Source: Nitrosopumilus sp. (lineage in GTDB: Archaea; Thermoproteota; Nitrososphaeria; Nitrososphaerales; Nitrosopumilaceae). From it: a stretch of DNA of 64,000 nucleotides. A program made the position numbers and the translations under genes. The DNA is taken from assembly GCA_965249555.1 (NCBI GenBank), contig OZ252243.1:1632001-1696000 (forward strand). The letters are read 5' to 3'. The notes under the pieces are model-generated. The model saw nothing but the letters and a program-made list of their open reading frames with translations. It searched no databases and had not been told where the DNA came from. Shown here piece after piece: positions 1 to 64,000 of the stretch (positions are counted from its first letter, which is position 1; each line of letters opens with the position of its first letter).

Positions 1-225
1 ACAAAAAAATTTCCTGCTGGTTTTCGTGATTATAAACTTGAAGACAAGGCCATAAAATTTTGGGCTGATAGAAATCTTCCTAAAACCAACATCTCTTTGG
101 ATACTAACACTGTAAAATTATCTGTAGAATCTCTTTCTAAAATTAAACTGGCTCCTGCGTTTATTTCAAAAATTGAAGCATTACAAGAAAAAAGTTCTAA
201 AATTCATAAAAAAAAATTGTATTAA
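1..225 (+). CDS. 3' end of an unidentified protein running in from the window edge
   Basis: Frame 1 is open from base 1 to TAA at 223-225 (TKKFPAGFRDYKLEDKAIKFWADRN...KKKLY). Confidence 0.6.
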   Translation, partial: TKKFPAGFRDYKLEDKAIKFWADRNLPKTNISLDTNTVKLSVESLSKIKLAPAFISKIEALQEKSSKIHKKKLY

Positions 226-261
226 ATTCATTAACATCTTTGAAAATGTTGACAAGTTTTT

Positions 262-1068
262 CTAGAATTGTTTTCTTATTTCTATTAAAATATTCTCATC
301 ATGCCATTTGATTTTCTCTAAATCATCAAAGTTTTTCTTGATATTTTGTTGGAATATTTCTAGAGATTCATCAAAGGTTTCTTTGTCGTATAGGGCAAAA
401 GTGGAATAGTGATTGTTTTGAGCTTGATGGACTAGTCTATCAAGACTAGATGTTCTAGAATGTCCAAATACTCGGGTGGAATGAATATTCATATCTGCAT
501 TTTTTATATGCTGTTCTAATTCATCTAGTTCGTACAAACGATCTTCTTTCTCTGCAAATAATGGAAAGTGTTCTCCCCAAATACTTCTCGAATTCTGATT
601 TCTTAGTCTAGTGTATATGAAAATATGTCCATCATTTTTGAGTACTCGTAATGATTCAGACAAAAACTTTGGAACATCAAAGTGGTGTATTGCATTAAAG
701 GTAACAATGCAATCTATTGAATTATTCTCTAGTGGAAGTCTGTTTGCATCACCCAATCTTACACAAAAGTTTGTAGTATTTTGTTCGACAAGATAACTCT
801 CTAATGATTCTAACATTTTTTCATTATAATCCACACAGTGAATGTAAAATGAATTATCAAAGCATTTCAAAAACTCTAGGGAATATCTACCATCACCGCA
901 ACCAATATCTGCCATGTTGATTTTAGATTTTTCTTTTAGATTGTCTTTTATGTGTAGGATTGGTTTTGTATCGAGTGTTCTTACACTTCGATATTTTGAG
1001 GCAATAGTTGAAAAGTGAGTATGCATATCTTGCAAGTTTAATTTAATTTTATTTTGTATTTTTGACAA
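262..1068 (-). CDS. Class I SAM-dependent methyltransferase
   Basis: Motif I ADIGCGDG; GDANRLPLENNSID; VLKNDG. Confidence 0.9.
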   Translation of the reverse strand: MSKIQNKIKLNLQDMHTHFSTIASKYRSVRTLDTKPILHIKDNLKEKSKINMADIGCGDGRYSLEFLKCFDNSFYIHCVDYNEKMLESLESYLVEQNTTNFCVRLGDANRLPLENNSIDCIVTFNAIHHFDVPKFLSESLRVLKNDGHIFIYTRLRNQNSRSIWGEHFPLFAEKEDRLYELDELEQHIKNADMNIHSTRVFGHSRTSSLDRLVHQAQNNHYSTFALYDKETFDESLEIFQQNIKKNFDDLEKIKWHDENILIEIRKQF

Positions 1069-1225
1069 GGATATGGATGACTTTTCACCCTATATGAAGC
1101 CACTAGTTTTCAATCAATTTAACATGAAAAGAATCAAAAAACTAGATTCTTGACGATAAAATCAAAATTTGTATGTTATATGATGGAAATAAAGAGATAA
1201 TATACAATGCAGTGTAATGTAGTAT

Positions 1226-1411
1226 GTGGTACTTGTACTGATAGGAATTGCAATAGGAATTCTATTAGTGATAGTTCTAATTATCAAGGCAATTAAAACA
1301 TCTTCTCATGATGTTGTGGGGGTTGATATGCACTGTAGAAAGTGTGGGATTAAGATACACGGGTTGCCATGTGCAAAATGTGAACAAAGAACCAAATCAT
1401 TTGGTGTTTAA
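1226..1411 (+). CDS. Small membrane-anchored zinc-ribbon protein
   Basis: N-terminal hydrophobic helix followed by CRKC...CAKC. Confidence 0.65.
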   Translation: MVLVLIGIAIGILLVIVLIIKAIKTSSHDVVGVDMHCRKCGIKIHGLPCAKCEQRTKSFGV

Positions 1412-1503
1412 TTTTTACTCCAAATTGTAATAGATATTACCAAAAAAAGCTAGTAGTTACTGCTTATTGTTGATTAAAAATTTATTTAATTAATAAAAAC
1501 CCA

Positions 1504-1674
1504 CTATTTGAATTCTGTTAAGCCACATTTTCCACACGTGTTTCTATCTTTGTGTTCTGACATAAACACACCTTTTCCACATCTTGCACAAACTTTTCTA
1601 GTTTTTGTTACTTTGTCACCATCAACTTTGTAATATGAATAAACATTTGGACTAGAACCTTTTCTACCTGCCAT
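1504..1674 (-). CDS. rps27ae: 30S ribosomal protein S27ae (not in ORF track, 56 aa)
   Basis: Manual translation MAGRKGSSPNVYSYYKVDGDKVTKTRKVCARCGKGVFMSEHKDRNTCGKCGLTEFK; TAATG overlap with the rps24e stop. Confidence 0.95.
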   Translation of the reverse strand: MAGRKGSSPNVYSYYKVDGDKVTKTRKVCARCGKGVFMSEHKDRNTCGKCGLTEFK

Positions 1675-2147
1675 TATTTAGATTTCTCCTCTTCTTTAGC
1701 TGGTTTCTCATCTGCTTTAACTTCTGCATCTTTAGCTGGTTTCTCATCTGCTTTAACTTCTGCATCTTTAGCTGGTTTCTCATCTGCTTTAACTTCTGCA
1801 TCTTTAGCTGGTTTCTCATCTGCTGGTGCTTCTTCTGTTGCTTTTTCAGCTTCTGCTAGTTTTGCTTTTGTCTTTTCTAGTCTTGAGAAAATTGTTGGGT
1901 TGACCTGTTTTTTTGCCAACCCTTCATCATCATAAACATAGAAAATTCCCGTAATCACTGGTTTTCCTACATGGTTTTTCAATCCCATTGGAATCACAAC
2001 TTTACCATCCAGTTTGAATTTTTTAGTAACCATCTCTACTGCTTCCATTTTTTTGAGTTTACCTCCCAATCCTGTAAAATTACATGTTAGTTCTCTTCTA
2101 GATAGGAATGTATTGTCTACGTCTGTAATGGTCTCAATAATGGACAT
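1674..2147 (-). CDS. rps24e: 30S ribosomal protein S24e with acidic/Lys repeat C-terminal extension
   Basis: NTFLSRRE...YVYDD S24e pattern; directly upstream of S27ae; likely start MSIIE at 2147. Confidence 0.88.
   Translation of the reverse strand: MSIIETITDVDNTFLSRRELTCNFTGLGGKLKKMEAVEMVTKKFKLDGKVVIPMGLKNHVGKPVITGIFYVYDDEGLAKKQVNPTIFSRLEKTKAKLAEAEKATEEAPADEKPAKDAEVKADEKPAKDAEVKADEKPAKDAEVKADEKPAKEEEKSK
1693..1824. repeat. 36-bp perfect coding tandem repeat, ~3.7 copies (ADEKPAKDAEVK)
   Basis: tctttagctggtttctcatctgctttaacttctgca at 1693, 1729, 1765 and partial at 1801. Confidence 0.95.
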
Positions 2148-2230
2148 GTACCCAAAATCCTTTGGATATTTCATATAAACCTTGATTGTAATTAGAAAAG
2201 AAATTTAAGAAATTCCTGCAGAGAAATGTC

Positions 2231-2791
2231 ATGGAACGCTATATGCTACATTTTAAAAATAAAGGCTATGGTCCTGAGCATTCCCGTGAGATAATTAACA
2301 AGGCTCGAGATCTTACATCTGATCTGAATGCATCAGTTCGAGTTGCCAGAATTGCTAGCAAATTTGTAGAGTTGGATGTAGGAGTTGAAAAAGAAGATCT
2401 AGACACACTTGTTGGAACACTATCTCCAATTGGGTCTATAGATAATATTCGACATGTCATCGAAGAAGAGATCGATAAAGAGCAAGGTATCAAAGATGGA
2501 ATTTTTTACTTTAACAATGAAAGATTTTGGGAATGCCATGAGGCGTTGGAAGGTGCTTGGAAACAGTGTTTTGGACGAGAAAAAGAACTTCTTCAAGGAA
2601 TAATTCTATTTGCAGTTGCATTTGCTCATGCTCAAGAAGATGAACTCAGTATTGGAATTGGAATGCTACATAGAGTTTTAGAAAAATTAGGCACTTCTCC
2701 TTCTGAATATCACTCTATAGATGTAGATAGAATTAGAAACAAAGCAGTTGAAATGCAACAAGCAAACAACTTGACTATTTTTGAGATTTAA
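2231..2791 (+). CDS. DUF309 domain protein
   Basis: YFNNERFWECHEALEGAW...QGIIL signature. Confidence 0.85.
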   Translation: MERYMLHFKNKGYGPEHSREIINKARDLTSDLNASVRVARIASKFVELDVGVEKEDLDTLVGTLSPIGSIDNIRHVIEEEIDKEQGIKDGIFYFNNERFWECHEALEGAWKQCFGREKELLQGIILFAVAFAHAQEDELSIGIGMLHRVLEKLGTSPSEYHSIDVDRIRNKAVEMQQANNLTIFEI

Positions 2792-4079
2792 TTAATTCTA
2801 AAGCTTTTGGAACTACTTCTGCACCTTGAAGCAAACCAATACTTCCTTTTTTAGCTTGTTCTTCAGTCATTCTTGTTGTTCCGTCATTTTTAATAAAATC
2901 ACCTGACACTAAAACTGGAACCGGATCATCACTATGTCCCTTGTTAATACATGGCGTTGAATGATCAGCTGAAATGATAATTGCAACTTTACTTGAATCA
3001 ATGTTTTCGACAAGAGTTTTGAAGAATCTCTGATCAATTTCTTCTATGTTTTTTGTTTTTCCAATTGCATCTCCATCATGACCAAATTCATCTGGTCCCT
3101 TGAGATGAACGTATATTGCATTTTGAGTTTCCATAGCATCAGCAGCTACTCTTGCTTTTTCTTCATAATCTGTTAGTCCACCTGCTTCAAATGCTTTCAT
3201 CTTGAGAACTTCTGAAATTCCAAGCTCTACTGGCATATCAACTATGCATGAAAATTTCATAGCATATTTTTCATTAATCGGAATTACATCTGGATATCTG
3301 TTACCTGCATCTCTAAGCAAAATACAACTTAGTTGCTTTTTGTCTTGTTCTTGTCTTTTCTTGTTAACTTTACTTTCTTTCATAATATTGATTGATTGCT
3401 CTGAAAACTCATTTACTAGATTTGCAGTAAATTTAGAATCTTCAGTTCCTTCTAATGGCAAACATTTTTCAATTTTTAGGAAATCCCCAACGGCTTTTGC
3501 TACTCCCATACCGCCAATATTGCTGTATGCTGGATCTGTATTGGTAATTCTTGCAGATAATTTTTGAGAGCCTACTCTGATTCTGACTGTTACTCTGTGT
3601 CCAATTGTTGGAGAAACTACAACTGATGTACCAGGATGTGAAAATCTGATCTTTTCTTCAACTTCTTTTGCTATTCCACATGTGTCTTCTTTTTCAATAT
3701 GCCTTCCTGCTCTCCTATCTATGATTATTCCTTCTTCATTTAATGTAGAATAATTTCCTCTTAATGCTAAATCTCCATTCTTAAAATCAATTCCAATACC
3801 TATAGCTTCAATCACTCCGCGACCAACATACTCTGTATAATTGAATTTGTATCCTAACATATTGAAAACAGCAATGTCTGATTCTGGTGCAATTCCTTTT
3901 CCAACAGAAATTACTTCCCCTATTGTTCCGTTACTGGCAATTTTATCTAAAGTTGGTGTATTTGCAGCCTCTAATGGCGTTTTTCCATCCAAATCTGGAT
4001 GTGGAAGATCTCCGACACCATCTAAAAGAACATAGATCATGTGAATATCTGAATTATCCATAATAACCATGTCTATCAA
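2775..4079 (-). CDS. apgM: 2,3-bisphosphoglycerate-independent phosphoglycerate mutase (archaeal type)
   Basis: DGVGD...GKTPLEAANTP, HLKGPDEFGHDG, ADHSTP, GHSDDPVP. Confidence 0.93.
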   Translation of the reverse strand: MIDMVIMDNSDIHMIYVLLDGVGDLPHPDLDGKTPLEAANTPTLDKIASNGTIGEVISVGKGIAPESDIAVFNMLGYKFNYTEYVGRGVIEAIGIGIDFKNGDLALRGNYSTLNEEGIIIDRRAGRHIEKEDTCGIAKEVEEKIRFSHPGTSVVVSPTIGHRVTVRIRVGSQKLSARITNTDPAYSNIGGMGVAKAVGDFLKIEKCLPLEGTEDSKFTANLVNEFSEQSINIMKESKVNKKRQEQDKKQLSCILLRDAGNRYPDVIPINEKYAMKFSCIVDMPVELGISEVLKMKAFEAGGLTDYEEKARVAADAMETQNAIYVHLKGPDEFGHDGDAIGKTKNIEEIDQRFFKTLVENIDSSKVAIIISADHSTPCINKGHSDDPVPVLVSGDFIKNDGTTRMTEEQAKKGSIGLLQGAEVVPKALELIKSQK

Positions 4080-4296
4080 AGATCTGATACTTTCCTTTAA
4101 AGTTTACATCAAAATATGCGATCACAATAAAATATAAAATAAATTTTTCATAGTTTTTTAATTTTCAAAAGCATTCATTTTTTGATAAAAATGAGATTTC
4201 CCTAATATTGTAAAAATTTTATTGCATTTTTTTTAATTTTGACATTGATTAGATCTTAGTAAACGTTTTAACAGACATTTACTTTCAATAATAATT

Positions 4297-5313
4297 ATGG
4301 GAGATATGCGCAAGGGTTATGTTTCTGAGCGTTTCATGATTATTTCAAAAAAAGATGACAAAGTTGTTGATCCAAAAAAATTTCCTTTCGCTCCTGGAAA
4401 TGAATCCATGACAAACCCTTCTGTTTTGTCTCTTGTTGCAAGAGAAGGAATGTTACAACGTCTTCAAGATAATGAAGATGAATATGTAAAAAATTGGTCA
4501 ATTAGAGTTTTTGAAAGTAATAATCCCATAGTTTCAATTGATACTGAAAATTCTTACAGTGATAGACCTTTCTATAGTGAACCTGCGTATGGTTATCATT
4601 ACATTGTAGTTGCATCACCAAATAAAAAAGACACATTTGCAACAATCGATACTGAACAATGGTCAAACGTTCTTGTTGTTGTTCAAGATAGATTGAGATG
4701 GCTTTATACGCAAAAAGGAGTAACTTATGTTTCAATTTATGGTGACCATGGTGAATTAGCTGGTAATACCAATCCTCATCCTCACCTTCATCTTCTCACA
4801 CTTTCCACAATTCCTCCAATAATTGAAGAGGAAGCAGAAGCCTCTCACAGAATTCTGAATGAAAAAGGTGTCTGTCCTATGTGTCAGGTAGTAAATGAGG
4901 AAATTGCTGGTCCCAGACAAGTTCTTCAAACAGAAGGATTTATTGCATTTTGCCCATGGGCTCCTTCATATCCATACGAATTTTGGATTTCTCCCAAAAA
5001 ACATATCACTAGTTTCTCAAAAATCACTCAAAAAGAAATCAATGATTTATCATTAATTCTTAGATCAACTTTGGGCGGCCTTTCACAAACTGTCAAAAAT
5101 GTTGCATATAATTTGGTATTTCATCTTTCTCCTGAAAAGAAAAACAGTAAACAAATTCACTGGCATATTGAAGTATACCCAATTACCAAACCTTGGTCTG
5201 GATTAGAACGCGGATATGGAATTTTCTTAAATGATATCTCTCCTGAACAAGCTGCAGAAAAACTTGGTGCAGCATGCCGGAAAGAATTAGCCAACATAGT
5301 TGGAATTGTATGA
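4297..5313 (+). CDS. Galactose-1-phosphate uridylyltransferase family (HIT-like)
   Basis: PFAPGNE, HPH motif, CPMC, HWHIEVYP. Confidence 0.85.
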   Translation: MGDMRKGYVSERFMIISKKDDKVVDPKKFPFAPGNESMTNPSVLSLVAREGMLQRLQDNEDEYVKNWSIRVFESNNPIVSIDTENSYSDRPFYSEPAYGYHYIVVASPNKKDTFATIDTEQWSNVLVVVQDRLRWLYTQKGVTYVSIYGDHGELAGNTNPHPHLHLLTLSTIPPIIEEEAEASHRILNEKGVCPMCQVVNEEIAGPRQVLQTEGFIAFCPWAPSYPYEFWISPKKHITSFSKITQKEINDLSLILRSTLGGLSQTVKNVAYNLVFHLSPEKKNSKQIHWHIEVYPITKPWSGLERGYGIFLNDISPEQAAEKLGAACRKELANIVGIV

Positions 5314-5355
5314 TTTTCTGAATGGTTTATTTATCAACTAAAATTTGTTAGAATC

Positions 5356-5796
5356 ATGGCAATGGAGAAATGGCTTGCAATCACTAGTGTTGCTTTGTTT
5401 GCAATGTTTGCAGGAGAAATGATTTCAGTTTACAACTTTATGATTAACATCCCTGAGGATGACGGATTTTTAAGAACATTTGAACCAGATTCTAAACTAA
5501 TTCAATTCATTTCAATTGGTGTTGCCCCAGCTGGAATTTTAGCTGGAGTTGCGTTTATCATGTCAAAGCGATATGGTTCAAAACTAATTGGAGGAATGAT
5601 TGTTGCAGGTGGAGTAATTTTGTTAGTAGGAATGTATGTTTGTTATTCAATGATAAATAGAATTGAAGATGATTATATTACAGATGCCGTAAGATACTTA
5701 CCAATCTTGTTTATGGCGTTGTCCATTCCTGTTATGGGTGTTGGGGCTTATTTATCAAAACAGAAAAAGATTCGTCCTAAAAAAGAATACTTTTAG
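5356..5796 (+). CDS. Four-TM hypothetical membrane protein
   Basis: Four hydrophobic segments and a basic C-terminal tail. Confidence 0.75.
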   Translation: MAMEKWLAITSVALFAMFAGEMISVYNFMINIPEDDGFLRTFEPDSKLIQFISIGVAPAGILAGVAFIMSKRYGSKLIGGMIVAGGVILLVGMYVCYSMINRIEDDYITDAVRYLPILFMALSIPVMGVGAYLSKQKKIRPKKEYF

Positions 5797-6230
5797 ATGT
5801 GATCAAATCTTAACTCATTTGCAATATGCTTGAAACCGAGTTTTTCATAAAATAGTCTTACATCATCTGTACAATCTAAAATTGTCTTGTAACAGCCACG
5901 ATTCTTTGCAAACTCGAGAAGATACTTTATGATTTTCTCACCAATTTTTTGTCCTTGAAAGTTTTTGTCTACTACAACATCTTCAATATGCCCCACTAGT
6001 CCTCCTTTGTGAATGAATTTTGGTTCAATTAGAAGTGTTGTGGCTCCAACTATTTTTCCATCTAATTCCGCAACTGCTATTATGTGATCTGGATTTGAAT
6101 TAATTTTTTCAAAAATCTCTTCAGCATTGTTTTTGTCAATATCACTTGCTTGTCTTAATGAATCAAGTGTTGTTAGAAATCCATTCCAAAGATCCTCCTT
6201 TCTTAATTCTCTGATGATTGGCTCACTCAT
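5793..6230 (-). CDS. GNAT acetyltransferase, glucosamine-phosphate N-acetyltransferase-like
   Basis: EPKFIH...GHIEDVVV...QGQKIG...GCYKTILDC...FYEKLGF. Confidence 0.9.
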   Translation of the reverse strand: MSEPIIRELRKEDLWNGFLTTLDSLRQASDIDKNNAEEIFEKINSNPDHIIAVAELDGKIVGATTLLIEPKFIHKGGLVGHIEDVVVDKNFQGQKIGEKIIKYLLEFAKNRGCYKTILDCTDDVRLFYEKLGFKHIANELRFDHI

Positions 6231-6238
6231 TTTTATTT

Positions 6239-6940
6239 TCAGTTCTTTCCTAGTTTTTGAATATAGTCCTGATATGCTTTTTTGTATGATGCTTTGTTAC
6301 CAATATCTGTAAATCCTTTCTTTGTAATGAAACTACTCACTAATTTTTTTCTGTTCATTGCTTTTTTTATAACATCATCCATTCCGTATGGCTTATTTTT
6401 TGGAATGAAACTCATAATTTTAGGTTCCATTACATAGCATCCCATGTTTACGTTAGCTTTGATCTCTGGTTTTTCATTCCAGCTTAAGACTTTCCTAGTT
6501 TTGGAGGTCTCAATTACTCCATAAGGCAAGTTGGTTTTGTATGCATTTAGACTCATTGTAACAAATGCCTTTTTTTTAATATGTTGCTTTATCATATTTC
6601 TAAGACTAAAATCAAAAATTGAATCTCCATATATGCAAACAAAAGTATCATCTATGAAGTCTTCTGCAGTTTTGAGCTGACCGGCAGTAGCTAGTGGTTT
6701 ACTTGAAATTGCATATTCTATGTTAACTCCAAATTGTTTTCCATCTTCAAAATACTCTTCAATAGTTTTTCTGAGATAACTAACACACAAAACAATTGAT
6801 TTGATACCATTTTTTTTTATCCATTCAATTAGATGTTCCAAGATTGGTTTTTCACCTAATGGTAACATTGGTTTTGGAAGAAATGTTGTGTATGGTTGAA
6901 GTCTTGTACCTAATCCTCCAGCAAGAATAACTGCTTTCAC
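6239..6940 (-). CDS. Sugar-phosphate nucleotidyltransferase
   Basis: ILAGGLGTRLQP...PKPMLP; EKP. Confidence 0.92.
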   Translation of the reverse strand: MKAVILAGGLGTRLQPYTTFLPKPMLPLGEKPILEHLIEWIKKNGIKSIVLCVSYLRKTIEEYFEDGKQFGVNIEYAISSKPLATAGQLKTAEDFIDDTFVCIYGDSIFDFSLRNMIKQHIKKKAFVTMSLNAYKTNLPYGVIETSKTRKVLSWNEKPEIKANVNMGCYVMEPKIMSFIPKNKPYGMDDVIKKAMNRKKLVSSFITKKGFTDIGNKASYKKAYQDYIQKLGKN

Positions 6941-6998
6941 AAATACTATTTGAGTGTTGACTATTTATGTTCAAGGATAAATTTTGACTAAACGTATA

Positions 6999-8297
6999 TC
7001 AAATAATTTTTAAAACTTTTTTCAAAACATTGTTTGGATTTTCTCCAAAAACTATAATCATTGGTTCTTTTCCAAAATCCCCTTTGTGATAAATCACATC
7101 AAATACTTTCTTTGAGTTTTTCATTACACTTTTCATTCCCCACTCTATTGTGGAACTTTTTAATTTTACATTTTCAGGTTCTTGACTTCTATTGTAACTC
7201 GAAACTATTAATTTTGATTTTTTTATTTTTAATATGGTTGAGTTTTGATATTTTAGATTTATTGCGGAACAAATTTGTGGGAATTTTTTATTCATTGCCA
7301 ACACCGCTGTTGCAACATGTTTTGAGCCCCCATATGCCAAATTTCCTGCAAGTTGCACATGTTTTCCAGTTTTGACAATTCTTCCAGAAATTCCTAGAAT
7401 GTCTTTTGTTGACTTTGGTTTTTGTTTGGAATATACAAAATTCGTTTGGCATTCTGGAATATTTTTATAAATATTTTTGATTTCTACAAATTTAGTAATT
7501 GCATCTGATAATTCTGAATTGATTTTATCATATTCTTGAATGTCTGTTATTACAATTCCCTTTCCTACCTTTTTTGCATTTTTTATTGAATTGGAAGTAA
7601 ATTGCTTAGCGAATCTTACTGATTCTCTTATGCTTTTATTTTTTGCAAGTGCAAAAATTATGGCTGCAGAATAATTACATCCACTACCATGATTCCTTTT
7701 AGAAATTCTATCTCCTGAAATCAAATATCTGTTATTTTTTTCTAGTATGAAATCTGATATTTGATTATTTTTTGTCTTAATTCCTGTAATTACAACATTT
7801 TTTGCTCCCATTTTTTGAATTATCTTTGCAACTTTTTCAAGTGTATTTTTTGTATTAATCTTGGTTTTTGATATGATTTCAGCCTCAAATTTATTTGGTG
7901 TAATTATTGTTGCAAGAGGAACTATGAATTTTTGAAAATCTTTGATAGCTGATTTTTCTATTAATGATCCACCTGTAGTTGATTTAAGTACAGGATCAAT
8001 AACTATTGGAACCTTTACTTTTTTTAATTGATGATAAAGTATTTTGATGATTTGAGAATTATATACCATTCCAATTTTTATCCCGTCAATTTTAAAATCT
8101 GATGTCACAGACTCTAACTGATTTTTTAGAATTTTTTGTGATACTGGTTCAATCATACCAAAACTTGAAGTATTTTGACCTGTAATTGCAGTAATTACTG
8201 TTAAAACATGTACATTAAATGAAGAAAAAGTTTTGATATCACTTTGAATACCTGCACCTGATGAAGGATCAGAACCCCCAATTGAAAGTAAATTCAT
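6999..8297 (-). CDS. thiDN: Bifunctional HMP(-P) kinase / thiamine-phosphate synthase ThiDN
   Basis: GSDPSSGAGIQSD, ITPNKFEA, HGSGC; C-terminal ThiN domain (IPECQTN, GGSKHVA, GKEPMI). Confidence 0.93.
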   Translation of the reverse strand: MNLLSIGGSDPSSGAGIQSDIKTFSSFNVHVLTVITAITGQNTSSFGMIEPVSQKILKNQLESVTSDFKIDGIKIGMVYNSQIIKILYHQLKKVKVPIVIDPVLKSTTGGSLIEKSAIKDFQKFIVPLATIITPNKFEAEIISKTKINTKNTLEKVAKIIQKMGAKNVVITGIKTKNNQISDFILEKNNRYLISGDRISKRNHGSGCNYSAAIIFALAKNKSIRESVRFAKQFTSNSIKNAKKVGKGIVITDIQEYDKINSELSDAITKFVEIKNIYKNIPECQTNFVYSKQKPKSTKDILGISGRIVKTGKHVQLAGNLAYGGSKHVATAVLAMNKKFPQICSAINLKYQNSTILKIKKSKLIVSSYNRSQEPENVKLKSSTIEWGMKSVMKNSKKVFDVIYHKGDFGKEPMIIVFGENPNNVLKKVLKII

Positions 8298-8394
8298 AAT
8301 ATTTTCTTGTTCTCAGTACTAATCTGTTTTTCCTTTAAATCTCCAATCTTTATTGATGTGTGATTGAATTTTTTGATATCAATTTTATACTTCA

Positions 8395-8604
8395 ATGACT
8401 TGCTTAATACTTGTGCCTAAAATTCCTGTGATAAGTGATTCACCACCTGAAGAATTACGGTGTACAACTTGTTTGTTACCTATGCAATATCAAGCAAAGA
8501 AAGATGATAAATTCCTATGGCAATGTTTTAAATGTGGAAAACAATATCTTGTTTCTGAAAGTATTGATCATGGAATAGAAGAGAGTTGGAGTCCACCTAG
8601 ATAA
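8395..8604 (+). CDS. Small zinc-ribbon protein
   Basis: CTTC...WQCFKCG. Confidence 0.65.
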   Translation: MTCLILVPKIPVISDSPPEELRCTTCLLPMQYQAKKDDKFLWQCFKCGKQYLVSESIDHGIEESWSPPR

Positions 8605-8609
8605 CAAAC

Positions 8610-8828
8610 ATGTCTGAAATAGAATCTGTAAAGTCTGAAAATCAAAAACTTTGGAACTATATTTCATTAATTTTATCTGAAATTGAATTGATACAAAGAA
8701 TTGGCGAGATCAGACAAAATTTTGAAAATCCATCTGATTCTGAACGTATAATCGAGCCTATTTTAGACAGAATATCTAAAATCAAATCTGAAAGATTTAT
8801 TTTGGAACAAGAATTGCATCTGAATTGA
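8610..8828 (+). CDS. Hypothetical coiled-coil protein
   Basis: ATG-started 72-aa ORF 5 bp after the previous gene. Confidence 0.6.
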   Translation: MSEIESVKSENQKLWNYISLILSEIELIQRIGEIRQNFENPSDSERIIEPILDRISKIKSERFILEQELHLN

Positions 8829-8837
8829 TTTCAATTG

Positions 8838-8936
8838 TTAGGCTGATGATTGAGTAACACAATCAAACGAACAAAATTCATCATTCATATTATAAAATTC
8901 TCTGCCACAATGTTTGCATTCTTTGATAGTTCCCAC
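8838..8936 (-). CDS. 32-aa Cys4 micro-protein (CxxC...FCSxxC; not in ORF track)
   Basis: GTG start; MGTIKECKHCGREFYNMNDEFCSFDCVTQSSA. Confidence 0.6.
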   Translation of the reverse strand: MGTIKECKHCGREFYNMNDEFCSFDCVTQSSA

Positions 8937-9069
8937 AAGTATCAATACGTAATTATGACATATAAGATCGATCAATTTTCTTAATATAGTGTGGGAAAAT
9001 TTTTAAGCGATCAATAATATTTAACAACTTTCATGATTGTTTAAATCAGGTAAAAGCATAGATAACTTT

Positions 9070-10398
9070 ATGACAACTCAGATGACTGCTGCACGACGTG
9101 GTGTTGCTACTGATGAAATGAAACAAGTGGCAAAAGATGAAGATGTTTCACTTGATTGGTTGATTCCAAAAATTGCAAGCGGTTCTATAATAATTCCGAG
9201 TAATAATGTTAGACCACAAAAAATTCATAATGTTGGAATTGGCAAAGGTCTTAAAACTAAAGTGAACGTCAACATTGGTACATCCACACTAAATGTAAAC
9301 TTGGAAGAAGAAATTGAAAAAGCCAAGATTGCAGTAAAATATCATGCAGATACAATGATGGATCTTAGTGATGGTGGTGATGTTAAAAAAATAAGACAGA
9401 CTCTTTTGGATGTTGCTCCAATCACTTTTGGGACTGTTCCAATTTATGAAGCCTACAATTATGGAGTCGAGGTTCACAAAAATCCTTTGAATTTAACTGA
9501 AGATGATTATCTAAATGCGTTTGAAAATAATATAAAAGATGGAGTTGATTATGTTACAATTCATTGTGGAATTACTAAAGATATTGCAAAAAGAATCCTA
9601 AAAGTTCAGAGATATGGTGGTGTTGTAAGTAAAGGGGGAACAATTACTGCGGCATGGATGTTAAAACATGACAAAGAAAACCCATATGTCACTCATTATG
9701 ATTATATGATTGAACTTGCCAAAAAATATGATGTCACATTTAGCCTTGGAGATGCACTTAGACCTGGCTCAATTTTAGATTCTCATGATGAATTACAAGT
9801 TCAAGAAATGATCAATATCTCACAATTAACAAAACGTGCACATGAACAAGATATTCAAGTGATGGTTGAGGGACCAGGACATGTTCCACTAAATGAGGTT
9901 GCAGCAAATGTTCGACTCGCAAAGTCTCTAATTGGTGATGTTCCATATTATGTTCTTGGTCCTTTGGTAACTGATATTGCATCTGGCCATGATCACATTG
10001 CAAGTGCAATTGGGGCTGCAGTTTCAGCAAGTGAAGGAGTTGATCTTTTATGTTATCTTACTCCTTCTGAACATCTATCTTTACCAAATGTGGAAGAAGT
10101 CAAAGCAGGACTGATTGCATATAGAATTGCAGCTCATGCCGGTGATCTTGTGAAAATTCGTGATAAGGTAATCAAATGGGATATGGAAATGACTGAAGCT
10201 CGACGTACTCTGGATTGGGAAAAACAACTTGCACTATCCATCGATCCTGAGGCTGCAGCTAAAATTCATAGTAGAACAGGACAACATCCTGGAAATAATG
10301 TTCCATGTACAATGTGTGGTGGTGCTTGTGTTTACATGATGTTGCCACAGCAAAAAAAGTATGAAAAAGAAAATAAAAATTTACAACAGATTGAATAA
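9070..10398 (+). CDS. thiC: Phosphomethylpyrimidine synthase ThiC
   Basis: TKVNVNIGTS, SLGDALRPG, EGPGHVP, CTMCG...C; likely start MTTQM at 9070. Confidence 0.97.
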   Translation: MTTQMTAARRGVATDEMKQVAKDEDVSLDWLIPKIASGSIIIPSNNVRPQKIHNVGIGKGLKTKVNVNIGTSTLNVNLEEEIEKAKIAVKYHADTMMDLSDGGDVKKIRQTLLDVAPITFGTVPIYEAYNYGVEVHKNPLNLTEDDYLNAFENNIKDGVDYVTIHCGITKDIAKRILKVQRYGGVVSKGGTITAAWMLKHDKENPYVTHYDYMIELAKKYDVTFSLGDALRPGSILDSHDELQVQEMINISQLTKRAHEQDIQVMVEGPGHVPLNEVAANVRLAKSLIGDVPYYVLGPLVTDIASGHDHIASAIGAAVSASEGVDLLCYLTPSEHLSLPNVEEVKAGLIAYRIAAHAGDLVKIRDKVIKWDMEMTEARRTLDWEKQLALSIDPEAAAKIHSRTGQHPGNNVPCTMCGGACVYMMLPQQKKYEKENKNLQQIE

Positions 10399-10785
10399 CA
10401 CTTTTTGAAGACTAGGAACTGTTTCGTAATTTTCTAATTCTTCTACATTTATCCACTTAAAATCAGAATTTTCCCAATTGAGCTTAATTGCTGGATTTTT
10501 TGCTTCAAACAAAAATGGAAATATCTCCCACTCATGATTTTCATATTGCGGTGAATTAATTCTCATCTCTTCTGAAGATCTAACAAGCGTGATCATATCT
10601 TCTGTCATTCCAACTTCTTCAAAAATCTCAATCTTTGCTCTTTTTAGAGGCTCTTCATTTTTTTCTATGATTCCACTAATTCCTGCCCATAACCCTTTCA
10701 TTGATTTTACTTTATCACTTCTCTTTAGAATCAATAATTTTTCATTATCTCTAATGAAAGATGTAACTATCTTTGTTGAACGCAT
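10381..10785 (-). CDS. NUDIX hydrolase
   Basis: Nudix box GIIEKNEEPLKRAKIEIFEEVG; LNWEN. Confidence 0.88.
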   Translation of the reverse strand: MRSTKIVTSFIRDNEKLLILKRSDKVKSMKGLWAGISGIIEKNEEPLKRAKIEIFEEVGMTEDMITLVRSSEEMRINSPQYENHEWEIFPFLFEAKNPAIKLNWENSDFKWINVEELENYETVPSLQKVLFNLL

Positions 10786-10790
10786 ATCTG

Positions 10791-11645
10791 CTATTTTTCA
10801 ACGGCCTTTACCATTTTTGTTAGTCTTTTGTAGGACTCATTGATGTCTGTATGCTCGGCAAGTTTTTCCTGAACCTCTTTGATGTAGTTAATTACATCTT
10901 CGGTTTTTGATTCTTGAACATCCGTGAGTAATCTGCCTACATCTTTCCAAAGTTCCTCAGCAACCCTTCGAATCTCTGGGTTTGCAATAATTGTTTCAAT
11001 TAATTCTGGAGACTCGGTCATTATGCTTTCTGCTAATGTCTTTTGCACTCTAAAAGTGGTTCCTGACATTTTTTCTGTTAGCATCGTCTTTTCATCTTTT
11101 GAGATAATTTTTGCAAAAACGACATTTATTAAATGGGTTAATCCTAAAATCACTGCAATCTTTTTGTCATGCTCGACTGCATCAATTGTAACAAAGTTTG
11201 CTCCTTCAAATAACGATTTTGCAACAGTTAATTCACTTTTGGCATCTTTAATTGGAACTGAAATTATGTTTTGGCCCTTGATTGTTTTTATTCCTGGACC
11301 AAACATTGGATGAATGCAAATTGGATTAATCTTAGCTGGCATCTTTGCTAATGATGATGCTACTTTAGATTTTTCAGATGAAATTTCAATGAGGTATGTT
11401 CCACGCTGCATCTCTTTTGCAATTAATCTAATAATCTCTGGTGTTCTTCTTGTGGGAGTGCACAGAACAACATAATCTGCTTTTAGAATTGCTCCTACCA
11501 AAGAATCTGACACTATGATGTCTTTTCCTGTAACTTTATTTTCTGAATCATAACCTGTTACTTCAAAATTTTTATCTGCAAAATATTTTGTAAACCATTT
11601 CCCCATTTGGCCACCAGCACCAAGAATTGTAACTTTCTTCTTCAT
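10791..11645 (-). CDS. tyrA: Prephenate dehydrogenase
   Basis: GAGGQMG Rossmann motif, HPMFGP, EHD...GLTH. Confidence 0.92.
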   Translation of the reverse strand: MKKKVTILGAGGQMGKWFTKYFADKNFEVTGYDSENKVTGKDIIVSDSLVGAILKADYVVLCTPTRRTPEIIRLIAKEMQRGTYLIEISSEKSKVASSLAKMPAKINPICIHPMFGPGIKTIKGQNIISVPIKDAKSELTVAKSLFEGANFVTIDAVEHDKKIAVILGLTHLINVVFAKIISKDEKTMLTEKMSGTTFRVQKTLAESIMTESPELIETIIANPEIRRVAEELWKDVGRLLTDVQESKTEDVINYIKEVQEKLAEHTDINESYKRLTKMVKAVEK

Positions 11646-13012
11646 TGTTTCTCACTCATGATGTTACTCAGTATATTCATTCCGTCCATTAGTATTTTTT
11701 CCTCTTGACATGCAGAAATTCTAATAAAATTTTTGTAATCTCCAAATCCCTCTCCTGGTGCTACTGCTAACCCTTTCTCAAGTGTGCTGTTGGCAAATTG
11801 AACCCCATCAAATCCCTCTTGATTAACTCGTGCAAAAAGGTACATAGCTCCATCTGGAATGATGAAATCTAACCCCATCTCTTTTGCTTTTTGTGCCAAT
11901 ATGTCTAGTCTGTTTTGTACTGTATTAGTATTATTGGTCGTATCTGCCTCAAGTGCTTTCATAGCTATGTATTGAATGGGTTCTGAGACGTTTGTTAGGC
12001 ACAATGCCTCTAATTTTGCCATTTTTTCAATAATTTTTGCATCTGCTATACCGTATCCAATTCTGAATCCTGTCATGGCATGAGATTTTGAAAATGATTG
12101 AGTAACAATGCTTTTTTCATAATTGTAACTTAGAATGCTTTTCCAACTACTTTTTGCGTATTGTGAATAAATCTCATCGCTTAACACATAGAGATTATTT
12201 TTCCTAGCTAGGTCAACTATGTCATCCTGTAACTTTTCAGGAAGAATTTTTCCCGTTGGATTGTTTGGATAATTTAGTACAATCATTTTTGTGTTTGAAT
12301 TAATCATTTTTTCTATTTGTTCTAAAGATGGTTCCCACTTGTCTTCTAGAGTTGTATTGATAGTTCTAACTTTAATTCCAGAGTTTAGTGCACAGTCTTT
12401 GTATGCAGGCCATGCAGGTTCTATCACAATCATCTCGTCACCTGGATTAAGAAGTGTTGATATTGCAGTGAAAATTGAAAATCTTGCACCTGGACTAACT
12501 ATAATGTTATCTTGTGTAACATTAGTGTTGAATTTACCTGAAATATATTTTGCAAGTGCTTCTCTAAATATTGGCATTCCCCTTACTGGACCATATTTTA
12601 GAAATCCTTTATCAAACACTTCTTCTAAAGCCTTTTTCACAACGGGTGGTGGCAAAAAATCTGGATCTCCTACTTCCATGTGGATAATCTTTTTTCCTTG
12701 TTGCTCAAGTGATTTTGCTTTTAAGAAAATAGATAGGTGTGTTTGTTTATTTGACGATTGAACTTTTACTGACTCATTAAATAGGAAATTCAAATATTTT
12801 GTTGCAATTGCTTCATCAAGTCCTATGTTTTTACATAATGAGATTACTTTACCCCGTAAGTTATCTTCTCGTAATTCATCAGTAACTCCCTTACCCATAT
12901 TCTTTTTTACTTCCCCGATTTCTTTTGCAATATCTGTTCTAGTTTTTAGCAGCTTTATCATTTCCAGAGTAACTTCGTCCATCTTATTTCGAAGATCATT
13001 GATATCTGACAT
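11642..13012 (-). CDS. Chorismate mutase-class I aminotransferase fusion
   Basis: N-terminal AroQ-like DINDLRNKMDEV...R...IGEVK; NYPNNPTG, SDEIY, SFSKSHAMTGFRIG. Confidence 0.9.
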   Translation of the reverse strand: MSDINDLRNKMDEVTLEMIKLLKTRTDIAKEIGEVKKNMGKGVTDELREDNLRGKVISLCKNIGLDEAIATKYLNFLFNESVKVQSSNKQTHLSIFLKAKSLEQQGKKIIHMEVGDPDFLPPPVVKKALEEVFDKGFLKYGPVRGMPIFREALAKYISGKFNTNVTQDNIIVSPGARFSIFTAISTLLNPGDEMIVIEPAWPAYKDCALNSGIKVRTINTTLEDKWEPSLEQIEKMINSNTKMIVLNYPNNPTGKILPEKLQDDIVDLARKNNLYVLSDEIYSQYAKSSWKSILSYNYEKSIVTQSFSKSHAMTGFRIGYGIADAKIIEKMAKLEALCLTNVSEPIQYIAMKALEADTTNNTNTVQNRLDILAQKAKEMGLDFIIPDGAMYLFARVNQEGFDGVQFANSTLEKGLAVAPGEGFGDYKNFIRISACQEEKILMDGMNILSNIMSEKQ

Positions 13013-13016
13013 TTTC

Positions 13017-14114
13017 TTACAACACAGGCTTGATTGTTCCCGCAAGGAGTGCGTGATCTGCTATGGTCAAGGCTACAAGTGAGTCTACTACGGGTGGCGC
13101 TCTAGGTACAACACATGGGTCATGCCTTCCTTTAACTTGAAGCATTGTCTCTTTTTTGGTCTTAATGTCTACTGTGCTTTGTTTTTGTGCAATTGATGAT
13201 GCTGGCTTGAATGCAATTCTCATAGTAATTGGCATTCCATTTGAAATACCTCCAAGAATTCCACCAGAATTGTTTGTCTTTGTAATTATTTTTCCTTTTT
13301 TAATGGTATACAAGTCATTATTTTCAGAACCGTAAAGTTCTGAACCTCTAAATCCTGAACCAAACTCTACTCCTTTCACAGATGGAATTGAAAAAATTGC
13401 TTTACTCAAATCTGATTCTAACGAACTAAAAATTGGTTCTCCTAATCCTACTGGAACATTTGTTGTAACTGATTCAATTATTCCTCCAAGAGAGTCTCCT
13501 TTTTTTCTTGCATCTAAAATACCCGACCTCATCATTTTTGCAGTTTTATTTTCAGGACATCTCACTTCATTTTTGTAAATTGATTTGATCATTTTTTCAT
13601 TAAATGTTCTCTCCATCTTTACTTTTCCAATTTGTGTTGTGTAAGAATTTGTTTCAATTCCTAATGCTACTTTGAGTAATTTTCTTGCAATAGCTCCTCC
13701 CATTACATGTGTTGCAGTTAATCGTCCAGAGAATCTTCCTCCTCCTCTGTAATCATTATAATGGTTATATTTTATCATAGCAGGATAGTCTGAATGCCCT
13801 GGTCTTAGTTTTGTTTTCAAATTTTCATAGTCTTTTGATTTTTGGTCACTATTCCAAATCATCATTGTAATTGGAGCACCCGTGGTATGTCCTCTGAACA
13901 CTCCAGATATAATTTCAACAACATCTCCTTCCTTTCTTTGAGTTGAAATAATATTTTGACCTGGCCTTCTTTGGTTCAACATCTTTTGGATTTCTTTTTC
14001 GTCAATTTCTAATCCTGCAGGACAACCATCTAAAACAGCACCAATGGCTTTTCCATGACTTTCTCCAAAACTTGTTAAAACAAGATGCTGACCAATAGAA
14101 CTTCCCGGCAACAC
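13017..14114 (-). CDS. aroC: Chorismate synthase
   Basis: FGESHG, RPGHSD, GGILGGIS, GRHDPC. Confidence 0.97.
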   Translation of the reverse strand: MLPGSSIGQHLVLTSFGESHGKAIGAVLDGCPAGLEIDEKEIQKMLNQRRPGQNIISTQRKEGDVVEIISGVFRGHTTGAPITMMIWNSDQKSKDYENLKTKLRPGHSDYPAMIKYNHYNDYRGGGRFSGRLTATHVMGGAIARKLLKVALGIETNSYTTQIGKVKMERTFNEKMIKSIYKNEVRCPENKTAKMMRSGILDARKKGDSLGGIIESVTTNVPVGLGEPIFSSLESDLSKAIFSIPSVKGVEFGSGFRGSELYGSENNDLYTIKKGKIITKTNNSGGILGGISNGMPITMRIAFKPASSIAQKQSTVDIKTKKETMLQVKGRHDPCVVPRAPPVVDSLVALTIADHALLAGTIKPVL

Positions 14115-14240
14115 AATATCAAAGCTAAATGATGCTTATAATCGTGCCCTAGGTCTAGTTTTTAGGTAATTCTCAGAAAAATAGGCGTGATTTTAAGTTG
14201 TATCTTTATCTATTTTAGTTGATTTTTTTTAAAAATTGTT

Positions 14241-15509
14241 TCACCAAGTTTGAATTTTTGCACCTAGATTATTCATCTCTTCTACAAAACTTGGATATGA
14301 AATTTTGACTGATTCAGGGTCTGTTACAGTACAATTCCCTATATACATTCCCGCGATACAAAATGCCATGAATAGTCTATGATCATTTTCAGAATTTAAT
14401 TCCGCACCTCTTAAATTTTCTGATGATTCTAAAATCATACCATCTTCTTTTTCTTGAATTTTTATTCCAAGTTTTACAAGCTCCCTTGATACAATTGCGA
14501 TCCTATCTGTTTCTTTTAGTCTTGCATGCTTTACATTAACTATTTCAATTGGACTTGCTGAATTCAATGCCAAAATTGCAAGAGGTGGAAGAAGGTCTGG
14601 AGAATTACTTAGATCAAATCTACCTCCAGTTAATTTTTGAGGAGATTTAATTTTAATTTTTCCATCATTGATGATAACATTTACTCCTAATTGTTCTAAA
14701 ATATCAATAAACAATTCATCTCCTTGCGGCAAGTTTCCAATATCACCTTTAATTTTAATTTCTTCTCCATTAAGTACTGCAGCTGACAAGAGTAGTGCAA
14801 GACTTGAAAAATCAATTGGTACTGTAAATGTAGTGCTTTTGTAGATTTGTGGTGTTATGCTGTATCTTTTATATGGAATTAATGTTTGAACCGATACTCC
14901 AAACTTTTTCATTGTTGCAATTGTTGCATCAAGATATGGTTTTGATACTAAATTTCCTTCTATGGTTAGATTAATTCCATTTTCTGTCAATGGCGCACAA
15001 ATTAATAACGCAGAGATGAATTGACTTGAATAATTTCCTGGAATAGTAACATCACCACCTAAAATTTTTCCTTTGATTTTGATTGGTGGTTTTCCATCTG
15101 TTGAGCTGCATTGTGCTCCTATGCTTGATAGTGCATCTAATAGAGGCTGCATTGGTCGTTTTTGTAGACTAGAATCTCCTGTTAAGATAATCTCTTGAGA
15201 AAATAGACTAGCAATACCTGATGCAATTCTAATTGTTGTTCCAGAGTTTTCTGTATTGATTTCAGGCACATTTGTGCCTAATTTGATTGGGTTTTTGACA
15301 ATAATTGACGAATTTTTTATTTCTATCTCGGCTCCAAATTTTTTGCAGGTCTCAATTGTTGCAATGGTATCTGCTGATAACAATACATTATCCACTCTGC
15401 TGTTATTTCCTGCAAGCGATGCAAGAAAAATTGCTCTATGTGTGTAACTCTTATTTGGAGGACAAACTATTTGTCCTGAAATTTTTGATTTTTCAACTTT
15501 ACAATTCAT
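14241..15509 (-). CDS. aroA: EPSP synthase
   Basis: KSYTHRA, ENSGTT, SSQFISA, KETDR, DHR. Confidence 0.96.
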   Translation of the reverse strand: MNCKVEKSKISGQIVCPPNKSYTHRAIFLASLAGNNSRVDNVLLSADTIATIETCKKFGAEIEIKNSSIIVKNPIKLGTNVPEINTENSGTTIRIASGIASLFSQEIILTGDSSLQKRPMQPLLDALSSIGAQCSSTDGKPPIKIKGKILGGDVTIPGNYSSQFISALLICAPLTENGINLTIEGNLVSKPYLDATIATMKKFGVSVQTLIPYKRYSITPQIYKSTTFTVPIDFSSLALLLSAAVLNGEEIKIKGDIGNLPQGDELFIDILEQLGVNVIINDGKIKIKSPQKLTGGRFDLSNSPDLLPPLAILALNSASPIEIVNVKHARLKETDRIAIVSRELVKLGIKIQEKEDGMILESSENLRGAELNSENDHRLFMAFCIAGMYIGNCTVTDPESVKISYPSFVEEMNNLGAKIQTW

Positions 15510-16356
15510 GAACTTCAGCCTTTTTGTTACTAACTTTTGAAATAATTACATTTCCTTCTAATGTTGAAAATATTTTTTTTATATTTGCTTCATTTTCTTT
15601 TTTTGCTATTGCTGCAACAGCAGGTCCATTTCCAGAAACTGATGCCCCAAGTGCCCCCTTTTTAATTAAATTAGTGATTATTTCAGGATCTGAATTTAGA
15701 ATTGATGCTGTTGCTAACCCATTAATGATCATTGCTTCCCAATAGTTTTTTTTCCTTGCCAGCTCCCATGCATTTTCAAATACTGTCGAAAGAACTTTGA
15801 GGTTTTTTAAATTGCCCCTTTTTCTATTTTTTGGGATAAAGATCACCACAACTAAATTAGTTGGACCTTTTTCAAAATGAACTCGTTTTCTCTTTGCATT
15901 ATCTGTAACATTAAATCCTCCATAGTAACATGAACATGCATCATCAAAGGCACCTGTGATGCTTACTTTGGATTCAATTGACGCATCAACTCCTGCAAGT
16001 AAAATTTCTTGATCAGTAAATTTTGGTTTGAATATATTTGCACACGCTAATGCTATTGCAGATGAAATAGCACTTGAGCTTTTAAGTCCAAACCCAGTTG
16101 GAATTTCTGAATCAAGTGTAATTGTAATTTTGTTTTGCTCTAAATCTTTCTTTGAAACTATTTTTTCCACAGTTTTATTGATCAAGCGAGAACTGAGGGT
16201 TTTATTTTTAGATTGTAGTATGATCCCCTTCCCAGGACTAGTTTCTACTACTGCTTCTACTTTTAGTGCAATTCCTAATGTTGCACCTTTTTGGTTTGCA
16301 ATCGCATTTACGAGGGAAATTGCTCCATGCACTGTAGCTATTGCTTTTGCCATCAA
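15499..16356 (-). CDS. aroK: Archaeal shikimate kinase (GHMP family)
   Basis: IPTGFGLKSSSA, TGAFDD, SGNGPA. Confidence 0.93.
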   Translation of the reverse strand: MMAKAIATVHGAISLVNAIANQKGATLGIALKVEAVVETSPGKGIILQSKNKTLSSRLINKTVEKIVSKKDLEQNKITITLDSEIPTGFGLKSSSAISSAIALACANIFKPKFTDQEILLAGVDASIESKVSITGAFDDACSCYYGGFNVTDNAKRKRVHFEKGPTNLVVVIFIPKNRKRGNLKNLKVLSTVFENAWELARKKNYWEAMIINGLATASILNSDPEIITNLIKKGALGASVSGNGPAVAAIAKKENEANIKKIFSTLEGNVIISKVSNKKAEVHEL

Positions 16357-17174
16357 AATCCTCCCAACAATGCTTTTTTCATTGTGTTATAAGGTGCTTT
16401 TACGCCGTGCCAAATCTCAAAGGATCTTACTGCTTGGCCTAGGAGCATCTCATATCCAAAAATAATAATCGCTTTCTTTTCTTTTGCTTTTTTGATAAAA
16501 TCTGTATTCATTGGCATGTATACAATATCGTATACAATTGTTTTTTCATTAATACCTTCTAATGAAATAGGGCTTGGTTCATTCTTTAGACCTACTGATG
16601 TGGCATTAACAATAATATCGTAGTCTTTTGCAGTATCATTAACCTCTTCAATTTTTACTGCATCAGCACTCAATCCTATTTTTTTTGCAAACTCTGACAA
16701 CTTTTCAGCCTTTTCTAGTGTTCTGTTTGCAATAGTAATGCTATTTGCTTTCTCTTTTGCAAACCCTGCAACTATTGCTCTTGCAGCTCCTCCTGCTCCA
16801 AGAAGAAGCACTTTTGTATTTTTAATGTTTAATTCCTTTTTCTTAAATGGTTCTATGAATCCCTCCATATCTGTATTGTATCCTTTAAGAATACCATTTT
16901 CATTTGCAACAGTGTTAACTGCGCCAATCAAACTGCATGCTTCATCCGTTTTATCAAGATATTTCATCATCTCAACTTTATGAGGGATGGTAACGTTGAA
17001 TCCATCCACCTTAATTTTTTTCAATCCTTCAATTCCATCTGCTAACTCTCCTTTTGGAATTCTATAAGCAATGTATGAACAATCTAAATTTAATTCTCTA
17101 AATACTGCACTATGAATATTTGGAGATAATGTATGATCAATTGGATCTCCAATTATCGCAAATGTTTTCCCCAT
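16353..17174 (-). CDS. aroE: Shikimate dehydrogenase
   Basis: HTLSP, NVTIPHK, GAVNT, NTD, GAGGAA. Confidence 0.96.
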   Translation of the reverse strand: MGKTFAIIGDPIDHTLSPNIHSAVFRELNLDCSYIAYRIPKGELADGIEGLKKIKVDGFNVTIPHKVEMMKYLDKTDEACSLIGAVNTVANENGILKGYNTDMEGFIEPFKKKELNIKNTKVLLLGAGGAARAIVAGFAKEKANSITIANRTLEKAEKLSEFAKKIGLSADAVKIEEVNDTAKDYDIIVNATSVGLKNEPSPISLEGINEKTIVYDIVYMPMNTDFIKKAKEKKAIIIFGYEMLLGQAVRSFEIWHGVKAPYNTMKKALLGGF

Positions 17175-17225
17175 CTTATTTTCTTGAGTAATAAGATTGA
17201 TTTAAACTCTCAACTGTTGATTTGG

Positions 17226-17897
17226 TTATTTTTTTAGATTTGTAATTTTTTTTACTTCATCAACACTGAACTGTCCAGGGGCAATTGCCTTTCCCAATGA
17301 GACATATGTGTATGGGCTACCTAAATACAGGCACAAAATTCTTGAAACTCTGCCAAAATCACCCATTGCAAATGATATTAGATTATTTTTTCCTTTTTTG
17401 CTGTATAACTCAAGCATTCTATTGGAATCATCCGTTGTTTTTGCAGTACATACAATTTTTACATTAGATGAAAATTTACTCATTTGATTCATTTTCTTTT
17501 TTAGTTCTGCAGAACTTGGTGTTTTCTTAAAGTCATGCCATGATACCAACAATTTTGTTTTTGTTGATTTTAGATATTTTCTTAATGATGAATTTCTTTT
17601 CAATGTGTTAAATTCTACATCTAATAGGAATGGGTTGTATTCTGCAATTAGTTTTAGAATCAAAATTCGCTCTTTTTCATTTCCTGAAAATTTTCCACCT
17701 TCTGTTTTTGGTCTTAGTGTACATACAATCTTGTTTAGATCTTTTTTGATTAACTCTATTGCTTCTGGAATTTGTTCAATCTTTAAAAAATCAAATCTGA
17801 CTTCAACATAATCTGATTTTTTTAGTGCAATTTTTAATGTCTGTTTTATTTTGTATGGAGTTTTTTCTGCAATGGAGACACAAGTTTTGTATTTCAT
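17226..17897 (-). CDS. aroD: Type I 3-dehydroquinate dehydratase
   Basis: EVRFD, TLRPKTEGG, SWHDF, APGQ. Confidence 0.93.
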   Translation of the reverse strand: MKYKTCVSIAEKTPYKIKQTLKIALKKSDYVEVRFDFLKIEQIPEAIELIKKDLNKIVCTLRPKTEGGKFSGNEKERILILKLIAEYNPFLLDVEFNTLKRNSSLRKYLKSTKTKLLVSWHDFKKTPSSAELKKKMNQMSKFSSNVKIVCTAKTTDDSNRMLELYSKKGKNNLISFAMGDFGRVSRILCLYLGSPYTYVSLGKAIAPGQFSVDEVKKITNLKK

Positions 17898-18952
17898 TTT
17901 TCTAATATGTATTCATCTGAAACTTCCATTCCAAAATGTCTACCCGTAGCGGATTTTGCATGTACCATAACCATATCTCCTTTTTTTAGATGTGTAACTG
18001 ATACTAGTTGCCCATTTGGTCTTACAAAGCGAATTGTTTCAGCATCTTGTGCAATAATTCCGCCTATTTCCTCTCCTGCAGATGCTTTGATCATTAACAT
18101 TGGTCTTCGTTCAATCTTTGATCTTCCAACTGTTGCTCTTCTTGCTTTTCCTTTAGAATTAAGAATTAATACTTCGGAACCTGTTTCAACTTCTGAGAGA
18201 TAGTTGGTCGTACCATCGGGTGCAAGAGTATAACAATGAACAGCACCTGCATTTACTCTAAATGGTCTTGGGGATGTAAATGATGATCCTACTGATTCAT
18301 TATGAACTAGAAACAAAAAGTTTGATCTGTTTCCAATTAGCATTCCTTCTCCTTTGTGAAGCATTGAAGCTGTATCTACACAAACACGTTCGCCATCTCC
18401 AACTTCTTTTATTTCAATAATCTTTGCAGGCTTCATATCAAAACTACTGGTTCCTAGGTATACCATCGCCTCTCTTACTTCATTAATTGTTGATGTGCTG
18501 AAAATTACCCCATCAACTCCTACCTCTAAAATTGAAAACATTTTTCTTACTTCTTTAGGCGTTCTGGCAATTGCAAAAATTTTGGTATGTATTTTGTGGA
18601 GTTTTGCAATAATATTCTCAAGAGGAATAATTTTCCAGTCTTTTACTTCTACTATAACAAAGTCTAATCCTTTCTTTGCAGCAGAAAGAATATTTTCAAT
18701 ATCTGAATTCGATGATACCTGGAATTTCATTCCAACTTTCTTGCCTTTAGGCTTGGATGCTCCTTTTTCAAGAACCACATACTTTGCAGCACTTGAAGGA
18801 AAAACTGTCTGTAGTTTTGTTTTTCTCTTGCCTAGTTTTTTGGGGTCAAGATACACCATCTTGATTCCTTCAGCTTCTAATTGAGGAAGAAATTTGGTTA
18901 ATTGCGACTCTGGCACTTTAGGTGTAATTATTAATTCTCTTGTTTTACTCAA
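17894..18952 (-). CDS. aroB': 3-dehydroquinate synthase II
   Basis: DWKIIPLEN, RVCVDT, RPFRVNAGAVH, RHFG. Confidence 0.94.
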   Translation of the reverse strand: MSKTRELIITPKVPESQLTKFLPQLEAEGIKMVYLDPKKLGKRKTKLQTVFPSSAAKYVVLEKGASKPKGKKVGMKFQVSSNSDIENILSAAKKGLDFVIVEVKDWKIIPLENIIAKLHKIHTKIFAIARTPKEVRKMFSILEVGVDGVIFSTSTINEVREAMVYLGTSSFDMKPAKIIEIKEVGDGERVCVDTASMLHKGEGMLIGNRSNFLFLVHNESVGSSFTSPRPFRVNAGAVHCYTLAPDGTTNYLSEVETGSEVLILNSKGKARRATVGRSKIERRPMLMIKASAGEEIGGIIAQDAETIRFVRPNGQLVSVTHLKKGDMVMVHAKSATGRHFGMEVSDEYILEK

Positions 18953-19727
18953 TTTTTTTCAATGCTTCCTTTGCTGTTCCTTCCCTAAAAATTATTTCAG
19001 CTAATGCCTCTACTATTTTTTCAGGTGTTTTATGTGCAAAGATGTTTCTGCCATATGTGACACCTTTAGCTCCTGCAGACATGGCATCTTCAGTCATTTG
19101 AAGAATATCTAAATCTGTTTTTGCTTTTGGTCCACCTGCAATAACAATTGGAACTGGTGTGCTCTTTACAATTTTTGCAAAGGAATCTATATCACCTGTG
19201 TATAATGTTTTCACAATATCCGCACCGCATTCTGCACCAATTCTTGCAACATGTCCAACAATTTCAGGATCATGAGGGTCCTTGATGTTTTCTCCTCTTG
19301 GATACATCATTGCCAATAATGGCATTCCCCATTTGTGACATTGATCAGCAGTTGTTCCAAGTTGTTCTAACATCTCTGGTTCTTCTTTACCGCCAATGTT
19401 GATGTGTAATGAAACACCATCTGCTCCTAATGCCACAGCTTCTTTTACTGTTCCAGTTAACATCTTGCGATTGGGTGATAATGATAATGAAGTGCTACTT
19501 GAAAAATGAACTAAAATGCCAACTTTGGTTGGTTTAGGTAATGTTTTGAGAATTCCTTTGTTGATAATTACACTTGTGAGTCCATGTCCCTCACATTTGT
19601 AAATTGTAGAAGCGGGATCTTCGAGACCCTCAATAGGTCCATTTGAAATACCATGATCCATTGGAATACAAAGCATTCTTCCTTTTCTGAGAATTCGATT
19701 GAGTCTAATTTGATTTCCTGATACCAT
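18945..19727 (-). CDS. aroA': 2-amino-3,7-dideoxy-D-threo-hept-6-ulosonate synthase
   Basis: PMDHG, MYPRG, GADIVKT, AGGPK; heads the shikimate operon. Confidence 0.92.
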   Translation of the reverse strand: MVSGNQIRLNRILRKGRMLCIPMDHGISNGPIEGLEDPASTIYKCEGHGLTSVIINKGILKTLPKPTKVGILVHFSSSTSLSLSPNRKMLTGTVKEAVALGADGVSLHINIGGKEEPEMLEQLGTTADQCHKWGMPLLAMMYPRGENIKDPHDPEIVGHVARIGAECGADIVKTLYTGDIDSFAKIVKSTPVPIVIAGGPKAKTDLDILQMTEDAMSAGAKGVTYGRNIFAHKTPEKIVEALAEIIFREGTAKEALKKIE

Positions 19728-19883
19728 GTGTTGATCTCCATTTTATCCCTACTTAAAAATAACGTGAGCCAACACACTTGGGTTCAAACAGACTTGAGCC
19801 TAAATTCTTCACTTAATCAATTCTTTTTTCTGTTAATTTTTTCTATCAAGGATTAAATACAAATTAAAAAAGATGAATTACAA

Positions 19884-21002
19884 TTGAGCCAAACTACTGA
19901 ACAGATACAAAAAAGCGATATCAAAGATATTTTGGAGAATTCTCTAAATGGTAAAAGACCTGAACCTGAAGACTGCTTGAGACTCTTAGAGTCTAACGAT
20001 GTTCATCTTATGGGACTTGTTTCTGGACATTTAACAAGAAAACAATTTGGCAAAAAAGCATCTTTTATCAATAATATTATTTTGAATTATACCAATGTTT
20101 GTATCACTGATTGTAAGTTTTGTGCATTTTATCGACCACCCAGTGCTGAAGACGCTTACACATTAACTCTTGATCAAATTGAATCTAGAGTAAAGACTTC
20201 ATGGGATCTGTTTAAAATCCGTCAAGTTTTGATTCAAGGTGGACACAATCCAAACCTGAAGATCGAATACTATGAAGATGCATTCAGAATGATTAGAGAG
20301 AAATTTCCACAAGTTGGTGTTCATGGATTATCTACATCTGAAATTGATATGATTGCAAAAGTTGAAAAATCCTCTACCAGAGAAATTTTGTCAAGACTAA
20401 AAGATGCTGGTTTACAATCAGTACCTGGGGCCGGAGCTGAAATCTTAGTTGATTCAGTTAAAGATGTCATTAGTCCAAAGAAAATTTCTAGTGCTGATTG
20501 GATTAGAATAATGAATGAAGCCCATTCACTTGGACTACCAGCTTCTGCAACTATGATGTATGGTCATGTAGAAAACAAAAAAGATATTGTTGATCACTTT
20601 TTTAAAATTGTAAAACTTCAAGAAAAAACTAAAGGCTTTATGGCTTTTATCTCTTGGAATTTTGAACCAATCAATACTTTGATGCATGAAGAAGGTTTGG
20701 TTGAATATGGGACTGGTGGAGTTCAACTTTTGAAGATGATTGCAATCTCTAGATTAGTTTTTGATGGCTTAATTCCTCACATTCAATCTTCTTGGTTGAC
20801 AAATGGAGTTGGTATGGCTCAACTTGCTTTGCAATATGGTGCTGATGACTTTGGTGGTACACTCATTGGAGAAGAAGTTGTTTCATGCACAGGTGCTCGC
20901 TCAACTGAACTAACAGATAAAAAAATCATTGATGCAATTCATCAGATTGGATATCAGGTAGAAGAGAGAGATAATTTCTACAATCCGGTTAACACATCAT
21001 AA
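19884..21002 (+). CDS. mqnC: Radical SAM cyclic dehypoxanthinyl futalosine synthase
   Basis: NYTNVCITDCKFCAF, QGGHNP, GAGAEIL, ATMMYGH; convergent with a UbiD-family gene. Confidence 0.85.
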   Translation: MSQTTEQIQKSDIKDILENSLNGKRPEPEDCLRLLESNDVHLMGLVSGHLTRKQFGKKASFINNIILNYTNVCITDCKFCAFYRPPSAEDAYTLTLDQIESRVKTSWDLFKIRQVLIQGGHNPNLKIEYYEDAFRMIREKFPQVGVHGLSTSEIDMIAKVEKSSTREILSRLKDAGLQSVPGAGAEILVDSVKDVISPKKISSADWIRIMNEAHSLGLPASATMMYGHVENKKDIVDHFFKIVKLQEKTKGFMAFISWNFEPINTLMHEEGLVEYGTGGVQLLKMIAISRLVFDGLIPHIQSSWLTNGVGMAQLALQYGADDFGGTLIGEEVVSCTGARSTELTDKKIIDAIHQIGYQVEERDNFYNPVNTS

Positions 21003-22439
21003 TTCATAATCAGACCACTTAGAGTCAACTAGATTTTTTGTTTCATCATCAACTTTTACTTGCTGTTGAATTTCCCTTTCATATCCCTCCTCTTTGGTTT
21101 TTTGTGTTGCATCAATACCCATCTTAGAACCTAGATTGACAAGTGGAGATGCAGGATCAAGAGTGTCAGTTGGAGTGTTATTGATAATTATTGTATCTCT
21201 TGCTGCATCTGCTCTTGTAGTAATTGCCCAAATGACATCATTCATGTCATGTACGTTGATGTCATCATCTACTACCACAAACGTCTTTGTTAGAGATAGT
21301 TGTCCCATCCCCCATAATCCCATCATCACTTTCTTTGCTTGTCCTGGGTATCTTTTTTTGATTGAAATAATTGCTAATCCTTGAAACCATCCTGCTGATG
21401 GCATACTATAATCTACTACTTCTGGCTGGAGCATTTGAATCAATGGCAAGAATGATCGTTCGATAACTTTTCCAATGTATGCATCCTCCAAGACTGGTTT
21501 TCCAACAACTGTTGTAACATAGATTGGATCTTTTCTTCTCATAATTCCTGTTAGTGTAAATGTTGGATATGGCTCAACTGGTGTGTAGTATCCTGTATGA
21601 TCTCCAAATGGTCCTTCGTCTCTAATGTCTTCTGGATCTACGTACCCTTCTAAAACAATCTCTGCATTTGCAGGAACATCCAAATCAATCGTTTTGCATT
21701 TTACTGTTTTAATTCCTTCTTTTCTTGTAATTCCTGCAAACAAGTACTTGTCTAGTCCTTCTGGTACTGGTGCAATTGATGAAAATATTGTTGCAGGTTC
21801 TCCTCCAATAATTATTGCAACTGGAATTTTTTCACCTTTCTCTTTTGAAATGTCTCCGTGATGAGCACCTCTCTTGTGCTTTTGCCAGTGCATCAACGCA
21901 TGAGTTTTGTCTATTATCTGCATTCTATATACTCCCAGATTTCTTACTCCTGTTTCTGGATGTTTTGTTGCAACTAATCCTAGGGTGATAAATCGACCAG
22001 CATCATTAGGCCATGATTTTAGAATTGGTAAATCATCAAAAGATGCATCACTTGATGTTATTTCAGTTACTGGCCCACTTGTTTCTGCTTTGGGAAATGA
22101 TGATGCCATCTTTGAGAGTTCTGGAAGTTTTTTAATTTTATTTAGAAAACCTGATGGAATATCCATCTTTGTCATATCTGCAATACGTTGGCCAATTTCA
22201 GTAAAGTCTGTCATCTCTAGTGCTATCTCTAATCTTTTCATGGATCCAAATGCATTTCCTAAAACCGGCATGTCGTATCCTTTTACATTTTCAAAAAGAA
22301 TTGCAGATCCCTTAGAGTACATTTCTCTTCTCAATATTTCTGCAATTTCCAAATCAGAGTCAACTTCAGTTTTAACTCTCTTTAATTCACCATTTTTTTC
22401 AAGCTCTGAAACAAATTCATGAGTGTCTTCTATTGGCAC
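20997..22439 (-). CDS. UbiD-family menaquinone biosynthesis decarboxylase
   Basis: NLGVYRMQ, EGPFGDHTGYY, VVVDDDINV, GSKMGIDAT. Confidence 0.92.
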   Translation of the reverse strand: MPIEDTHEFVSELEKNGELKRVKTEVDSDLEIAEILRREMYSKGSAILFENVKGYDMPVLGNAFGSMKRLEIALEMTDFTEIGQRIADMTKMDIPSGFLNKIKKLPELSKMASSFPKAETSGPVTEITSSDASFDDLPILKSWPNDAGRFITLGLVATKHPETGVRNLGVYRMQIIDKTHALMHWQKHKRGAHHGDISKEKGEKIPVAIIIGGEPATIFSSIAPVPEGLDKYLFAGITRKEGIKTVKCKTIDLDVPANAEIVLEGYVDPEDIRDEGPFGDHTGYYTPVEPYPTFTLTGIMRRKDPIYVTTVVGKPVLEDAYIGKVIERSFLPLIQMLQPEVVDYSMPSAGWFQGLAIISIKKRYPGQAKKVMMGLWGMGQLSLTKTFVVVDDDINVHDMNDVIWAITTRADAARDTIIINNTPTDTLDPASPLVNLGSKMGIDATQKTKEEGYEREIQQQVKVDDETKNLVDSKWSDYEL

Positions 22440-22553
22440 AATGATTCTGATGTTAGTTCAAGTATAAGCTTAACTGGATTTACGTAGAACTGGGTTTTTC
22501 TTTATGTTCTGTTAACAAATGTATTTTAGTTCTAACTCATAGGAAAAACAGTA

Positions 22554-22784
22554 TTGGCTGATGACAAATGTGTCGTTTGTAAGGGAAATGGAACCATAGA
22601 ATTACTTGGCTCTCAATGTCCTTTTTGTAACGGAACCGGTGAACCAAATCAATCTGCCAAATCATATCTTGATTCTCATATCTGTCAATGCATTTTTCTT
22701 GATAGAAAAAGATGCCCTCTATGTGGAAAACGATGTCATCATGATACTCCAAACAAACCTAAAATTCTGTTAAGTCCTGAATAA
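22554..22784 (+). CDS. Small Cys/His-rich protein with DnaJ-like zinc finger
   Basis: CVVCKGNG...CPFCNGTG, then HICQC...CPLC...CHH. Confidence 0.75.
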   Translation: MADDKCVVCKGNGTIELLGSQCPFCNGTGEPNQSAKSYLDSHICQCIFLDRKRCPLCGKRCHHDTPNKPKILLSPE

Positions 22785-22785
22785 T

Positions 22786-23160
22786 CTATACTGGTGGGAG
22801 TTCAGTCTTTCTGTCATGACCGCCAGAACCGAACTTGCAGTAAAAACATAATTCTGATTCCATATACTTTAGTTGTTCAACTTGAATTGCTCCTATTTTT
22901 AGAGCAATCTTTGTTAGAATTCTATATTTTAATGGCATTGCAGGAATTACTTCTTCAATGTATACTTTGTAATGATCTGGACAAAACTTGAGTGTAATTT
23001 TGGTTGGTTCTTTACCTTTTTGATTTACCTGTTTTGTAAAAGTGATTTGCTCTCTAATGTATTCATGTTTTGGACATGGGCAATCTCTTCCACCTGGATG
23101 TTTGTATGCTGGTATGTTCTTCCAGTCAAAATCAGGATACTCTTTCTCGAAATCGTCCAT
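22786..23160 (-). CDS. Hypothetical Cys/His-containing protein
   Basis: 124-aa ORF with CPCPKH, CPDH, CFYC; convergent with the previous gene. Confidence 0.7.
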   Translation of the reverse strand: MDDFEKEYPDFDWKNIPAYKHPGGRDCPCPKHEYIREQITFTKQVNQKGKEPTKITLKFCPDHYKVYIEEVIPAMPLKYRILTKIALKIGAIQVEQLKYMESELCFYCKFGSGGHDRKTELPPV

Positions 23161-23344
23161 TGTAACTATTATTTCATTTGTGCATATATCTATTATAGAT
23201 TTGTACGATTTTTATGGAAATTCTCCAAAATTGATAGTAACTCCGTGCAAATAGCCACGTTCCCAAAATGTTTCTGATCCCACAATTCATTTATTTTCTA
23301 TTTTTAATAGTAATGTTCTTCTTTGATCATTTTCTATATTATTC

Positions 23345-23536
23345 ATGGCTCCAAAAATCGCTTGCCCTAACTGTCAGCAAAACGAATGGCTTGAAAATGC
23401 TGAATTGAACTATCTCCCTAAAGTTACTAAAATAGAAGGTGGGAAATATGTATCTGATACTGATAATGGTATTCATATCAAACTATGGCGATGTAACAAT
23501 TGCATGTATGTTATGCAATTTTGGGAGCCTGACTGA
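23345..23536 (+). CDS. Small zinc-ribbon protein
   Basis: CPNC...WRCNNC. Confidence 0.75.
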   Translation: MAPKIACPNCQQNEWLENAELNYLPKVTKIEGGKYVSDTDNGIHIKLWRCNNCMYVMQFWEPD

Positions 23537-23672
23537 TTTTTTGATAATTTTCAAAATCTACAATTGATCTGATGAAAATTTTGTAAATTATTGTGCCTCT
23601 TTGAGAATTAATTAAAAGTACGATCTAACACTAATCAAAATGTAAATAAACCGTGTATATTTACAATAAGGA

Positions 23673-24500
23673 ATGGCAACAAAAAAAGCAAGTACTAAAA
23701 AAGCTCTAGAAACTAAAATTGCAAAATTAGAAGCAAAATTATCTAAACTATCAGCACAACTTGAAGTACCAAAGCCAGCAGAGGTAAAACCAGCTGAGAC
23801 AAAGCCAGCAGAGGTAAAACCAGCTGAGACAAAGCCAGCAGAGGTAAAACCAGCTGAGACAAAGCCAGCAGAGGTAAAACCAGCTGAGACAAAGCCAGCA
23901 GAGGTAAAACCAGCTGAGAAAGCGCCACCAGCTCCCGTAACATTTCAAACTGCATTAGAAAATGCATACTCAAATGCTACAATGACTTCTTTCCATGATT
24001 ACCGAGCAAAGGTTACAGGTTATGTCCCAGCGGCAAACAGATACTTTGTGAGACTACATGCTCCTGTGGGAAAAGTTCCAACATCAAACTGGAACGAGCA
24101 AAAAGCAAAGGTTACTGGTTATACACAACCATCAAACCAATACTTTGCAACAAGACAAAGATTAGCTTACAGTCCACCAGGTAAAACATTTGGAAGTTTT
24201 AGTGGTGTTACCATGAGTGTTGAAGGCGTTGAAATAAAAGCACAAACACAAGAACCCCCAAAACCAGCTGAGACAACACAAGCACCTCCTCCACAATCTA
24301 GTTCCAGTAGCAATACCGGAAATTCAAAAAAACAATCATTGGAAGAGTATGAAGCTGATTACATACAAAGAATGGCAGACCAGCAAAAAGAGAATGAAGA
24401 ACTAATGAGAGCAGCCGCAGAGCTAAATGCAAAGCGTCAAGCAGAATCTCAATCAAGTGGTTCTCAATCTAAAAAGGGTGCATTACCAAAAGGTTTCTAA
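23673..24500 (+). CDS. Low-complexity protein with KPAE repeats and an internal duplication
   Basis: (KPAEVKPAET)5; RAKVTGYVPAANRYF / KAKVTGYTQPSNQYF; followed by a T-rich tract. Confidence 0.8.
   Translation: MATKKASTKKALETKIAKLEAKLSKLSAQLEVPKPAEVKPAETKPAEVKPAETKPAEVKPAETKPAEVKPAETKPAEVKPAEKAPPAPVTFQTALENAYSNATMTSFHDYRAKVTGYVPAANRYFVRLHAPVGKVPTSNWNEQKAKVTGYTQPSNQYFATRQRLAYSPPGKTFGSFSGVTMSVEGVEIKAQTQEPPKPAETTQAPPPQSSSSSNTGNSKKQSLEEYEADYIQRMADQQKENEELMRAAAELNAKRQAESQSSGSQSKKGALPKGF
23771..23920. repeat. 30-bp coding tandem repeat x5
   Basis: aaagccagcagaggtaaaaccagctgagac, five copies (last base differs in copy 5). Confidence 0.95.
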
Positions 24501-24526
24501 TTTTTTACTCCCAACTTTTCTTATTT

Positions 24527-24991
24527 TTAATTTGAACTTAGGAAATCCTCTAGAACTTGTTTTGAATGTCCTGCAGCCTTTACCTTGGGATAAATTTTGA
24601 AAATCTTTCCTTTTTCATCTATGAGAAATGTACTTCTTGTTACTCCCATGTATTCTCTACCCATAAATTTTTTCTTACCCCAAACACCAAACATCTTTGA
24701 GACCTTCTTGTCTACATCTGCTAAAAGTGGATATTTTATTCCCATTTTGTCACAAAATTTTTTGTGAGAGTCTACATCATCAGGACTGATACCAATAATT
24801 TCAATTCCTTCTTTTAGGAATTTTTTATAGTCTTTTGAAAACTCGTCAGCCTCTGTAGTACATCCTGGTGTGAAATCTTTTGGATAAAAGTAGATGGCAT
24901 GTTTTTTGCCCTTAAAATCTATAGATTTTACTTTGTTACCTTTTGCATCATTTATCTCAAATTTTGGAACAGGATCTCCTTCAGAAATCAT
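24527..24991 (-). CDS. bcp: Peroxiredoxin Bcp/PrxQ
   Basis: YFYPKDFTPGCTTEA, SHKKF, RSTFLID. Confidence 0.93.
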   Translation of the reverse strand: MISEGDPVPKFEINDAKGNKVKSIDFKGKKHAIYFYPKDFTPGCTTEADEFSKDYKKFLKEGIEIIGISPDDVDSHKKFCDKMGIKYPLLADVDKKVSKMFGVWGKKKFMGREYMGVTRSTFLIDEKGKIFKIYPKVKAAGHSKQVLEDFLSSN

Positions 24992-25095
24992 TACATCATA
25001 CAATGAATTTCTCCATAATTAATTACTTTTTGACCTACGCTGATCATAATTTTGGTTCGAATCTTTTATATGGAAACTGGAATGGATTTTTCTTA

Positions 25096-25800
25096 ATGGT
25101 TAATACGAGAGCATTCCTTGCTGAGGCAATTGCAACTTATGGCTTGGTATTTTTTGGTCCTCTCTCAGTAATTTTAGCAATCTCTGCATTTGGAGAAGAA
25201 TTAACAACACAATCTGTATTGTTTATTGCTCTTGGACACGGAGGCGCTATTGCATTTATGGTCTATGCATTTGGGCATGTATCTGGCGCTCACATTAATC
25301 CTGCAGTTACTATCCCGATGATGATTACAAAAAAGATTGGAATTGCAGATGGTGTTGGTTATATTATTTCACAATTAATTGGTGCAGTAGCAGCAGCTGC
25401 CACACTTAAAGCAATTTTGCCAGAACTTGGAGCCCAAGTAAACTTTGCAACTCAAGGAGGTCCAAGTGAATTAATCAATAATAGCATTGGCTCTGCATTT
25501 GCAGTAGAGGCAGTTTTGACCTTCTTCTTAGTAACTGTAATCTTTATGGTAGCTGTTCACAAGAAAGCATCTCCTGGATTGCATGGATTTACAATTGGTG
25601 GAATGGTCTTTCTTATTCACCTAGTCGCAGTTCCACTAACTGGCGCATCAGTAAACCCTGCAAGAACCTTTGGCCCTGCATTAATCTCTGGATTCTGGGA
25701 ATTCCATTGGTTGTATTGGGCAGCCCCAATCTTAGGTGGAATCATTGCTGGTTTGATAATGAACTATGTTTTTGTTAAACAAGCAGAACAGGAAGCATAG
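25096..25800 (+). CDS. Aquaporin (MIP family)
   Basis: Two NPA motifs (SGAHINPAVT, NPARTFGP); likely start MVNTRAF at 25096. Confidence 0.95.
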   Translation: MVNTRAFLAEAIATYGLVFFGPLSVILAISAFGEELTTQSVLFIALGHGGAIAFMVYAFGHVSGAHINPAVTIPMMITKKIGIADGVGYIISQLIGAVAAAATLKAILPELGAQVNFATQGGPSELINNSIGSAFAVEAVLTFFLVTVIFMVAVHKKASPGLHGFTIGGMVFLIHLVAVPLTGASVNPARTFGPALISGFWEFHWLYWAAPILGGIIAGLIMNYVFVKQAEQEA

Positions 25801-25847
25801 TTTTTCAAATACCAACATTTTTAAAAATTTGATATTATTTTTGCCAT

Positions 25848-26285
25848 ATGGCCTTTATTGATGATATATCGAGCATGTTTAATGCTGAATCTGAAAAGCT
25901 TGAGAATCTGATCAACCATGCAACAACATCTGAATTATCTTTACATGAAATTGTTGATACATACTATCAAATCATGAATGTCTCCTCAATGATTACTATG
26001 CTAAAGCAGCAGCTAAATTCAGATGAACATCGCACATTACTAGATAAAATTGCAGAAATGGAGCAAGTGATATCTGAGAAATTTAATCACATTATACATC
26101 CTCAGGTTATGGAAAAACTTGCAAAATCAATTCAAGACACAATGAATAATCTTCAGTCTGGAAACTCTGAGCAAAAATCAAAAGAAGAAACTGAAAATGA
26201 TGCAAAACTCTATGAAGAATTGCGCAAAAAAATGAGTACTAGAGAATTTGTTGACCAATATGACAAAGGATTGTCTCATGATTGA
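25848..26285 (+). CDS. Hypothetical helical protein
   Basis: 145-aa ORF overlapping the start of the next gene. Confidence 0.75.
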   Translation: MAFIDDISSMFNAESEKLENLINHATTSELSLHEIVDTYYQIMNVSSMITMLKQQLNSDEHRTLLDKIAEMEQVISEKFNHIIHPQVMEKLAKSIQDTMNNLQSGNSEQKSKEETENDAKLYEELRKKMSTREFVDQYDKGLSHD

Positions 26286-27093
26286 TGCACTTGCAAAAAA
26301 TCTGGTCCATTTAAAAAAAGAATTTGCAAAAAACTATGCTGGTAAAAGTCAAATTCAGGAAGTAATTCCTACTACAACATCTGACCTGTTTCCAGTCCCA
26401 CAACAAGATTTAGAATTGTTACACCAATTTGCAACAAAGAATCCTATCTATTATCACTCTTATGAACAAACTGTTGGTGAGACTTCTTGTATTGTTTATG
26501 AAGGTGACATTAACAAATATTGGTTAAACAGTATCCAGTGTGGTTCAAGTCATGCACCTTTTTCTCCAACATGGATAATGTCTGCATATGTTGGTGTCTT
26601 GCTTGCAAAAGAACTTGGATATGCTGAAGTAATTGATATTGGTTCTGGAGATGGCAGAATTGCATTTTGTGCTAAAGTTTTAGATTTAGAATCATACAGT
26701 ATTGAAATTGATAGTATGTTAGTTGAATTACAAAAACTTTTGACCATTCTTGATTTTCATCCATACTGCTCTGATGCAGTGGCATTTGATTATTCTTCAT
26801 TGAATCTAACACAACCGATCTTTTTCATTGGTGGTCTTGCACAAATGGGTGGAACTGAATTGGCATCTGGAGTTTTTGACAAAATTGATTCAATCTCTAA
26901 TCTTACAAATGTCGGATGGGTATTTGCTGGCACTTACTCTCAAAAATATCATATAGATCCAAAAAATGAGGCCGGGTGGGGTACATTAATTGAAAAAAAT
27001 AATCTCAAATCCATTCACACTATTTCTTTGCCAACTATTTGGACATTTCATGAATCCGAAGAAACTCCTTACATCTTTGCGCAACCAATCTGA
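26278..27093 (+). CDS. Methyltransferase-like protein
   Basis: IDIGSGDGR motif I, SIEID. Confidence 0.75.
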   Translation: MIDALAKNLVHLKKEFAKNYAGKSQIQEVIPTTTSDLFPVPQQDLELLHQFATKNPIYYHSYEQTVGETSCIVYEGDINKYWLNSIQCGSSHAPFSPTWIMSAYVGVLLAKELGYAEVIDIGSGDGRIAFCAKVLDLESYSIEIDSMLVELQKLLTILDFHPYCSDAVAFDYSSLNLTQPIFFIGGLAQMGGTELASGVFDKIDSISNLTNVGWVFAGTYSQKYHIDPKNEAGWGTLIEKNNLKSIHTISLPTIWTFHESEETPYIFAQPI

Positions 27094-27134
27094 CTAATAG
27101 CAATCCAAATTAAGCGTAAATTTCAAAACTTTTC

Positions 27135-27209
27135 GGACTCGTTGCACAGCTTGGATAGTGCGAACGCTTGCGGAGCGTTAGGTCACCGGTTCAAATCCGG
27201 TCGAGCCCG
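27135..27209 (+). tRNA. tRNA-Arg(GCG)
   Basis: Cloverleaf: GGACTCG/CGAGCCC acceptor, AACGC-TTGCGGA-GCGTT anticodon arm, ACCGG-TTCAAAT-CCGGT T arm; no encoded CCA. Confidence 0.95.
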
Positions 27210-27261
27210 CTTACCATTCATTATCTTATTAATATCTTAAATATCATAATCAATAACAACA

Positions 27262-27663
27262 ATGATGAGTCCTGACGATTTCAACTCCTCTTCAATTCTA
27301 GTCAAAGATGTTATGGCTAAAGCACTAATCTCTGTAAATCCTAACACCACAGCTTTGCAAATAGCAAAAATGATGGAACAAGGAGGAATAGGTGCAATTC
27401 TTGTCAAAGAAAATGAGAATCTTGTTGGTATAATTACTGATAGAGACTTTGCAACAAAAATTGCTGCAAACAATCTTCCATTTGATACTCCAGTTGCAAA
27501 AATAATGTCTTCTCCACTGATCACAATCAATTATGATGAATCAATTGTTGCTGCCGCAGAAAGAATGAGCAGCAAAAAAATCCGAAAACTTGCAGTATCT
27601 GATAACGGTGTCATTGTTGGACTGATCACTTCAACTGATCTAGTTGACCAGCTTGCAAAATAA
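27262..27663 (+). CDS. CBS-domain pair protein
   Basis: VKDVM...VGIITDRD...IMSSPLIT...VGLITSTD. Confidence 0.93.
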   Translation: MMSPDDFNSSSILVKDVMAKALISVNPNTTALQIAKMMEQGGIGAILVKENENLVGIITDRDFATKIAANNLPFDTPVAKIMSSPLITINYDESIVAAAERMSSKKIRKLAVSDNGVIVGLITSTDLVDQLAK

Positions 27664-27997
27664 CTAAAATGTCTTTGTCTTTCTAAGAAACACTGTAACA
27701 GTTACCATGTAACATGCAGTTGAAATGATTTCTAAAATTAATGATGCCAAGTATGGTTTTATTCCAATCTCAAGAAAATAATACAGCGTTGTCCATCTTA
27801 CTACGAGATATATTATTTCTCCTACGCCAAATGATGAAACCAATGCAAGCAATTCTCTTTTGATTAAACTTGATTTCATAGTCTTGTAGCGTCCTTTATT
27901 ATCTAAATAAAACAAACATGAAAAAATCCCAAAGCAAACAACGTATCCAAAAATTATGGTAAAAGTTATGATTAATACGTGGTTTTCAATGATCTGA
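27664..27997 (-). pseudogene. 5'-truncated membrane protein
   Basis: Frame stays open upstream of the track start (ENHVLIITFTIIFGYVVCFGIFSCLFYLDN) to a stop near 27998 with no start codon. Confidence 0.5.
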
Positions 27998-28011
27998 TTT
28001 TACAGGATAGT

Positions 28012-28213
28012 TATGATTTGTTCCCAGATTTACTTTGCAAATAATCAGAAAATATCTCATCTGCAATCTCTACAACATCCATATCTTTTCTCACAGCCAA
28101 ACTATATAACTTCCTGGCATTTCCCTTGTTCAACAAAATAACAACTCTCTGTTGTAATAATCCACTCTTTGCTTTCTTGAGCAACTTGAGATGTTTTTGG
28201 ACTACGACTCAAA
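28012..28213 (-). pseudogene. Orphan 3' gene fragment, possibly the C-terminus of a thaumarchaeal ParB-like protein
   Basis: LSRSPKTS / frameshift / HLKLLKKAKSGLLQQRVVILLNKGNARKLYSLAVRKDMDVVEIADEIFSDYLQSK*; no start; family call from recall only. Confidence 0.35.
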
Positions 28214-28459
28214 TCCTAGATTCGATACTATGTTATTCCACAAGGTTATGTATCTTTTTTTGAAAATATAATTGAGCTCACAAACATCTTCCATTCTATT
28301 CGGGTCTATAACACAACCATTTTCATCTGTCAGAATATCTTTATCTTTAATTTCAACATATCCTTCTTCTATAATTGGAACAAATAAGATAATTGTTACA
28401 GTTACTACAGTTACTACAGTTACAGCTATTACAATTAAAAGATATAGGGTATCTCTCAT
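28202..28459 (-). CDS. Hypothetical membrane-anchored protein, possibly truncated
   Basis: N-terminal hydrophobic helix containing a 9-bp repeat (VTV)3. Confidence 0.45.
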   Translation of the reverse strand: MRDTLYLLIVIAVTVVTVVTVTIILFVPIIEEGYVEIKDKDILTDENGCVIDPNRMEDVCELNYIFKKRYITLWNNIVSNLGFES

Positions 28460-28624
28460 TGTAAGTTTAACTCAGACACTATATTTTCCCAAGGAGTAAA
28501 CACTTTGAATGGAATTATATCATTTGGCATGTCATCGTAATTCAAGTCAAAACATATCTCAGTCATATTATAGATATATGAAAAGTATCCATGTGAATTG
28601 TTTTTAAACATTTCCTACTTTTTT

Positions 28625-28781
28625 GCATCCCAAGGCATAGCTTTCGCTAGGGAATGCTTTCAAACAAAAGATGACGGACATGTATCCATACGAGGCTTTA
28701 ACCTCAATGCTATCTTCATCCCTTTGTTAGGATTATTCGCAGTTATTGACCGAGGCTTGTCCCTCACTAATTACAACGCGA
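28625..28781 (-). ncRNA. Putative IS110/IS1111-type bridge (seek) RNA in the downstream non-coding end
   Basis: Two stem/internal-loop modules each capped by a GAGG...CCUC hairpin, plus a third stem with UAGC-GAAA-GCUA, directly 3' of the IS110 transposase stop. Confidence 0.6.
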
Positions 28782-28790
28782 CTTGAAGTC

Positions 28791-29096
28791 CTAACTGTAA
28801 TTCTGTACAAATTCTCTCCTCTCTTTTAGCATCCAATAAATCACTCGCAGGATCTTTGATGATGCGGCAACTGCAGCCTTTGATGAACCTCTCTTTTTCT
28901 TAATGCGATTGTAAAATTTTGTAATGTCGCTGTTCTTGTCATGTATTGCATGAGTATGGACGCATTGGACAAGGGCCCATCGTAACGTCATGCTTCCTCT
29001 TTTGGTTATACGGCCATGGTGTATTGTGTCTGCAGAGTTTCTGACTGATGGCACGACTCCTGCATATGCGCATAACTTGTGAGAGTTGTTGAATCA
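28791..29096 (-). pseudogene. IS110 transposase C-terminal fragment (Transposase_20 domain)
   Basis: *FNNSHKLCAYAGVVPSVRNSA...GRITKRGSMTLRWAL...KAAVAASSKILRVIYWML; N-terminal DEDD domain absent. Confidence 0.88.
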
Positions 29097-29347
29097 TTTT
29101 GTAGATCAAATAATTGACATAATTAAAGATAAGAAAATAGGAACGCTAGAATGGATTAGAAATTACAAAACATTAGATAGAAAAAGAAAAATGCCAAAAT
29201 AGATTTGTTTAGATTATAATTCAAACACTGCTCTTAACAAGAATTCAAGCTGCTTATCAGGACCCGAGTCTTAATTTTACTCCTGAATAGCATCAAAATA
29301 TATGGATAATTCATATTTTAATAAAAACATATCTTTGCTATTCAGAT

Positions 29348-29692
29348 TTAGTCTAGTTTGGGGTTGGGAACAATAACGACCTGAGTGAATGAATCTATTA
29401 GGTATATTGGTTCTCCTCTCCTGTCTTTATATTTTGTTCTATGTGCAGATATCACTTGAGTAAAAATTTTAATTTTTATCCCCTCATCTAAATTATATTC
29501 GTTAAATTCTTGAGATATAGTATTTATTCTCATATTACGCTTTTCTATACCATCTATCAATTCTTTTCCAGTGTAAACTTTATCACTTTTTGGTCCAGTT
29601 AAAGATTCATCAGCTTCTACAATCGTGATAGTTTGTGCATCAACATTTAAGGTCGTTTTCTCATTTATTTTTTTTTACAACACGTTGGACAA
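29348..29692 (-). pseudogene. Hypothetical protein with a premature stop near the N-terminus
   Basis: TTG-TCC-AAC-GTG-TTG-TAA, then the same frame runs open (KKINEKTTLNVDAQ...FNEYNLDEGIKIK...GEPIYLIDS) into the track ORF 29348-29560. Confidence 0.5.
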
Positions 29693-29812
29693 TAGTACGT
29701 AATTTTAAAATACTATTATCTTGTAATTCGTATTAGATCTAGGGTTCTTTATCTATATTGAATTTAACATAATGACCCATACAATCTAAATTATATTGAT
29801 ATTAATAAAAGA

Positions 29813-30157
29813 TCATATTTGTATAATGTCATTTTTAATTTTATTTATAACATCATCATATAATGATGGTTTTATACTTGTTAATTTTTTTACAATTAAA
29901 GTTTTTTTTATTGTTGCTACACGATGACACATTATTTGGGATTGTTCACTCAGCATTTTTGATGCATAGTCATTATTTTTAATGGGTATGAGGAAAGGCG
30001 ACTTCGTTTGGCTCGTTGTAATTCCCACACATATAACAAAATCTGTATTATCGTGAAGTATTTTTCTAGATATAATTAATAGAAGCCTGTATTTTATTAT
30101 AGTTTGATCTGGATAATTTGGATTTGCTAAAATTATTTCTTTATGATCATAATTCAA
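29813..30157 (-). CDS. PemK/MazF-like endoribonuclease toxin
   Basis: EIILANPNYPDQTIIKYRLLLIIS...VICVGITT...SQIMCHRVATIKK fits the PemK fold (canonical RP is RL here). Confidence 0.75.
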   Translation of the reverse strand: MNYDHKEIILANPNYPDQTIIKYRLLLIISRKILHDNTDFVICVGITTSQTKSPFLIPIKNNDYASKMLSEQSQIMCHRVATIKKTLIVKKLTSIKPSLYDDVINKIKNDIIQI

Positions 30158-30166
30158 TAATATTAT

Positions 30167-30418
30167 TTAATAATCTACATTCATAAGGTTTTTGTTGATA
30201 AGATCAATATCTTTTTCAGCTTGAGATATATCTTCATTTTCTTCTAAACCAGTAGATACAGTACATGAATCATCATTAAATTGTGTGTTAGTTGTTTGGA
30301 TTACAACTGTTTTTTCAAACTCATAATCTTCTTGTGTATTTTGAAAATTCAAAACTTTAGATTCAATCTCAAAAACTTGAGGATTTTGAGTCATATTTGT
30401 ATATATGGCAATATGCAT
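30167..30418 (-). CDS. Acidic protein, candidate antitoxin
   Basis: 9 bp upstream of the PemK-like gene on the same strand; acidic C-terminus. Confidence 0.5.
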   Translation of the reverse strand: MHIAIYTNMTQNPQVFEIESKVLNFQNTQEDYEFEKTVVIQTTNTQFNDDSCTVSTGLEENEDISQAEKDIDLINKNLMNVDY

Positions 30419-30547
30419 ATAAAACTATTTGCTAATCTGGCTGTCAAATGAAAAGGACAGTTGCTGGATTAAGATGCTCCCTCAGAACACTTGATTTTTT
30501 AGTGTTTGATTAAGTGTTGTGATATATTGTACTTTGTGTTGATTTGC

Positions 30548-30733
30548 CTACTCTGTTTTAGTATTATCACAATTGGATTCATGTTCTAATTGCCCATTTT
30601 TATCATATTCCTTTGACCGCAGTTCATTCCAATTATCACCATAATTCATTTCAAAATGCAATACTTCATTTTCAAGATATCTTTTTTCCATTCTCATCAT
30701 AATATGTTTCTGGACATAATACGATATTTTCAT
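30548..30733 (-). CDS. Hypothetical protein or gene fragment
   Basis: 61-aa ORF in the decayed region. Confidence 0.3.
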   Translation of the reverse strand: MKISYYVQKHIMMRMEKRYLENEVLHFEMNYGDNWNELRSKEYDKNGQLEHESNCDNTKTE

Positions 30734-30947
30734 GATTACCTATTTGTAAATTTTTCTTCCCATTCTCTTGAAATCATGAAAATTTGGAAATGATATTAAG
30801 ATACAAGTGTCCACTACTGCTGATAATGATGCTGAAACAATAAAGTAGATCAAAAAATTTCTGTTAATTTATAATAACTGTTGGTTTAGTTTCATAATTT
30901 TTCTGATGTTTAACAACTAATATTTCATATTAACTGATACCTAAATT

Positions 30948-31502
30948 ATGAAAAAGAGATGTGAATGGGCAAAAGATGATCTAAACATCACATATCACGA
31001 TAAGGAATGGGGAAAGCCACAACATGATGATCAAAAGTTATTTGAATTTCTAATACTAGAAGGGGCTCAAGCTGGTTTATCTTGGAGTACTATTCTCAAA
31101 CGTAGGGATGGCTATAGAAAGGCATTTTCTAATTTTGATGCTCTAAAAGTCTCAAAATACACTCAAAAACACATCAAAAAACTACTCAAAGACGAATCTA
31201 TCATTAGAAATAAACTGAAAATTGCTTCTGCCATTAACAATGCCAAACAGTTTCTCAAAATTCAAAAAGAATTTGGTTCATTTGACAAGTATCTGTGGGG
31301 GTTTGTTGAGCACAAACCAATCAAAAACAAATTCAAAAAACTATCTGATCTGCCTGCAACAACTGAAATTTCAGAGAAACTCAGTCAAGATCTCAAAAAA
31401 CGAGGATTCAATTTTGTTGGGCCTACAATCTGTTATGCATTAATGCAGGCAATAGGCATGGTAAACGATCATACATCCCAATGCTTTCTGTATCAAAAAT
31501 AA
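30948..31502 (+). CDS. tag: DNA-3-methyladenine glycosylase I
   Basis: RCEW...YHDKEWG, LEGAQAGLSW, IIRNKLKI, FVGPTICY, NDH...C. Confidence 0.96.
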   Translation: MKKRCEWAKDDLNITYHDKEWGKPQHDDQKLFEFLILEGAQAGLSWSTILKRRDGYRKAFSNFDALKVSKYTQKHIKKLLKDESIIRNKLKIASAINNAKQFLKIQKEFGSFDKYLWGFVEHKPIKNKFKKLSDLPATTEISEKLSQDLKKRGFNFVGPTICYALMQAIGMVNDHTSQCFLYQK

Positions 31503-31531
31503 TTTTTAAACTAGAATAATTATCTAAATTT

Positions 31532-31903
31532 GTGTCTGAAGGAAAATTTGCAACCTCTATTTCCTGTATAGATGGTAGAATACAACTTCCATTAGCAAAA
31601 TGGATCAAAGAAAATTATTCTGTTGACTATGTAGATGCAATTACAGAACCAGGTGTAGATAAGAATGTCACAAGAGATTCTATATCTGCATCACTCAAAA
31701 CTAAAGCTACGATATCTATTCGTGCTCACAAATCAGAACTAATTGTTTTTTCTGGGCATTATAATTGTGCAGCAAATCCCGTTTCTGATGAGGAGCATAT
31801 TGAATTTATTAAAAAAGGAGTAGAGGTAATCTCCTCATGGAATTTAGGTGCAAAAGTTGTCGGTGTTTGGGTTGATGATTCCTGGACTGTTAATGCTATT
31901 TAG
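31532..31903 (+). CDS. Putative minimal beta-class carbonic anhydrase
   Basis: CIDGR and HYNC zinc-ligand motifs. Confidence 0.7.
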   Translation: MSEGKFATSISCIDGRIQLPLAKWIKENYSVDYVDAITEPGVDKNVTRDSISASLKTKATISIRAHKSELIVFSGHYNCAANPVSDEEHIEFIKKGVEVISSWNLGAKVVGVWVDDSWTVNAI

Positions 31904-31927
31904 ATTTCAGAAGGTTTTTTAAATACA

Positions 31928-32888
31928 ATGAATGAGAAATTATCTCGCTTTTCAAAGACTGCAGGTACTGGAATATTATTTGCAAGTACTGCCATTAATT
32001 ATTTTGTTTGCAATATGTGTTTCAATTTTAGCTGTTGGAAAATACCATATTCTTGATAGTTTGATTAAGATTATAGTTATTGTTTTGGTAGTGTCTACGG
32101 TTTCTGCTTTCTTGTTTGCATTGTATAATGGTCCCATAGAGCCAGTAGAAGGATTTGTACCAAAAGAACTTTGGAATACTTCTGGAATATTTTTCTTACT
32201 TGCATTAATGGGATGGATGTCTACTGCTGTTGATCTTTCAAGCTGGAATAGTTTATGGACATTAGAGAGAATGAAACAAACTATAAACCAAAACTCATGG
32301 AAACTCTTTTTGAATTCAGATTAACATATTTTATGACAGGAATTCTTGCAGTAATGTTTGTAACACTAGGTTTATTTATTTTCTATGGGTCTGGTGAAGA
32401 CTTGCCAAACAACAATTCCCTTTTTGCAAACAAAGTAGTAACACTATACACTCAAACAATTGGAGATTGGAGTTATATCATAATTGCAGCATCTGCCTTT
32501 ACTGTGATGTTTGGTACAATTATTGCTGTATTGGATGGATATTCTAGGTCATTGAAAAGAACCGTAGAATTGCTTTAGCAAAAAAGAGCAAAAAACAAGC
32601 CCAAAATTCAATAAACTTTACGTTATTTTCTTATTTGTAATCGCTATTGGGGCTCTCACAATTGTATTTCAGTTTGAAAATAACCTAAAAGAACTAGTTG
32701 ACTTTGCTACTGTTTTGTCGTTTCTAATGGCACCTGTAATTGCCGTTTTTAATTTTAGACTAGTTACAGGTAAACACCTTGCAAAAGACTCTCAACCTTC
32801 TATGTTGCTGAAGCTTTTGAGTTTTGCAGGAATTGTATTTTTATCTGGATTTGCAATAGTTTTTGTTATTACTAGATTTCAATTTTGA
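31928..32888 (+). pseudogene. NRAMP-like divalent metal transporter pseudogene
   Basis: MNEKLSRFSKTAGTGILFASTAI then a frameshift; ALMGWMSTAVDLS; second shift near 32280; AFTVMFGT...DGYSR; break near 32575; LVDFATVLSFLMAP...*. Confidence 0.8.
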
Positions 32889-32930
32889 ATAATTAGAATT
32901 GTTTAAATTAAATTCAAGTGTGAAAATGCT

Positions 32931-33449
32931 GTGAAAATTTCAAAAAATATGCAAAAAGCACTAAACAACCAAATCACTCTAGAAGCAAGCGCATCAAATA
33001 GCTACATGGCAATGGCATCCTGGTGTGAAGTTACAGGGTATGAAGGTGGCGCTAGTTTCTTTTATGCACAGTCAGATGAAGAGAGAACACATATGCTAAA
33101 ATTTATTCATTATTTGAATAATTTGGGTATTTCTGCAGTGATCCCTGCTACAAAATCACCTGCAAGTAATTTCAAATCTCTAGAGTCTATTCTAAAGACT
33201 GCACTAAAAAATGAACAAACTGTCACTACTGCAATTCATAAGATGGTTGAGATCTCACAAAAAGATAAAGATCATTCCACATATGCATTTCTAGAATGGT
33301 TTGTTAATGAACAAGTTCAAGAAGAAACAAAGTTTGAAACTTTGATACAAAAGTTTGAACTGATCGGAAGAGACAAGATCGCTATAAATGAGATCGACAA
33401 GACTCTGGCAGCAAATGCTACAGCTTCTGCAGCTGACACAACTGCCTAG
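32931..33449 (+). CDS. ftnA: Non-heme ferritin
   Basis: Ferroxidase residues: LEASA..Y, DEERTH, NEQ, WFVNEQVQEE. Confidence 0.93.
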   Translation: MKISKNMQKALNNQITLEASASNSYMAMASWCEVTGYEGGASFFYAQSDEERTHMLKFIHYLNNLGISAVIPATKSPASNFKSLESILKTALKNEQTVTTAIHKMVEISQKDKDHSTYAFLEWFVNEQVQEETKFETLIQKFELIGRDKIAINEIDKTLAANATASAADTTA

Positions 33450-33498
33450 AAAATCTTTTTTCTAAAATCATTAATACTGGATATTTTTCTCATACCTC

Positions 33499-33831
33499 AT
33501 GACAGTTATTGTAACAAGAAAACCAGGTGGTGTTACACAACTATTCAACACTGAAACTGGCAGAGTTACATACAAATGCAAAGCTGAATCTGCTTACATG
33601 CTAATTGAGGCCTTTGGTGGAATTATAAAATTCAATCATAAAGGAGCAATTGCAACTGTTACAGGTCATATAACTTCGCTTGAATCATGTGATGTAATTA
33701 AGAAAGGACATCCAAATTACAAGGAGGCATTGTCTACAATTATTTCGTCGTACAAAGAATTTTCACAAAATGTTTCTGATTCATATGCAAAAGAAATTCA
33801 AGAATTTGAAAATAAATTATCTGGTCTTTAA
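33499..33831 (+). CDS. Hypothetical protein
   Basis: 110-aa ATG ORF with ordinary composition. Confidence 0.7.
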   Translation: MTVIVTRKPGGVTQLFNTETGRVTYKCKAESAYMLIEAFGGIIKFNHKGAIATVTGHITSLESCDVIKKGHPNYKEALSTIISSYKEFSQNVSDSYAKEIQEFENKLSGL

Positions 33832-33834
33832 TTT

Positions 33835-33957
33835 TTAATCAACATACATGTTTCTTGCTTGGTCGTGAACTCTACCAATGTGCAATGCTAATTCTATTAG
33901 ATCTTCACCATAATACTTTCCACAAAACCTGCATTCAAATTTGTATTGATTTGACAG
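33835..33957 (-). CDS. 40-aa C2H2 zinc-finger micro-protein (apparent CTG start; not in track)
   Basis: (M)SNQYKFECRFCGKYYGEDLIELALHIGRVHDQARNMYVD. Confidence 0.6.
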   Translation of the reverse strand: MSNQYKFECRFCGKYYGEDLIELALHIGRVHDQARNMYVD

Positions 33958-34001
33958 ATCTGATCGTGATATTTTGTGGTATTAATAACTGCCTGATCTA
34001 T

Positions 34002-34175
34002 TTACCCATAAATCATGCATTGTTCACATTCGCAAACTTCTTGTTGCTTTGCTTTCTTCAAACATTTTTTGTGTTGACCTGCTTGACACTGAACACAAAT
34101 CTCATCAAGATTATCTACACTTGTATATTTTTTAGATTGATCAAATCCAAACCCGCCATCTTTTGGTCCTACCAT
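34002..34175 (-). CDS. 57-aa Cys6/His micro-protein (not in track)
   Basis: MVGPKDGGFGFDQSKKYTSVDNLDEICVQCQAGQHKKCLKKAKQQEVCECEQCMIYG. Confidence 0.7.
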   Translation of the reverse strand: MVGPKDGGFGFDQSKKYTSVDNLDEICVQCQAGQHKKCLKKAKQQEVCECEQCMIYG

Positions 34176-34209
34176 GTTTTATCATAATTGATGTAGTATT
34201 TTTACTTCA

Positions 34210-34509
34210 CTAATTGATTGCAGATTTTATTGTATCTTGCAATTCTTTTTTGTGTGTTTCAATGATTCCTCGTATTTCAAAAGTATCTACGTATCCTCCA
34301 GCTGATGCACGAGTTGCTTTGAGCAGATAATGTAAAGATCCCTCTTCAATTTTTCCAACATAGTATCCATAAAGAAAATCTAATTCATCATCACACTTCC
34401 AGATTTGTTTGATGTGTGGAAATGTTTGTTTAATTTCAGTTGGTATCTCTTGAATTCTCCTTTTGATGTATTGATCAAGTGATTTTCTAATTGAAGAGTC
34501 TTGGAGCAA
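34210..34509 (-). CDS. Hypothetical protein
   Basis: WKCDDELDFLYGYYVG resembles WKFRSEEDFKYGHKAG of the 40189-40488 protein. Confidence 0.75.
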   Translation of the reverse strand: MLQDSSIRKSLDQYIKRRIQEIPTEIKQTFPHIKQIWKCDDELDFLYGYYVGKIEEGSLHYLLKATRASAGGYVDTFEIRGIIETHKKELQDTIKSAIN

Positions 34510-34538
34510 TTCTAATGTTGTTTGGCAACACTTGTTTT

Positions 34539-34688
34539 TTAGTCATTATCTTCCTCGTCTTTTTTTCCATTTTCTGGCTTGTCCCACATATGCATGGTTC
34601 CGCGAATCATAAAAGAACCCACAATTATTGCTACTAATCCACCAACAATAAAGACAAAAAAATTTCCAATATCTTTGATACCTGCCAA
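34539..34688 (-). CDS. 49-aa single-TM micro-protein (not in track)
   Basis: TTG start; MAGIKDIGNFFVFIVGGLVAIIVGSFMIRGTMHMWDKPENGKKDEEDND. Confidence 0.55.
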   Translation of the reverse strand: MAGIKDIGNFFVFIVGGLVAIIVGSFMIRGTMHMWDKPENGKKDEEDND

Positions 34689-34773
34689 TAGTGTTATTTA
34701 CTGCCAGTCTAATTATAACTGTCTAGGGAAATTTAATTAGATTCAATAGTAAGTTTGAAAATTTTTGTTTATA

Positions 34774-34872
34774 ATGTCTAAACCTAAACAAGTTGTCGCT
34801 TGGATCGCACTTATTACAGGTGGAATTGGATTTTTCTTCTTTTCTCAATGGATGACTGAAGTTATGCGATAA
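34774..34872 (+). CDS. 32-aa single-TM micro-protein (not in track)
   Basis: MSKPKQVVAWIALITGGIGFFFFSQWMTEVMR. Confidence 0.5.
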   Translation: MSKPKQVVAWIALITGGIGFFFFSQWMTEVMR

Positions 34873-34917
34873 TCTTGAAAACTAATTACATTGTAGTCAT
34901 TTGTAGTAACAATCAAT

Positions 34918-35358
34918 ATGATTAGTCACGAGATTAAAAAATTTCTAGATATTCAAAAGCTAGGTTATGTGGCAACTGTTGACTCTGATGGTAAACCAAA
35001 CCTTTCTCCAAAAGGAACTATCATTGCTTGGACATCAGAACTTTTGGCATTTGCAGATATTCGCTCACCTGATACTGTAAAAAATTTACAAAATAATCCT
35101 TATGTGGAAATTAATGTAATTGACCCTCTTCTACGAAAAGGCTATCTATTCAAAGGCCAAGCTCGAATTATTAAGGATAATTCCCTATATGAGGAGATTC
35201 TTAGTAATTATAGAAAAAAAGGAATCAAGAGTCCAATTAATTCAATTGTCTTAGTTGATGTCTCTGATGTATCTGAAGTGACTTCTCCATTGTATGATAT
35301 GGGAATTTCAGAACAAGAAATTAAATCAAAATGGAAAAAGTATTTTGAAAGTTTATGA
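34918..35358 (+). CDS. Pyridoxamine 5'-phosphate oxidase-like FMN-binding protein
   Basis: VATVDSDGKPNLSPKG...TVKNLQNNP. Confidence 0.9.
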   Translation: MISHEIKKFLDIQKLGYVATVDSDGKPNLSPKGTIIAWTSELLAFADIRSPDTVKNLQNNPYVEINVIDPLLRKGYLFKGQARIIKDNSLYEEILSNYRKKGIKSPINSIVLVDVSDVSEVTSPLYDMGISEQEIKSKWKKYFESL

Positions 35359-35361
35359 TTA

Positions 35362-36135
35362 TTAAAATGATTTTGTTGATGCCTTGAGTTTTTCTAATTC
35401 TTTTTTAGTTTTTTCGTGTTCTTTTCTTTCCTCTTCTACAAGTAATTGAAGTGCTTCGAGTTCTTTTTGTGCCATGTTAAGCTTTGATTTTAATGATCCT
35501 ACTACTACACTTGCTGCTTCAATAACTCCTGCAGAACTTTTTTGATTTGCGTTCGTTCCTTGGATGAATTCTTTTTCTTTTGAAGTTAGAATACTTGTAT
35601 CTTGAAAATGATCCTTCTTATCTAGTTCTTCTTTTGCATTATACAGTCTAATCCTTGCTTCATCTAATTCTTTTCCATATTCTATCTGTTGTTTTTTAAT
35701 ATTCTGGAGTAGTGATTGTTCTTGTGATCTTTGTTCTTTAATTTTATCATACTCTTTTGTCATTTCATCTAATTCTTGTTTTATTTTTGAAAAATTTTCT
35801 TCAGTTTTATTAAATTCACTAACTGCTTTTGAATCTTTAATTTGTTCAGCATTTTTAATTTTTTCTTTAATCTCTCTGTGTTCTCGTTGGACTACATCCA
35901 GTTCCATCTTTTTTTGATTGATCTCTTTTTTAACTACCATTAAATTACTAACAACATAATTGTATTCTTCTTTTACTGTTTTAATTTTATGTGTAATATC
36001 ATCAAGCTCCTCTTGTTTTAGTCTACACTCCTTTTGAATTTTTTCTACTTCAGTTTCTAACTCTTCTTTTAGTATGTGTTCTTCACTTTTATCAGAAATT
36101 GTTTCTTCTACTTTTTTCTTTCCAAATAGTCCCAT
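35362..36135 (-). CDS. Long coiled-coil protein
   Basis: Heptad-rich K/E sequence; likely start MGLFGKKK. Confidence 0.8.
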   Translation of the reverse strand: MGLFGKKKVEETISDKSEEHILKEELETEVEKIQKECRLKQEELDDITHKIKTVKEEYNYVVSNLMVVKKEINQKKMELDVVQREHREIKEKIKNAEQIKDSKAVSEFNKTEENFSKIKQELDEMTKEYDKIKEQRSQEQSLLQNIKKQQIEYGKELDEARIRLYNAKEELDKKDHFQDTSILTSKEKEFIQGTNANQKSSAGVIEAASVVVGSLKSKLNMAQKELEALQLLVEEERKEHEKTKKELEKLKASTKSF

Positions 36136-36171
36136 ATCATTACCACTTATTCCCAAAAGATGAATCTTTCT

Positions 36172-36372
36172 TTACTTTTGTTTAACCCTGTCTCTAAAAA
36201 ATTTGAGATAAAATCCAATACTGCCAATAATTATTCCGCCAAGCAAGGCCATCGTGCCTAATTCTGGCATTTCTGGGTATATGTTTGGTGCAAGAAATAG
36301 TAATAATGCACCTAAAATTATCAGAGCAAATCCGCCATTATTTCTTGATCTGTTATGTTCTCCATGAACCAT
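36172..36372 (-). CDS. Small two-TM protein
   Basis: Two hydrophobic helices; 2 bp downstream of lysS. Confidence 0.7.
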   Translation of the reverse strand: MVHGEHNRSRNNGGFALIILGALLLFLAPNIYPEMPELGTMALLGGIIIGSIGFYLKFFRDRVKQK

Positions 36373-36374
36373 GA

Positions 36375-37964
36375 TTATGCATACTCTGAAAGTGTTTTTG
36401 CTACTTGTTTTCTTCCAATGTCTGAAATGAAAGGTCCTATCTTTGGCCCTCTTGATGTTCCTAATATTATTTGGTATAGTACTTTGAAGAAATCTTTTGG
36501 TTGTACATCATTTGATTTTGCAATCTGATAAATTGTATTTTGAATGTCTTCTGGTTCTTTTTCTGCACTAAGTGTATCTACAAGTATCTTTAATGCATTT
36601 TTTATGGAATTATCTAAATCTATTTGTATTTTTTCTTGTTCATCAAACTCATCTGAAAAGCTTCCTGCAAGATCAATGAGTTTTTCAATTGCTGGCTCAG
36701 GGTTTTTTATTACTCCATAATCTAGCAATTTTTTCATTACTCTTTCCCCTCTGTCTTCTTTGAATATTTTTGTTAATTCAATTAAAAGTCTATAGTTAAC
36801 ATGCATGCTTGATTGTTTTGGAGGCGTAAGGAGATTCACATATTCATAGAGTCCTTTTAATTTTGTTAGTTTAGCTTGGTTGTCTATTTTGATTCTTCCA
36901 AAGTAAGTGTCTTCTAATTCGTTATATTCATTCATCAAAGATGGAATGTCTTCAAATCCAAGTTCTCGTGCACCTGTAATTCTTTTGTATAGTAATAATA
37001 GAATTGATTTTGGACTACCATACTCTAACCATTTTTGTGCAGTTATAACATTGCCCAATGATTTTGAAATCTTTTTTCCTCCTTTGTCTAAGAACATTTC
37101 ATATTTTACATGATGCGGATGTGGAAATCCTAAAATTTCATCTGCTACCCAGTCATTTACCTTTACAGAATCCATTATGTCTTTTCCATATGCTTCAAAT
37201 CTGATGTCAAATGCTGACCATCTTGCTGCAAATTCTACTTTCCATGCTAGTTTTCCAAGATCCTTTGTGATGTCTGCCTCTCCTTCATGACCACACCCAT
37301 TGATCCTTTTTGAGCCAATTTCAACATCATGGCATCTGTACTTTACTTTTTTTTCATCAGCAATGTATTCTGTAGATTCTGCTGTGTATAGACGACTACA
37401 CTCTGCGCAAACTGGAAAATATGGCAGGTATTTTTGATATTTTTCCTGTCCCACAAGATCTGAAATTTTTTTTCCAATCTTTGTACTGTTTTGCAAGATT
37501 GTATGAATTTGGTCTTTTAGTAATCCTTGCTTGTAAGTATCAACAGCTCTTCTAAACTCGTACTTTATCCCTACTTTGTCAAGTCCATCTAAAAGAATAC
37601 TGCTCATATGCATGCCGTATGATTCATGACATCCATAAGGATCAGGAATTAGTGATACTGGTTTTGCTATGTGTTCTTCTAAATTAAATTGCTGCATCCC
37701 TTCTGGAATTTTTCTTAATCCGTCTAGATCATCTGAATAAGCAATTAGTTCTGATTTGTAACCAAAATTTTCTAATGCTAATTTAACCCCATACGCCCTT
37801 ACTGCGTCTCCTAAACTCCCAATATGTGGAATTCCTGATGCACCAAGACCACTTTCAACTTTGAGAACATCTAAATTTCTTCCAAGAGATTTTTCACGTT
37901 CAAGTAATTCATAAGCTAATTTGTCTATCCAAGTTCCTTTTCCAATAACTTCTTGTTCTGACAT
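36375..37964 (-). CDS. lysS: Class I lysyl-tRNA synthetase
   Basis: SGIPHIGS (HIGH-like), GKLAWKVEFAARW, KISKSLGN (KMSKS-like). Confidence 0.97.
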   Translation of the reverse strand: MSEQEVIGKGTWIDKLAYELLEREKSLGRNLDVLKVESGLGASGIPHIGSLGDAVRAYGVKLALENFGYKSELIAYSDDLDGLRKIPEGMQQFNLEEHIAKPVSLIPDPYGCHESYGMHMSSILLDGLDKVGIKYEFRRAVDTYKQGLLKDQIHTILQNSTKIGKKISDLVGQEKYQKYLPYFPVCAECSRLYTAESTEYIADEKKVKYRCHDVEIGSKRINGCGHEGEADITKDLGKLAWKVEFAARWSAFDIRFEAYGKDIMDSVKVNDWVADEILGFPHPHHVKYEMFLDKGGKKISKSLGNVITAQKWLEYGSPKSILLLLYKRITGARELGFEDIPSLMNEYNELEDTYFGRIKIDNQAKLTKLKGLYEYVNLLTPPKQSSMHVNYRLLIELTKIFKEDRGERVMKKLLDYGVIKNPEPAIEKLIDLAGSFSDEFDEQEKIQIDLDNSIKNALKILVDTLSAEKEPEDIQNTIYQIAKSNDVQPKDFFKVLYQIILGTSRGPKIGPFISDIGRKQVAKTLSEYA

Positions 37965-37973
37965 CTCTTTTCA

Positions 37974-39560
37974 CTAATTCAATGTTTTGGACATGTATGG
38001 CCCATATAACGAATACCCTAACTTTTGATAATATTCTCTTGTACCAACTGCACTAATAACTAACATTTTCTTTGCATCAAATTCTTCTTTGGAAATTTTT
38101 TCTGCCTCTTTCATTAAATTTTTTCCTAACCCTGAATGTTGAATCTCATTTTCTTCTTTCTCTCCAAGTTTCAATGATTTTCCATAGACATGAATCTCTC
38201 TTACAATACATGTATCTTGTTTTATCTCATCTCTGTGAGCATTATTGCTTGGTTTTCTTAATCTCAAAAACCCATAGATGGATTCATTCTTGTCTTCATA
38301 AGACAAAAACACCTCTTTTCCATCTGAGGAGTCATAATTTATTCTGTTTAGTTTCACATCTCCACCATCTGATTTTTTGTTAGAAAGTCCTGCTTCTCTA
38401 CATCTGATACATCTACATGAAAGCCCCTGTTTGGCTAAATTCTGATGGACGATTTGTCTTAGATTACCTGATTTTGGTCCTGCAATGATCTCATTTGGAG
38501 AAATTTCTCTTTGTACACGCATGATTCTGACCCATTTTGGAACATTCTTTTTTGCTTCTGTTAATACCCTGATCATGTCTTCATCAGAGTATGGAGTGTA
38601 TTTTCCTTGTTTGTATTCTTCATAGAGTGGTGTGTTTTCAATTACTAGTGATGGATAAATCTTCAACATGTCTGGACGTAACTGTGAATCAGAAAATAGT
38701 TTTTTAAAATCAGCAATGTCTTCTTCTGGTGTCATTGTAGGCAAACCTGGCATCATATGCGCAACAATTTTGTAACCTGCATCTTTTGAAATTTGAAATG
38801 ATTCTGTCACATCATTATAGTTGTGACCTCTGTTAACTATTTCATAAACTCGTTCTTGTAATGATTGTACCCCTATCTCTATTCGTGTGATTCCATAGTT
38901 TAACATTAAATCTATATCTTTTTTCTTACAATAGTCTGGTTTTGTTTCAATTGTAAATCCTACATTTCTTATCTGTGCATGTTCGTTATTTGATTTAGCT
39001 TCTTGCAAATCTTTTGAATCTGTTCCATTTAGCGCATCATAACATGATTTGATAAAATTCTCTTGATAGTCTTTTGGCATAAAGAGAAAAGTACCTCCAA
39101 CAATTACGATCTCCATTTTAGATGTATCATGTCCAAATGCAATTAGCTTGTCAATTTTTGACATGATTTGTAATTTGGGATCATATTGATTTCCAATTGC
39201 GTTAAGTGTAGATGGTTCTTTTCCTGTGTAGCTGTTTGGAGTATTAAATTCAATTCCACCTGGACAATATGTACATCTGCCATGTGGACATGCATATGGT
39301 TTTGGCATGAGTGCAATCACTGCTACTCCTGATGCAGTTTTAACTGGTTTTTTCAACAAAACTTTTCTTAATTTATCAAAATCGGATTCTTTTGCCATTG
39401 ATAAAATCTCATGATTTTTTGGAATTCTATCAAGTGAATATTTGGCACAAATTTTTATGATTTCTTGTTTTACCTGTTTTTTACTAGGATCATTGATTGT
39501 CAGCAAGTTCTGAGTGATTTCACTACATGCTTTAGACAAAATAGAATCTAATTTACTCAT
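37974..39560 (-). CDS. elp3: tRNA uridine(34) acetyltransferase Elp3
   Basis: CPHGRCTYCPGG radical SAM motif plus GNAT domain (REIHVYG, QHSGLG, ISAVGTREYY). Confidence 0.96.
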   Translation of the reverse strand: MSKLDSILSKACSEITQNLLTINDPSKKQVKQEIIKICAKYSLDRIPKNHEILSMAKESDFDKLRKVLLKKPVKTASGVAVIALMPKPYACPHGRCTYCPGGIEFNTPNSYTGKEPSTLNAIGNQYDPKLQIMSKIDKLIAFGHDTSKMEIVIVGGTFLFMPKDYQENFIKSCYDALNGTDSKDLQEAKSNNEHAQIRNVGFTIETKPDYCKKKDIDLMLNYGITRIEIGVQSLQERVYEIVNRGHNYNDVTESFQISKDAGYKIVAHMMPGLPTMTPEEDIADFKKLFSDSQLRPDMLKIYPSLVIENTPLYEEYKQGKYTPYSDEDMIRVLTEAKKNVPKWVRIMRVQREISPNEIIAGPKSGNLRQIVHQNLAKQGLSCRCIRCREAGLSNKKSDGGDVKLNRINYDSSDGKEVFLSYEDKNESIYGFLRLRKPSNNAHRDEIKQDTCIVREIHVYGKSLKLGEKEENEIQHSGLGKNLMKEAEKISKEEFDAKKMLVISAVGTREYYQKLGYSLYGPYMSKTLN

Positions 39561-39616
39561 GAATTCTCATACTAATTTGGACATAAATTCGTTAAATAAC
39601 TTGGTTTACCTGAAAT

Positions 39617-40066
39617 CTATCTTCGTCTACTTGTCTTTCTCTTAGCTTTAGTTCCTTTTCTAGCTGATTTTCTCTTTACACTCTTTCTAGCTGATTTTCT
39701 CTTTACACTCTTTCTAGCTGATTTTCTCTTTACACTCTTTCTAGCTGATTTTCTCTTTACACTCTTTCTAGCTGATTTTCTCTTTACACTCTTTCTAGCT
39801 GATTTTCTCTTTACACTCTTTCTAGCTGATTTTCTCTTTACACTCTTTCTAGCTGATTTTCTCTTTACACTCTTTCTAGCTGATTTTCTCTTTACACTCT
39901 TTCTAGCTGATTTTCTCTTTACACTCTTTCTAGCTGATTTTCTCTTAGTTGATTTTTTTGTAACATTCTTTTTGATAATTTTTAATTCGTTTAGTGCTTC
40001 CTGAATTCCTTTAATCTGTGCGATCATGTTTGCTCTGAATGACTCGTTGCTTATTTCTGCTGACAT
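39617..40066 (-). CDS. Extremely basic repeat protein, histone H1/Hc2-like composition
   Basis: Short helical head followed by (KRKSARKSV)10. Confidence 0.8.
   Translation of the reverse strand: MSAEISNESFRANMIAQIKGIQEALNELKIIKKNVTKKSTKRKSARKSVKRKSARKSVKRKSARKSVKRKSARKSVKRKSARKSVKRKSARKSVKRKSARKSVKRKSARKSVKRKSARKSVKRKSARKSVKRKSARKGTKAKRKTSRRR
39656..39946. repeat. 27-bp perfect coding tandem repeat, ~10.7 copies
   Basis: Unit ttttctctttacactctttctagctga. Confidence 0.95.
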
Positions 40067-40188
40067 ATGCTGTCATTTCAATTTTTTTATATCATTTAAG
40101 ACTTTGTGACTTGTAGTTTGAGTAATCCATCTATTATTACTGATAAACTTCTTTTGGCATTCAATTGTTATCTGTGGATGCTGTGATT

Positions 40189-40488
40189 TTATACTTTGTA
40201 GAAAAAGTGTATGTCTGCAAAACTTTTTTTAATCTCATCTTTACGTGATTCAACCATTTTTGTCATTTCCGTTAAATCTTCATTTGCAGGAAGTTTACCA
40301 TATTTTGCAATATAATATCCAAGAGTTATTCCAGTTACTACCCCTGCTTTATGACCATATTTGAAATCTTCTTCAGATCTAAATTTCCAATGTTCCTGAT
40401 CACATTCGTGTGTCTGGATTCCATGAGGGATAAGGCATTCATCAATCAACGAACTTATTTTATCTTTGAATTCTTTTTCTAATACCAT
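40189..40488 (-). CDS. Hypothetical protein (probable paralog of 34210-34509)
   Basis: Same length (99 aa) and shared W-K...DF.YG...G pattern. Confidence 0.7.
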   Translation of the reverse strand: MVLEKEFKDKISSLIDECLIPHGIQTHECDQEHWKFRSEEDFKYGHKAGVVTGITLGYYIAKYGKLPANEDLTEMTKMVESRKDEIKKSFADIHFFYKV

Positions 40489-40530
40489 GCTTTACACCAA
40501 CTCATCTCAAATAAAAAGCCAAAGATATTG

Positions 40531-41943
40531 TTATACATTTAGCATAATCCTTACCAAATATACTACTGTGCCAATTGCAACTGTTACAACCATGTATGGC
40601 ATTCCTTTTATGATGAAATCTTTGAACATCATACGATAACCGTGCCTTTCCATAACTGCAATGGCTACAAGATTTGCACTTGCACCAATTAAAGTTCCAT
40701 TTCCTCCAAAATCTGCACCTATTGCTAATGCATACCACAAAGGATTGTAATCGAAAGTACCTAATCTTTCTGCTATGACTGGGTCTAGTGAAATGTTTTC
40801 AATAATTGGAATCATTGTGGCAGTATAAGGGATATTGTCCACAAATGCTGAAGCAAATGCGGATGACCATATAATCATGACTGCTGTTGCTTCAAAATTA
40901 CCCCCAGTCGCAATAACTATTTGATGAGCAAAGAGTTCCAGCGCTCCTGTTAATTCAACACCTGATACAATAATGAACAATCCTGCGAAAAACATCAAGG
41001 TAGTCCATTCTACATGAACAAATGCTTTTCCTGGATGAATTTTTGTGATTACCAAAAGAATTGCAGCTCCCGCCAATGCAATAATTGAAACTTCCATATC
41101 TAAAACTCCATGGAACATAAATGCCATAACTACTCCAAAAAGAACTATCACACTTTTTTTGAGTAGTACAGGATCTTTGATTTCTTTTTTTTCATCAATT
41201 TGCATAAGTTTCTCAACATTCTCTGGCTTTTGTTTAAGATCTTTTCTAAACAAGAGTTTGAGAACAACTAAAGATGCTAAAAATGTGATAATAACTTCTG
41301 GAGTCATGTGGTATGCAAAATTCATAAACTCAAGATTTGCAGCAGATGCAATCAAAATGTTGGGAGGATCACCAATTAGAGTAGCTGCACCACCAATGTT
41401 TGATGCAAAAATTTCTGCAAGAATGATAGATATTGGATTTATGTTTAGAACTCTTGCAATAGAAATAGTTACAGGAACCATAAGAAGAACCATAGTAACA
41501 TTATCCAAAAATGCAGAACCTACTGCTGTAATAACTGACAACAATAACAAAAGCTTCCAAACATTTCCCTTGGACAGTTTTGCTGCCTTGATTCCTATGT
41601 ACTGAAAAATTCCTGTCTCTCCAAGAATTCCAACAATTATCATCATTCCCAAAAGTAATCCAATTGTGTTGAAGTCAATGGATCCTATTACAAAGTCAAC
41701 ACTATCATGTGCAGGAATTAGACCCGTGTAAATTAGAACAATAAGAATGATGAGTGCTCCAATCATCGCAAGTGCTGTTCTGTGAATTACTTCTGTAACT
41801 AAAATCACGTAAATTCCAATCAAAACTGACATGGTTAACGCCATTGCAACTGTAAACTCCAACCCAATCATTTCAGGTAATGTAAACATCATAACGACTA
41901 CAACGACAAGCGTGATTCCAATAATTGGCATAATTTTTTGCAA
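40531..41943 (-). CDS. ArsB/NhaD-family ion transporter
   Basis: SAFLDNVT, ASNIGGAATLIGDPPN, SAFVDNIP, GGNGTLIGASAN. Confidence 0.9.
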   Translation of the reverse strand: MQKIMPIIGITLVVVVVMMFTLPEMIGLEFTVAMALTMSVLIGIYVILVTEVIHRTALAMIGALIILIVLIYTGLIPAHDSVDFVIGSIDFNTIGLLLGMMIIVGILGETGIFQYIGIKAAKLSKGNVWKLLLLLSVITAVGSAFLDNVTMVLLMVPVTISIARVLNINPISIILAEIFASNIGGAATLIGDPPNILIASAANLEFMNFAYHMTPEVIITFLASLVVLKLLFRKDLKQKPENVEKLMQIDEKKEIKDPVLLKKSVIVLFGVVMAFMFHGVLDMEVSIIALAGAAILLVITKIHPGKAFVHVEWTTLMFFAGLFIIVSGVELTGALELFAHQIVIATGGNFEATAVMIIWSSAFASAFVDNIPYTATMIPIIENISLDPVIAERLGTFDYNPLWYALAIGADFGGNGTLIGASANLVAIAVMERHGYRMMFKDFIIKGMPYMVVTVAIGTVVYLVRIMLNV

Positions 41944-41978
41944 TATCTACGACCAATTTTGGTTAAAATTGAGGCTAT

Positions 41979-43001
41979 TTATTCTATTTTTTTAGAGTTT
42001 ACAAAGACACCTTTCTTTTTACTAATATACCCAATTTCATATATAGTCATTCTATGTTTTTTGAAGATTTTTTTTATTTTTTTAACCTCATTCTGTGGTG
42101 AGATCAAACAAAAACCAACACCCATGTTAAACGTCTTGTACATCTCTTCTTGCTTTACTCCTTGCTCTTCAATCAGACCCATAATGGGTGGAATTTTTGG
42201 CAGTGCATCAATTTCATATCCGATATTTTTTAGTCGAAGTAGTTTTGTAAATGACCCCCCAGTGATATGTGCTAACCCATTAACTATGCATTTTTGATTT
42301 GCTTCTAAAACTGGTTTCACATAAATTTCTGTAGGGGTAAGTAATGCATTTCCTAATACCCCAACTCCTTTGATTTTATCTTTTAGAGAATATTTTGTTA
42401 ATAATGCTTTTCTTGCAAGTGAATAACCATTTGAATGGATTCCAGAACTTTTTACACCGATTATGACATCACCTGCTTTTATTTTATTTCCTAACACCAT
42501 TTCTTTTTTTGAAACTAATCCTAATACCATTCCAGCCAAATCAAACGAAAATCCTTTACCTGAAATTAAATCTGGCATAATTGCAGTTTCTCCTCCAACA
42601 ATTGGAACTGCTGCTTTTTTTGCACCTTTGACTAGCCCTTCGACAATTTTTTTAAATAATTTTACGTCATTTTTGTTTGCAGCAATATAATCTACAAATG
42701 ATATTGGCGTTGCGCCAATACATATTATATCATTAACGTTCATTGCAATACAATCAATTCCAATTGTGTCATATTTTTTCATCATATTTGCAATTACAAC
42801 TTTGGTTCCAACACCATCTGTATGGGTAGCCAAAAGTTTACCTCCTGGAATTTCTACAATTCCTGCATAATGACCAAATCCATGAGCAATCTTTGCTTTT
42901 TTCTGAAGCTTGTGAGTTGATGTAATTAGTTTGCCAATTGCTGTTTGGCTTTGTTTAATTTTAGAAATGTCTACACCTGCTTTTTTGTAGGTTAGAACCA
43001 T
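41979..43001 (-). CDS. purM: AIR synthetase
   Basis: YKKAGVD, TDGVGTK, GGETA, SSGIHSNGYSL, HITGG, TFNMGVG. Confidence 0.97.
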   Translation of the reverse strand: MVLTYKKAGVDISKIKQSQTAIGKLITSTHKLQKKAKIAHGFGHYAGIVEIPGGKLLATHTDGVGTKVVIANMMKKYDTIGIDCIAMNVNDIICIGATPISFVDYIAANKNDVKLFKKIVEGLVKGAKKAAVPIVGGETAIMPDLISGKGFSFDLAGMVLGLVSKKEMVLGNKIKAGDVIIGVKSSGIHSNGYSLARKALLTKYSLKDKIKGVGVLGNALLTPTEIYVKPVLEANQKCIVNGLAHITGGSFTKLLRLKNIGYEIDALPKIPPIMGLIEEQGVKQEEMYKTFNMGVGFCLISPQNEVKKIKKIFKKHRMTIYEIGYISKKKGVFVNSKKIE

Positions 43002-43050
43002 AGTTTGATGCGTATTTGCTGTGAATAAAAGAATTTGCCTATTGTTTCGA

Positions 43051-43776
43051 TCACATGTACATTCCAGAATTCTCTTCTCTATGTTCTACATATTTTTGGG
43101 ATAATTCACTTAATTCTGAACTGATTCTCTCTTTATCTTCTTGAAGCTCTGTAGTGTCTATATCCATTTCATAGAATCGATTTAATGCCTCAATCAGAGT
43201 TGCTGCTGCAGTAGAATCCGGTTCCGTTTTGTTTGCTTTTACTAATAGTGTTACACCTTGTATCTCTCTTACTAGACATTCGTTTAGTATGCCGCCTGGA
43301 ATACCTGTGATAAATCCTTGAGGAATCATACTGATGTCCTTGTCTGCCATTGTTCTTACCAGATCTTCTTCAGCTGCACAGTATGCTTTGTTGTCATGTT
43401 CAATACTTGCAACTCCATCTAGGATAACAATCTCTTTGGATCCTTTTTGTGCTGCCCAATCTAAAATTGATGATACCAGACAGTAAAGTCCTTCCAACTT
43501 CAATGTTATCTCACAAATTATTGCACAGATTGTTCCTTCTTGGTTTGCATAGAATCTAAACGGATGACGTAATCTGCCTCTCATGAAAACTGTTGATGGA
43601 GGGAGATACTTTGATCTCATTACTCCGATCTCCTCCATTTCTAATTTCTCAATAATGTGATTAATTGCAACAGGACCTACGAGACCTGCTCCGACAAAGC
43701 CTGCAAAGATTATTGGATTCTTCAATTCTGTTTTCTTTGTCTCAAAGACTTCAGCTTCAGGAAATTCTTTCTGCAC
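43051..43776 (-). CDS. PAC2-family proteasome assembly chaperone
   Basis: GFVGAGLVG...HPFRFY; C-terminal MYM. Confidence 0.88.
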   Translation of the reverse strand: MQKEFPEAEVFETKKTELKNPIIFAGFVGAGLVGPVAINHIIEKLEMEEIGVMRSKYLPPSTVFMRGRLRHPFRFYANQEGTICAIICEITLKLEGLYCLVSSILDWAAQKGSKEIVILDGVASIEHDNKAYCAAEEDLVRTMADKDISMIPQGFITGIPGGILNECLVREIQGVTLLVKANKTEPDSTAAATLIEALNRFYEMDIDTTELQEDKERISSELSELSQKYVEHREENSGMYM

Positions 43777-43904
43777 GATTTACGTCGATTTGTTCTGTCT
43801 AATTACTATACTAACTAAGAGTTTTGTACGCTTTTGGTGAGATGGTTTTTAGTAATTTTTACACCAAATCAAAAAGTTCTAATCTAAAAAATGATATCTT
43901 GAGC

Positions 43905-44270
43905 TCATTCTTTACTGAAATTTTGTATTGTTGTTTTTATTTTTGAAATCATTTTAAAATAATCTTCATTAGGCTCAAGACTTGCCACAAATAGGTTGCT
44001 ATTGTCTATTGGTATGTTGATTAAAGTTACCTTGTCATATTCTAAAACTGAAGACTTCTCAAAACCAAGTTCATGGGATAAATTTTGAGATTTTTCCCAT
44101 TCCCACATCGAATAATGGATGGACATTTTCAATTCATCAGGGGACAAATATTGCTCTACTCCTTTCTGTTCCAAATTGTTAACTAAAACTCCTTTAGTAT
44201 TTACTACTCCCGCAAACCTTATTTTTGAATCTAATTCAAGAATATCTTTACACAGTTTCTGGTAATCCAT
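43905..44270 (-). CDS. Thaumarchaeal roadblock/profilin-like protein (DUF6659-like)
   Basis: LCKDILELDSKIRFAGVVNTKG...LG...EYDKV pattern. Confidence 0.75.
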   Translation of the reverse strand: MDYQKLCKDILELDSKIRFAGVVNTKGVLVNNLEQKGVEQYLSPDELKMSIHYSMWEWEKSQNLSHELGFEKSSVLEYDKVTLINIPIDNSNLFVASLEPNEDYFKMISKIKTTIQNFSKE

Positions 44271-44673
44271 TGAAATTTGATGGTAAATTGATTATTAAAA
44301 TATTATTGTTCCAAAGTAAATATGATAAAACTACATTATTTTCTTTAATTCTTATTATAATTTGATTTTATATTTTTTCAATTCCAAAAATTATGCCATA
44401 ATAATCTGTATGTGAAATGTTGGTAATTTTTAGATTAAATTTTTGCAAAATTTGTTCTATTAAAGTAAATTCTACTGTATGTTGGTTTGTTTTGATCATC
44501 TGATAACAATTTCTCCCATTCAGGGTGCTCATTCTTTAAAAAATCAAAAACTTCATCATACCATTCACTTTTTTTCACTCAAATTTATTTTCTCATGTCA
44601 AGTGTAATTTTAAATCTTATGGTGAGATTTTCATTTTAGGCATAGATAAAAATGAGTAATCAGAATTTACGCT

Positions 44674-44889
44674 ATGGCAAATAGACCGGACTCTAACAAA
44701 ACCCTATCGACTAAAACTAAATTACTTCTAATTTTGATAATGTTTATTGTAATTAATTTGATTTTTTATTTTGGATTTGACTCTTCAGACGAATCAGGAA
44801 ATCCATTTGAACTAGGTGAACAAGATCAATTAATGGTTGATAAAACTGTTGAATCGGAAGAAGAAATGAATATTTCACTTCTTCCCTAG
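44674..44889 (+). CDS. Small single-TM protein with acidic tail
   Basis: One hydrophobic helix. Confidence 0.55.
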   Translation: MANRPDSNKTLSTKTKLLLILIMFIVINLIFYFGFDSSDESGNPFELGEQDQLMVDKTVESEEEMNISLLP

Positions 44890-44920
44890 TGTATTACATA
44901 TTTCATGTATGACATTAAGC

Positions 44921-45847
44921 CTAGTTTTTTCTTATTTTACTAATTGATGCGTCAAGAATTTTCTTTCTACTAATTTCAAGTATCTTGAAAATTACCTCAG
45001 AAATATTATCTGTCTTGTTTCCTAAAATTCTGATGACTATGCCCGATTCATCTGGAAGAATAGATGTGCCCACTGAAACTGTATCTGTCTTTTTGATACT
45101 TTCATTAATTGAACTTTCCAGTTCAATTACAATTTCCTTTCTAGTCAAGATGTACATTGTTCCAACTGTGTTATGCTTTCCTAGTATTCCAAAATTTTTC
45201 AATTTTTGTATTTTTGGTTCAATTTTTGTATTTTCTAAAAATCTTATTTTTTTATCTTGGTTCTTACAGTGTGTTCTTAGGTAACAAATATCATATTCAA
45301 AAGATTCCTCCATAGCAACTCTTCCAGGAGTTAAAATTTCTGAATATACCAAAGTTGCATTATCGTGAATATTCAGATTAACTTTTTGATAATATCTTGA
45401 ATTCTTGTTTGGTATTATTTGATCAGGGATGTATTCAAAATAACAATTCTCATCAACTGTGATGTTTACAATTTGTGATGCAAAATTTGAATCCATACTG
45501 TAGATGCTAGTGGCACCTTGAGTTGTCATATGGGCAACGGCTTTATTTTTTAAGGATACATCAGTTCTGTACCTGTCTCCTTGCAGAATTCCTCCTGATG
45601 GAGAAATAACATAAAGATATGCCATTTCAGGAAGTGAGTTTTCAGGATATAATGCTCGTTGAAATTGTAACGGAACTTGAGAAAATTGTTTTGTAACAAT
45701 TGTCTTACCATTACTATCTTTTTGAAGTTCCAAATCAAGAATGCCTACTTTTCCTGATTTTCCAACTTCCAATTGTTTTATTTTAGAATCATATGTCTGA
45801 ATTTCTTTTGGTATGTCATCTGGTGTGTAATATTCTAGATTATTCAA
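44921..45847 (-). CDS. ureD: Urease accessory protein UreD
   Basis: SPSGGILQGD, TTQGAT, PGRVAMEESF; last gene of ureEFGD. Confidence 0.93.
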   Translation of the reverse strand: MNNLEYYTPDDIPKEIQTYDSKIKQLEVGKSGKVGILDLELQKDSNGKTIVTKQFSQVPLQFQRALYPENSLPEMAYLYVISPSGGILQGDRYRTDVSLKNKAVAHMTTQGATSIYSMDSNFASQIVNITVDENCYFEYIPDQIIPNKNSRYYQKVNLNIHDNATLVYSEILTPGRVAMEESFEYDICYLRTHCKNQDKKIRFLENTKIEPKIQKLKNFGILGKHNTVGTMYILTRKEIVIELESSINESIKKTDTVSVGTSILPDESGIVIRILGNKTDNISEVIFKILEISRKKILDASISKIRKN

Positions 45848-45850
45848 TAA

Positions 45851-46507
45851 TCACACCTTTTGTGTAAGTTCTGATTTTGGTGCAGAATCCAACAAGACAT
45901 CATGAATAATGTGTTCAGTTATCTTCATTATGCCTTTATCTGTTTTACAATTGATAAATTCAAATGGTTTTTCTTTTCTAATCTTTTCTGCATCTCTTTT
46001 CATGATATCAAGATCTGCACCAACCATAATGGCAAGATCTATCTTGTTAATTACTAAAAGATCACAACTCTCAATTCCTAATCCGCCCTTTCTTGGATAT
46101 TTGTCTCCGCCTGCAACATCAACTATGTAAATAAAATAATCTGCAAGAAGGGGACTGAATGTAGTTGTAATGTTGTCCCCACCACTTTCAATAATTATAA
46201 GGTCAAGATCAGGATGCTCCGATTCTATTTCTTCTATTACTGCAAGATTCATGGAAGGATCTTCTCTGATTGCAGTATGTGGACAACCGCCTGTTGCAAG
46301 ACCAATCACTAAATTTTCTGGAAGTAGTCCTCTTTTTGTAGCTAAATTATCCCTCATTCTGTCAGCGTCTTCTTTTGAAATTACATCATTTGAGATTATA
46401 CTTACACTGTATCCCTTTTCAGCCAACATTGGCACCAAGCGTTCAATTAACATGCTTTTACCAGAACCAACTGGTCCTCCAATACCGATTCTTGCGATGT
46501 GAGTCAT
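45851..46507 (-). CDS. ureG: Urease accessory GTPase UreG
   Basis: GGPVGSGKS, TGGCPHTAIRED, ESGGDN, NKID. Confidence 0.97.
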   Translation of the reverse strand: MTHIARIGIGGPVGSGKSMLIERLVPMLAEKGYSVSIISNDVISKEDADRMRDNLATKRGLLPENLVIGLATGGCPHTAIREDPSMNLAVIEEIESEHPDLDLIIIESGGDNITTTFSPLLADYFIYIVDVAGGDKYPRKGGLGIESCDLLVINKIDLAIMVGADLDIMKRDAEKIRKEKPFEFINCKTDKGIMKITEHIIHDVLLDSAPKSELTQKV

Positions 46508-46524
46508 GATGAAAAATCTAATTT

Positions 46525-47226
46525 TTATGTAATAAACATTTTAGAATCCATTTTTTCATGTGACATTTGAACAATATCTATTTGGGGTGCAAATTGCCAC
46601 ATTTCAGAAAGTGATTCATTCGAATATTCTTTGATAGTTTGACTGATGATTGGTTTTATATTGTGAATTATTTTTTGAGCTTCAAAATGTTGAATTAATC
46701 CTAATCGTAATGCTGCACCTACAACCCCTACAGTAAAACCATACAATAACATCGTCATGCTTTTTTCTTTTTTAATTTTTAATGCATTACAACAAATTGC
46801 AAATGCCACAGGAAATATCCCATGTACATTGTTTTTTGTTATGTTGTTTTTGTATTGATTTAAAATTTCATCATCTTTTACAAATTCTGAAACACACTTT
46901 ACTAACTGAACACCAGATCTTACTGATGAATTGCGTATTTCTTTAATTGATTTAGTAGCAAAAGCAATACTATCTGCTTCAATTACTTTTTCAAAATCAC
47001 ATTCATTTGCACTATCAAATGCATTTGCAAGTGCAACACAATCTGATGGGCCTATCTGTTGAATAATGTTGGTTTTGATAATTTCTATCAAGTCAGTCAT
47101 GCCTTGAATTTTTTTTTCTGTGAAAAGAAATTCTAATCCATTTGAAGTAGCAAAAATGCCTGTAGGGAAAAATGAGTCAGATAATTGCATTACTCCCAAC
47201 TCTTGTTCTATCTCATCAATGTTCAT
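46525..47226 (-). CDS. ureF: Urease accessory protein UreF
   Basis: QLSDSFFPTG..ATSNGLE; C-terminal HEKMDSKMFIT. Confidence 0.93.
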   Translation of the reverse strand: MNIDEIEQELGVMQLSDSFFPTGIFATSNGLEFLFTEKKIQGMTDLIEIIKTNIIQQIGPSDCVALANAFDSANECDFEKVIEADSIAFATKSIKEIRNSSVRSGVQLVKCVSEFVKDDEILNQYKNNITKNNVHGIFPVAFAICCNALKIKKEKSMTMLLYGFTVGVVGAALRLGLIQHFEAQKIIHNIKPIISQTIKEYSNESLSEMWQFAPQIDIVQMSHEKMDSKMFIT

Positions 47227-47701
47227 GTACATCTGCACCTAATTGAGGGGAAAATATTTGCTCTTCTACTGTCATGTCAATATGGCTGATAATGCTTTGA
47301 AACAATTTTGCGAATATTTCCTTTTCTGAGTCTGCTTGAATTGGAAATGAAATCTCATCTCCTTGAATGGATATGGGTCTGTGTCTGTTTCCAATTATAT
47401 GTCCTAAAAGTACCATCACATCTGTCATCTTTTCATTTTTTAGTTTAACTGTAATTATTTTTTCTGGTAATTGTTCTACAACAATTTTTGTATCTCCATT
47501 TTTGATGATATCTCCATTGTGAAGTTTTACACCTGGGTCTAAATTCAAACCTACATCTGTTCCACGATCTGTCTTTCTTCTCAAAATTCTTTTTTCTAAT
47601 TCTATTCGTGAAATCTTGAGTCTTTCAAAACTTTCATTTCTTAAATCATCAAATTCTTTATCATGAAAAATATTACCTATGGGAGAATTAACTTCTATCA
47701 C
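47216..47701 (-). CDS. ureE: Nickel chaperone UreE
   Basis: [17 protein letters not shown]-terminal HEH. Confidence 0.92.
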
Positions 47702-47720
47702 AAGTAACTTTGTTTTTTGC

Positions 47721-47735
47721 CAAAGTTATACTTTG
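47721..47735. promoter_or_regulatory. Palindrome in the divergent ureE/ureA promoter region
   Basis: CAAAGT-TAT-ACTTTG. Confidence 0.4.
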
Positions 47736-47789
47736 TTCGACTCTTTTACCATTTTAATGATTAAATACTATAATTCACTATCCAATTCA

Positions 47790-48092
47790 TTGATGCTTAC
47801 TCCTAGAGAATTAGAAAAACTAAATGTTTTTGTTACATCAGAACTTGCTCGTAGAAGAAAAAATCGTGGACTAAAACTTAATCATCCTGAGGCTGTATCT
47901 ATTCTTGCTGATCATATTTTAGAAGGTGCTAGAGATGGAAGAAATGTTCCAGAACTTATGAGCTCCGGAAAAAATGTTTTATCAAAAGATGATGTGTTAC
48001 CTGGAGTTGCAGAACTGATTGCTTCTATTCAAGTGGAGGCAACATTTGAAGATGGAACTAAACTGGTAACAGTTCATGACCCTATTGTGTGA
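47790..48092 (+). CDS. ureA: Urease gamma subunit
   Basis: [10 protein letters not shown]...LNHPEA...[17 protein letters not shown]; true start 47790 or 47793, not 47679. Confidence 0.97.
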
Positions 48093-48097
48093 TAATT

Positions 48098-48466
48098 ATG
48101 ATTCCTGGCGAATACTTCCCATCTAATGAATCCATAATTGCTAATGTGGGAAAATCAACTACAACTGTTAGTGTTAGAAATACTGGGGATAGACCAATAC
48201 AGGTAGGATCACATACCCACTTTTTTGAAGTAAACAAGGCTCTTGAATTTCAGAGGAAACAGTCTTACGGATATCATCTCAATATTCCTGCTGGAACATC
48301 AGTGAGATTTGAACCAGGAGACACAAAAGAAATTGAACTAACAGAATTTGGTGGAAAAAAAATTGTTTATGGATTTAGTGGTCTGGTAAATGGAAGTCTA
48401 GATGAAAAGCAAGAAGAGGCATTCAAAAAAGTTACTGAAAAAGGATTCAAAGGGATGACACAATGA
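48098..48466 (+). CDS. ureB: Urease beta subunit
   Basis: [36 protein letters not shown]. Confidence 0.97.
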
Positions 48467-50175
48467 CTTTGAACATTCCAAGAAAAACATACGTTGATTT
48501 GTTTGGTCCGACTGTGGGTGACCGAATCCGTCTTGCAGATACTGATTTGATTATTGAAATTGAAAAAGACTTGATCAAATATGGTGATGAGGCTGTATTT
48601 GGTGGAGGAAAGAGCATACGAGATGGGCAGGGGCAAGCAAGTGGAGTGTCTAGAGCAGAGTCACTTGATCTTGTAATTACTAACGCAATTGTAATGGATC
48701 CAATTTTAGGAATTATCAAAGCAGACATTGGAATAAAAGATGGAAAAATTGTCGGGATAGGAAATGCTGGTAATCCTGATATCATGGATGATATTGATAT
48801 GGTAATTTCTTCAAACACTGAGATAATTGCAGGTGAGCATACAATTTGTACTCCTGGAACAATTGATTCACATGTTCATTTTATTTCTCCTCAACAAGCA
48901 ATACATGCAATTTGTAATGGTACCACTACAATGATTGGTGGCGGAACTGGCCCTGCTGATGGAACAAATGCAACAACATGCACTCCTGGTAAATGGAATA
49001 TTCATAAAATGATTGAATCCGTTGATGAATTACCACTGAACTTTGGATTTCTTGCTAAAGGAAATGATTCCCGTGAAACTGCATTACTTGAACAAATTGA
49101 AGCAGGAGCTTGTGGGCTAAAACTACATGAAGACTGGGGTTCAACTCCTGCTACGATTGATTCTGCTTTGAGGGTTGCAGACAAAACTGATACTCAAGTT
49201 GCAATCCATACAGATACTCTCAATGAATGTGGATTTGTTGATGACACAATTGAAGCAATTGCTGGAAGAACAATTCACACTTATCATACTGAAGGAGCAG
49301 GTGGTGGACATGCTCCAGATATTATGAAAATTGCAGGTGAAGAAAATATACTTCCTTCGTCTACAAATCCTACAAGACCATTTACAGTAAATACATTAGC
49401 AGAACATCTTGACATGATGATGGTTTGCCATCATCTAAATTCATCAGTTCCTGAAGATGTGTCCTTTGCAATGTCTAGAATTCGTGGTGAGACTATTGCT
49501 GCAGAGGACGTATTACATGATATTGGAGTTTTGAGTATGATGTCTTCTGATAGTCAAGCTATGGGACGAGTTGGAGAAGTTACAACCAGAAATTGGCAGA
49601 CTGCTGATAAAATGAAAAAGATGGCTGGCACATTACCTGAAGACAATGCTCAAAATGATAATTTCAGAGTAAAAAGATATCTTGCTAAAATTACAATAAA
49701 TCCTGCCATAACTCATGGGGTTTCAGATTATGTGGGATCATTGCAGCCTGGGCGATTAGCTGATATTGTAATTTGGTCCCCTGCATTTTTTGGAGTCAAA
49801 CCAAAAATGATCATTAAAGGCGGTTTTATTGCATATTCCCTTATGGGTGATCCAAATGCATCAATTCCTACTACTGAACCTGTCATGTATCGCCCTATGT
49901 TTGGAGCCCTTGGCCAAACAAAATATTCCACTTCTGTAACATTCACATCTCAACTGGCACTAGACAAGGGTATTGAATCTGAAATCAATTCAAAAAAGAA
50001 ATTGGTTCCTGTGAAAAATTGTCGTTCTATTGGAAAGAAAGACATGTTGTATAATGATCTTACTCCAAACATTGAGGTAAATCCTGAAACATATGAAGTA
50101 AAAGTTGATGGGAAAATTGCAACTACAGATCCAGCAGACAAAGTTTCTATGTCGAGACTATACAATTTATTTTAA
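48463..50175 (+). CDS. ureC: Urease alpha subunit
   Basis: [44 protein letters not shown]. Confidence 0.99.
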
Positions 50176-50194
50176 AAGTTTTTAAACTATATGT

Positions 50195-50953
50195 TTAGTT
50201 TATTGAAAATAATTTATTATCTAATCCAATTGTAATTACAATATTGAGACCAATTATGAAAGTTATACTAGCTATTGTGTATCTTAGATATTTAGTAACA
50301 TAATTAATTTTTGATAATAAAATAAATGGTAATCCCATAATGCCACTAGCAACAGTCATACCAATTATACTGCCTATGCCAAATAAAATTAGAAAATAAA
50401 TCATCATATCAAAACCATTCATTGTAGATGCAAATAATGCAACAAGACTACCACTACCTGCAATACCGTGAACACAACCAATTAGATATGCTTTGTGACC
50501 ATGTTTGTGATTTTCATTGTGTTCATGAGAATGTGTGTGAGAAATTCCGTTTGAATGTGTGTGAGGATGAACATGTTTTTGTTTAAAGATACTTTTGTTT
50601 GTAAATGTAAAAATTGCTAAAGTAATCAACATTAAACCAACAAGCACTTCTGCACTAATAAAAAAATCATTAGGTATGTTTAATGATAAACCTGCAATCA
50701 ATAACCCAATTAGAATAATGCTGGATGTATGTCCCATTCCCCAAAGTGCTCCTCTTAAAGAAGAGATAATGGTAAGATTTTGCAAGTCTCGTTTTTTTGT
50801 ACTCTTTGAATTATCGTTATTTCTTAATAGTTGAGTGGAAACTGCACTAAGATGATCAGGCTCAAAAGCATGTAATACTCCAATCATCAGACCTGCAATT
50901 ATAATTAAAAAAGGATTGTTGGCTTGTAACATTCCCATTATTGTGTCAATCAA
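50195..50953 (-). CDS. Nickel permease (UreH/NiCoT-like)
   Basis: HAFEPDH, WGMGH, His-rich loop HVHPHTH...HTHSHEH...HKHGH, HGIAGSG. Confidence 0.88.
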   Translation of the reverse strand: MIDTIMGMLQANNPFLIIIAGLMIGVLHAFEPDHLSAVSTQLLRNNDNSKSTKKRDLQNLTIISSLRGALWGMGHTSSIILIGLLIAGLSLNIPNDFFISAEVLVGLMLITLAIFTFTNKSIFKQKHVHPHTHSNGISHTHSHEHNENHKHGHKAYLIGCVHGIAGSGSLVALFASTMNGFDMMIYFLILFGIGSIIGMTVASGIMGLPFILLSKINYVTKYLRYTIASITFIIGLNIVITIGLDNKLFSIN

Positions 50954-51365
50954 TTATTCCACTACTCCTATATGCTGTTTGTTTCTGTCCATCAAGAGAA
51001 TATTGAACAATTTGAATGGGTGTTGTAATGAACATTTGTTCTTTATCCATATCTTTGGTTGTAATTGTAAAAGTTAGTTTTCTCAAGCTTTCAGGAACTC
51101 CAATCATTACTTGATGTGGTAAGAGCATATCTGGTATTTGTTTTTGTATTTCGTTGATTGTTTTACGTTCATTTAAAGAAGTTATGATATAAGCTACAAA
51201 CAACCCAAGCGTCTCGTTTATGTTTAATCGCATATTGTTTGATAGGTGATTTTTGATTAATTGTGTAGATTCGAAGAAAATTGTTTCATCAGATTTTTCA
51301 TAATAAAATATCTTGGTAAATGGCTTGATATCAGAATCTCCCTGTACCAATACTTCAATTTTCAT
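50946..51365 (-). CDS. Divergent urease gamma-subunit-like protein
   Basis: RLNINE...KTINEIQ...LLPHQVMIGVPE...TPI aligns by eye to UreA KLNHPE...RNVPELM...[12 protein letters not shown]...DPI. Confidence 0.7.
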   Translation of the reverse strand: MKIEVLVQGDSDIKPFTKIFYYEKSDETIFFESTQLIKNHLSNNMRLNINETLGLFVAYIITSLNERKTINEIQKQIPDMLLPHQVMIGVPESLRKLTFTITTKDMDKEQMFITTPIQIVQYSLDGQKQTAYRSSGIID

Positions 51366-52480
51366 TAATCTCTCTTTGGAATTTTAGATGTTGGATTACC
51401 AAAACTGTATGTGTTTCCAGTACCCATGTATGCCTTTGGTCTTACAGGATCTCCTCCCTCCAAACCTCTCTTTGTTAATGATAATCCTGCCAATAGTTCA
51501 ATAACTAATCTTTGTCCTAATCCAGATGTGATTCCTCCATTGTAAGAACTTGAATCACTGACATCATATGCTGGAGCAATTTCTACCAAATCCATTGCAA
51601 ATCTATCAGGATCAAATGATTTTGATAATAGACGAATCATTCTAATTCCTTCTCTTGATGTAAGTCCATTTGGTTCTGGTTCTCCCGTACCTGGTGCATA
51701 AGCAGGATCAAACGAATCAATATCCCAGCTAAGATAGACAGCATCTGTTCCATCATTTGCTCTGTCAGCTATTTCTTTTGCAATAACATCAATTCCTAAT
51801 TCTTCAACATCAAGCATTGTAAACCATTGGAAATCTTGGTCTGACATCCATTTGTACAAATCACGTCCTGGCCAATATCCTCTTGGGCCAACAAGCGAGT
51901 AGTTCTTTCCTTTAAGACAACCCATCTCCATTATTCTTCTAATGTGAGCTCCATGATCATACTTGAAACCAGTTAGTCCTTGTGGTGCACAATCAGCGTG
52001 CGTATCAAAATGAATCATGCCTATGTTTTTGTATTTTTTCTGAAATGCTCTAACGTTTGCATAAGTAATTGAGTGATCCCCTCCAAGCATTACAGGAATA
52101 CCATCTGCCTCTAACACTTCCTTAACTTTTAGAGTCATTCTCTTGTGTGATTCTATAACATCTCCTGGTGAAACTATAACGTCACCATAATCTACTGTTC
52201 GAAAAGTTCCAAATGGATCTGCACCCGTTTCAATATTGAATCGTTCAAAAGGAGGTGATGGAATTGTAGATGCAGCTCTAATTGCTCTTGGTCCATATCT
52301 TGCTCCGGGACGAATAGTGGTACCAAAGTCAAATGGTTCCCCAATAATTGCAACATCTGGTTTTACTTCAACTAATTCTTTGTGTGTCTTTACCCAGGGA
52401 AGATGTAAAAATGTATTAATTCCTACAAATGGTGCAACATCTGCACCTTGAAAATCATCACCATAAAATTCCATGCCCAT
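51365..52480 (-). CDS. Ureohydrolase (agmatinase/guanidinobutyrase superfamily), substrate unknown
   Basis: RPGARYGPRAIR, GGDHS, DTHAD, DIDSFDP..APGTG.PEP.G, DLVE; all six metal ligands present. Confidence 0.92.
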   Translation of the reverse strand: MGMEFYGDDFQGADVAPFVGINTFLHLPWVKTHKELVEVKPDVAIIGEPFDFGTTIRPGARYGPRAIRAASTIPSPPFERFNIETGADPFGTFRTVDYGDVIVSPGDVIESHKRMTLKVKEVLEADGIPVMLGGDHSITYANVRAFQKKYKNIGMIHFDTHADCAPQGLTGFKYDHGAHIRRIMEMGCLKGKNYSLVGPRGYWPGRDLYKWMSDQDFQWFTMLDVEELGIDVIAKEIADRANDGTDAVYLSWDIDSFDPAYAPGTGEPEPNGLTSREGIRMIRLLSKSFDPDRFAMDLVEIAPAYDVSDSSSYNGGITSGLGQRLVIELLAGLSLTKRGLEGGDPVRPKAYMGTGNTYSFGNPTSKIPKRD

Positions 52481-52519
52481 TTTAAATCAAATTCTATTCA
52501 AGACTTTGATAATTAAAGA

Positions 52520-52536
52520 TTTCAAGTAAAGTACGT
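52520..52536 (-). promoter_or_regulatory. Operator/BRE element upstream of the ureohydrolase operon
   Basis: ACGTACTTTACTTGAAA ends 39 nt before the ATG and is followed by TATA-like CTTTAATT. Confidence 0.75.
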
Positions 52537-52590
52537 ATCCTGTATTTTAATTATTAATAATCCTCATATTGCAAAAAAATTAAATTATGT

Positions 52591-52599
52591 GTAATGTAC
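52591..52599. promoter_or_regulatory. Second GTACnwTAC site (ureohydrolase/TPR divergent region)
   Basis: GTAATGTAC = GTACATTAC on the minus strand. Confidence 0.55.
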
Positions 52600-52638
52600 G
52601 ATTTAAATATAAAAATAGTATCCCTGTGAAATATCAAT

Positions 52639-53877
52639 ATGATATTACAAAATTCAAAAAATGCATGGTATTTTTTGAATCAAGGTTTGGAAGCGGTTTA
52701 TTACAGTCAATTTAAAAAAGCTGTTTTAAAATTTAACAAGGCTATTTCTCTAGAACCTGAAAATACTGTGGCACAACTTCATAAAGGTAGAACATTATAT
52801 AAAATGGAAAATTTTCAAAATGCTGTAATTTGTTTTGACAATATCTTGTCTATAGATCCAAAAAGTTTAGATGCTTTATACAACAAAGGTCTTGCACTTG
52901 AAAAGGTAGAAAAATATGAAGAAGCGATATCTTCTTTCAAAAAATCTCTTGAAATTGATTCACAATATTCTGATTCATTAACATCCATGGGGTTGTGTTT
53001 TAGTAAATTAGACCGTAATGAAGAAGCTCTAAAAATAATTGATCAAGTTTTGTTGAAAAATGCAAAAAACTCTGCTGCTCTTTACGCTAAAAGTTTGATT
53101 CTGGGAAGATTAGAAAAAAGTTCAGAGTCAATACTATTCTTACAGCAAGCTATTGATGAAGATTCTAGACAATCTGATATTCTATATGAGAAAGGGCAAG
53201 AACTTACAAAGCAAGGAAAGCATACTGTAGCAATAAAATTCTACACCAAGGCTTTAGAGATAGATAGTAAAAACACTAAGGCATTAGTGGCCAAGGGCTG
53301 GACGCTTGATTTTGCAGGATTTTCCAACAAAGATATTTTTGTATTTTATGATGAGGCTCTAAAAATTGATCCAAGATGCACTGAGGCTCAATTCAATAAA
53401 GGAATAGTTTTGGATAGAACCCGTCTGTACAAAAAGGCTATAGAATGTTTTGATAAAATTTTAGAATATGACACTGATAATGTTCGGGCACTTTACAGTA
53501 AAGGTACATCTTTATCTCAATTGAAAAAGTTTGGCCAAGCAAGATTCTATTTTGAATGTGCATTAGAGCTTGAACCAGAAAATGTTGTTGCTTTGGGTAG
53601 TATGGTATGGTTTCTAGAACATTCAAAAAAATATGATGAGGCGCTTGAATACTGTGAAAAAGCATTAAAAATCAATCCAAATTACGTATATGCAATAAGC
53701 TATAAGGGAAAATTACTTTTATTATTAAAAAAATATGAAGAATCTCTAAAATGTTACAACAAAGCAATAGAACTTGATCCAAATAATCAAACTGCGCTTT
53801 TTCACCGATTTAAAGTACAAGATAAATTAAACAAAATGAAACAAGAGTCATTTTTAAAAAGACTTACAAAATTATGA
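52639..53877 (+). CDS. Tetratricopeptide repeat protein
   Basis: About 11 34-aa repeats (A.YNKG..L...EEA...F.K.LEID). Confidence 0.92.
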   Translation: MILQNSKNAWYFLNQGLEAVYYSQFKKAVLKFNKAISLEPENTVAQLHKGRTLYKMENFQNAVICFDNILSIDPKSLDALYNKGLALEKVEKYEEAISSFKKSLEIDSQYSDSLTSMGLCFSKLDRNEEALKIIDQVLLKNAKNSAALYAKSLILGRLEKSSESILFLQQAIDEDSRQSDILYEKGQELTKQGKHTVAIKFYTKALEIDSKNTKALVAKGWTLDFAGFSNKDIFVFYDEALKIDPRCTEAQFNKGIVLDRTRLYKKAIECFDKILEYDTDNVRALYSKGTSLSQLKKFGQARFYFECALELEPENVVALGSMVWFLEHSKKYDEALEYCEKALKINPNYVYAISYKGKLLLLLKKYEESLKCYNKAIELDPNNQTALFHRFKVQDKLNKMKQESFLKRLTKL

Positions 53878-53944
53878 TACTTTTAAGAAAAAATAAAAAT
53901 TAAATTTCGAATATTTTTATATTTGTTCTTTGTACTGATTAGTA

Positions 53945-54196
53945 ATGCAGAATGTTAGCACACAAGAAGATGTCAATAGAGAATCAAAAAGAATAATCAA
54001 TGCATTATATGGGGATGTAAGCGACTTTAGGGTCAATGAAACATTTCAAATTCCTGAAAAAGGACCTAGAGAAGCTTGGGATGTTCAAGTTAATTTTATG
54101 CTGAATGCTTTGAAATATACTGTGGACCTTGAAATCCAAGAGAAAGAAGGTCATGTAACTAGTGCACGATTAATTGATACAATGACCCCCCTCTAA
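53945..54196 (+). CDS. Small hypothetical protein
   Basis: 83-aa ATG ORF downstream of the TPR gene. Confidence 0.7.
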   Translation: MQNVSTQEDVNRESKRIINALYGDVSDFRVNETFQIPEKGPREAWDVQVNFMLNALKYTVDLEIQEKEGHVTSARLIDTMTPL

Positions 54197-54238
54197 TTTT
54201 TTCAATATTTTATAAATTCAAATTATTATAAATGAACT

Positions 54239-54748
54239 TTACAGTGTTAAGATTTCTTTTGCAGCTTTAATCTTTACAAGTAATTCGTTAATGTAGCTAT
54301 CTGCAAATCTTTCAAAACTAGTAATTCCTTGGTTCTTTTTCTGTTTTTTGTACTCTTCTTGAAGCCAATTAAAATCTGATTCCTTTAGACTAATGGAATT
54401 ATTTTGAGCATCGTTTTTTGATTCAAGCATGTTAACGATAAAATAACTTACAAATTTTGTAAAGCATTTTACGCCATATTTTTTTTCATATTCATCCCCA
54501 AATTTTTTATGATTTTTTACTAACCAATCTTTTACATCCGATCTAATTGTTATCGTGTTATATCTACCCGACAAATCTAATTTTATTTTATGAGATTCTA
54601 CTGAATAATGCCCTCTCTTAATTTCATTCATTATGATGATTAAGGTACTAGGTAGAAACATTCCGGGATAGCTTTTGTCGGTTGCTTCTTGCAATCTAGT
54701 TGTAATAACTGGTTTCATGCCAAATGTCGAATATCCTTTGCCTGGCAT
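54239..54748 (-). CDS. Putative tandem ribbon-helix-helix DNA-binding protein
   Basis: Three strand-helix(-helix) units: YSTFGMKP...RL, YNTITIRSDVKDWL...FTKFVSYFI, NSISLKESDFNWL...FERFADSYI. Confidence 0.6.
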   Translation of the reverse strand: MPGKGYSTFGMKPVITTRLQEATDKSYPGMFLPSTLIIIMNEIKRGHYSVESHKIKLDLSGRYNTITIRSDVKDWLVKNHKKFGDEYEKKYGVKCFTKFVSYFIVNMLESKNDAQNNSISLKESDFNWLQEEYKKQKKNQGITSFERFADSYINELLVKIKAAKEILTL

Positions 54749-54796
54749 ATGAAATGGATCTAACTGGTGTTTATATTATTTTATGAATTTGGAAAG

Positions 54797-54967
54797 TTAA
54801 GTTTGCTTTTTTTTCAATTCTTTAATTAATCGAATTAATACCCAAAATGTTCCCATTACTACAATCCCTATGCCGAGACCACTAGAAAAAGCATTATCTG
54901 AACCAGATTGATTTAAACCCAGTCCTAAGATAATTAGAATAACTGCAAAAGCATATTGTTTATCCAC
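54797..54967 (-). CDS. 56-aa two-TM micro-protein (not in track)
   Basis: GTG start; MDKQYAFAVILIILGLGLNQSGSDNAFSSGLGIGIVVMGTFWVLIRLIKELKKKQT. Confidence 0.6.
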   Translation of the reverse strand: MDKQYAFAVILIILGLGLNQSGSDNAFSSGLGIGIVVMGTFWVLIRLIKELKKKQT

Positions 54968-55162
54968 GTTCTGCCTAAGAGGATTAATTTAATAACATTT
55001 TGAATTTTAAATTTGAGCAAAATTTTAGTAATGAAAATTTAATTATATCTTTTTGTAATCTAACAATAAGAGATTCATAATTTCATTATTTTACAAAATC
55101 ATTTAATTTATCCATTAAATTTCTGTTAAAACTACAAAATATGATGAATTATTTTGTTAAAT

Positions 55163-55210
55163 GTACTATACGAATCATTTATTCCTCAAAAAAACGTACT
55201 ATACTTGAAA
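55163..55210 (+). promoter_or_regulatory. Two GTACTATAC operator sites upstream of the SSS transporter
   Basis: Sites at 55163-55171 and 55196-55204; ACGTACTATACTTGAAA ends 39 nt before the ATG. Confidence 0.75.
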
Positions 55211-55249
55211 AATTCAATACTGATATAGTTTGATAAGTTCAATGAGATT

Positions 55250-56854
55250 ATGGTGGAGATGGATGGGTTTGGTATTGCCGTTGCCGCTTTTATTGTCATT
55301 ACACTTCTTGTTGGTGTATTCGCCGGTAAGCTAGTAAAAAATAGTGGTAAGCGACTGATCGTTGCAGGAAAAAGTCTACCTTTGTTTATGGTTGGAACTA
55401 TGCTTGCAGCACAAGCAGTTGATGGAAATTCATCGTTAGGAAATGTTGCACTTGTTTTTGAATTTGGATTTTGGGCAGGAGCAGTTATTCCGATTGGTTT
55501 AGGATTGTGTCTGTTTGTAACAGCTGCATTCTATGCTAAACCCCTAAACAAAATGTCAATGATTACATTACCTGATTTCTATTTCAGAAGATTTGGAAAT
55601 GGAGCAGAAGGTCTTTCCGGAATTCTTATGATAATTAGTTTTCTAATTCTTGTTGCAGGCAATTTAGCTGCTAGTGGATTTATTTTGGAAGTTGTGTTTG
55701 GTATAAATTATTTCTACGGTATTGCAATTTCAGCTATAGTTGTGGTAATCTATACTGTTGCTGGCGGATTATTTGCATCAGCCTATACAAATCTGTTCCA
55801 AGTTTATCTTGCAATTGGTGCATTTTGGGCTGGATTCCTTTTCTTTTATGGGGGATTTGCAGATACTCCTTGGGATGTCATTTACAACAACGCACCACCA
55901 GAGTTCATGGACCTGTCTGGATTGTACGACATGGCGAATGGAGCGCTGATTAATTGGGGTGCTATTCTTGCACTAGGACTGGGAGATATAGTTGCGCTTG
56001 ACTTTATGGAGCGAGTGTTTTCAGCTAAGAACCCCAAAACAGCACAAAGAGGTGCTTTAATGGGCGGTGCACTAACTATGTTTACAGTAATTCCAACTAG
56101 CATGTTGGGAATTGTAGCATTTTTCTATCTCCCAGCAGATACAATACCAGATTTAGCATTACCTTTACTATCCACAGAAATCTTACCATTTGCAATTGGT
56201 GCAGCAATACTGATGGGAGTAGTTGGGGCATCAATGTCTACTGCAAGTGGAGGACTATTGGCAATATCTAGTGTAATTTCCAGAAACATGATGCAGAGAA
56301 TTATCAGAAGACGATGGCAACAAAAACCAAATTGGAGCGATAGTCAATTACTCAAAGTTACTCGTCTTGTAATTATCCCAATGATGGTAATTGGAACTGC
56401 AATTGGTTATTTCGTACCAGCTCCTGGAATTTATCTCATCTTAGCATTTGACATAGTTTTTGCCGGAGCATTTGCTCCTCTTACATTAGGTTTGTTCTGG
56501 AAAAAGTCAAACATGCCAGCAGCCGTTGTAGCTCTTGTTGTTGGTTCACTAATACGATTCATCTTCTTCTTTACAATGCCAGAAGAATGGGCAGGATTAG
56601 ATACAATGATACCCCCAATCATTGCATTTGCTCTGTTCTTTGTAGTTGCACAAGCAACCCAAGGAAAGTATCCAGGAAAAGCAAGACACGATGTACGAGA
56701 CTATGTGCCACCTGAAGAAGATGTAATTGCAGGAGAAGATTTGTTACACTTCAAAAATGATACTTCGGCTACAAGTGCAGGTGGACCAAGCTCTGATACA
56801 CCAGGACCTGACACACCTGAACCCGATGATGCTACAAGTAAGGAAGTAACGTAG
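55250..56854 (+). CDS. Sodium:solute symporter (SSS) family transporter, not DUR3-type
   Basis: About 13 TMs; VAGKSLP, TLPDFYFRRFG, YTVAGGL, RVFSAK, ASMSTAS; lacks the DUR3 WTWAAT motif. Confidence 0.92.
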   Translation: MVEMDGFGIAVAAFIVITLLVGVFAGKLVKNSGKRLIVAGKSLPLFMVGTMLAAQAVDGNSSLGNVALVFEFGFWAGAVIPIGLGLCLFVTAAFYAKPLNKMSMITLPDFYFRRFGNGAEGLSGILMIISFLILVAGNLAASGFILEVVFGINYFYGIAISAIVVVIYTVAGGLFASAYTNLFQVYLAIGAFWAGFLFFYGGFADTPWDVIYNNAPPEFMDLSGLYDMANGALINWGAILALGLGDIVALDFMERVFSAKNPKTAQRGALMGGALTMFTVIPTSMLGIVAFFYLPADTIPDLALPLLSTEILPFAIGAAILMGVVGASMSTASGGLLAISSVISRNMMQRIIRRRWQQKPNWSDSQLLKVTRLVIIPMMVIGTAIGYFVPAPGIYLILAFDIVFAGAFAPLTLGLFWKKSNMPAAVVALVVGSLIRFIFFFTMPEEWAGLDTMIPPIIAFALFFVVAQATQGKYPGKARHDVRDYVPPEEDVIAGEDLLHFKNDTSATSAGGPSSDTPGPDTPEPDDATSKEVT

Positions 56855-56998
56855 CAAAATCAAATAATGCAGAAGTCTCTGCTCATTTGATTTTATGTTC
56901 TTTATTTTTGATAAATTAAATTCATCAGTAAGCATATTTTAATATCTCTAAAAGTGGTTATAGTGCAGGTTTAACCAATTAATCCAAGTTTAATGGTA

Positions 56999-57118
56999 CC
57001 TCACGTGAGTTTGGATGGCGGCACTCCTGCCGAAGCCTGCGGCATTCAAGTCGAAGGAAAAAATCAATGGTTACCCCTTATTCAGAACGCAAAACTAGTT
57101 GATTTAACACGTGTTTAA
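56999..57118 (+). pseudogene. C-terminal remnant of a DDE integrase/transposase
   Basis: PHVSLDGGTPAEACGIQVEGKNQWLPLIQNA matches the PH.SL.G.TPAE end of the integrase core. Confidence 0.7.
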
Positions 57119-57167
57119 AGCAAAACTACAAGCATTTAAGAATCTGAAATATATTAATATATTATAA

Positions 57168-57284
57168 TTGGAAGAAGAAGAGGAAGAAGAAATGACTGAT
57201 GAAAGTAGAGAAATAATAAAAGCACTTGTAAAGAAAACTTTGACTCGACACAGAATTATATTTGAACGATTAGACGAACTTTGA
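57168..57284 (+). CDS. 38-aa acidic candidate antitoxin for the Doc toxin (not in track)
   Basis: MEEEEEEEMTDESREIIKALVKKTLTRHRIIFERLDEL; TGATG overlap with the toxin start. Confidence 0.55.
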   Translation: MEEEEEEEMTDESREIIKALVKKTLTRHRIIFERLDEL

Positions 57285-57544
57285 TGATTGATTTTAATAC
57301 AGATGTTATTAAGGCAATTCATACTGAATTAGAAAAATCTTTTCCAAGAATGGAAAAGGGAATTATTCCTGAGAAAGAACCATTACTTCAATCTATTATT
57401 GAAAAACCAGATAGAATACTTTTTGGTGTTGAAAGCCCATATCAAGATTTGATAAGTAAAGCAGCTGTTATGATGGAGGCAATAACTCGATGGCATGTTT
57501 TTGTCGATGGAAACAAAAGAACATCATTTTTGACACACATCTAG
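57284..57544 (+). pseudogene. Fic/Doc toxin, apparently C-terminally truncated
   Basis: KAAVMMEAITRWHVFVDGNKRT Doc motif with a stop only 6 residues later. Confidence 0.8.
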
Positions 57545-57630
57545 GCTGGGATGATATTAATGGAGCAGTTTTGTGCCTAAAAATTGCTAATTTTTATAAT
57601 TATTATAATGAATATAATTTTTATAATGGG

Positions 57631-57657
57631 ATTGTAACGTTATTGTAACGTTACAAT
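57631..57657. promoter_or_regulatory. Perfect 16-bp palindrome plus a partial direct repeat
   Basis: ATTGTAACGTT followed by ATTGTAACGTTACAAT, overlapping an ATG at 57656. Confidence 0.5.
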
Positions 57658-57975
57658 GATACCAAAAGAAAAACTACAATGGACTGAAAAAGATAGCAAG
57701 GATGCTAAGACATTTGTAGACGGTGTCAAAGATGGTTCTATCAAAACTACAAATTTCCTCAATTTAAAAAGGGCATAATCTTTACACATTACAACTATGC
57801 CGTGGGTTGCTGTATCTCCAATATCATTCATTAGTACTGTAAGAGATCTTCCTATTGATGAACCTACATAACGTGCGATTAGATTGTTGTTTTCGCTCTC
57901 TGCAATTACATAAACTCCTCTCGTTTCAACCCATTTTGGGGACAAATTGTCCGTTTCCGATTGGATTATAATCAA
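57640..57975 (-). pseudogene. Possible GIY-YIG nuclease fragment
   Basis: GVY-x13-YVGSS; the remainder looks like read-through into unrelated sequence. Confidence 0.3.
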
Positions 57976-58162
57976 ATGGGCCGTTCCAAGTTAGTTTTTG
58001 CATATATTGATAATTTCTTTACAAATAATAAATATTGAAAAGCTTAACAAAAGCTTCTGAAAAGCCAATCTCTGTTATTTCCATGCGTAAAAACATGATA
58101 TATTCATAAGAAAAGATTGGAAATTCTTTACTAGTCATATTCACTTGTGTCTATAACCATTG

Positions 58163-58295
58163 TTTAATGTACTAAACATTGATTGTAGAATTACTTTAAT
58201 GGACTAAACTTTGATTTTACGTTGTTTTAATGGATTAAACCTTGATTGTAGAACTGCTTTAACCCATTAAACCTTGATTCTAGAATTGTTTTAAT
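58163..58295. repeat. Non-coding 31-32-bp imperfect tandem repeat x4 ending in the chaperonin promoter
   Basis: Units start at 58163, 58195, 58226 and 58258; consensus tttaatggaYtaaaccttgattgtagaattgY. Confidence 0.88.
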
Positions 58296-58314
58296 ATCTA
58301 AAAGGAGGCTAAAA

Positions 58315-60009
58315 GTGATGAAATATCCAGGTTTGCTTGATCAAGATATTTCACGTATTGGATTACGAGAATCACAAATGTATAATTTAATCTCAGGCAA
58401 ACTTGTTACAGAAATAGTTAAAACATCTCTTGGTCCGCGCGGTATGGAAAAAATATACATTGACATACTTGGAGAAGATTCAATTACAAGTCACGGTGGC
58501 GCATTTTTGAGAAAAGTTGATGTTGATCATCCTGCAGCTAAGTCAGTTATTGAAGCTATAAACACAGTTGATACTCATGTTGGAGATGGTACTACATCTA
58601 CAGCTATTTTGATTGGTAGTTTACTCAAACATGCTGAAGAATTATTAAAAATTGGAATTCCTGTTGCTACAATTACTCGTGGTTATAATCAAAGTCTAGA
58701 CTGTGCTTTAGAAACATTGGATGAAATCAAGATAAAATCAAACCGAAGAGATAGAAAAATAATGCGACAATTACTAACTACCTGTTTAGAGGGAAAAGCA
58801 ATTTTTGATTTACAAGAAGAAAATACAATGATTGTAGATATTATCATTGAGGCTGTATGTGATATTGCCAACTTGGAAAGAGGACAGATAGATATCGATG
58901 ACATAAAAATTGAAGAAAAGATAGGAAATGCTACAGAAATACAATTGATCAAAGGTACAGTGATTGATAAAACGATAGATAGTTCAGCAATGCCTAGAAC
59001 TATCCACGATGCCAAGATTTTGTTAATTAATGAATCATTAGAACCCATGAGAACAAGAACCGAAGCAGAGATAGAAATAAACTCGCCCAAACAAATGAGT
59101 CAATTCCTTGACCAAGAAAACACAGACTTGCTTACACTTGTAAAAAATATTGTAGATTCAGGAGCTAATGTCGTAATATCTAGGAAAGGAGTTAATGAGT
59201 TTGTTCAAGAAGCTCTCGCAAAACATGGTATTATTTCAATGAGACGAGTAAAGTACAATGATTTATGGTGGCTAGAAAAGGCAACTGGTGCTAAGATCTG
59301 TAAAAATATTGAGAAAATATCTAATGGTGAATTAGGTTTTGCAAAAAGAGTGTATGAGAAGACTGTAGGTGGAGATAAAATGGTTTTTGTGGAAGGTGGA
59401 AACAATCCAAAATCTGTAACTTTGTTATTGAGAGCAAACTCTAAACGATTTCTAGATGAATTTCACAGAAATGCTTTGAATGCATTTTATGTATTAAGAA
59501 ATTTCATTGAACATCCGTTTATTGTATATGGTGCTGGCTCTGTTGAAGGAATAGTATCTCAAAAAATTAGAAAGCAAGCTATAACTGTTGAAGGTAAGGA
59601 ACAAATTGCAATACAAAAATTTGCAGATGCTGTAGACGAAATACCATTAACATTAGCACAGAATGTGGGAATGGATGTATTAGATACATTAACACAATTT
59701 CGAGCAAAATTTTCAACATTGAATGGTAAGATAAAATGGTATGGAATAAATTCTAACACTAGAAAGATATCTGATGTATCGTCATCTGACATTATAGAAA
59801 CAGTAGTTGTTAAACAACAAGTTTTCAAAACTGCAGTTGAAGTTGCCAACATGATACTGAATGTTGATGATGTGTTCATGAAGAATTTGATTGACAATAC
59901 CCATTGTCATATTGATGGAGTAGTTCACGCTCATCATGATGGTGGAAAGTCTCACAATCACTTTGAGCAAGAAGGATTAGAACAAAGACAAATGCATCAT
60001 TACTACTGA
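58315..60009 (+). CDS. Divergent group II chaperonin (thermosome-like) with a His-rich C-terminal tail
   Basis: SLGPRG, HPAAK, VGDGTTST, LEKATGA, ILNVDD; tail HCHIDGVVHAHHDGGKSHNH...HHYY. Confidence 0.92.
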   Translation: MMKYPGLLDQDISRIGLRESQMYNLISGKLVTEIVKTSLGPRGMEKIYIDILGEDSITSHGGAFLRKVDVDHPAAKSVIEAINTVDTHVGDGTTSTAILIGSLLKHAEELLKIGIPVATITRGYNQSLDCALETLDEIKIKSNRRDRKIMRQLLTTCLEGKAIFDLQEENTMIVDIIIEAVCDIANLERGQIDIDDIKIEEKIGNATEIQLIKGTVIDKTIDSSAMPRTIHDAKILLINESLEPMRTRTEAEIEINSPKQMSQFLDQENTDLLTLVKNIVDSGANVVISRKGVNEFVQEALAKHGIISMRRVKYNDLWWLEKATGAKICKNIEKISNGELGFAKRVYEKTVGGDKMVFVEGGNNPKSVTLLLRANSKRFLDEFHRNALNAFYVLRNFIEHPFIVYGAGSVEGIVSQKIRKQAITVEGKEQIAIQKFADAVDEIPLTLAQNVGMDVLDTLTQFRAKFSTLNGKIKWYGINSNTRKISDVSSSDIIETVVVKQQVFKTAVEVANMILNVDDVFMKNLIDNTHCHIDGVVHAHHDGGKSHNHFEQEGLEQRQMHHYY

Positions 60010-60061
60010 GTCATTAACAATAAAAAAATATAATTTCGAAAATTATCTTTATGTTCTTTTA

Positions 60062-60406
60062 CTACTCTTTGTTGATAAAGAGATTCAACATAGTTCGTCC
60101 CTTGTCTGTGATTGTATAGATTACATTTGGTCCTACTGGTTCTTTTTCTATAAAGTTGTAATTCACACACAGATGTAGATAATTCAAAAATGATTTCTTC
60201 ATTCTGATCTTTGACTTTGAATACAAATTTGAGAATGTCATGGGATTTCCTCTAAGTTGATACAACAGCTTCAACAGTGATAGAGTACTGTAATCTCGTG
60301 TTCTTGCTTTTACTGCATCAAGTATTTGCACGTCTCTTTCTATGATGAAATCTTCGAATTGGTCGGCTACTTCTAGTGGCACATATGTTAGTCTTGTTCG
60401 CATCAT
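60062..60406 (-). CDS. Winged helix-turn-helix transcriptional regulator
   Basis: MTFSNLYSKS...FLNYL...NFIEK...YTITDKGR..L wing signature. Confidence 0.85.
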   Translation of the reverse strand: MMRTRLTYVPLEVADQFEDFIIERDVQILDAVKARTRDYSTLSLLKLLYQLRGNPMTFSNLYSKSKIRMKKSFLNYLHLCVNYNFIEKEPVGPNVIYTITDKGRTMLNLFINKE

Positions 60407-60409
60407 ACT

Positions 60410-60428
60410 GTATGGTACGGTACATTAC
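60410..60428. promoter_or_regulatory. Two adjacent GTACnwTAC sites between the TATA box and start codon of the wHTH gene
   Basis: GTATGGTAC (60410-60418) and GTACATTAC (60420-60428); minus-strand TATA-like CTAATAAA immediately upstream. Confidence 0.7.
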
Positions 60429-60581
60429 TTTATTAGTCTTTAACTTTAGCTTTGTTGATCTACCTAGCTGGTTTTTTTACACCTAGATCTCGATAGATGA
60501 ATCCAGGTTTATTGCAATTGTTAGAATTGTGAAATTATAATGAATAATCTCCTTTAAACAACGAAAATCTGAACGTTCTTT

Positions 60582-61517
60582 GTGGAAGTAGCAGTAAGTG
60601 CAATCCTAACTGTAGTTGGATTAGTAATGTTATGTTTTGGTGGAAATTGGTTAGTCAACGGTGGTGTAAACATTGCAAAAAAATTCCGAATAAGTAATCT
60701 TGTAATAGGAATGACTATTGTGGCATATGGTACTTCAACTCCAGAACTTGCTGCTAGTGTTGCTGCAGCAGGAGAACATAGTGCAATTATTCTAGGAAAT
60801 GTTATTGGAAGTAATATTGCAAACATTGGAATGGTGATTGGCATATCTGCAATGCTTATTCCTCTTGCAGTAAGAAAATCTATTTTACGAAAAGAAATTC
60901 CAATCATGTTGGGTGTTTCTCTTTTGCTTATTTTGCTTTCAGTTGATGGTGAACTTTCTACATATGATGGAATAATATTACTTGGTGGATTAGGTGTGTT
61001 TACATTTTATACATTCAAAGATGCAATGAAACATAGAGAGGAAAACAAAGAGACAAATGAAAAAGGAAAAAGCAACATATATCTAAAATCTATCGGATTA
61101 ATTGGAATAGGTGTTGCACTTTTGTATGTTGGTGCATTTCTTACAGTTGATAATGCTGTAATTTTAGCACAAGAGTTTGGATTATCAGAAAAAATTATTG
61201 GGTTGACTGTAATTGCAATTGGAACTTCTCTTCCAGAATTAATAACATCAATAATTGCAATTAGAAAGGGTCATGCAGATATTGGCATTGGTACCATTAT
61301 TGGAAGTAACATCTACAACATTTTGATGATAATGGGGATCGGTGCTGCGCTTGGAGGTATAATGATTGGTGCTGATGTTTATGTTGATTATGCAATAATG
61401 ATTATCTTTAGCGTTTCATTACTGATTGCTCTAAAAACTGGAATTATCAATAAAGCTATGGGTGTTTGTTTGACTATTGGCTATGTTGCATTTCTTGTAG
61501 TCACGTTTTTCAAGTAA
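60582..61517 (+). CDS. Ca2+/Na+ antiporter (YrbG/CaCA family)
   Basis: Alpha repeats GTSTPE...GSNIAN and GTSLPE...GSNIYN. Confidence 0.94.
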   Translation: MEVAVSAILTVVGLVMLCFGGNWLVNGGVNIAKKFRISNLVIGMTIVAYGTSTPELAASVAAAGEHSAIILGNVIGSNIANIGMVIGISAMLIPLAVRKSILRKEIPIMLGVSLLLILLSVDGELSTYDGIILLGGLGVFTFYTFKDAMKHREENKETNEKGKSNIYLKSIGLIGIGVALLYVGAFLTVDNAVILAQEFGLSEKIIGLTVIAIGTSLPELITSIIAIRKGHADIGIGTIIGSNIYNILMIMGIGAALGGIMIGADVYVDYAIMIIFSVSLLIALKTGIINKAMGVCLTIGYVAFLVVTFFK

Positions 61518-61537
61518 TTTGTGCCTGAATTTGGCAT

Positions 61538-62896
61538 TTAGATAGAATTCACCATAATGTTTTCAACCTTAATTGATGGTACAATGGATGGAAGTGATGC
61601 CCATTGAATTACATTTTTTTGATTGTTTCCAATTTCTGAAATATTTTTTATCATAGTTGGAAGATTATGAATTATTCTTACTGATCTTCCAGATCCCTTT
61701 ATTTTACCATTTTCAATAATTCTTATACCACTTCTTGCTGTACATGAAAAATCACCTTTAATTGGATTTACTGCATATGTATACCATAATCTTCCAACTA
61801 ACAATCCATGTTTTGTATTTTTGATCATATCTTCTTGAGAAATATTTCCTGGATTTATTTTGAGATTATGTGGTGCTGAAATTGGTATTGGTTCAGAACT
61901 TCTTCCCATAGGCGAACCTGCTCTTGACGCATTACCTGAAGATAGTTTTCCTTCTTTGTAACTATCAAATAGATTTGAAAAAGTATTCTTGAAAATTCCT
62001 CTCTCTATTAAACTTCTTTTTTGAGTTTTTACTCCTTCGTCATCTATAGATTTTGTTCCAATTCCTTCTGGCATGTGTGGATCATCAATCAAACTCAATT
62101 GTTCAGTTGCTATTTTTTCTTCAAAATTATTTGAAAAACAACTTTTCTTTTCTGAAAATGTTTTAAAGTTAAAATTTGCTGCAACAACAAATGCCAATAG
62201 TTCTCCTACTGAATATGGTTCAAAAATTATAGAATATTTGTCTGAATCAATTTTTTGTGGGTTTATTGATTCAATACACATAACTTTTGCGTCATTTCCA
62301 ACTTGTTCTGCGGAAAAATTTGTTAATGTTCTGCAACTTGCGTGTCCTATTCCTGATACTGGTATGACTCCAGATTCTGATTCTGCATTAATAATTCCTG
62401 AAATGTATGTTGCCTTATCATTTAGATACAATTCATTGGAATTTGCCAACTCAAAGTTCTCTGAAACTATGTTTAGTGATCCTGTAATCGTATTTACTGT
62501 ATCATTATTTGCTGAATTTATCATATTTTGTGCGATATCCATTACATCTGTGCCGGAAATCTTCTCTATTTTTTCATCAAATGTTCCCTCTAGTTGTTTG
62601 TATGTTGTATCTGGTGCTAGTCCATTCCAAAAATCTCTTGATTTAAGCTTCCTTGATGTCTCAAATGCACTATCAATTACCTTTTCTATCTCTTCTTGGT
62701 TTGTTGTTTGAATTGATACGATTTTTTTGTCATGAATTAATCTTATACCATAATTTTCATCAAAGTTTTGCTTAATTTCTGCAATTTCTGAATCAGTGAT
62801 TCTTACTGTGATAATCTTTTTTTTTACAACAACTATCTCGCATTCATTAATTCCAATGTTCTTTGAATGATTCAATGCCTTATCTAAGGCAGACAA
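61538..62896 (-). CDS. TldD/PmbA family protein (PmbA/TldE-like)
   Basis: DDEGV...LIERG, SGNASR, NPIKGDFS, ENGKI; no HExxxH. Confidence 0.9.
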   Translation of the reverse strand: MSALDKALNHSKNIGINECEIVVVKKKIITVRITDSEIAEIKQNFDENYGIRLIHDKKIVSIQTTNQEEIEKVIDSAFETSRKLKSRDFWNGLAPDTTYKQLEGTFDEKIEKISGTDVMDIAQNMINSANNDTVNTITGSLNIVSENFELANSNELYLNDKATYISGIINAESESGVIPVSGIGHASCRTLTNFSAEQVGNDAKVMCIESINPQKIDSDKYSIIFEPYSVGELLAFVVAANFNFKTFSEKKSCFSNNFEEKIATEQLSLIDDPHMPEGIGTKSIDDEGVKTQKRSLIERGIFKNTFSNLFDSYKEGKLSSGNASRAGSPMGRSSEPIPISAPHNLKINPGNISQEDMIKNTKHGLLVGRLWYTYAVNPIKGDFSCTARSGIRIIENGKIKGSGRSVRIIHNLPTMIKNISEIGNNQKNVIQWASLPSIVPSIKVENIMVNSI

Positions 62897-64000
62897 TCAT
62901 TTTCTCCTTGGATTTTTATAATTAAATTTGTTGATTTTAATTAATTCTGCATATGATCCAAATTTAGAAATGTCTGTAATTTTGTCAAGCTTATCTTCAA
63001 CTTCATTTTCAAACTTTCTTAGAATATTGTAGGTGGTATCTCTTTCTGCTGGAATTCTTCCAATTTCTTTTACTAGTCTCCTTATTTCTTTAGGTCTTAA
63101 TAACTGACCATGTTCTGAACCTGCAGATGTTGATATGCTTTCATTGATCAGTGTACCGCCAAAATCATTTGCTCCCCACATAAGTAATAGTTGAGACATT
63201 TTTTGACCTTCTTTTACCCATGACATCTGAAGATTATTAATAGAATTGTTCAACATAATTCTTGCAATTGCGTGTGTGAGTAGAACATCATTTCCACCTG
63301 CACCATCCTTAATTCCATCATGTAATTGATGTTTGTACATTGGTGCTTCCTCTGGAATGAAATTTAATGGAACAAATTCTGTAAATCCTTTTGTCTCCTT
63401 TTGAATTTCTCTTAATTTTGCAATATGTTTTACCCTATCTTCAAGTGTCTCTAGATGTCCAAACATCATAGTTGATGTTGTGTTGATTCCCATTTTGTGA
63501 GCAGTCTTGATAACTTTCTCCCAATCTTTTACACTGATTCTACCTGGAGATATCTTATCTCTGAGATCTTGATCAAGAATTTCAGCAGATGTTCCTGGCA
63601 GTGTGTTTACTCCAGCTTCTTTCATCCTCTTTAGAAATTCTTCAATTGATATCTCTGATCTTGTTGCTCCGTATAGAATCTCTTCGGGAGAAAATCCATG
63701 AATGTGAATATCTGGTATTTCTTTTTTGATTTCTCTGCATATGTTTTCATACAAGTCCCCTTCCATATCTGGTGGTAATCCTGCTTGAATGCAAACTTCA
63801 GTTGCACCTAGATTATGTGCCTCTTTTGCCCTTCGTACAATCTCTTCAGTTGGTAGGAAATATCCTTCATCCTCTCGAAAATCTCTACTAAATGCACAAA
63901 AACCACATTTCTTGATACAGACGTTTGTAAAATTGATATTTCTATTAACTACATATGATACAACATCACCAACTCTTCTTCTTCTAATTTCATCTGCAAC
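62897..64000 (-). CDS. cofH: FO synthase subunit CofH (5' end outside the window)
   Basis: Frame open to the window edge with NRNINFTNVCIKKCGFCAF; PGTSAEIL, QMSWVK, GGTLINESIS. Confidence 0.9.
   Translation of the reverse strand, partial: VADEIRRRRVGDVVSYVVNRNINFTNVCIKKCGFCAFSRDFREDEGYFLPTEEIVRRAKEAHNLGATEVCIQAGLPPDMEGDLYENICREIKKEIPDIHIHGFSPEEILYGATRSEISIEEFLKRMKEAGVNTLPGTSAEILDQDLRDKISPGRISVKDWEKVIKTAHKMGINTTSTMMFGHLETLEDRVKHIAKLREIQKETKGFTEFVPLNFIPEEAPMYKHQLHDGIKDGAGGNDVLLTHAIARIMLNNSINNLQMSWVKEGQKMSQLLLMWGANDFGGTLINESISTSAGSEHGQLLRPKEIRRLVKEIGRIPAERDTTYNILRKFENEVEDKLDKITDISKFGSYAELIKINKFNYKNPRRK

Follow-up and report, generated by a model that had tools for sequence, protein, structure and literature searches.

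A ureohydrolase of a distinct archaeal clade and its partner symporter beside the urease genes of Nitrosopumilus: a candidate guanidinium-to-urea module

Organization of the urease-adjacent region

The window, i.e. the whole stretch of 64,000 nucleotides of Nitrosopumilus sp. DNA that was analyzed, contains a urease cluster and, adjoining it, an operon in which the genes of a ureohydrolase (UH), of a paralogue of UreA and of a membrane protein rich in His overlap; a gene for a sodium:solute symporter (SSS)-family transporter is located 2.8 kb from this operon. All features described in an earlier, sequence-only reading of this DNA were found again and its observation was confirmed. The features are:

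44921–45847, minus strand: ureD, urease accessory (PF01774, 162 bits)
45851–46507, minus strand: ureG, urease accessory GTPase (PF02492, 113.6 bits)
46525–47238, minus strand: ureF (PF01730, 105.4 bits)
47216–47701, minus strand: ureE (PF02814 and PF05194)
47679–48092, plus strand: ureA, urease gamma (PF00547, 142.6 bits, match from residue 39)
48089–48466, plus strand: ureB, urease beta (PF00699, 142.9 bits)
48463–50175, plus strand: ureC, urease alpha (PF00449 and PF01979)
50195–50953, minus strand: P0003, His-rich polytopic membrane protein, putative Ni/Co transporter
50946–51365, minus strand: P0002, UreA (urease gamma) paralogue (PF00547, 27.9 bits, cut-off 23.9)
51365–52480, minus strand: P0001, UH, ureohydrolase of a distinct archaeal clade (GTGEPEP, YDHGAHI; PF00491)
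52520–52536, minus strand: operator-like element ACGTA-N3-TACTT, UH copy, 40 nt upstream of the UH start
52639–53877, plus strand: TPR-repeat protein (TPR Pfam families), divergent from UH
53945–54196, plus strand: o83 (P0125), 83 aa, conserved, family unassigned, module member
54239–54748, minus strand: o169 (P0126), 169 aa, conserved, family unassigned
54797–54967, minus strand: 56-aa ORF, two membrane helices predicted, immediately upstream of o169
55194–55210, plus strand: operator-like element, second copy, 40 nt upstream of the SSS start
55250–56854, plus strand: P0004, SSS-family transporter, partner of UH (PF00474, 100.8 bits)

The urease cluster is complete, as had been claimed, with ureABC and ureEFGD each giving a Pfam match. 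The true start of ureA is probably Met39 (47793) and not the annotated one, since the Pfam match opens at residue 39 and the alignment agrees. The proposed translational coupling is also borne out: the UH stop and the P0002 start have one base in common (TAATG), and P0003 begins either at a TTG, with an 8-nt overlap with the end of P0002, or at an ATG 7 nt after the P0002 stop. In the genome's own gene call, P0003 starts at Met6 (50938). On the other side of UH, the TPR gene is kept beside it in Nitrosopumilaceae. The ORFs of o83 and o169 are present in 64 and 42 loci of ammonia-oxidizing archaea (AOA), respectively, and both were aligned across relatives; o83 has no match in Pfam, NCBIfam or PDB, and family searches with o169 gave no match. 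o169 may be a candidate regulator. The 56-aa ORF has tblastn matches next to o169 in 28 loci.

The UH and SSS promoters had been described as sharing a 17-bp element. The element is indeed present upstream of both genes, with identity at 16 and not all 17 positions (TTTCAAGTAAAGTACGT at 52520–52536 against the reverse complement of 55194–55210). Each copy points the same way with respect to its gene and ends exactly 40 nt ahead of the start codon (52480 and 55250), and the UH copy is followed by the TATA-like TTTAATTAT. Of 200 mononucleotide shuffles, three yielded a match of 16/17 somewhere between the two intergenic regions. Sites with at most two mismatches to ACGTANNNTACGT were found upstream of UH in 25/33 Nitrosopumilaceae loci and 25/32 other AOA loci (the background is 4.6–4.7% of random 120-nt windows), and their distance to UH is near-fixed across AOA loci. 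Upstream of the SSS gene, a site is located at 33–44 nt in 12 of 32 loci. The whole 2.23-Mb genome contains only 15 sites with at most one mismatch. UH and the SSS transporter are probably co-regulated by a common operator, ACGTA-N3-TACTT, positioned just upstream of the TATA box in both promoters.

The ureohydrolase, the UreA paralogue and the transporters

UH matches PF00491 with 267.9 bits (cut-off 22), and its translation contains the previously noted motifs HGAHI, GTGEPEP and GPRGYWP. Active-site residues listed in PMC11410670 were mapped by alignment to 9FEK and 7ESR (the chain index of 9FEK is the paper numbering plus 2). All six metal ligands are kept, in GGDHS, DTHAD and SWDID, and catalytic His176 and Glu300 are present. 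Judged by these residues, UH looks like an active ureohydrolase, for which Ni and Mn are both candidate metals, and because the residues for guanidinium hydrolysis are all kept, urea would be the expected product.

UH, which was compared with reference enzymes by PDB-sequence scores and residue mapping, is not GdmH, GbuA or SpeB and forms its own clade with the signature GTGEPEP and HGA[HW]. The GdmH-type pathway (Synechocystis Sll1077 and the Nitrospira inopinata guanidinase; PDB 7ESR/7OI1 and 9FEK) likewise combines an arginase-family hydrolase, a dedicated importer and downstream urease. Guanidinases are among the top PDB sequence matches of UH (7.7e-49 and 1.5e-47), and Thr105, His222 and Glu344 are kept along with the six metal ligands. 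However, UH lacks the GdmH hallmarks, as had been pointed out: it has Glu at the position of Trp313 (GTGEPEP) and HGAHI for HT[CT]PW, so the GdmH precedent is not directly transferable to the UH clade. The module also differs in its archaeal hosts, in having an SSS importer and not an ABC or APC transporter, and in having a UreA paralogue instead of HypA/HypB-like chaperones. A guanidine riboswitch was looked for at the module and is not present there; its place is taken by the protein-operator-like DNA element. The best PDB sequence match of UH is GbuA (4.7e-50), which together with GpuA represents the guanidino-acid hydrolases of Pseudomonas aeruginosa (PDB 3NIO and 3NIP). The G-x-R motif and the HG that opens the loop following the catalytic His are common to these enzymes and UH, but GTGTPE and HGT[TP]F are replaced by GTGEPEP and HGAHI, UH has an additional conserved C-terminal segment, and the module is without a gene for the carbon product.

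SpeB belongs to the same superfamily, and relatives of UH are named 'agmatinase' or 'guanidinobutyrase' in public databases. UH could accordingly belong to polyamine or arginine metabolism as a further agmatinase or arginase, with urease recycling by-product urea and nothing external being mined; genome surveys report 2–3 speB copies in AOA (PMC10753782), and SpeB-derived urea has been proposed (PMC6790972). We consider this quite improbable. UH is under both curated agmatinase cut-offs (TIGR01230, 156.6 against 174.3; NF002564, 205.5 against 302), its active site has Glu for Thr and HGAH[IV] for HGTP[FM], and the genome has a separate SpeB-like gene. This 292-aa protein is the other PF00491 paralogue of the genome besides UH; grouping with the housekeeping agmatinase was checked, and the two are only 28% identical and are separated in the tree by a very long branch.

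P0002 aligns over the whole UreA fold and exceeds the Pfam cut-off. However, it is only 18% identical to the window's own UreA, its N-terminal segment differs, it is encoded with UH and not with ureBC, and it scores far under the NCBIfam equivalog cut-offs. Databases name it 'urease subunit gamma' all the same.

P0003 contains a HAFEPDH motif and a His-rich loop. It has no Pfam match at E ≤ 0.001 and reaches 16 bits (E 0.004) against the RcnA model NF007454, the cut-off of which is 195; some of its relatives are called RcnA in JGI records. It had been read as a Ni permease; the position of its gene next to UH is as described, while Ni specificity is putative for a protein with no Pfam match. 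The P0003 type adjoins UH in most Nitrosopumilaceae loci. In three UH-negative genomes its relatives adjoin urease, and P0003 may therefore serve urease.

P0004 is in the same SSS family as DUR3 and CHT1. The claim that it is not of the DUR3 type holds: a PDB sequence search gave no match to DUR3 structures at E 1e-5, whereas the genome also has two DUR3-type SSS genes, with a DUR3 structure match at 2e-190. P0004 is about 25% identical to DUR3-type SSS proteins of AOA. Among proteins of known structure, P0004 is closest to the choline transporter CHT1 (1.3e-23), and it matches the proline symporters (TIGR02121) with E 1e-30, far under the cut-off. Since proline and choline symporters are scored about equally, the transporter says little on the substrate.

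Distribution and linkage of the genes

The co-occurrence of UH, SSS and urease was analyzed in 301 Nitrosopumilaceae species genomes (including two unpublished ones, G092 and G228, each positive for UH, ureC and SSS), which are related and not independent, so that the counts overstate the statistical weight. A UH orthologue is present in 97 genomes and ureC in 142, with 93 of the 97 UH-positive genomes having both; the four without ureC are 61–85% complete. The P0004-type SSS was found in 94 genomes, 93 of them UH-positive, i.e. in 93/97 genomes with UH. A PF00491-type match is present in 279/301 genomes. The patchy occurrence of UH (97/301) and its ties to the transporter and the common operator are features of a facultative uptake pathway and speak against a second agmatinase.

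When both genes are on one contig, UH and urease are at most 30 kb apart in 46/60 genomes and far apart in 14. In Nitrosopumilus, they are adjacent in two of six such genomes (the source genome and G013), and in a seventh UH-positive genome they are on different contigs. The P0004 type adjoins UH in 13 of the 14 loci with urease 94 kb to 1.3 Mb off. In UH-negative genomes, 19 urease loci were examined: the P0004 type is missing from all of them, and 13 have in its place a DUR3-type SSS with 24–27% identity. The P0004-type SSS follows UH rather than urease. These findings bear on the possibility that P0004 is a non-DUR3 urea transporter and the module an extended urea uptake system with UH in a side role. 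The usual interpretation of SSS proteins in AOA is urea transport (PMC10432482), and the module often adjoins urease, but we regard this explanation as very unlikely: among 49 urease-positive, UH-negative genomes the P0004 type occurs in G119 alone (60% complete), P0004 has no DUR3 similarity at E 1e-5 in a genome already equipped with two DUR3-type genes, and loci L036 and L046 hold both SSS types.

The UH and SSS pair is also found in soil AOA and haloarchaea, and it spans two phyla. An SSS that is 34–40% identical to P0004 is present in 41/45 haloarchaeal UH loci, and urease genes are present in 6/45. Nine of 121 sampled haloarchaeal genomes have a UH orthologue, and all nine have ureC (34/121 overall). 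Neighbor clustering of 44 haloarchaeal loci gave no conserved members other than UH, the SSS and, in 41 loci, an AbrB/PhoU-domain protein, with no conserved enzyme for the carbon skeleton among the neighbors. The P0002 ORF is present in 52 AOA loci and in 0/45 haloarchaeal loci.

An alternative is that the link to urease is the metal, with UH receiving nickel via UreE/F/G/D and the His-rich transporter and the UreA paralogue acting as an adaptor. The UH product would then not need to be urease-bound urea, and a different amidine or guanidine derivative might serve as substrate. UH is almost solely found in urease-bearing, hence UreEFGD-bearing, genomes, the UreA paralogue is translationally coupled to it, and known Ni-dependent ureohydrolases are described as requiring dedicated chaperones (PMC11271267, PMC12186494). 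Moreover, in 13 of the 14 loci with distant urease the P0003 type lies 0.1 to 7.8 kb from UH, and it was not seen near urease in those genomes (L053–L066 compared with L067–L072). However, the UreA paralogue and the His-rich transporter are both missing from the haloarchaeal modules, although UH is equally confined to urease-bearing genomes there; in most soil-AOA loci the transporter is not beside UH; and the complete set of guanidinium-hydrolysis residues points to urea. We therefore hold the metal link to be unlikely as the full explanation, although it is compatible with, and not exclusive of, the pathway proposed below.

Proposed pathway

Gene content, residue-based catalytic competence, clade distinctness, co-occurrence, synteny and operator conservation were established here, whereas the direction of flux, the substrate, the metal and the roles of the accessory proteins are inferred. 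The earlier reading of import, hydrolysis to urea and urease action is supported in part, by the co-occurrence, the SSS–UH pairing, the non-DUR3 nature of the SSS and the distinctness of the clade. We consider it the best reading and rather likely. P0004 would import a guanidinium-type compound, UH would release urea from it, together with ammonia or an amine, and urease would turn the urea into ammonia and CO2. An ammonia oxidizer draws both its energy and its nitrogen from ammonia. As to the compound itself, free guanidine is a tentative candidate, and so, equally tentatively, is a guanidine that bears a substituent, for example methylguanidine, agmatine or a guanidino acid.

The core of this putative conserved archaeal catabolic module would be the SSS transporter P0004 and the dedicated ureohydrolase P0001, to which AOA would add the UreA paralogue, o83, o169, the small membrane protein and the TPR protein, and Nitrosopumilaceae usually also the His-rich metal transporter. 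If the proposal is true, a guanidine-type compound would be a further ammonia source for archaeal nitrifiers. In the literature we found neither a description of the UH and SSS module nor a biochemical or physiological characterization of any UH-clade member, and in a 2024 survey (PMC11410670) no genes for guanidine degradation were reported from the AOA screened. In four metatranscriptome libraries from three studies, contigs that are sequences of relatives and not of the source strain, and that may include DNA carry-over, are 90–99% like the window and cover both UH and SSS.

Gene organization and the shared promoter element

The host genome is a single contig of 2.23 Mb, and by Pfam analysis the window contains a complete urease gene set. 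A three-gene minus-strand operon, encoding the ureohydrolase P0001 (UH), the UreA paralogue P0002 and the membrane protein P0003, is convergent with ureC. The transporter gene, P0004, lies farther along in the window.

Genes in and around the urease cluster (window coordinates; Pfam scores with cut-offs in brackets)
44921-47701, minus strand: ureD, ureG, ureF and ureE (Pfam)
47679-50175, plus strand: ureA, ureB and ureC (Pfam)
50195-50953, minus strand: P0003, His-rich membrane protein without a Pfam match
50946-51365, minus strand: P0002, urease-gamma-like protein (PF00547, 27.9 bits, cut-off 23.9)
51365-52480, minus strand: P0001 (UH), arginase family (PF00491, 267.9 bits, cut-off 22)
52639-53877, plus strand: TPR protein
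53945-54196, plus strand: o83, conserved ORF without a family match
54239-54748, minus strand: o169, conserved ORF without a family match
54797-54967, minus strand: unannotated 56-aa ORF with two hydrophobic helices, upstream of o169
55250-56854, plus strand: P0004, SSS-family transporter (PF00474, 100.8 bits, cut-off 22.8)

The first operon junction is TAATG; at the second, the next start is located either 8 nt inside the preceding gene or 7 nt after it. Both the position and the sequence of the 56-aa ORF are kept in 28 loci of relatives. The sequence-only reading had described a urease cluster beside a coupled ureohydrolase operon and near an SSS transporter, and this observation as a whole was confirmed, with the quoted motifs HGAHI, GTGEPEP and GPRGYWP all found in the UH translation. 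A recent genomic island was considered as the origin of the module and dropped, since the GC content is ordinary and the UH tree roughly tracks taxonomy. As listed, the ureA ORF begins with 38 additional N-terminal residues, which overlap ureE (47679-47793). The true start is probably at 47793 (Met39), because the Pfam match sets in at residue 39 and LTPRE comes directly after Met39, a feature shared with other UreA proteins; this start leaves a divergent ureE/ureA spacer of 91 nt. Antisense to the 5' part of ureC (48623-48906, minus strand) is a match to 5_ureB_sRNA (RF02514, a Helicobacter antisense RNA) with 43.6 bits against a gathering score of 40, which is most likely due to conservation of the urease coding sequence and not to an archaeal sRNA.

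The element reported to be shared by the UH and SSS promoters was found again: the 17-mer at 52520-52536 and the reverse complement of 55194-55210 are identical at 16 of 17 positions, the two copies are oriented alike relative to their own genes (UH on the minus strand, SSS on the plus strand), and the distance from the end of each copy to the start codon is exactly 40 nt. Shuffling of the two spacers produced a 16/17 match at any position in 3 of 200 trials, and the same placement in both promoters makes a chance match even less likely. The core of the element, ACGTA-N3-TAC(T/G)T, is nearly palindromic, and the TATA-like TTTAATTAT comes after it. With at most one mismatch to ACGTANNNTACGT, only 15 sites are present genome-wide. 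Five of these, among them the UH and SSS sites, precede a long ORF by no more than 120 nt. When sites with up to two mismatches were counted upstream of UH, the element was found in 25 of 33 Nitrosopumilaceae loci (33-44 nt from the start), in 25 of 32 loci of other ammonia-oxidising archaea (AOA; Nitrososphaeraceae, Nitrosocosmicus, Nitrosotalea and others), with a distance of 44-50 nt in 23, and in none of 44 haloarchaeal loci, against a background of 4.6-4.7% in random 120-nt windows of the same loci. For SSS, 12 of 32 loci have the element 33-44 nt upstream of the start. We read the element as a putative operator of a dimeric regulator that would co-control UH and SSS. Outside the window, a third close match, ACGTACTATACGC, is present at G000:C1:1562712 (L093 2713-2725), 31 nt upstream of a 203-aa ORF without a known family that is followed by aIF5A; it may mark a further regulon member or be a chance occurrence. 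No riboswitch or other relevant RNA family was detected in 43000-58500 (Rfam, E<=1). A sigma-70/terminator scan, which is not meaningful for archaea, gave fewer promoter-like sites than shuffles.

The ureohydrolase clade, the transporter and the accessory proteins

The Pfam scores place UH in the ureohydrolase superfamily and P0004 in the SSS family. The best PDB sequence matches of UH come from several families alike, with none standing out.

Best PDB sequence matches of UH
GbuA guanidinobutyrase, 3NIO, E 4.7e-50
Guanidinase, Synechocystis, 7ESR/7OI1, E 7.7e-49
Guanidinase, N. inopinata, 9FEK, E 1.5e-47
Guanidinopropionase, 3NIP, E 1.1e-41
Proclavaminate amidinohydrolase, 1GQ6, E 1.2e-40
Metformin hydrolase subunit A, 8SNF, E 7.5e-35

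Alignment to 9FEK (in which the chain index equals the paper numbering + 2) and 7ESR assigned H136, D159, H161, D163, D253 and D255 as metal ligands of UH, H176 as the catalytic histidine and E300 as the guanidinium-binding glutamate, and all eight residues are invariant in 37 clade members. In the N. inopinata guanidinase, the ligands are H182, D207, H209, D211, D299 and D301, and T105, H222, W313 and E344 are proposed to matter for guanidine hydrolysis (PMC11410670). UH has equivalents of Thr105, His222 and Glu344 of this GdmH guanidinase (T55, H176 and E300), but these are also present in GbuA, GpuA and PAH and are therefore not discriminating. The position of the hallmark Trp313, in contrast, is occupied by Glu267 (within GTGEPEP) in UH; GbuA, GpuA and PAH have Thr there. 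Of the guanidine riboswitch and/or HypA/HypB-like Ni chaperones expected for a GdmH operon, no riboswitch is found in 43000-58500 (Rfam, E<=1) and no such chaperone among the neighbors of UH. UH also scores below the cut-offs of the agmatinase SpeB models TIGR01230 (156.6 vs 174.3) and NF002564 (205.5 vs 302). Compared with GbuA and GpuA (3NIO and 3NIP), GTGTPE is replaced by GTGEPEP and HGT[TP]F by HGAHI, positions that we infer to set specificity.

GTGEPEP is present in 85 of 92 clade relatives (>=47% identity), the remainder being five fragments without the region and two sequences with Val. Among the best 120 database relatives of UH, this signature travels together with G-[FY]-x-[YFH]-D-H-G-A-[HW]-[IV], and the pair is carried by all Nitrosopumilales-type matches (66-94% identity) and by haloarchaeal ones (~50%). 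The exceptions are two divergent Nitrosopumilales-type matches with HGTHI or HGTFI, the latter with GTGTPEP, and two signature-group relatives with GTGVPEP, while the next-best relatives (42-45% identity) have the ordinary HG[TS]P[MIV] and GTGTPEP. A quick maximum-likelihood tree was calculated from 55 rows, all of them uncharacterised sequences. In this tree, a branch of 1.73 with an SH-aLRT of 87 divides the GTGEPEP group (46 rows) from the ordinary rows. The group consists of two subclades, one of AOA (31 rows) and one of haloarchaeal and metagenomic sequences (15 rows). The other PF00491 gene of the genome is SpeB-like (~291 aa), 28% identical to UH and on a branch of 7 to 10. Across Nitrosopumilaceae genera, the identity of UH is unusually high (77-97%), compared with 75-94% for UreC, 29-68% for the UreA paralogue and 35-82% for P0003. 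The C-terminal segment of UH (positions 312-348) contains residues that are invariant in the clade and is absent from the solved relatives.

The claim that the transporter is not a DUR3 protein holds. P0004 gave no match to solved DUR3 sequences at E 1e-5, and its nearest solved relatives are choline transporters (1.3e-23), whereas a DUR3-type SSS of the same genome, used as positive control, matched solved DUR3 urea symporters at 2.3e-190. This control is the second of two tandem DUR3-type genes (769 and 667 aa) at G000:C1:1786636-1791447 (L174), outside the window. They are located ~105 kb from urease here, and in many relatives one copy directly follows ureC; the copy of a relative that adjoins ureC is 87.5% identical to the DUR3-type SSS of this genome. 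The genome thus has ordinary urea transporters besides P0004.

P0002 aligns with the true UreA of the window over the whole gamma-subunit fold with 18% identity, and its N-terminal strand-like segment differs. It exceeds the Pfam cut-off and falls far under those of two NCBIfam equivalogs (26.1 vs 123 and 25.2 vs 82.3), so it is a paralogue and not an ordinary urease subunit; databases name it 'urease subunit gamma'. The P0002 ORF was found in 52 AOA loci and in 0 of 45 haloarchaeal loci, and it is missing from some Nitrosopumilaceae loci (e.g. in genomes G013, G177 and G080). P0003 has an HAFEPDH sequence near its N-terminus and a long His-rich loop; we take this H-x4-DH motif and the loop to resemble Ni/Co transporter (NiCoT/RcnA) signatures. 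Among curated families, it had no Pfam match, and its only family hint is a match to RcnA (NF007454) with 16.3 bits against 195. P0003 relatives adjoin ureD in three UH-negative genomes (loci L073, L079 and L088), so P0003 may supply nickel to urease, UH or both. The nickel dependence of guanidine and metformin hydrolases has been ascribed to resonance-stabilised substrates (PMC11271267); if UH is nickel-dependent, free guanidine or a similar substrate would be favored. A gene for a ZnuA-type binding protein is present near one haloarchaeal UH locus. For o83 and o169, a profile search of PDB sequences returned nothing credible (E 0.021 and 0.32), and neither matched Pfam or NCBIfam. From its N-terminal pattern, one might guess that o169 is the regulator of the module.

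Distribution of the module in archaea

Among 301 Nitrosopumilaceae species genomes, a UH orthologue is present in 97 and ureC in 142. The co-occurrence of ureohydrolase, SSS transporter and urease that the sequence-only reading had proposed to check is borne out: of the 97 UH-positive genomes, 93 contain ureC and the remaining four are 61-85% complete, and 93 of the 94 genomes with a P0004-type SSS, which represent 18 of 27 genera, are UH-positive. The genomes are related and not independent; these counts, like those for haloarchaea below, describe a pattern and not a probability. The converse does not apply, as 49 genomes contain ureC without UH. Four genomes have UH without a P0004-type SSS (G018, G106, G133 and G270), and only one, G119 (60% complete), has the SSS without UH. 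UH and ureC are located on one contig in 60 genomes, within 30 kb of each other in 46 (2.5-25 kb) and 94 kb to 1.3 Mb apart in 14; in a further 33 they are on different contigs. Where urease is distant, the SSS gene is still within the 20-kb UH locus in 13 of 14 cases, and o169, o83, the TPR gene, the UreA paralogue and P0003 are kept as well. In the genus of the window, UH is present in only 7 of 38 genomes and adjoins urease in only two (this genome and G013). None of 19 urease loci from UH-negative genomes contained a P0004-type SSS; 13 of the 19 have another SSS type, 24-27% identical to P0004, within ~5 kb of urease (downstream of ureC in 11). The genome of the window has this other type too, as its DUR3-type SSS outside the window.

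A search with a haloarchaeal relative, using one genome per species, gave 80 loci, of which 45 belong to haloarchaea and 35 to other Nitrososphaeria. The module is also present in Nitrososphaeraceae, Nitrosocosmicus, Nitrosotalea and Nitrosomirales. UH of these soil and other AOA is 72-81% identical to P0001, and the UreA paralogue, o83, o169 and an SSS with 50-67% identity occur beside it; three loci (L142, L150 and L163) have the one-strand order UH, (UreA-like), P0003, ureABC, ureEFGD. In haloarchaea, an SSS 34-40% identical to P0004 is found in 41 of 45 UH loci, and urease genes in 6 of 45. Between SSS and UH is a gene for a protein with AbrB/MazE DNA-binding and PhoU domains, directly upstream of UH in 41 of 44 loci (L094-L138), which is probably a regulator and, as such, is unlike any member of the AOA module. 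Neighbor clustering of the 44 haloarchaeal loci revealed no conserved second enzyme that would indicate the substrate, and no conserved neighbor other than UH, SSS and the AbrB/MazE-PhoU protein. A JAB-domain ORF (27 loci) and a few dehydrogenases (7 loci) look incidental. In a sample of 121 haloarchaeal genomes, all nine with a UH orthologue contain ureC, which is present in 34 overall, and two further genomes with unlinked UH are also ureC-positive. The pairing of transporter and hydrolase and its restriction to urease-bearing genomes hold in two archaeal phyla. The main rival explanation for this restriction is that UH would share the nickel-insertion proteins of urease. The haloarchaeal modules, in which both the UreA paralogue and P0003 are missing, weaken it, and it is compatible with a route through urea rather than opposed to it.

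Proposed route, precedents and transcripts

In the route through urea, P0004 would import a guanidinium-type compound, UH, with its intact catalytic residues, would release urea from it, and urease would finish the breakdown. We consider this route as a whole fairly probable. A catabolic function is indicated by the conserved pairing of an importer with a ureohydrolase whose catalytic residues are intact, and it is further supported by the dependence on urease, the shared operator and the lack of an enzyme for the carbon product. The absence of a carbon-handling enzyme and the resemblance of the importer to choline transporters tend to favor a small cation, for example guanidine or methylguanidine. 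Within the route, free guanidine is a tentative assignment, and a substituted guanidine is about equally tentative. Glu267 could pair with a free NH2 or a cationic substituent of the substrate. The earlier interpretation is supported in outline (uptake, ureohydrolase, urease), with the substrate, the metal and the physiology tentative. A much broader proposal, which we regard as unlikely in its entirety, is that approximately one third of the sampled marine Nitrosopumilaceae, together with soil AOA and urease-bearing haloarchaea, would have a dedicated, transcriptionally regulated pathway that takes up and hydrolyses free guanidine or a different small guanidinium cation, with a ureohydrolase clade that evolved independently of bacterial GdmH. 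The compound would be a direct nitrification fuel in AOA, and the UreA paralogue would serve as a physical link between the hydrolase and either urease or the nickel-insertion machinery of urease. To our knowledge, no coupling role of this kind has been described for a urease-subunit homologue.

AOA are recognised to use ammonia, urea and, rarely, cyanate. In 2024, comammox Nitrospira were shown to grow on guanidine; the same study detected no genes for guanidine degradation in any AOA of its screen, and its culture tests comprised only AOB and N. inopinata (PMC11410670). No guanidine genes were detected by blastp against known ones in the nitrifier MAGs of PMC12625717. AOA are stated to carry 2-3 speB copies (PMC10753782), and their agmatinase is treated as part of polyamine metabolism (PMC6790972, PMC8573960) and their SSS transporters as DUR3 urea transporters (PMC10432482). 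A full-text literature search, in which sources were available in part, found no published description of an archaeal urease-linked ureohydrolase-SSS module. Relative to the known pathway, the enzyme clade, transporter family, regulation and accessory genes are distinct. The module is widespread, strongly conserved and dependent on the presence of urease, and it bears on the guanidine gap in AOA. Should this be confirmed, archaeal nitrification would gain a class of organic nitrogen compounds as substrates, genes now labelled as extra 'speB' and 'ureA' copies would be explained, and a new specificity class of ureohydrolases would be defined. The claim is directly testable, as one genus includes cultured strains both with the module and without it, and for this reason it is of high interest.

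Contigs that are 90-99% like the window were found in four metatranscriptome libraries from three studies. The TPR gene, o83/o169 and the intergenic parts are mostly uncovered, which does not indicate that they are silent. The contigs span almost the whole of UH (51337-52472) and the greater part of SSS (55260-56854); they come from relatives and may include DNA carry-over, and give only a hint that both genes are transcribed in nature.

Follow-up and report, generated by a model that had tools for sequence, protein, structure and literature searches.

Archaeal HTH and winged-HTH activators such as Ptr2 and TFB-RF1 bind a site that abuts the BRE together with a phased second site. Among ribbon-helix-helix (RHH) proteins, AvtR is described as both activating and repressing, with binding to several sites (PMC5569661), and aCcr1 of the Sulfolobales is described as a small RHH repressor of a 9-bp palindromic box with GTA and TAC, positioned in the interval from the TATA element to the start codon (PMC9976878). 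For RadA-family genes, Sta1 of Sulfolobus solfataricus is reported to resemble MarR, to activate the paralogue sso0777 and to bind neither the radA promoter nor its own (PMC2175319), and RadA does not occur in the main text of an H2O2 proteome paper (PMC6593220). Induction of Sulfolobus radA is TFB3-independent. The comammox guanidinase is reported to be under a guanidine-I riboswitch (PMC11410670). Our literature search identified no mapped regulator-operator pair for either of the two regulons, A and B, described here.

We analyzed a 64,000-nucleotide stretch of a Nitrosopumilus sp. genome (contig OZ252243.1, positions 1,632,001 to 1,696,000; the window), in which a preliminary description had reported six GTAC-N-W-TAC sites, all in one orientation, and a 114-aa winged-helix (wHTH) protein as their common regulator. 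All six sites were present (52526, 52591, 55163, 55196, 60410 and 60420). The 17-mers at 52520-52536 and 55194-55210 were identical at 16 of 17 positions, each with an ATG 39 nt beyond its end, and the spacing within pairs was 65 bp (52526/52591) and 33 bp (55163/55196), as described. The sites were also enriched over background: the intergenic DNA concerned totals 1,669 bp and contains six, where the intergenic rate of the genome predicts 0.19, at a P value of about 6e-8 that is overstated because the pattern was picked after the sites had been seen. Three further matches in the window lie in coding sequence (36474, 37338 and 59248). Nothing scored at ureA/ureE, in agreement with the earlier remark that the urease promoter has no site.

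The six sites almost certainly represent two separate classes. The four class B sites (52526, 52591, 55163 and 55196) read AAAC-GTA-N3-TAC and end 9-10 bp before the TATA box. GTA-N3-TAC stood as their conserved core, but the full GTAC-N-W-TAC pattern fitted only 38 of 81 distinct orthologous class B sites on either strand. The matches at 60410 and 60420 are junctions between TAC-S-GTA units, an element distinct from class B; they are oppositely directed relative to the wHTH gene, contrary to the claim of one orientation, and are overlapped by a GTA-N3-TAC at 60415. The class matrices do not recognize each other: scored with the A matrix, B sites ranked below 5,000, and scored with the B matrix, the A sites ranked 1,640 and 5,205. 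A perfect TAC-S-GTA unit was identified in 40/40 genus radA promoters, 30/30 wHTH promoters and 33/37 promoters of a 128-aa RHH protein (RHH128), and in 0/41 hydrolase and 0/10 transporter promoters; the background rate was 14/2,626. The flanks of class B were unlike A flanks at five or more of eight positions in 72 of 81 sites.

These data also bear on the proposal that one wHTH represses its own gene and activates the hydrolase and transporter through all six sites. GTA-N3-TAC occurs in all six, often as CGTA, their positions fit activation plus repression, and in both G000 and G007 the wHTH gene is close to the cluster. We nevertheless consider this extremely unlikely given the lack of cross-scoring, the distribution and the adjacency. 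Class B sites were found in eight genomes with no detectable wHTH (G018, G046, G076, G111, G127, G145 and G159, and G140 at the transporter; the syntenic wHTH position was inspected in G018 and G046) and were lost in wHTH-positive G088 and G186. Adjacency was unconserved: across 32 wHTH loci, the cluster's chaperonin adjoined in 2 and a PAC2-like gene in 27, which points to insertion of the cluster beside the wHTH gene here. This insertion would be the sole reason that the two adjoin.

The first class B target encodes an arginase-family ureohydrolase of 371 aa (51365..52480, minus strand; Pfam PF00491) with canonical GGDH, DxHxD and DxD motifs, the best solved relatives of which are guanidinobutyrase 3nio and the guanidine hydrolases 7esr and 9fek (E 5e-50 to 2e-47). 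Assignment as an agmatinase (SpeB equivalog) was not supported, with scores below the cut-offs (TIGR01230, 156.6 < 174.3; PRK02190, 205.5 < 302). The active-site Trp of the G-W-PEP motif is important in guanidine hydrolases; the G-x-PEP motif here has E where 7esr has W, and assignment as GdmH/guanidinase was likewise not supported by this feature. Overlapping the hydrolase stop is a gene for a 139-aa urease-gamma-like protein (50946..51365, minus; PF00547, E 3e-6) that is probably co-transcribed with it. The probable third gene of the operon encodes a His-rich membrane protein (50195..50953, minus) with no Pfam match, which resembles nickel transporters and is probably one. The second target is a sodium:solute symporter of 534 aa (55250..56854, plus; PF00474); of 81 genomes, the 13 with this symporter are the same 13 that have close orthologues of the hydrolase. 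The cluster also contains a TPR protein (52639..53877, plus), a candidate partner, and a conserved 83-aa protein (53945..54196, plus), the gene for which is preceded by class B sites in some other genomes and by none in this genome.

At the ureohydrolase promoter, the proximal site (52520..52536, minus; core GTACTTTAC, 52526-52534) abuts the BRE on its upstream side, next to the TATA-like TTAATTAT (52509-52516), and the distal site (52591..52599, minus) in addition coincides in part with the BRE position of the TPR gene, which is divergent (TATA-like element at 52603-52610). At the transporter promoter, a distal site (55163..55171, plus) and a proximal site (55194..55210, plus; core GTACTATAC, 55196-55204) precede a weak TATA-like TCAATACT (55214-55221). 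The latter proximal site ranked third genome-wide when scored with a matrix derived exclusively from the hydrolase promoters found in other genera. The preliminary description had placed these sites at an activator-type position upstream of the BRE, in helical phase and under a common regulator, and each of these points was supported. The site-to-TATA gap was 9-10 bp in 32 of 40 site-bearing hydrolase promoters, orthologous site pairs were spaced 61-69 or 72-75 bp apart at the hydrolase (47/48) and 31-33 bp apart at the transporter (45/49), and both promoters carry sites. Upstream regions of orthologs keep them, as predicted for conserved transcription-factor sites.

The factor that very probably binds class B, judged from its distribution, is RHH3, an unannotated 169-aa protein with three RHH repeats (54239..54748, minus). 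The hydrolase-promoter site was present in 39/41 genomes with RHH3 compared with 2/12 without. In an 81-genome set, RHH3 was found in the same 11 genomes whose hydrolase promoter bears the site; G051 and G068 have the hydrolase and transporter and lack both RHH3 and the site. Among 131 sampled family genomes, wHTH was identified in 113, the hydrolase in 54 and RHH3 in 44, all inside the 54. We retrieved 40 of these family hydrolase promoters (all 10 RHH3-negative and 30 of the 44 RHH3-positive), and the site was present in 28/30 RHH3-positive versus 2/10 RHH3-negative promoters. The Fisher P value for co-occurrence (2e-7), like the BRE+TATA comparison below, overstates the association because 6 of the 10 RHH3-negative family genomes belong to one genus. 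A transporter-promoter site was present in 8/9 RHH3-positive and 0/5 RHH3-negative clusters. Analysis of the best 80 of 172 RHH3 loci revealed the site in 64/64 evaluable hydrolase promoters and 60/63 transporter upstream regions, a wHTH gene within 7 kb of RHH3 in 1/80, and the urease-gamma-like and His-rich membrane protein genes in 52/80 and 53/80, respectively.

Absence of RHH3 corresponds to five changes on a 41-row hydrolase tree, of which supported branches force at least three; one is probably an assembly gap, leaving about four independent losses. There were exceptions. The proximal hydrolase site is retained in G125, which lacks RHH3 (97% complete, 100 contigs), and in G138, where the contig stops short of the RHH3 position. 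RHH3 is present with no hydrolase site in G140 and G197 (G140 bears three at the transporter), and with no transporter site in G163, G076 and three Nitrososphaera loci. RHH3's own promoter here has no class B site. The TPR protein was rejected as the class B binder since clusters from which RHH3 and the sites have disappeared still encode it.

The AF2 model of RHH3 (pLDDT 84.8) has a beta-alpha-alpha repeat topology (strand 6-11, helices 13-26 and 32-44; strand 64-69, helices 70-91 and 96-116; helices 127-140 and 145-168); the third strand was uncalled in the monomer, yet residues 116-169 align to RHH chains. The top structural matches included TraY (9f0x_E; Z 6.1, rmsd 4.2, 101 aligned), AvtR (4hv0; Z 5.8, rmsd 3.2, 77 aligned) and single-chain Arc, together spanning Z 4.9-6.1, and repeats 1 and 2 resembled single-chain RHH2 proteins. 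These Z-scores are middling, the best Foldseek match was weaker than E 0.001, and Pfam gave no RHH match for RHH3. Identity as NikR was rejected, as the C-terminal nickel-binding domain is absent and three RHH repeats account for all 169 residues. When 2,626 called proteins were searched with a profile made from the N-terminal domain of RHH128, RHH128 and RHH3 alone matched (RHH3, E 7e-14). Within RHH3, values of 1e-8 to 1e-9 were obtained for repeats 2 and 3, whereas repeat 1 was weak (0.03), and hhalign aligned the two proteins at E 2.6e-5. RHH3 and RHH128 are paralogues, which would explain the common GTA/TAC core of classes A and B. This common CGTA/TAC core, together with the presence of RHH128 in most genomes with B sites, would also suit a widespread RHH128 that binds both classes (B weakly), with RHH3 a co-factor or bystander. 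We regard this as very unlikely, since G190, G154, G051 and G068 kept RHH128 homologues while their B sites went with RHH3, and since the B and A flanks differ as described above.

Class B is probably an activating element. Its core ends at a fixed distance before TATA, 5' of the BRE, and promoters without the site have stronger basal elements (median BRE+TATA score 6.2, 90th percentile, n = 13, including G076, which was put there by the distance window used) than those with it (3.9, 53rd percentile, n = 40). In addition, the tandem-RHH protein AvtR is described as capable of activation (PMC5569661). The converse, that RHH3 covers the BRE and blocks TFB until a signal removes it, is unlikely on these grounds, although the right flank of class B is conserved and extends into the BRE, RHH3-less clusters retain an intact-looking hydrolase as expected after loss of a repressor, and characterized archaeal RHH factors such as aCcr1 are reported to repress (PMC9976878).

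The predicted class A operator array (60406..60428, minus) consists of TAC-S-GTA units with a 10-bp period and a central 17-mer at 60406-60422. It is flanked by a TATA-like box (60429-60436) on one side and by the start of the wHTH gene on the other, the repressor-type position proposed earlier. It is nearly identical to the radA operator (G000:C1:552972-552988), and arrays were found at radA in 40/40 genus-level promoters and also at RHH128 and small ORFs, amounting to five strong and two weaker sites genome-wide. Outside the family, the unit was present in 0/10 main radA promoters, and uvrA had no site (score -7.3). RHH128 (128 aa; G000:C1:1290875-1291261) has an N-terminal RHH fold (pLDDT 86; 3no7, Z 6.8, rmsd 1.4, 51 aligned) that also matches TacA, TraM, NikR and PutA, and a C-terminal Cys/His zinc-finger-like part that forms a small beta domain in which C95, C103 and H105 are conserved; its rank-10 ESM Atlas set carries PF01402 in 14% of members.

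On comparative sequence grounds, RHH128 is rather more likely than not to be the class A binder. The central radA unit was kept in 17/19 promoter copies of wHTH-negative genomes, complete genomes included, and RHH128 is the likelier repressor because the radA core outlasts wHTH loss. Several other families also have units like class A in the promoter of RHH128 itself. In G075 a radA paralogue directly follows RHH128, and in G111 RHH128 and radA are divergent. Its own promoter had no perfect unit in 4/9 main copies checked, and in G018 RHH128 is partly duplicated and apparently disrupted with the radA unit still there. In five g39 genomes the site at radA has been lost, and such wHTH and RHH128 promoters as were examined in them retain theirs.

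The wHTH itself (60062..60406, minus) is a regulon A member that groups with ArnR1-like wHTH clusters (ESM Atlas 0.97-0.99) and has only weak Pfam matches (E 0.006-0.04; HTH_45, E 0.02). It is a class A target, perhaps with a co-binding role, and that it represses itself, as first proposed, is somewhat doubtful. A winged-helix dimer suits half-sites spaced 10 bp, and it could read TACCGTA-N3-TACGGTA (17 bp) at its own gene and radA, alone or with RHH128. The array is present at the wHTH promoter in 30/30 genus orthologues; beyond the genus, 14/16 wHTH promoters carry a perfect unit, and the radA array and wHTH were both family-confined in the samples searched. The second radA unit was near perfect (0-1 mismatch) in 19/21 wHTH-positive versus 2/19 wHTH-negative promoter copies, a decay also seen inside genera g1, g27, g32 and g37 that points to a wHTH role in class A. 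However, this decay may be general relaxation because wHTH-negative genomes are often divergent lineages, G136 has a perfect unit pair and no wHTH, the central unit persists, and class A units occur at RHH128 promoters of families in which wHTH was not found. The wHTH as the, or a, class A repressor is thus a doubtful reading.

Taken together, a model of two RHH-paralogue regulons, for which we infer the binders, direction of control, substrate and inducer, is fairly probable. RHH3, presumably dimerizing through repeat 3, would bind AAW-Y-GTA-N3-TAC-N-YRR directly 5' of the BRE at the ureohydrolase operon and the Na+:solute symporter, with a second site 3 or 6-7 helical turns farther upstream. 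It would most likely activate, through assisted loading of TFB/TBP at a promoter of middling strength; a guanidino compound would then be imported and hydrolyzed, and the resulting urea would feed urease. RHH128 would bind the TAC-S-GTA units that separate TATA from the start in leaderless genes, and would repress its own gene, radA, the wHTH gene and a handful of small Cys/His ORFs. Ammonia-oxidizing archaea are abundant. For a urea-generating cluster present in 54/131 sampled family genomes, regulon B supplies a proposed regulator together with an operator and targets, providing a handle on the organic nitrogen compound that these organisms exploit and on the timing of its use. For direct control of radA, which the Sulfolobus work left open, regulon A provides a specific candidate.

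Class A sequence lies over the radA promoter and RHH128's own promoter, an arrangement that, as sequence, recalls LexA and the SOS response, in which an autoregulated repressor has operators over a RecA-family recombinase gene promoter. Unlike LexA, neither the 114-aa nor the 128-aa protein has a Pfam match to the S24 peptidase domain, the seat of LexA's RecA-stimulated self-cleavage, and class A comprises about five to seven genes, with uvrA outside, compared with LexA's broad repair regulon. We offer only tentatively an SOS-like Nitrosopumilaceae switch without LexA, in which RHH128 would be freed by Cys/His sensing of damage or oxidation, and in which its DNA-binding domain, copied and triplicated, would have been recruited as the activator for an organic-nitrogen cluster; if true, a single recognition word serves DNA repair and nitrogen scavenging. 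Sta1 is likewise a sequence-specific regulator from an archaeon with a link to a gene of the RadA family. The placement of the aCcr1 box equals class A geometry, but half-site spacing differs and the aCcr1 target is cdvA, not radA; to our knowledge, aCcr1 has no zinc-finger domain. The hydrolase would be regulated in a manner unlike the comammox guanidinase, as Rfam found no riboswitch in the window. The class B layout is like that of Ptr2 and TFB-RF1, but RHH3 has neither an HTH nor a ligand domain. AvtR (AFV6 virus, 4hv0) and F-plasmid TraY (9f0x), with two RHH repeats in one chain, match RHH3 residues 4-116; the AvtR motif differs from that of class B, and in contrast to both proteins RHH3 has a third repeat, is chromosomal and travels with a catabolic cluster.

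The genome carrying the window is a single contig of 2.23 Mb and, judged by the names of homologues, belongs to a Nitrosopumilus-like ammonia-oxidising archaeon. The window encodes urease genes, an arginase-family hydrolase (51365-52480), a TPR protein, small ORFs, a sodium:solute symporter (55250-56854), an extra chaperonin and a 114-aa winged-helix (wHTH) protein (60062-60406). Re-reading of the window bore out the six GTAC-N-W-TAC sites of the preliminary description, together with the 16-of-17 match, both 39-nt gaps and the 65- and 33-bp spacings. They exceed expectation (six in 1,669 intergenic bases versus 0.19 expected, for a pattern picked post hoc); a seventh, overlapping GTA-N3-TAC lies at 60415. 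As a motif GTAC-N-W-TAC stood only in part: the GTA-N3-TAC core is conserved, whereas the full form is kept at only 38 of 81 distinct orthologous sites. Intergenic DNA holds only slightly more copies of the bare core than expected (102 versus 74.5), so the signal is carried by flanks and position. The sites proved conserved upstream of orthologues, being present at 11/13 close hydrolase and 10/13 transporter orthologues among 81 genomes, and in tandem form at all 30 fetched wHTH genes (41 found). The distance from core end to TATA was 9-10 bp in 32/40 hydrolase promoters. Paired sites were spaced by 61-69 or 72-75 bp at the hydrolase (47/48) and by 31-33 bp at the transporter (45/49, the other four at 82); these spacings are whole helical turns.

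The six sites split into two classes: class B at the hydrolase (52526, 52591) and transporter (55163, 55196) promoters, and class A in the array at 60406-60428 before the wHTH gene (60410, 60420). The best match elsewhere in the genome to a wHTH-promoter matrix was the radA promoter, where a near-identical 24-mer lies between TATA and ATG. The class A element consists of TAC-S-GTA units in an array of 10-bp period, and GTA-N3-TAC is the unit junction. A perfect unit was found in 40/40 radA promoters of the genus, 30/30 wHTH promoters and 33/37 promoters of RHH128, a 128-aa ribbon-helix-helix protein with a zinc-finger-like part (G000:C1:1290875-1291261 in the source genome); it was found in 0/41 hydrolase and 0/10 transporter promoters, and the whole genome has it at 14 of its 2,626 promoters. 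Scored with the class A matrix, none of the four hydrolase and transporter sites reaches the top 5,000 of the genome. With the class B matrix they rank 1, 2, 3 and 12, and 60410 and 60420 rank 5,205 and 1,640, own-class ranks being partly circular. A matrix trained on hydrolase sites from other genera alone (38 in number) placed the B sites at ranks 2, 1, 70 and 3 and the A sites at 56,101 and 3,249. Three coding-DNA matches to GTAC-N-W-TAC in the window rank 419-702 under the B matrix and below 4,000 under the A matrix. A coding or RNA basis for the wHTH-promoter array was rejected, given an in-frame stop downstream of the array and no Rfam riboswitch in the window.

The preliminary description had assigned all six sites to the wHTH protein, a model that both the class split and the distribution of the gene reject. 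Among 131 family genomes wHTH is present in 113 and the hydrolase in 54. At 32 wHTH loci a PAC2-like gene adjoins in 27 and the cluster chaperonin in 2; in the window, the cluster stands between wHTH and PAC2 (43051-43776). Class B sites are kept without wHTH and are missing in some wHTH-positive genomes. No wHTH was found in G076, G111, G127, G140, G145 or G159, nor in G018 and G046, where a profile search and a look at the syntenic gap both came out negative, which argues against a hidden divergent copy; all eight retain class B sites. G018 is one contig, 99% complete, with other DNA filling the gap. Two genomes (G088, G186) carry wHTH and the cluster, yet have a site at neither promoter. 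G024, with wHTH at a contig end, and G028, 69% complete, were not scored as wHTH-absent.

The distribution of RHH3, a 169-aa triple ribbon-helix-helix protein encoded at 54239-54748, indicates that it is probably the class B factor. Among the 81 genomes RHH3 is present in 11, exactly those with a site at the hydrolase promoter; the family sample has 44 RHH3-positive genomes, every one among the 54 with the hydrolase. From these 54, 40 hydrolase promoters were fetched (all 10 RHH3-negative and 30 positive), revealing a proximal site in 28/30 positives compared with 2/10 negatives; pooling of both samples gave 39/41 and 2/12. Four genomes are exceptions. The G138 contig stops short of the usual RHH3 position; G125, possibly a true exception, retains the hydrolase site with the transporter sites lost and RHH3 missing; G140 and G197 are RHH3-positive with the hydrolase site lost, G140 having three sites at the transporter. 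At transporter promoters a site was identified in 8/9 RHH3-positive clusters and in none of five negative clusters. The best 80 of 172 RHH3 loci have a site at 64/64 evaluable hydrolase promoters, Nitrososphaera records included, and in 60/63 transporter upstream regions, a few only at a distance. On a 41-row hydrolase tree the RHH3 label needs five changes, at least three of them forced, and thus reflects about four independent losses rather than twelve. The TPR and 83-aa proteins were rejected as class B binders, both being kept in clusters that lost sites. Nitrososphaera-type transporter promoters (L439, L444, L450, L029, L285) have no class B sites and carry another palindrome, TTCGAC-W-GTCGAA. 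Elsewhere in the genome, the class B match at rank 4 (G000:C1:1562707-1562729, locus L077) is strong and lies upstream of a 203-aa gene, which is followed by a gene resembling aIF5A. The site is present in three RHH3-positive genomes (G000, G007, G092) and missing in G009 (RHH3-positive), G012 and G047 (both RHH3-negative); the 203-aa gene is a possible remote member of regulon B.

An AlphaFold model of RHH3 comprises three beta-alpha-alpha repeats (pLDDT 84.8), with TraY, AvtR and single-chain Arc as nearest structures at middling Z. The model of RHH128 combines an RHH with a small beta domain bearing conserved Cys95, Cys103 and His105; with E-values of up to 1e-10 admitted, its family numbers 425 representatives. 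A profile of the RHH128 RHH domain matched only two of 2,626 genome proteins, RHH128 itself and RHH3, a paralogy that could account for the core common to the two classes. An RHH128 dimer would read the symmetric TAC-S-GTA, while the fused repeats 1 and 2 of RHH3 would read the asymmetric AAWYGTA and repeat 3 would link two chains of a putative dimer, covering GTA-N3-TAC and its flanks. As RHH3 lacks a ligand domain, a signal would have to act via a partner or via RHH3 level. Class B sites lie immediately upstream of BRE, like those of the archaeal activators Ptr2 and TFB-RF1, and a repressor that covers BRE would be an unlikely reading of RHH3. BRE+TATA scores are higher in site-less promoters (median 6.2, n=13, versus 3.9 with a site, n=40; BRE P = 0.001), in a comparison where kin are not independent and G076 was wrongly placed in the site-less group, as if to compensate for a lost activator. 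Activation by a tandem RHH has a precedent in AvtR (PMC5569661).

For class A, promoter conservation argues with moderate confidence for binding by RHH128. The central radA unit is kept in 17/19 promoter copies from wHTH-negative family genomes and in 20/21 from positives, and RHH128 was found in 9/10 genomes probed. Related units occur at the RHH128 promoter in several other families; in G075 a radA paralogue follows RHH128, in G111 RHH128 and radA are divergently arranged, and a G080 radA paralogue has TAC-N-GTA units. For the class A geometry, aCcr1 (PMC9976878) provides a precedent. Against this simple picture, a perfect unit is missing from 4/9 main RHH128 promoters, RHH128 looks disrupted in G018, and the radA site is lost in five genomes of genus g39; at main radA promoters outside the family the unit was found in 0/10. 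A role of wHTH at class A is less likely; in its favour, the second radA unit is near perfect in 19/21 wHTH-positives versus 2/19 negatives. RHH128 and wHTH may both bind. In G018 (L198, G018:C1:607200-608300) RHH128 and its operator are partly duplicated, with no complete frame in either copy when read from the usual start, and G190 and G154 have three and four RHH128 homologues, respectively, with mostly degenerate operators (L336-L339, L343-L346). The strict A pattern in the complete genome G012 has four matches: wHTH, radA, RHH128 and a 62-aa Cys/His ORF. In the source genome, class A arrays precede a 35-aa C2H2-like ORF (G000:C1:1470850-1471020), the 62-aa ORF (G000:C1:1965638-1965877) and a 47-aa ORF (G000:C1:2044032-2044250); relatives conserve the 35- and 62-aa ORFs, which stood outside the training set and rank 4 and 2, respectively. 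Another class A-like array (G000:C1:104036-104053, L078) adjoins no called gene, tRNA or Rfam match.

A global nitrogen regulon was rejected: amoA, amoB, amoC, one amt-like gene, glnA, ureA, ureE and two PII-like genes, located by short motifs, with the amoA start approximate and dur3 not located, all fall below the 99th promoter percentile under both matrices. The absence of a urease site noted in the preliminary description was upheld, and the genome-wide scan it proposed for amt, glnA and amo promoters came out negative. An Rfam 5_ureB_sRNA match antisense inside ureC (48623-48906), barely over threshold, is probably coding-sequence similarity. The ureohydrolase scores below agmatinase cut-offs and has no guanidine-hydrolase Trp; deoxyhypusine synthase or pyruvoyl arginine decarboxylase genes beside the cluster in several genomes (L066:2388-3338, L072:967-2016, L069:5703-6254) weakly hint at agmatine or polyamine chemistry. 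A stand-alone urease-gamma-like protein (50946-51365), whose gene overlaps the hydrolase stop codon, accompanies the hydrolase in 52 of the best 80 of 172 loci and is a possible accessory subunit. The extra group II chaperonin (58315-60009), with a His-rich tail, occurs in 52 of the same 80 and has no class B site upstream in the window. Between the transporter and chaperonin genes lies an 87-aa Fic/Doc-like ORF (57281-57544) that has no counterpart in the G007 cluster and seems to be a remnant. A 149-aa protein (39617-40066) consists of many KRKSARKSV repeats and has a histone-H1-like composition. Contigs from four RNA runs overlay parts of the hydrolase, transporter and wHTH genes and are uninformative on starts or levels.

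Taken together, these data confirm the observation of the sites, reject the single-wHTH model and point to two regulons with RHH3 and RHH128 as candidate factors, wHTH being a further candidate for A. A literature search, with subscription papers and supplements outside its scope, found no description of either motif or protein, and the accessible parts of PMC11410670, PMC12686405, PMC12625717, PMC6790972 and PMC6593220 make no mention of this cluster's regulation or of a radA regulator. In Sulfolobus, the radA promoter is not a target of Sta1 binding (PMC2175319), and radA induction does not depend on TFB3 (PMC6101594). Class A shows neither the peptidase nor the wide set of repair targets known from LexA, and its predicted likeness to LexA at recA is one of logic only.
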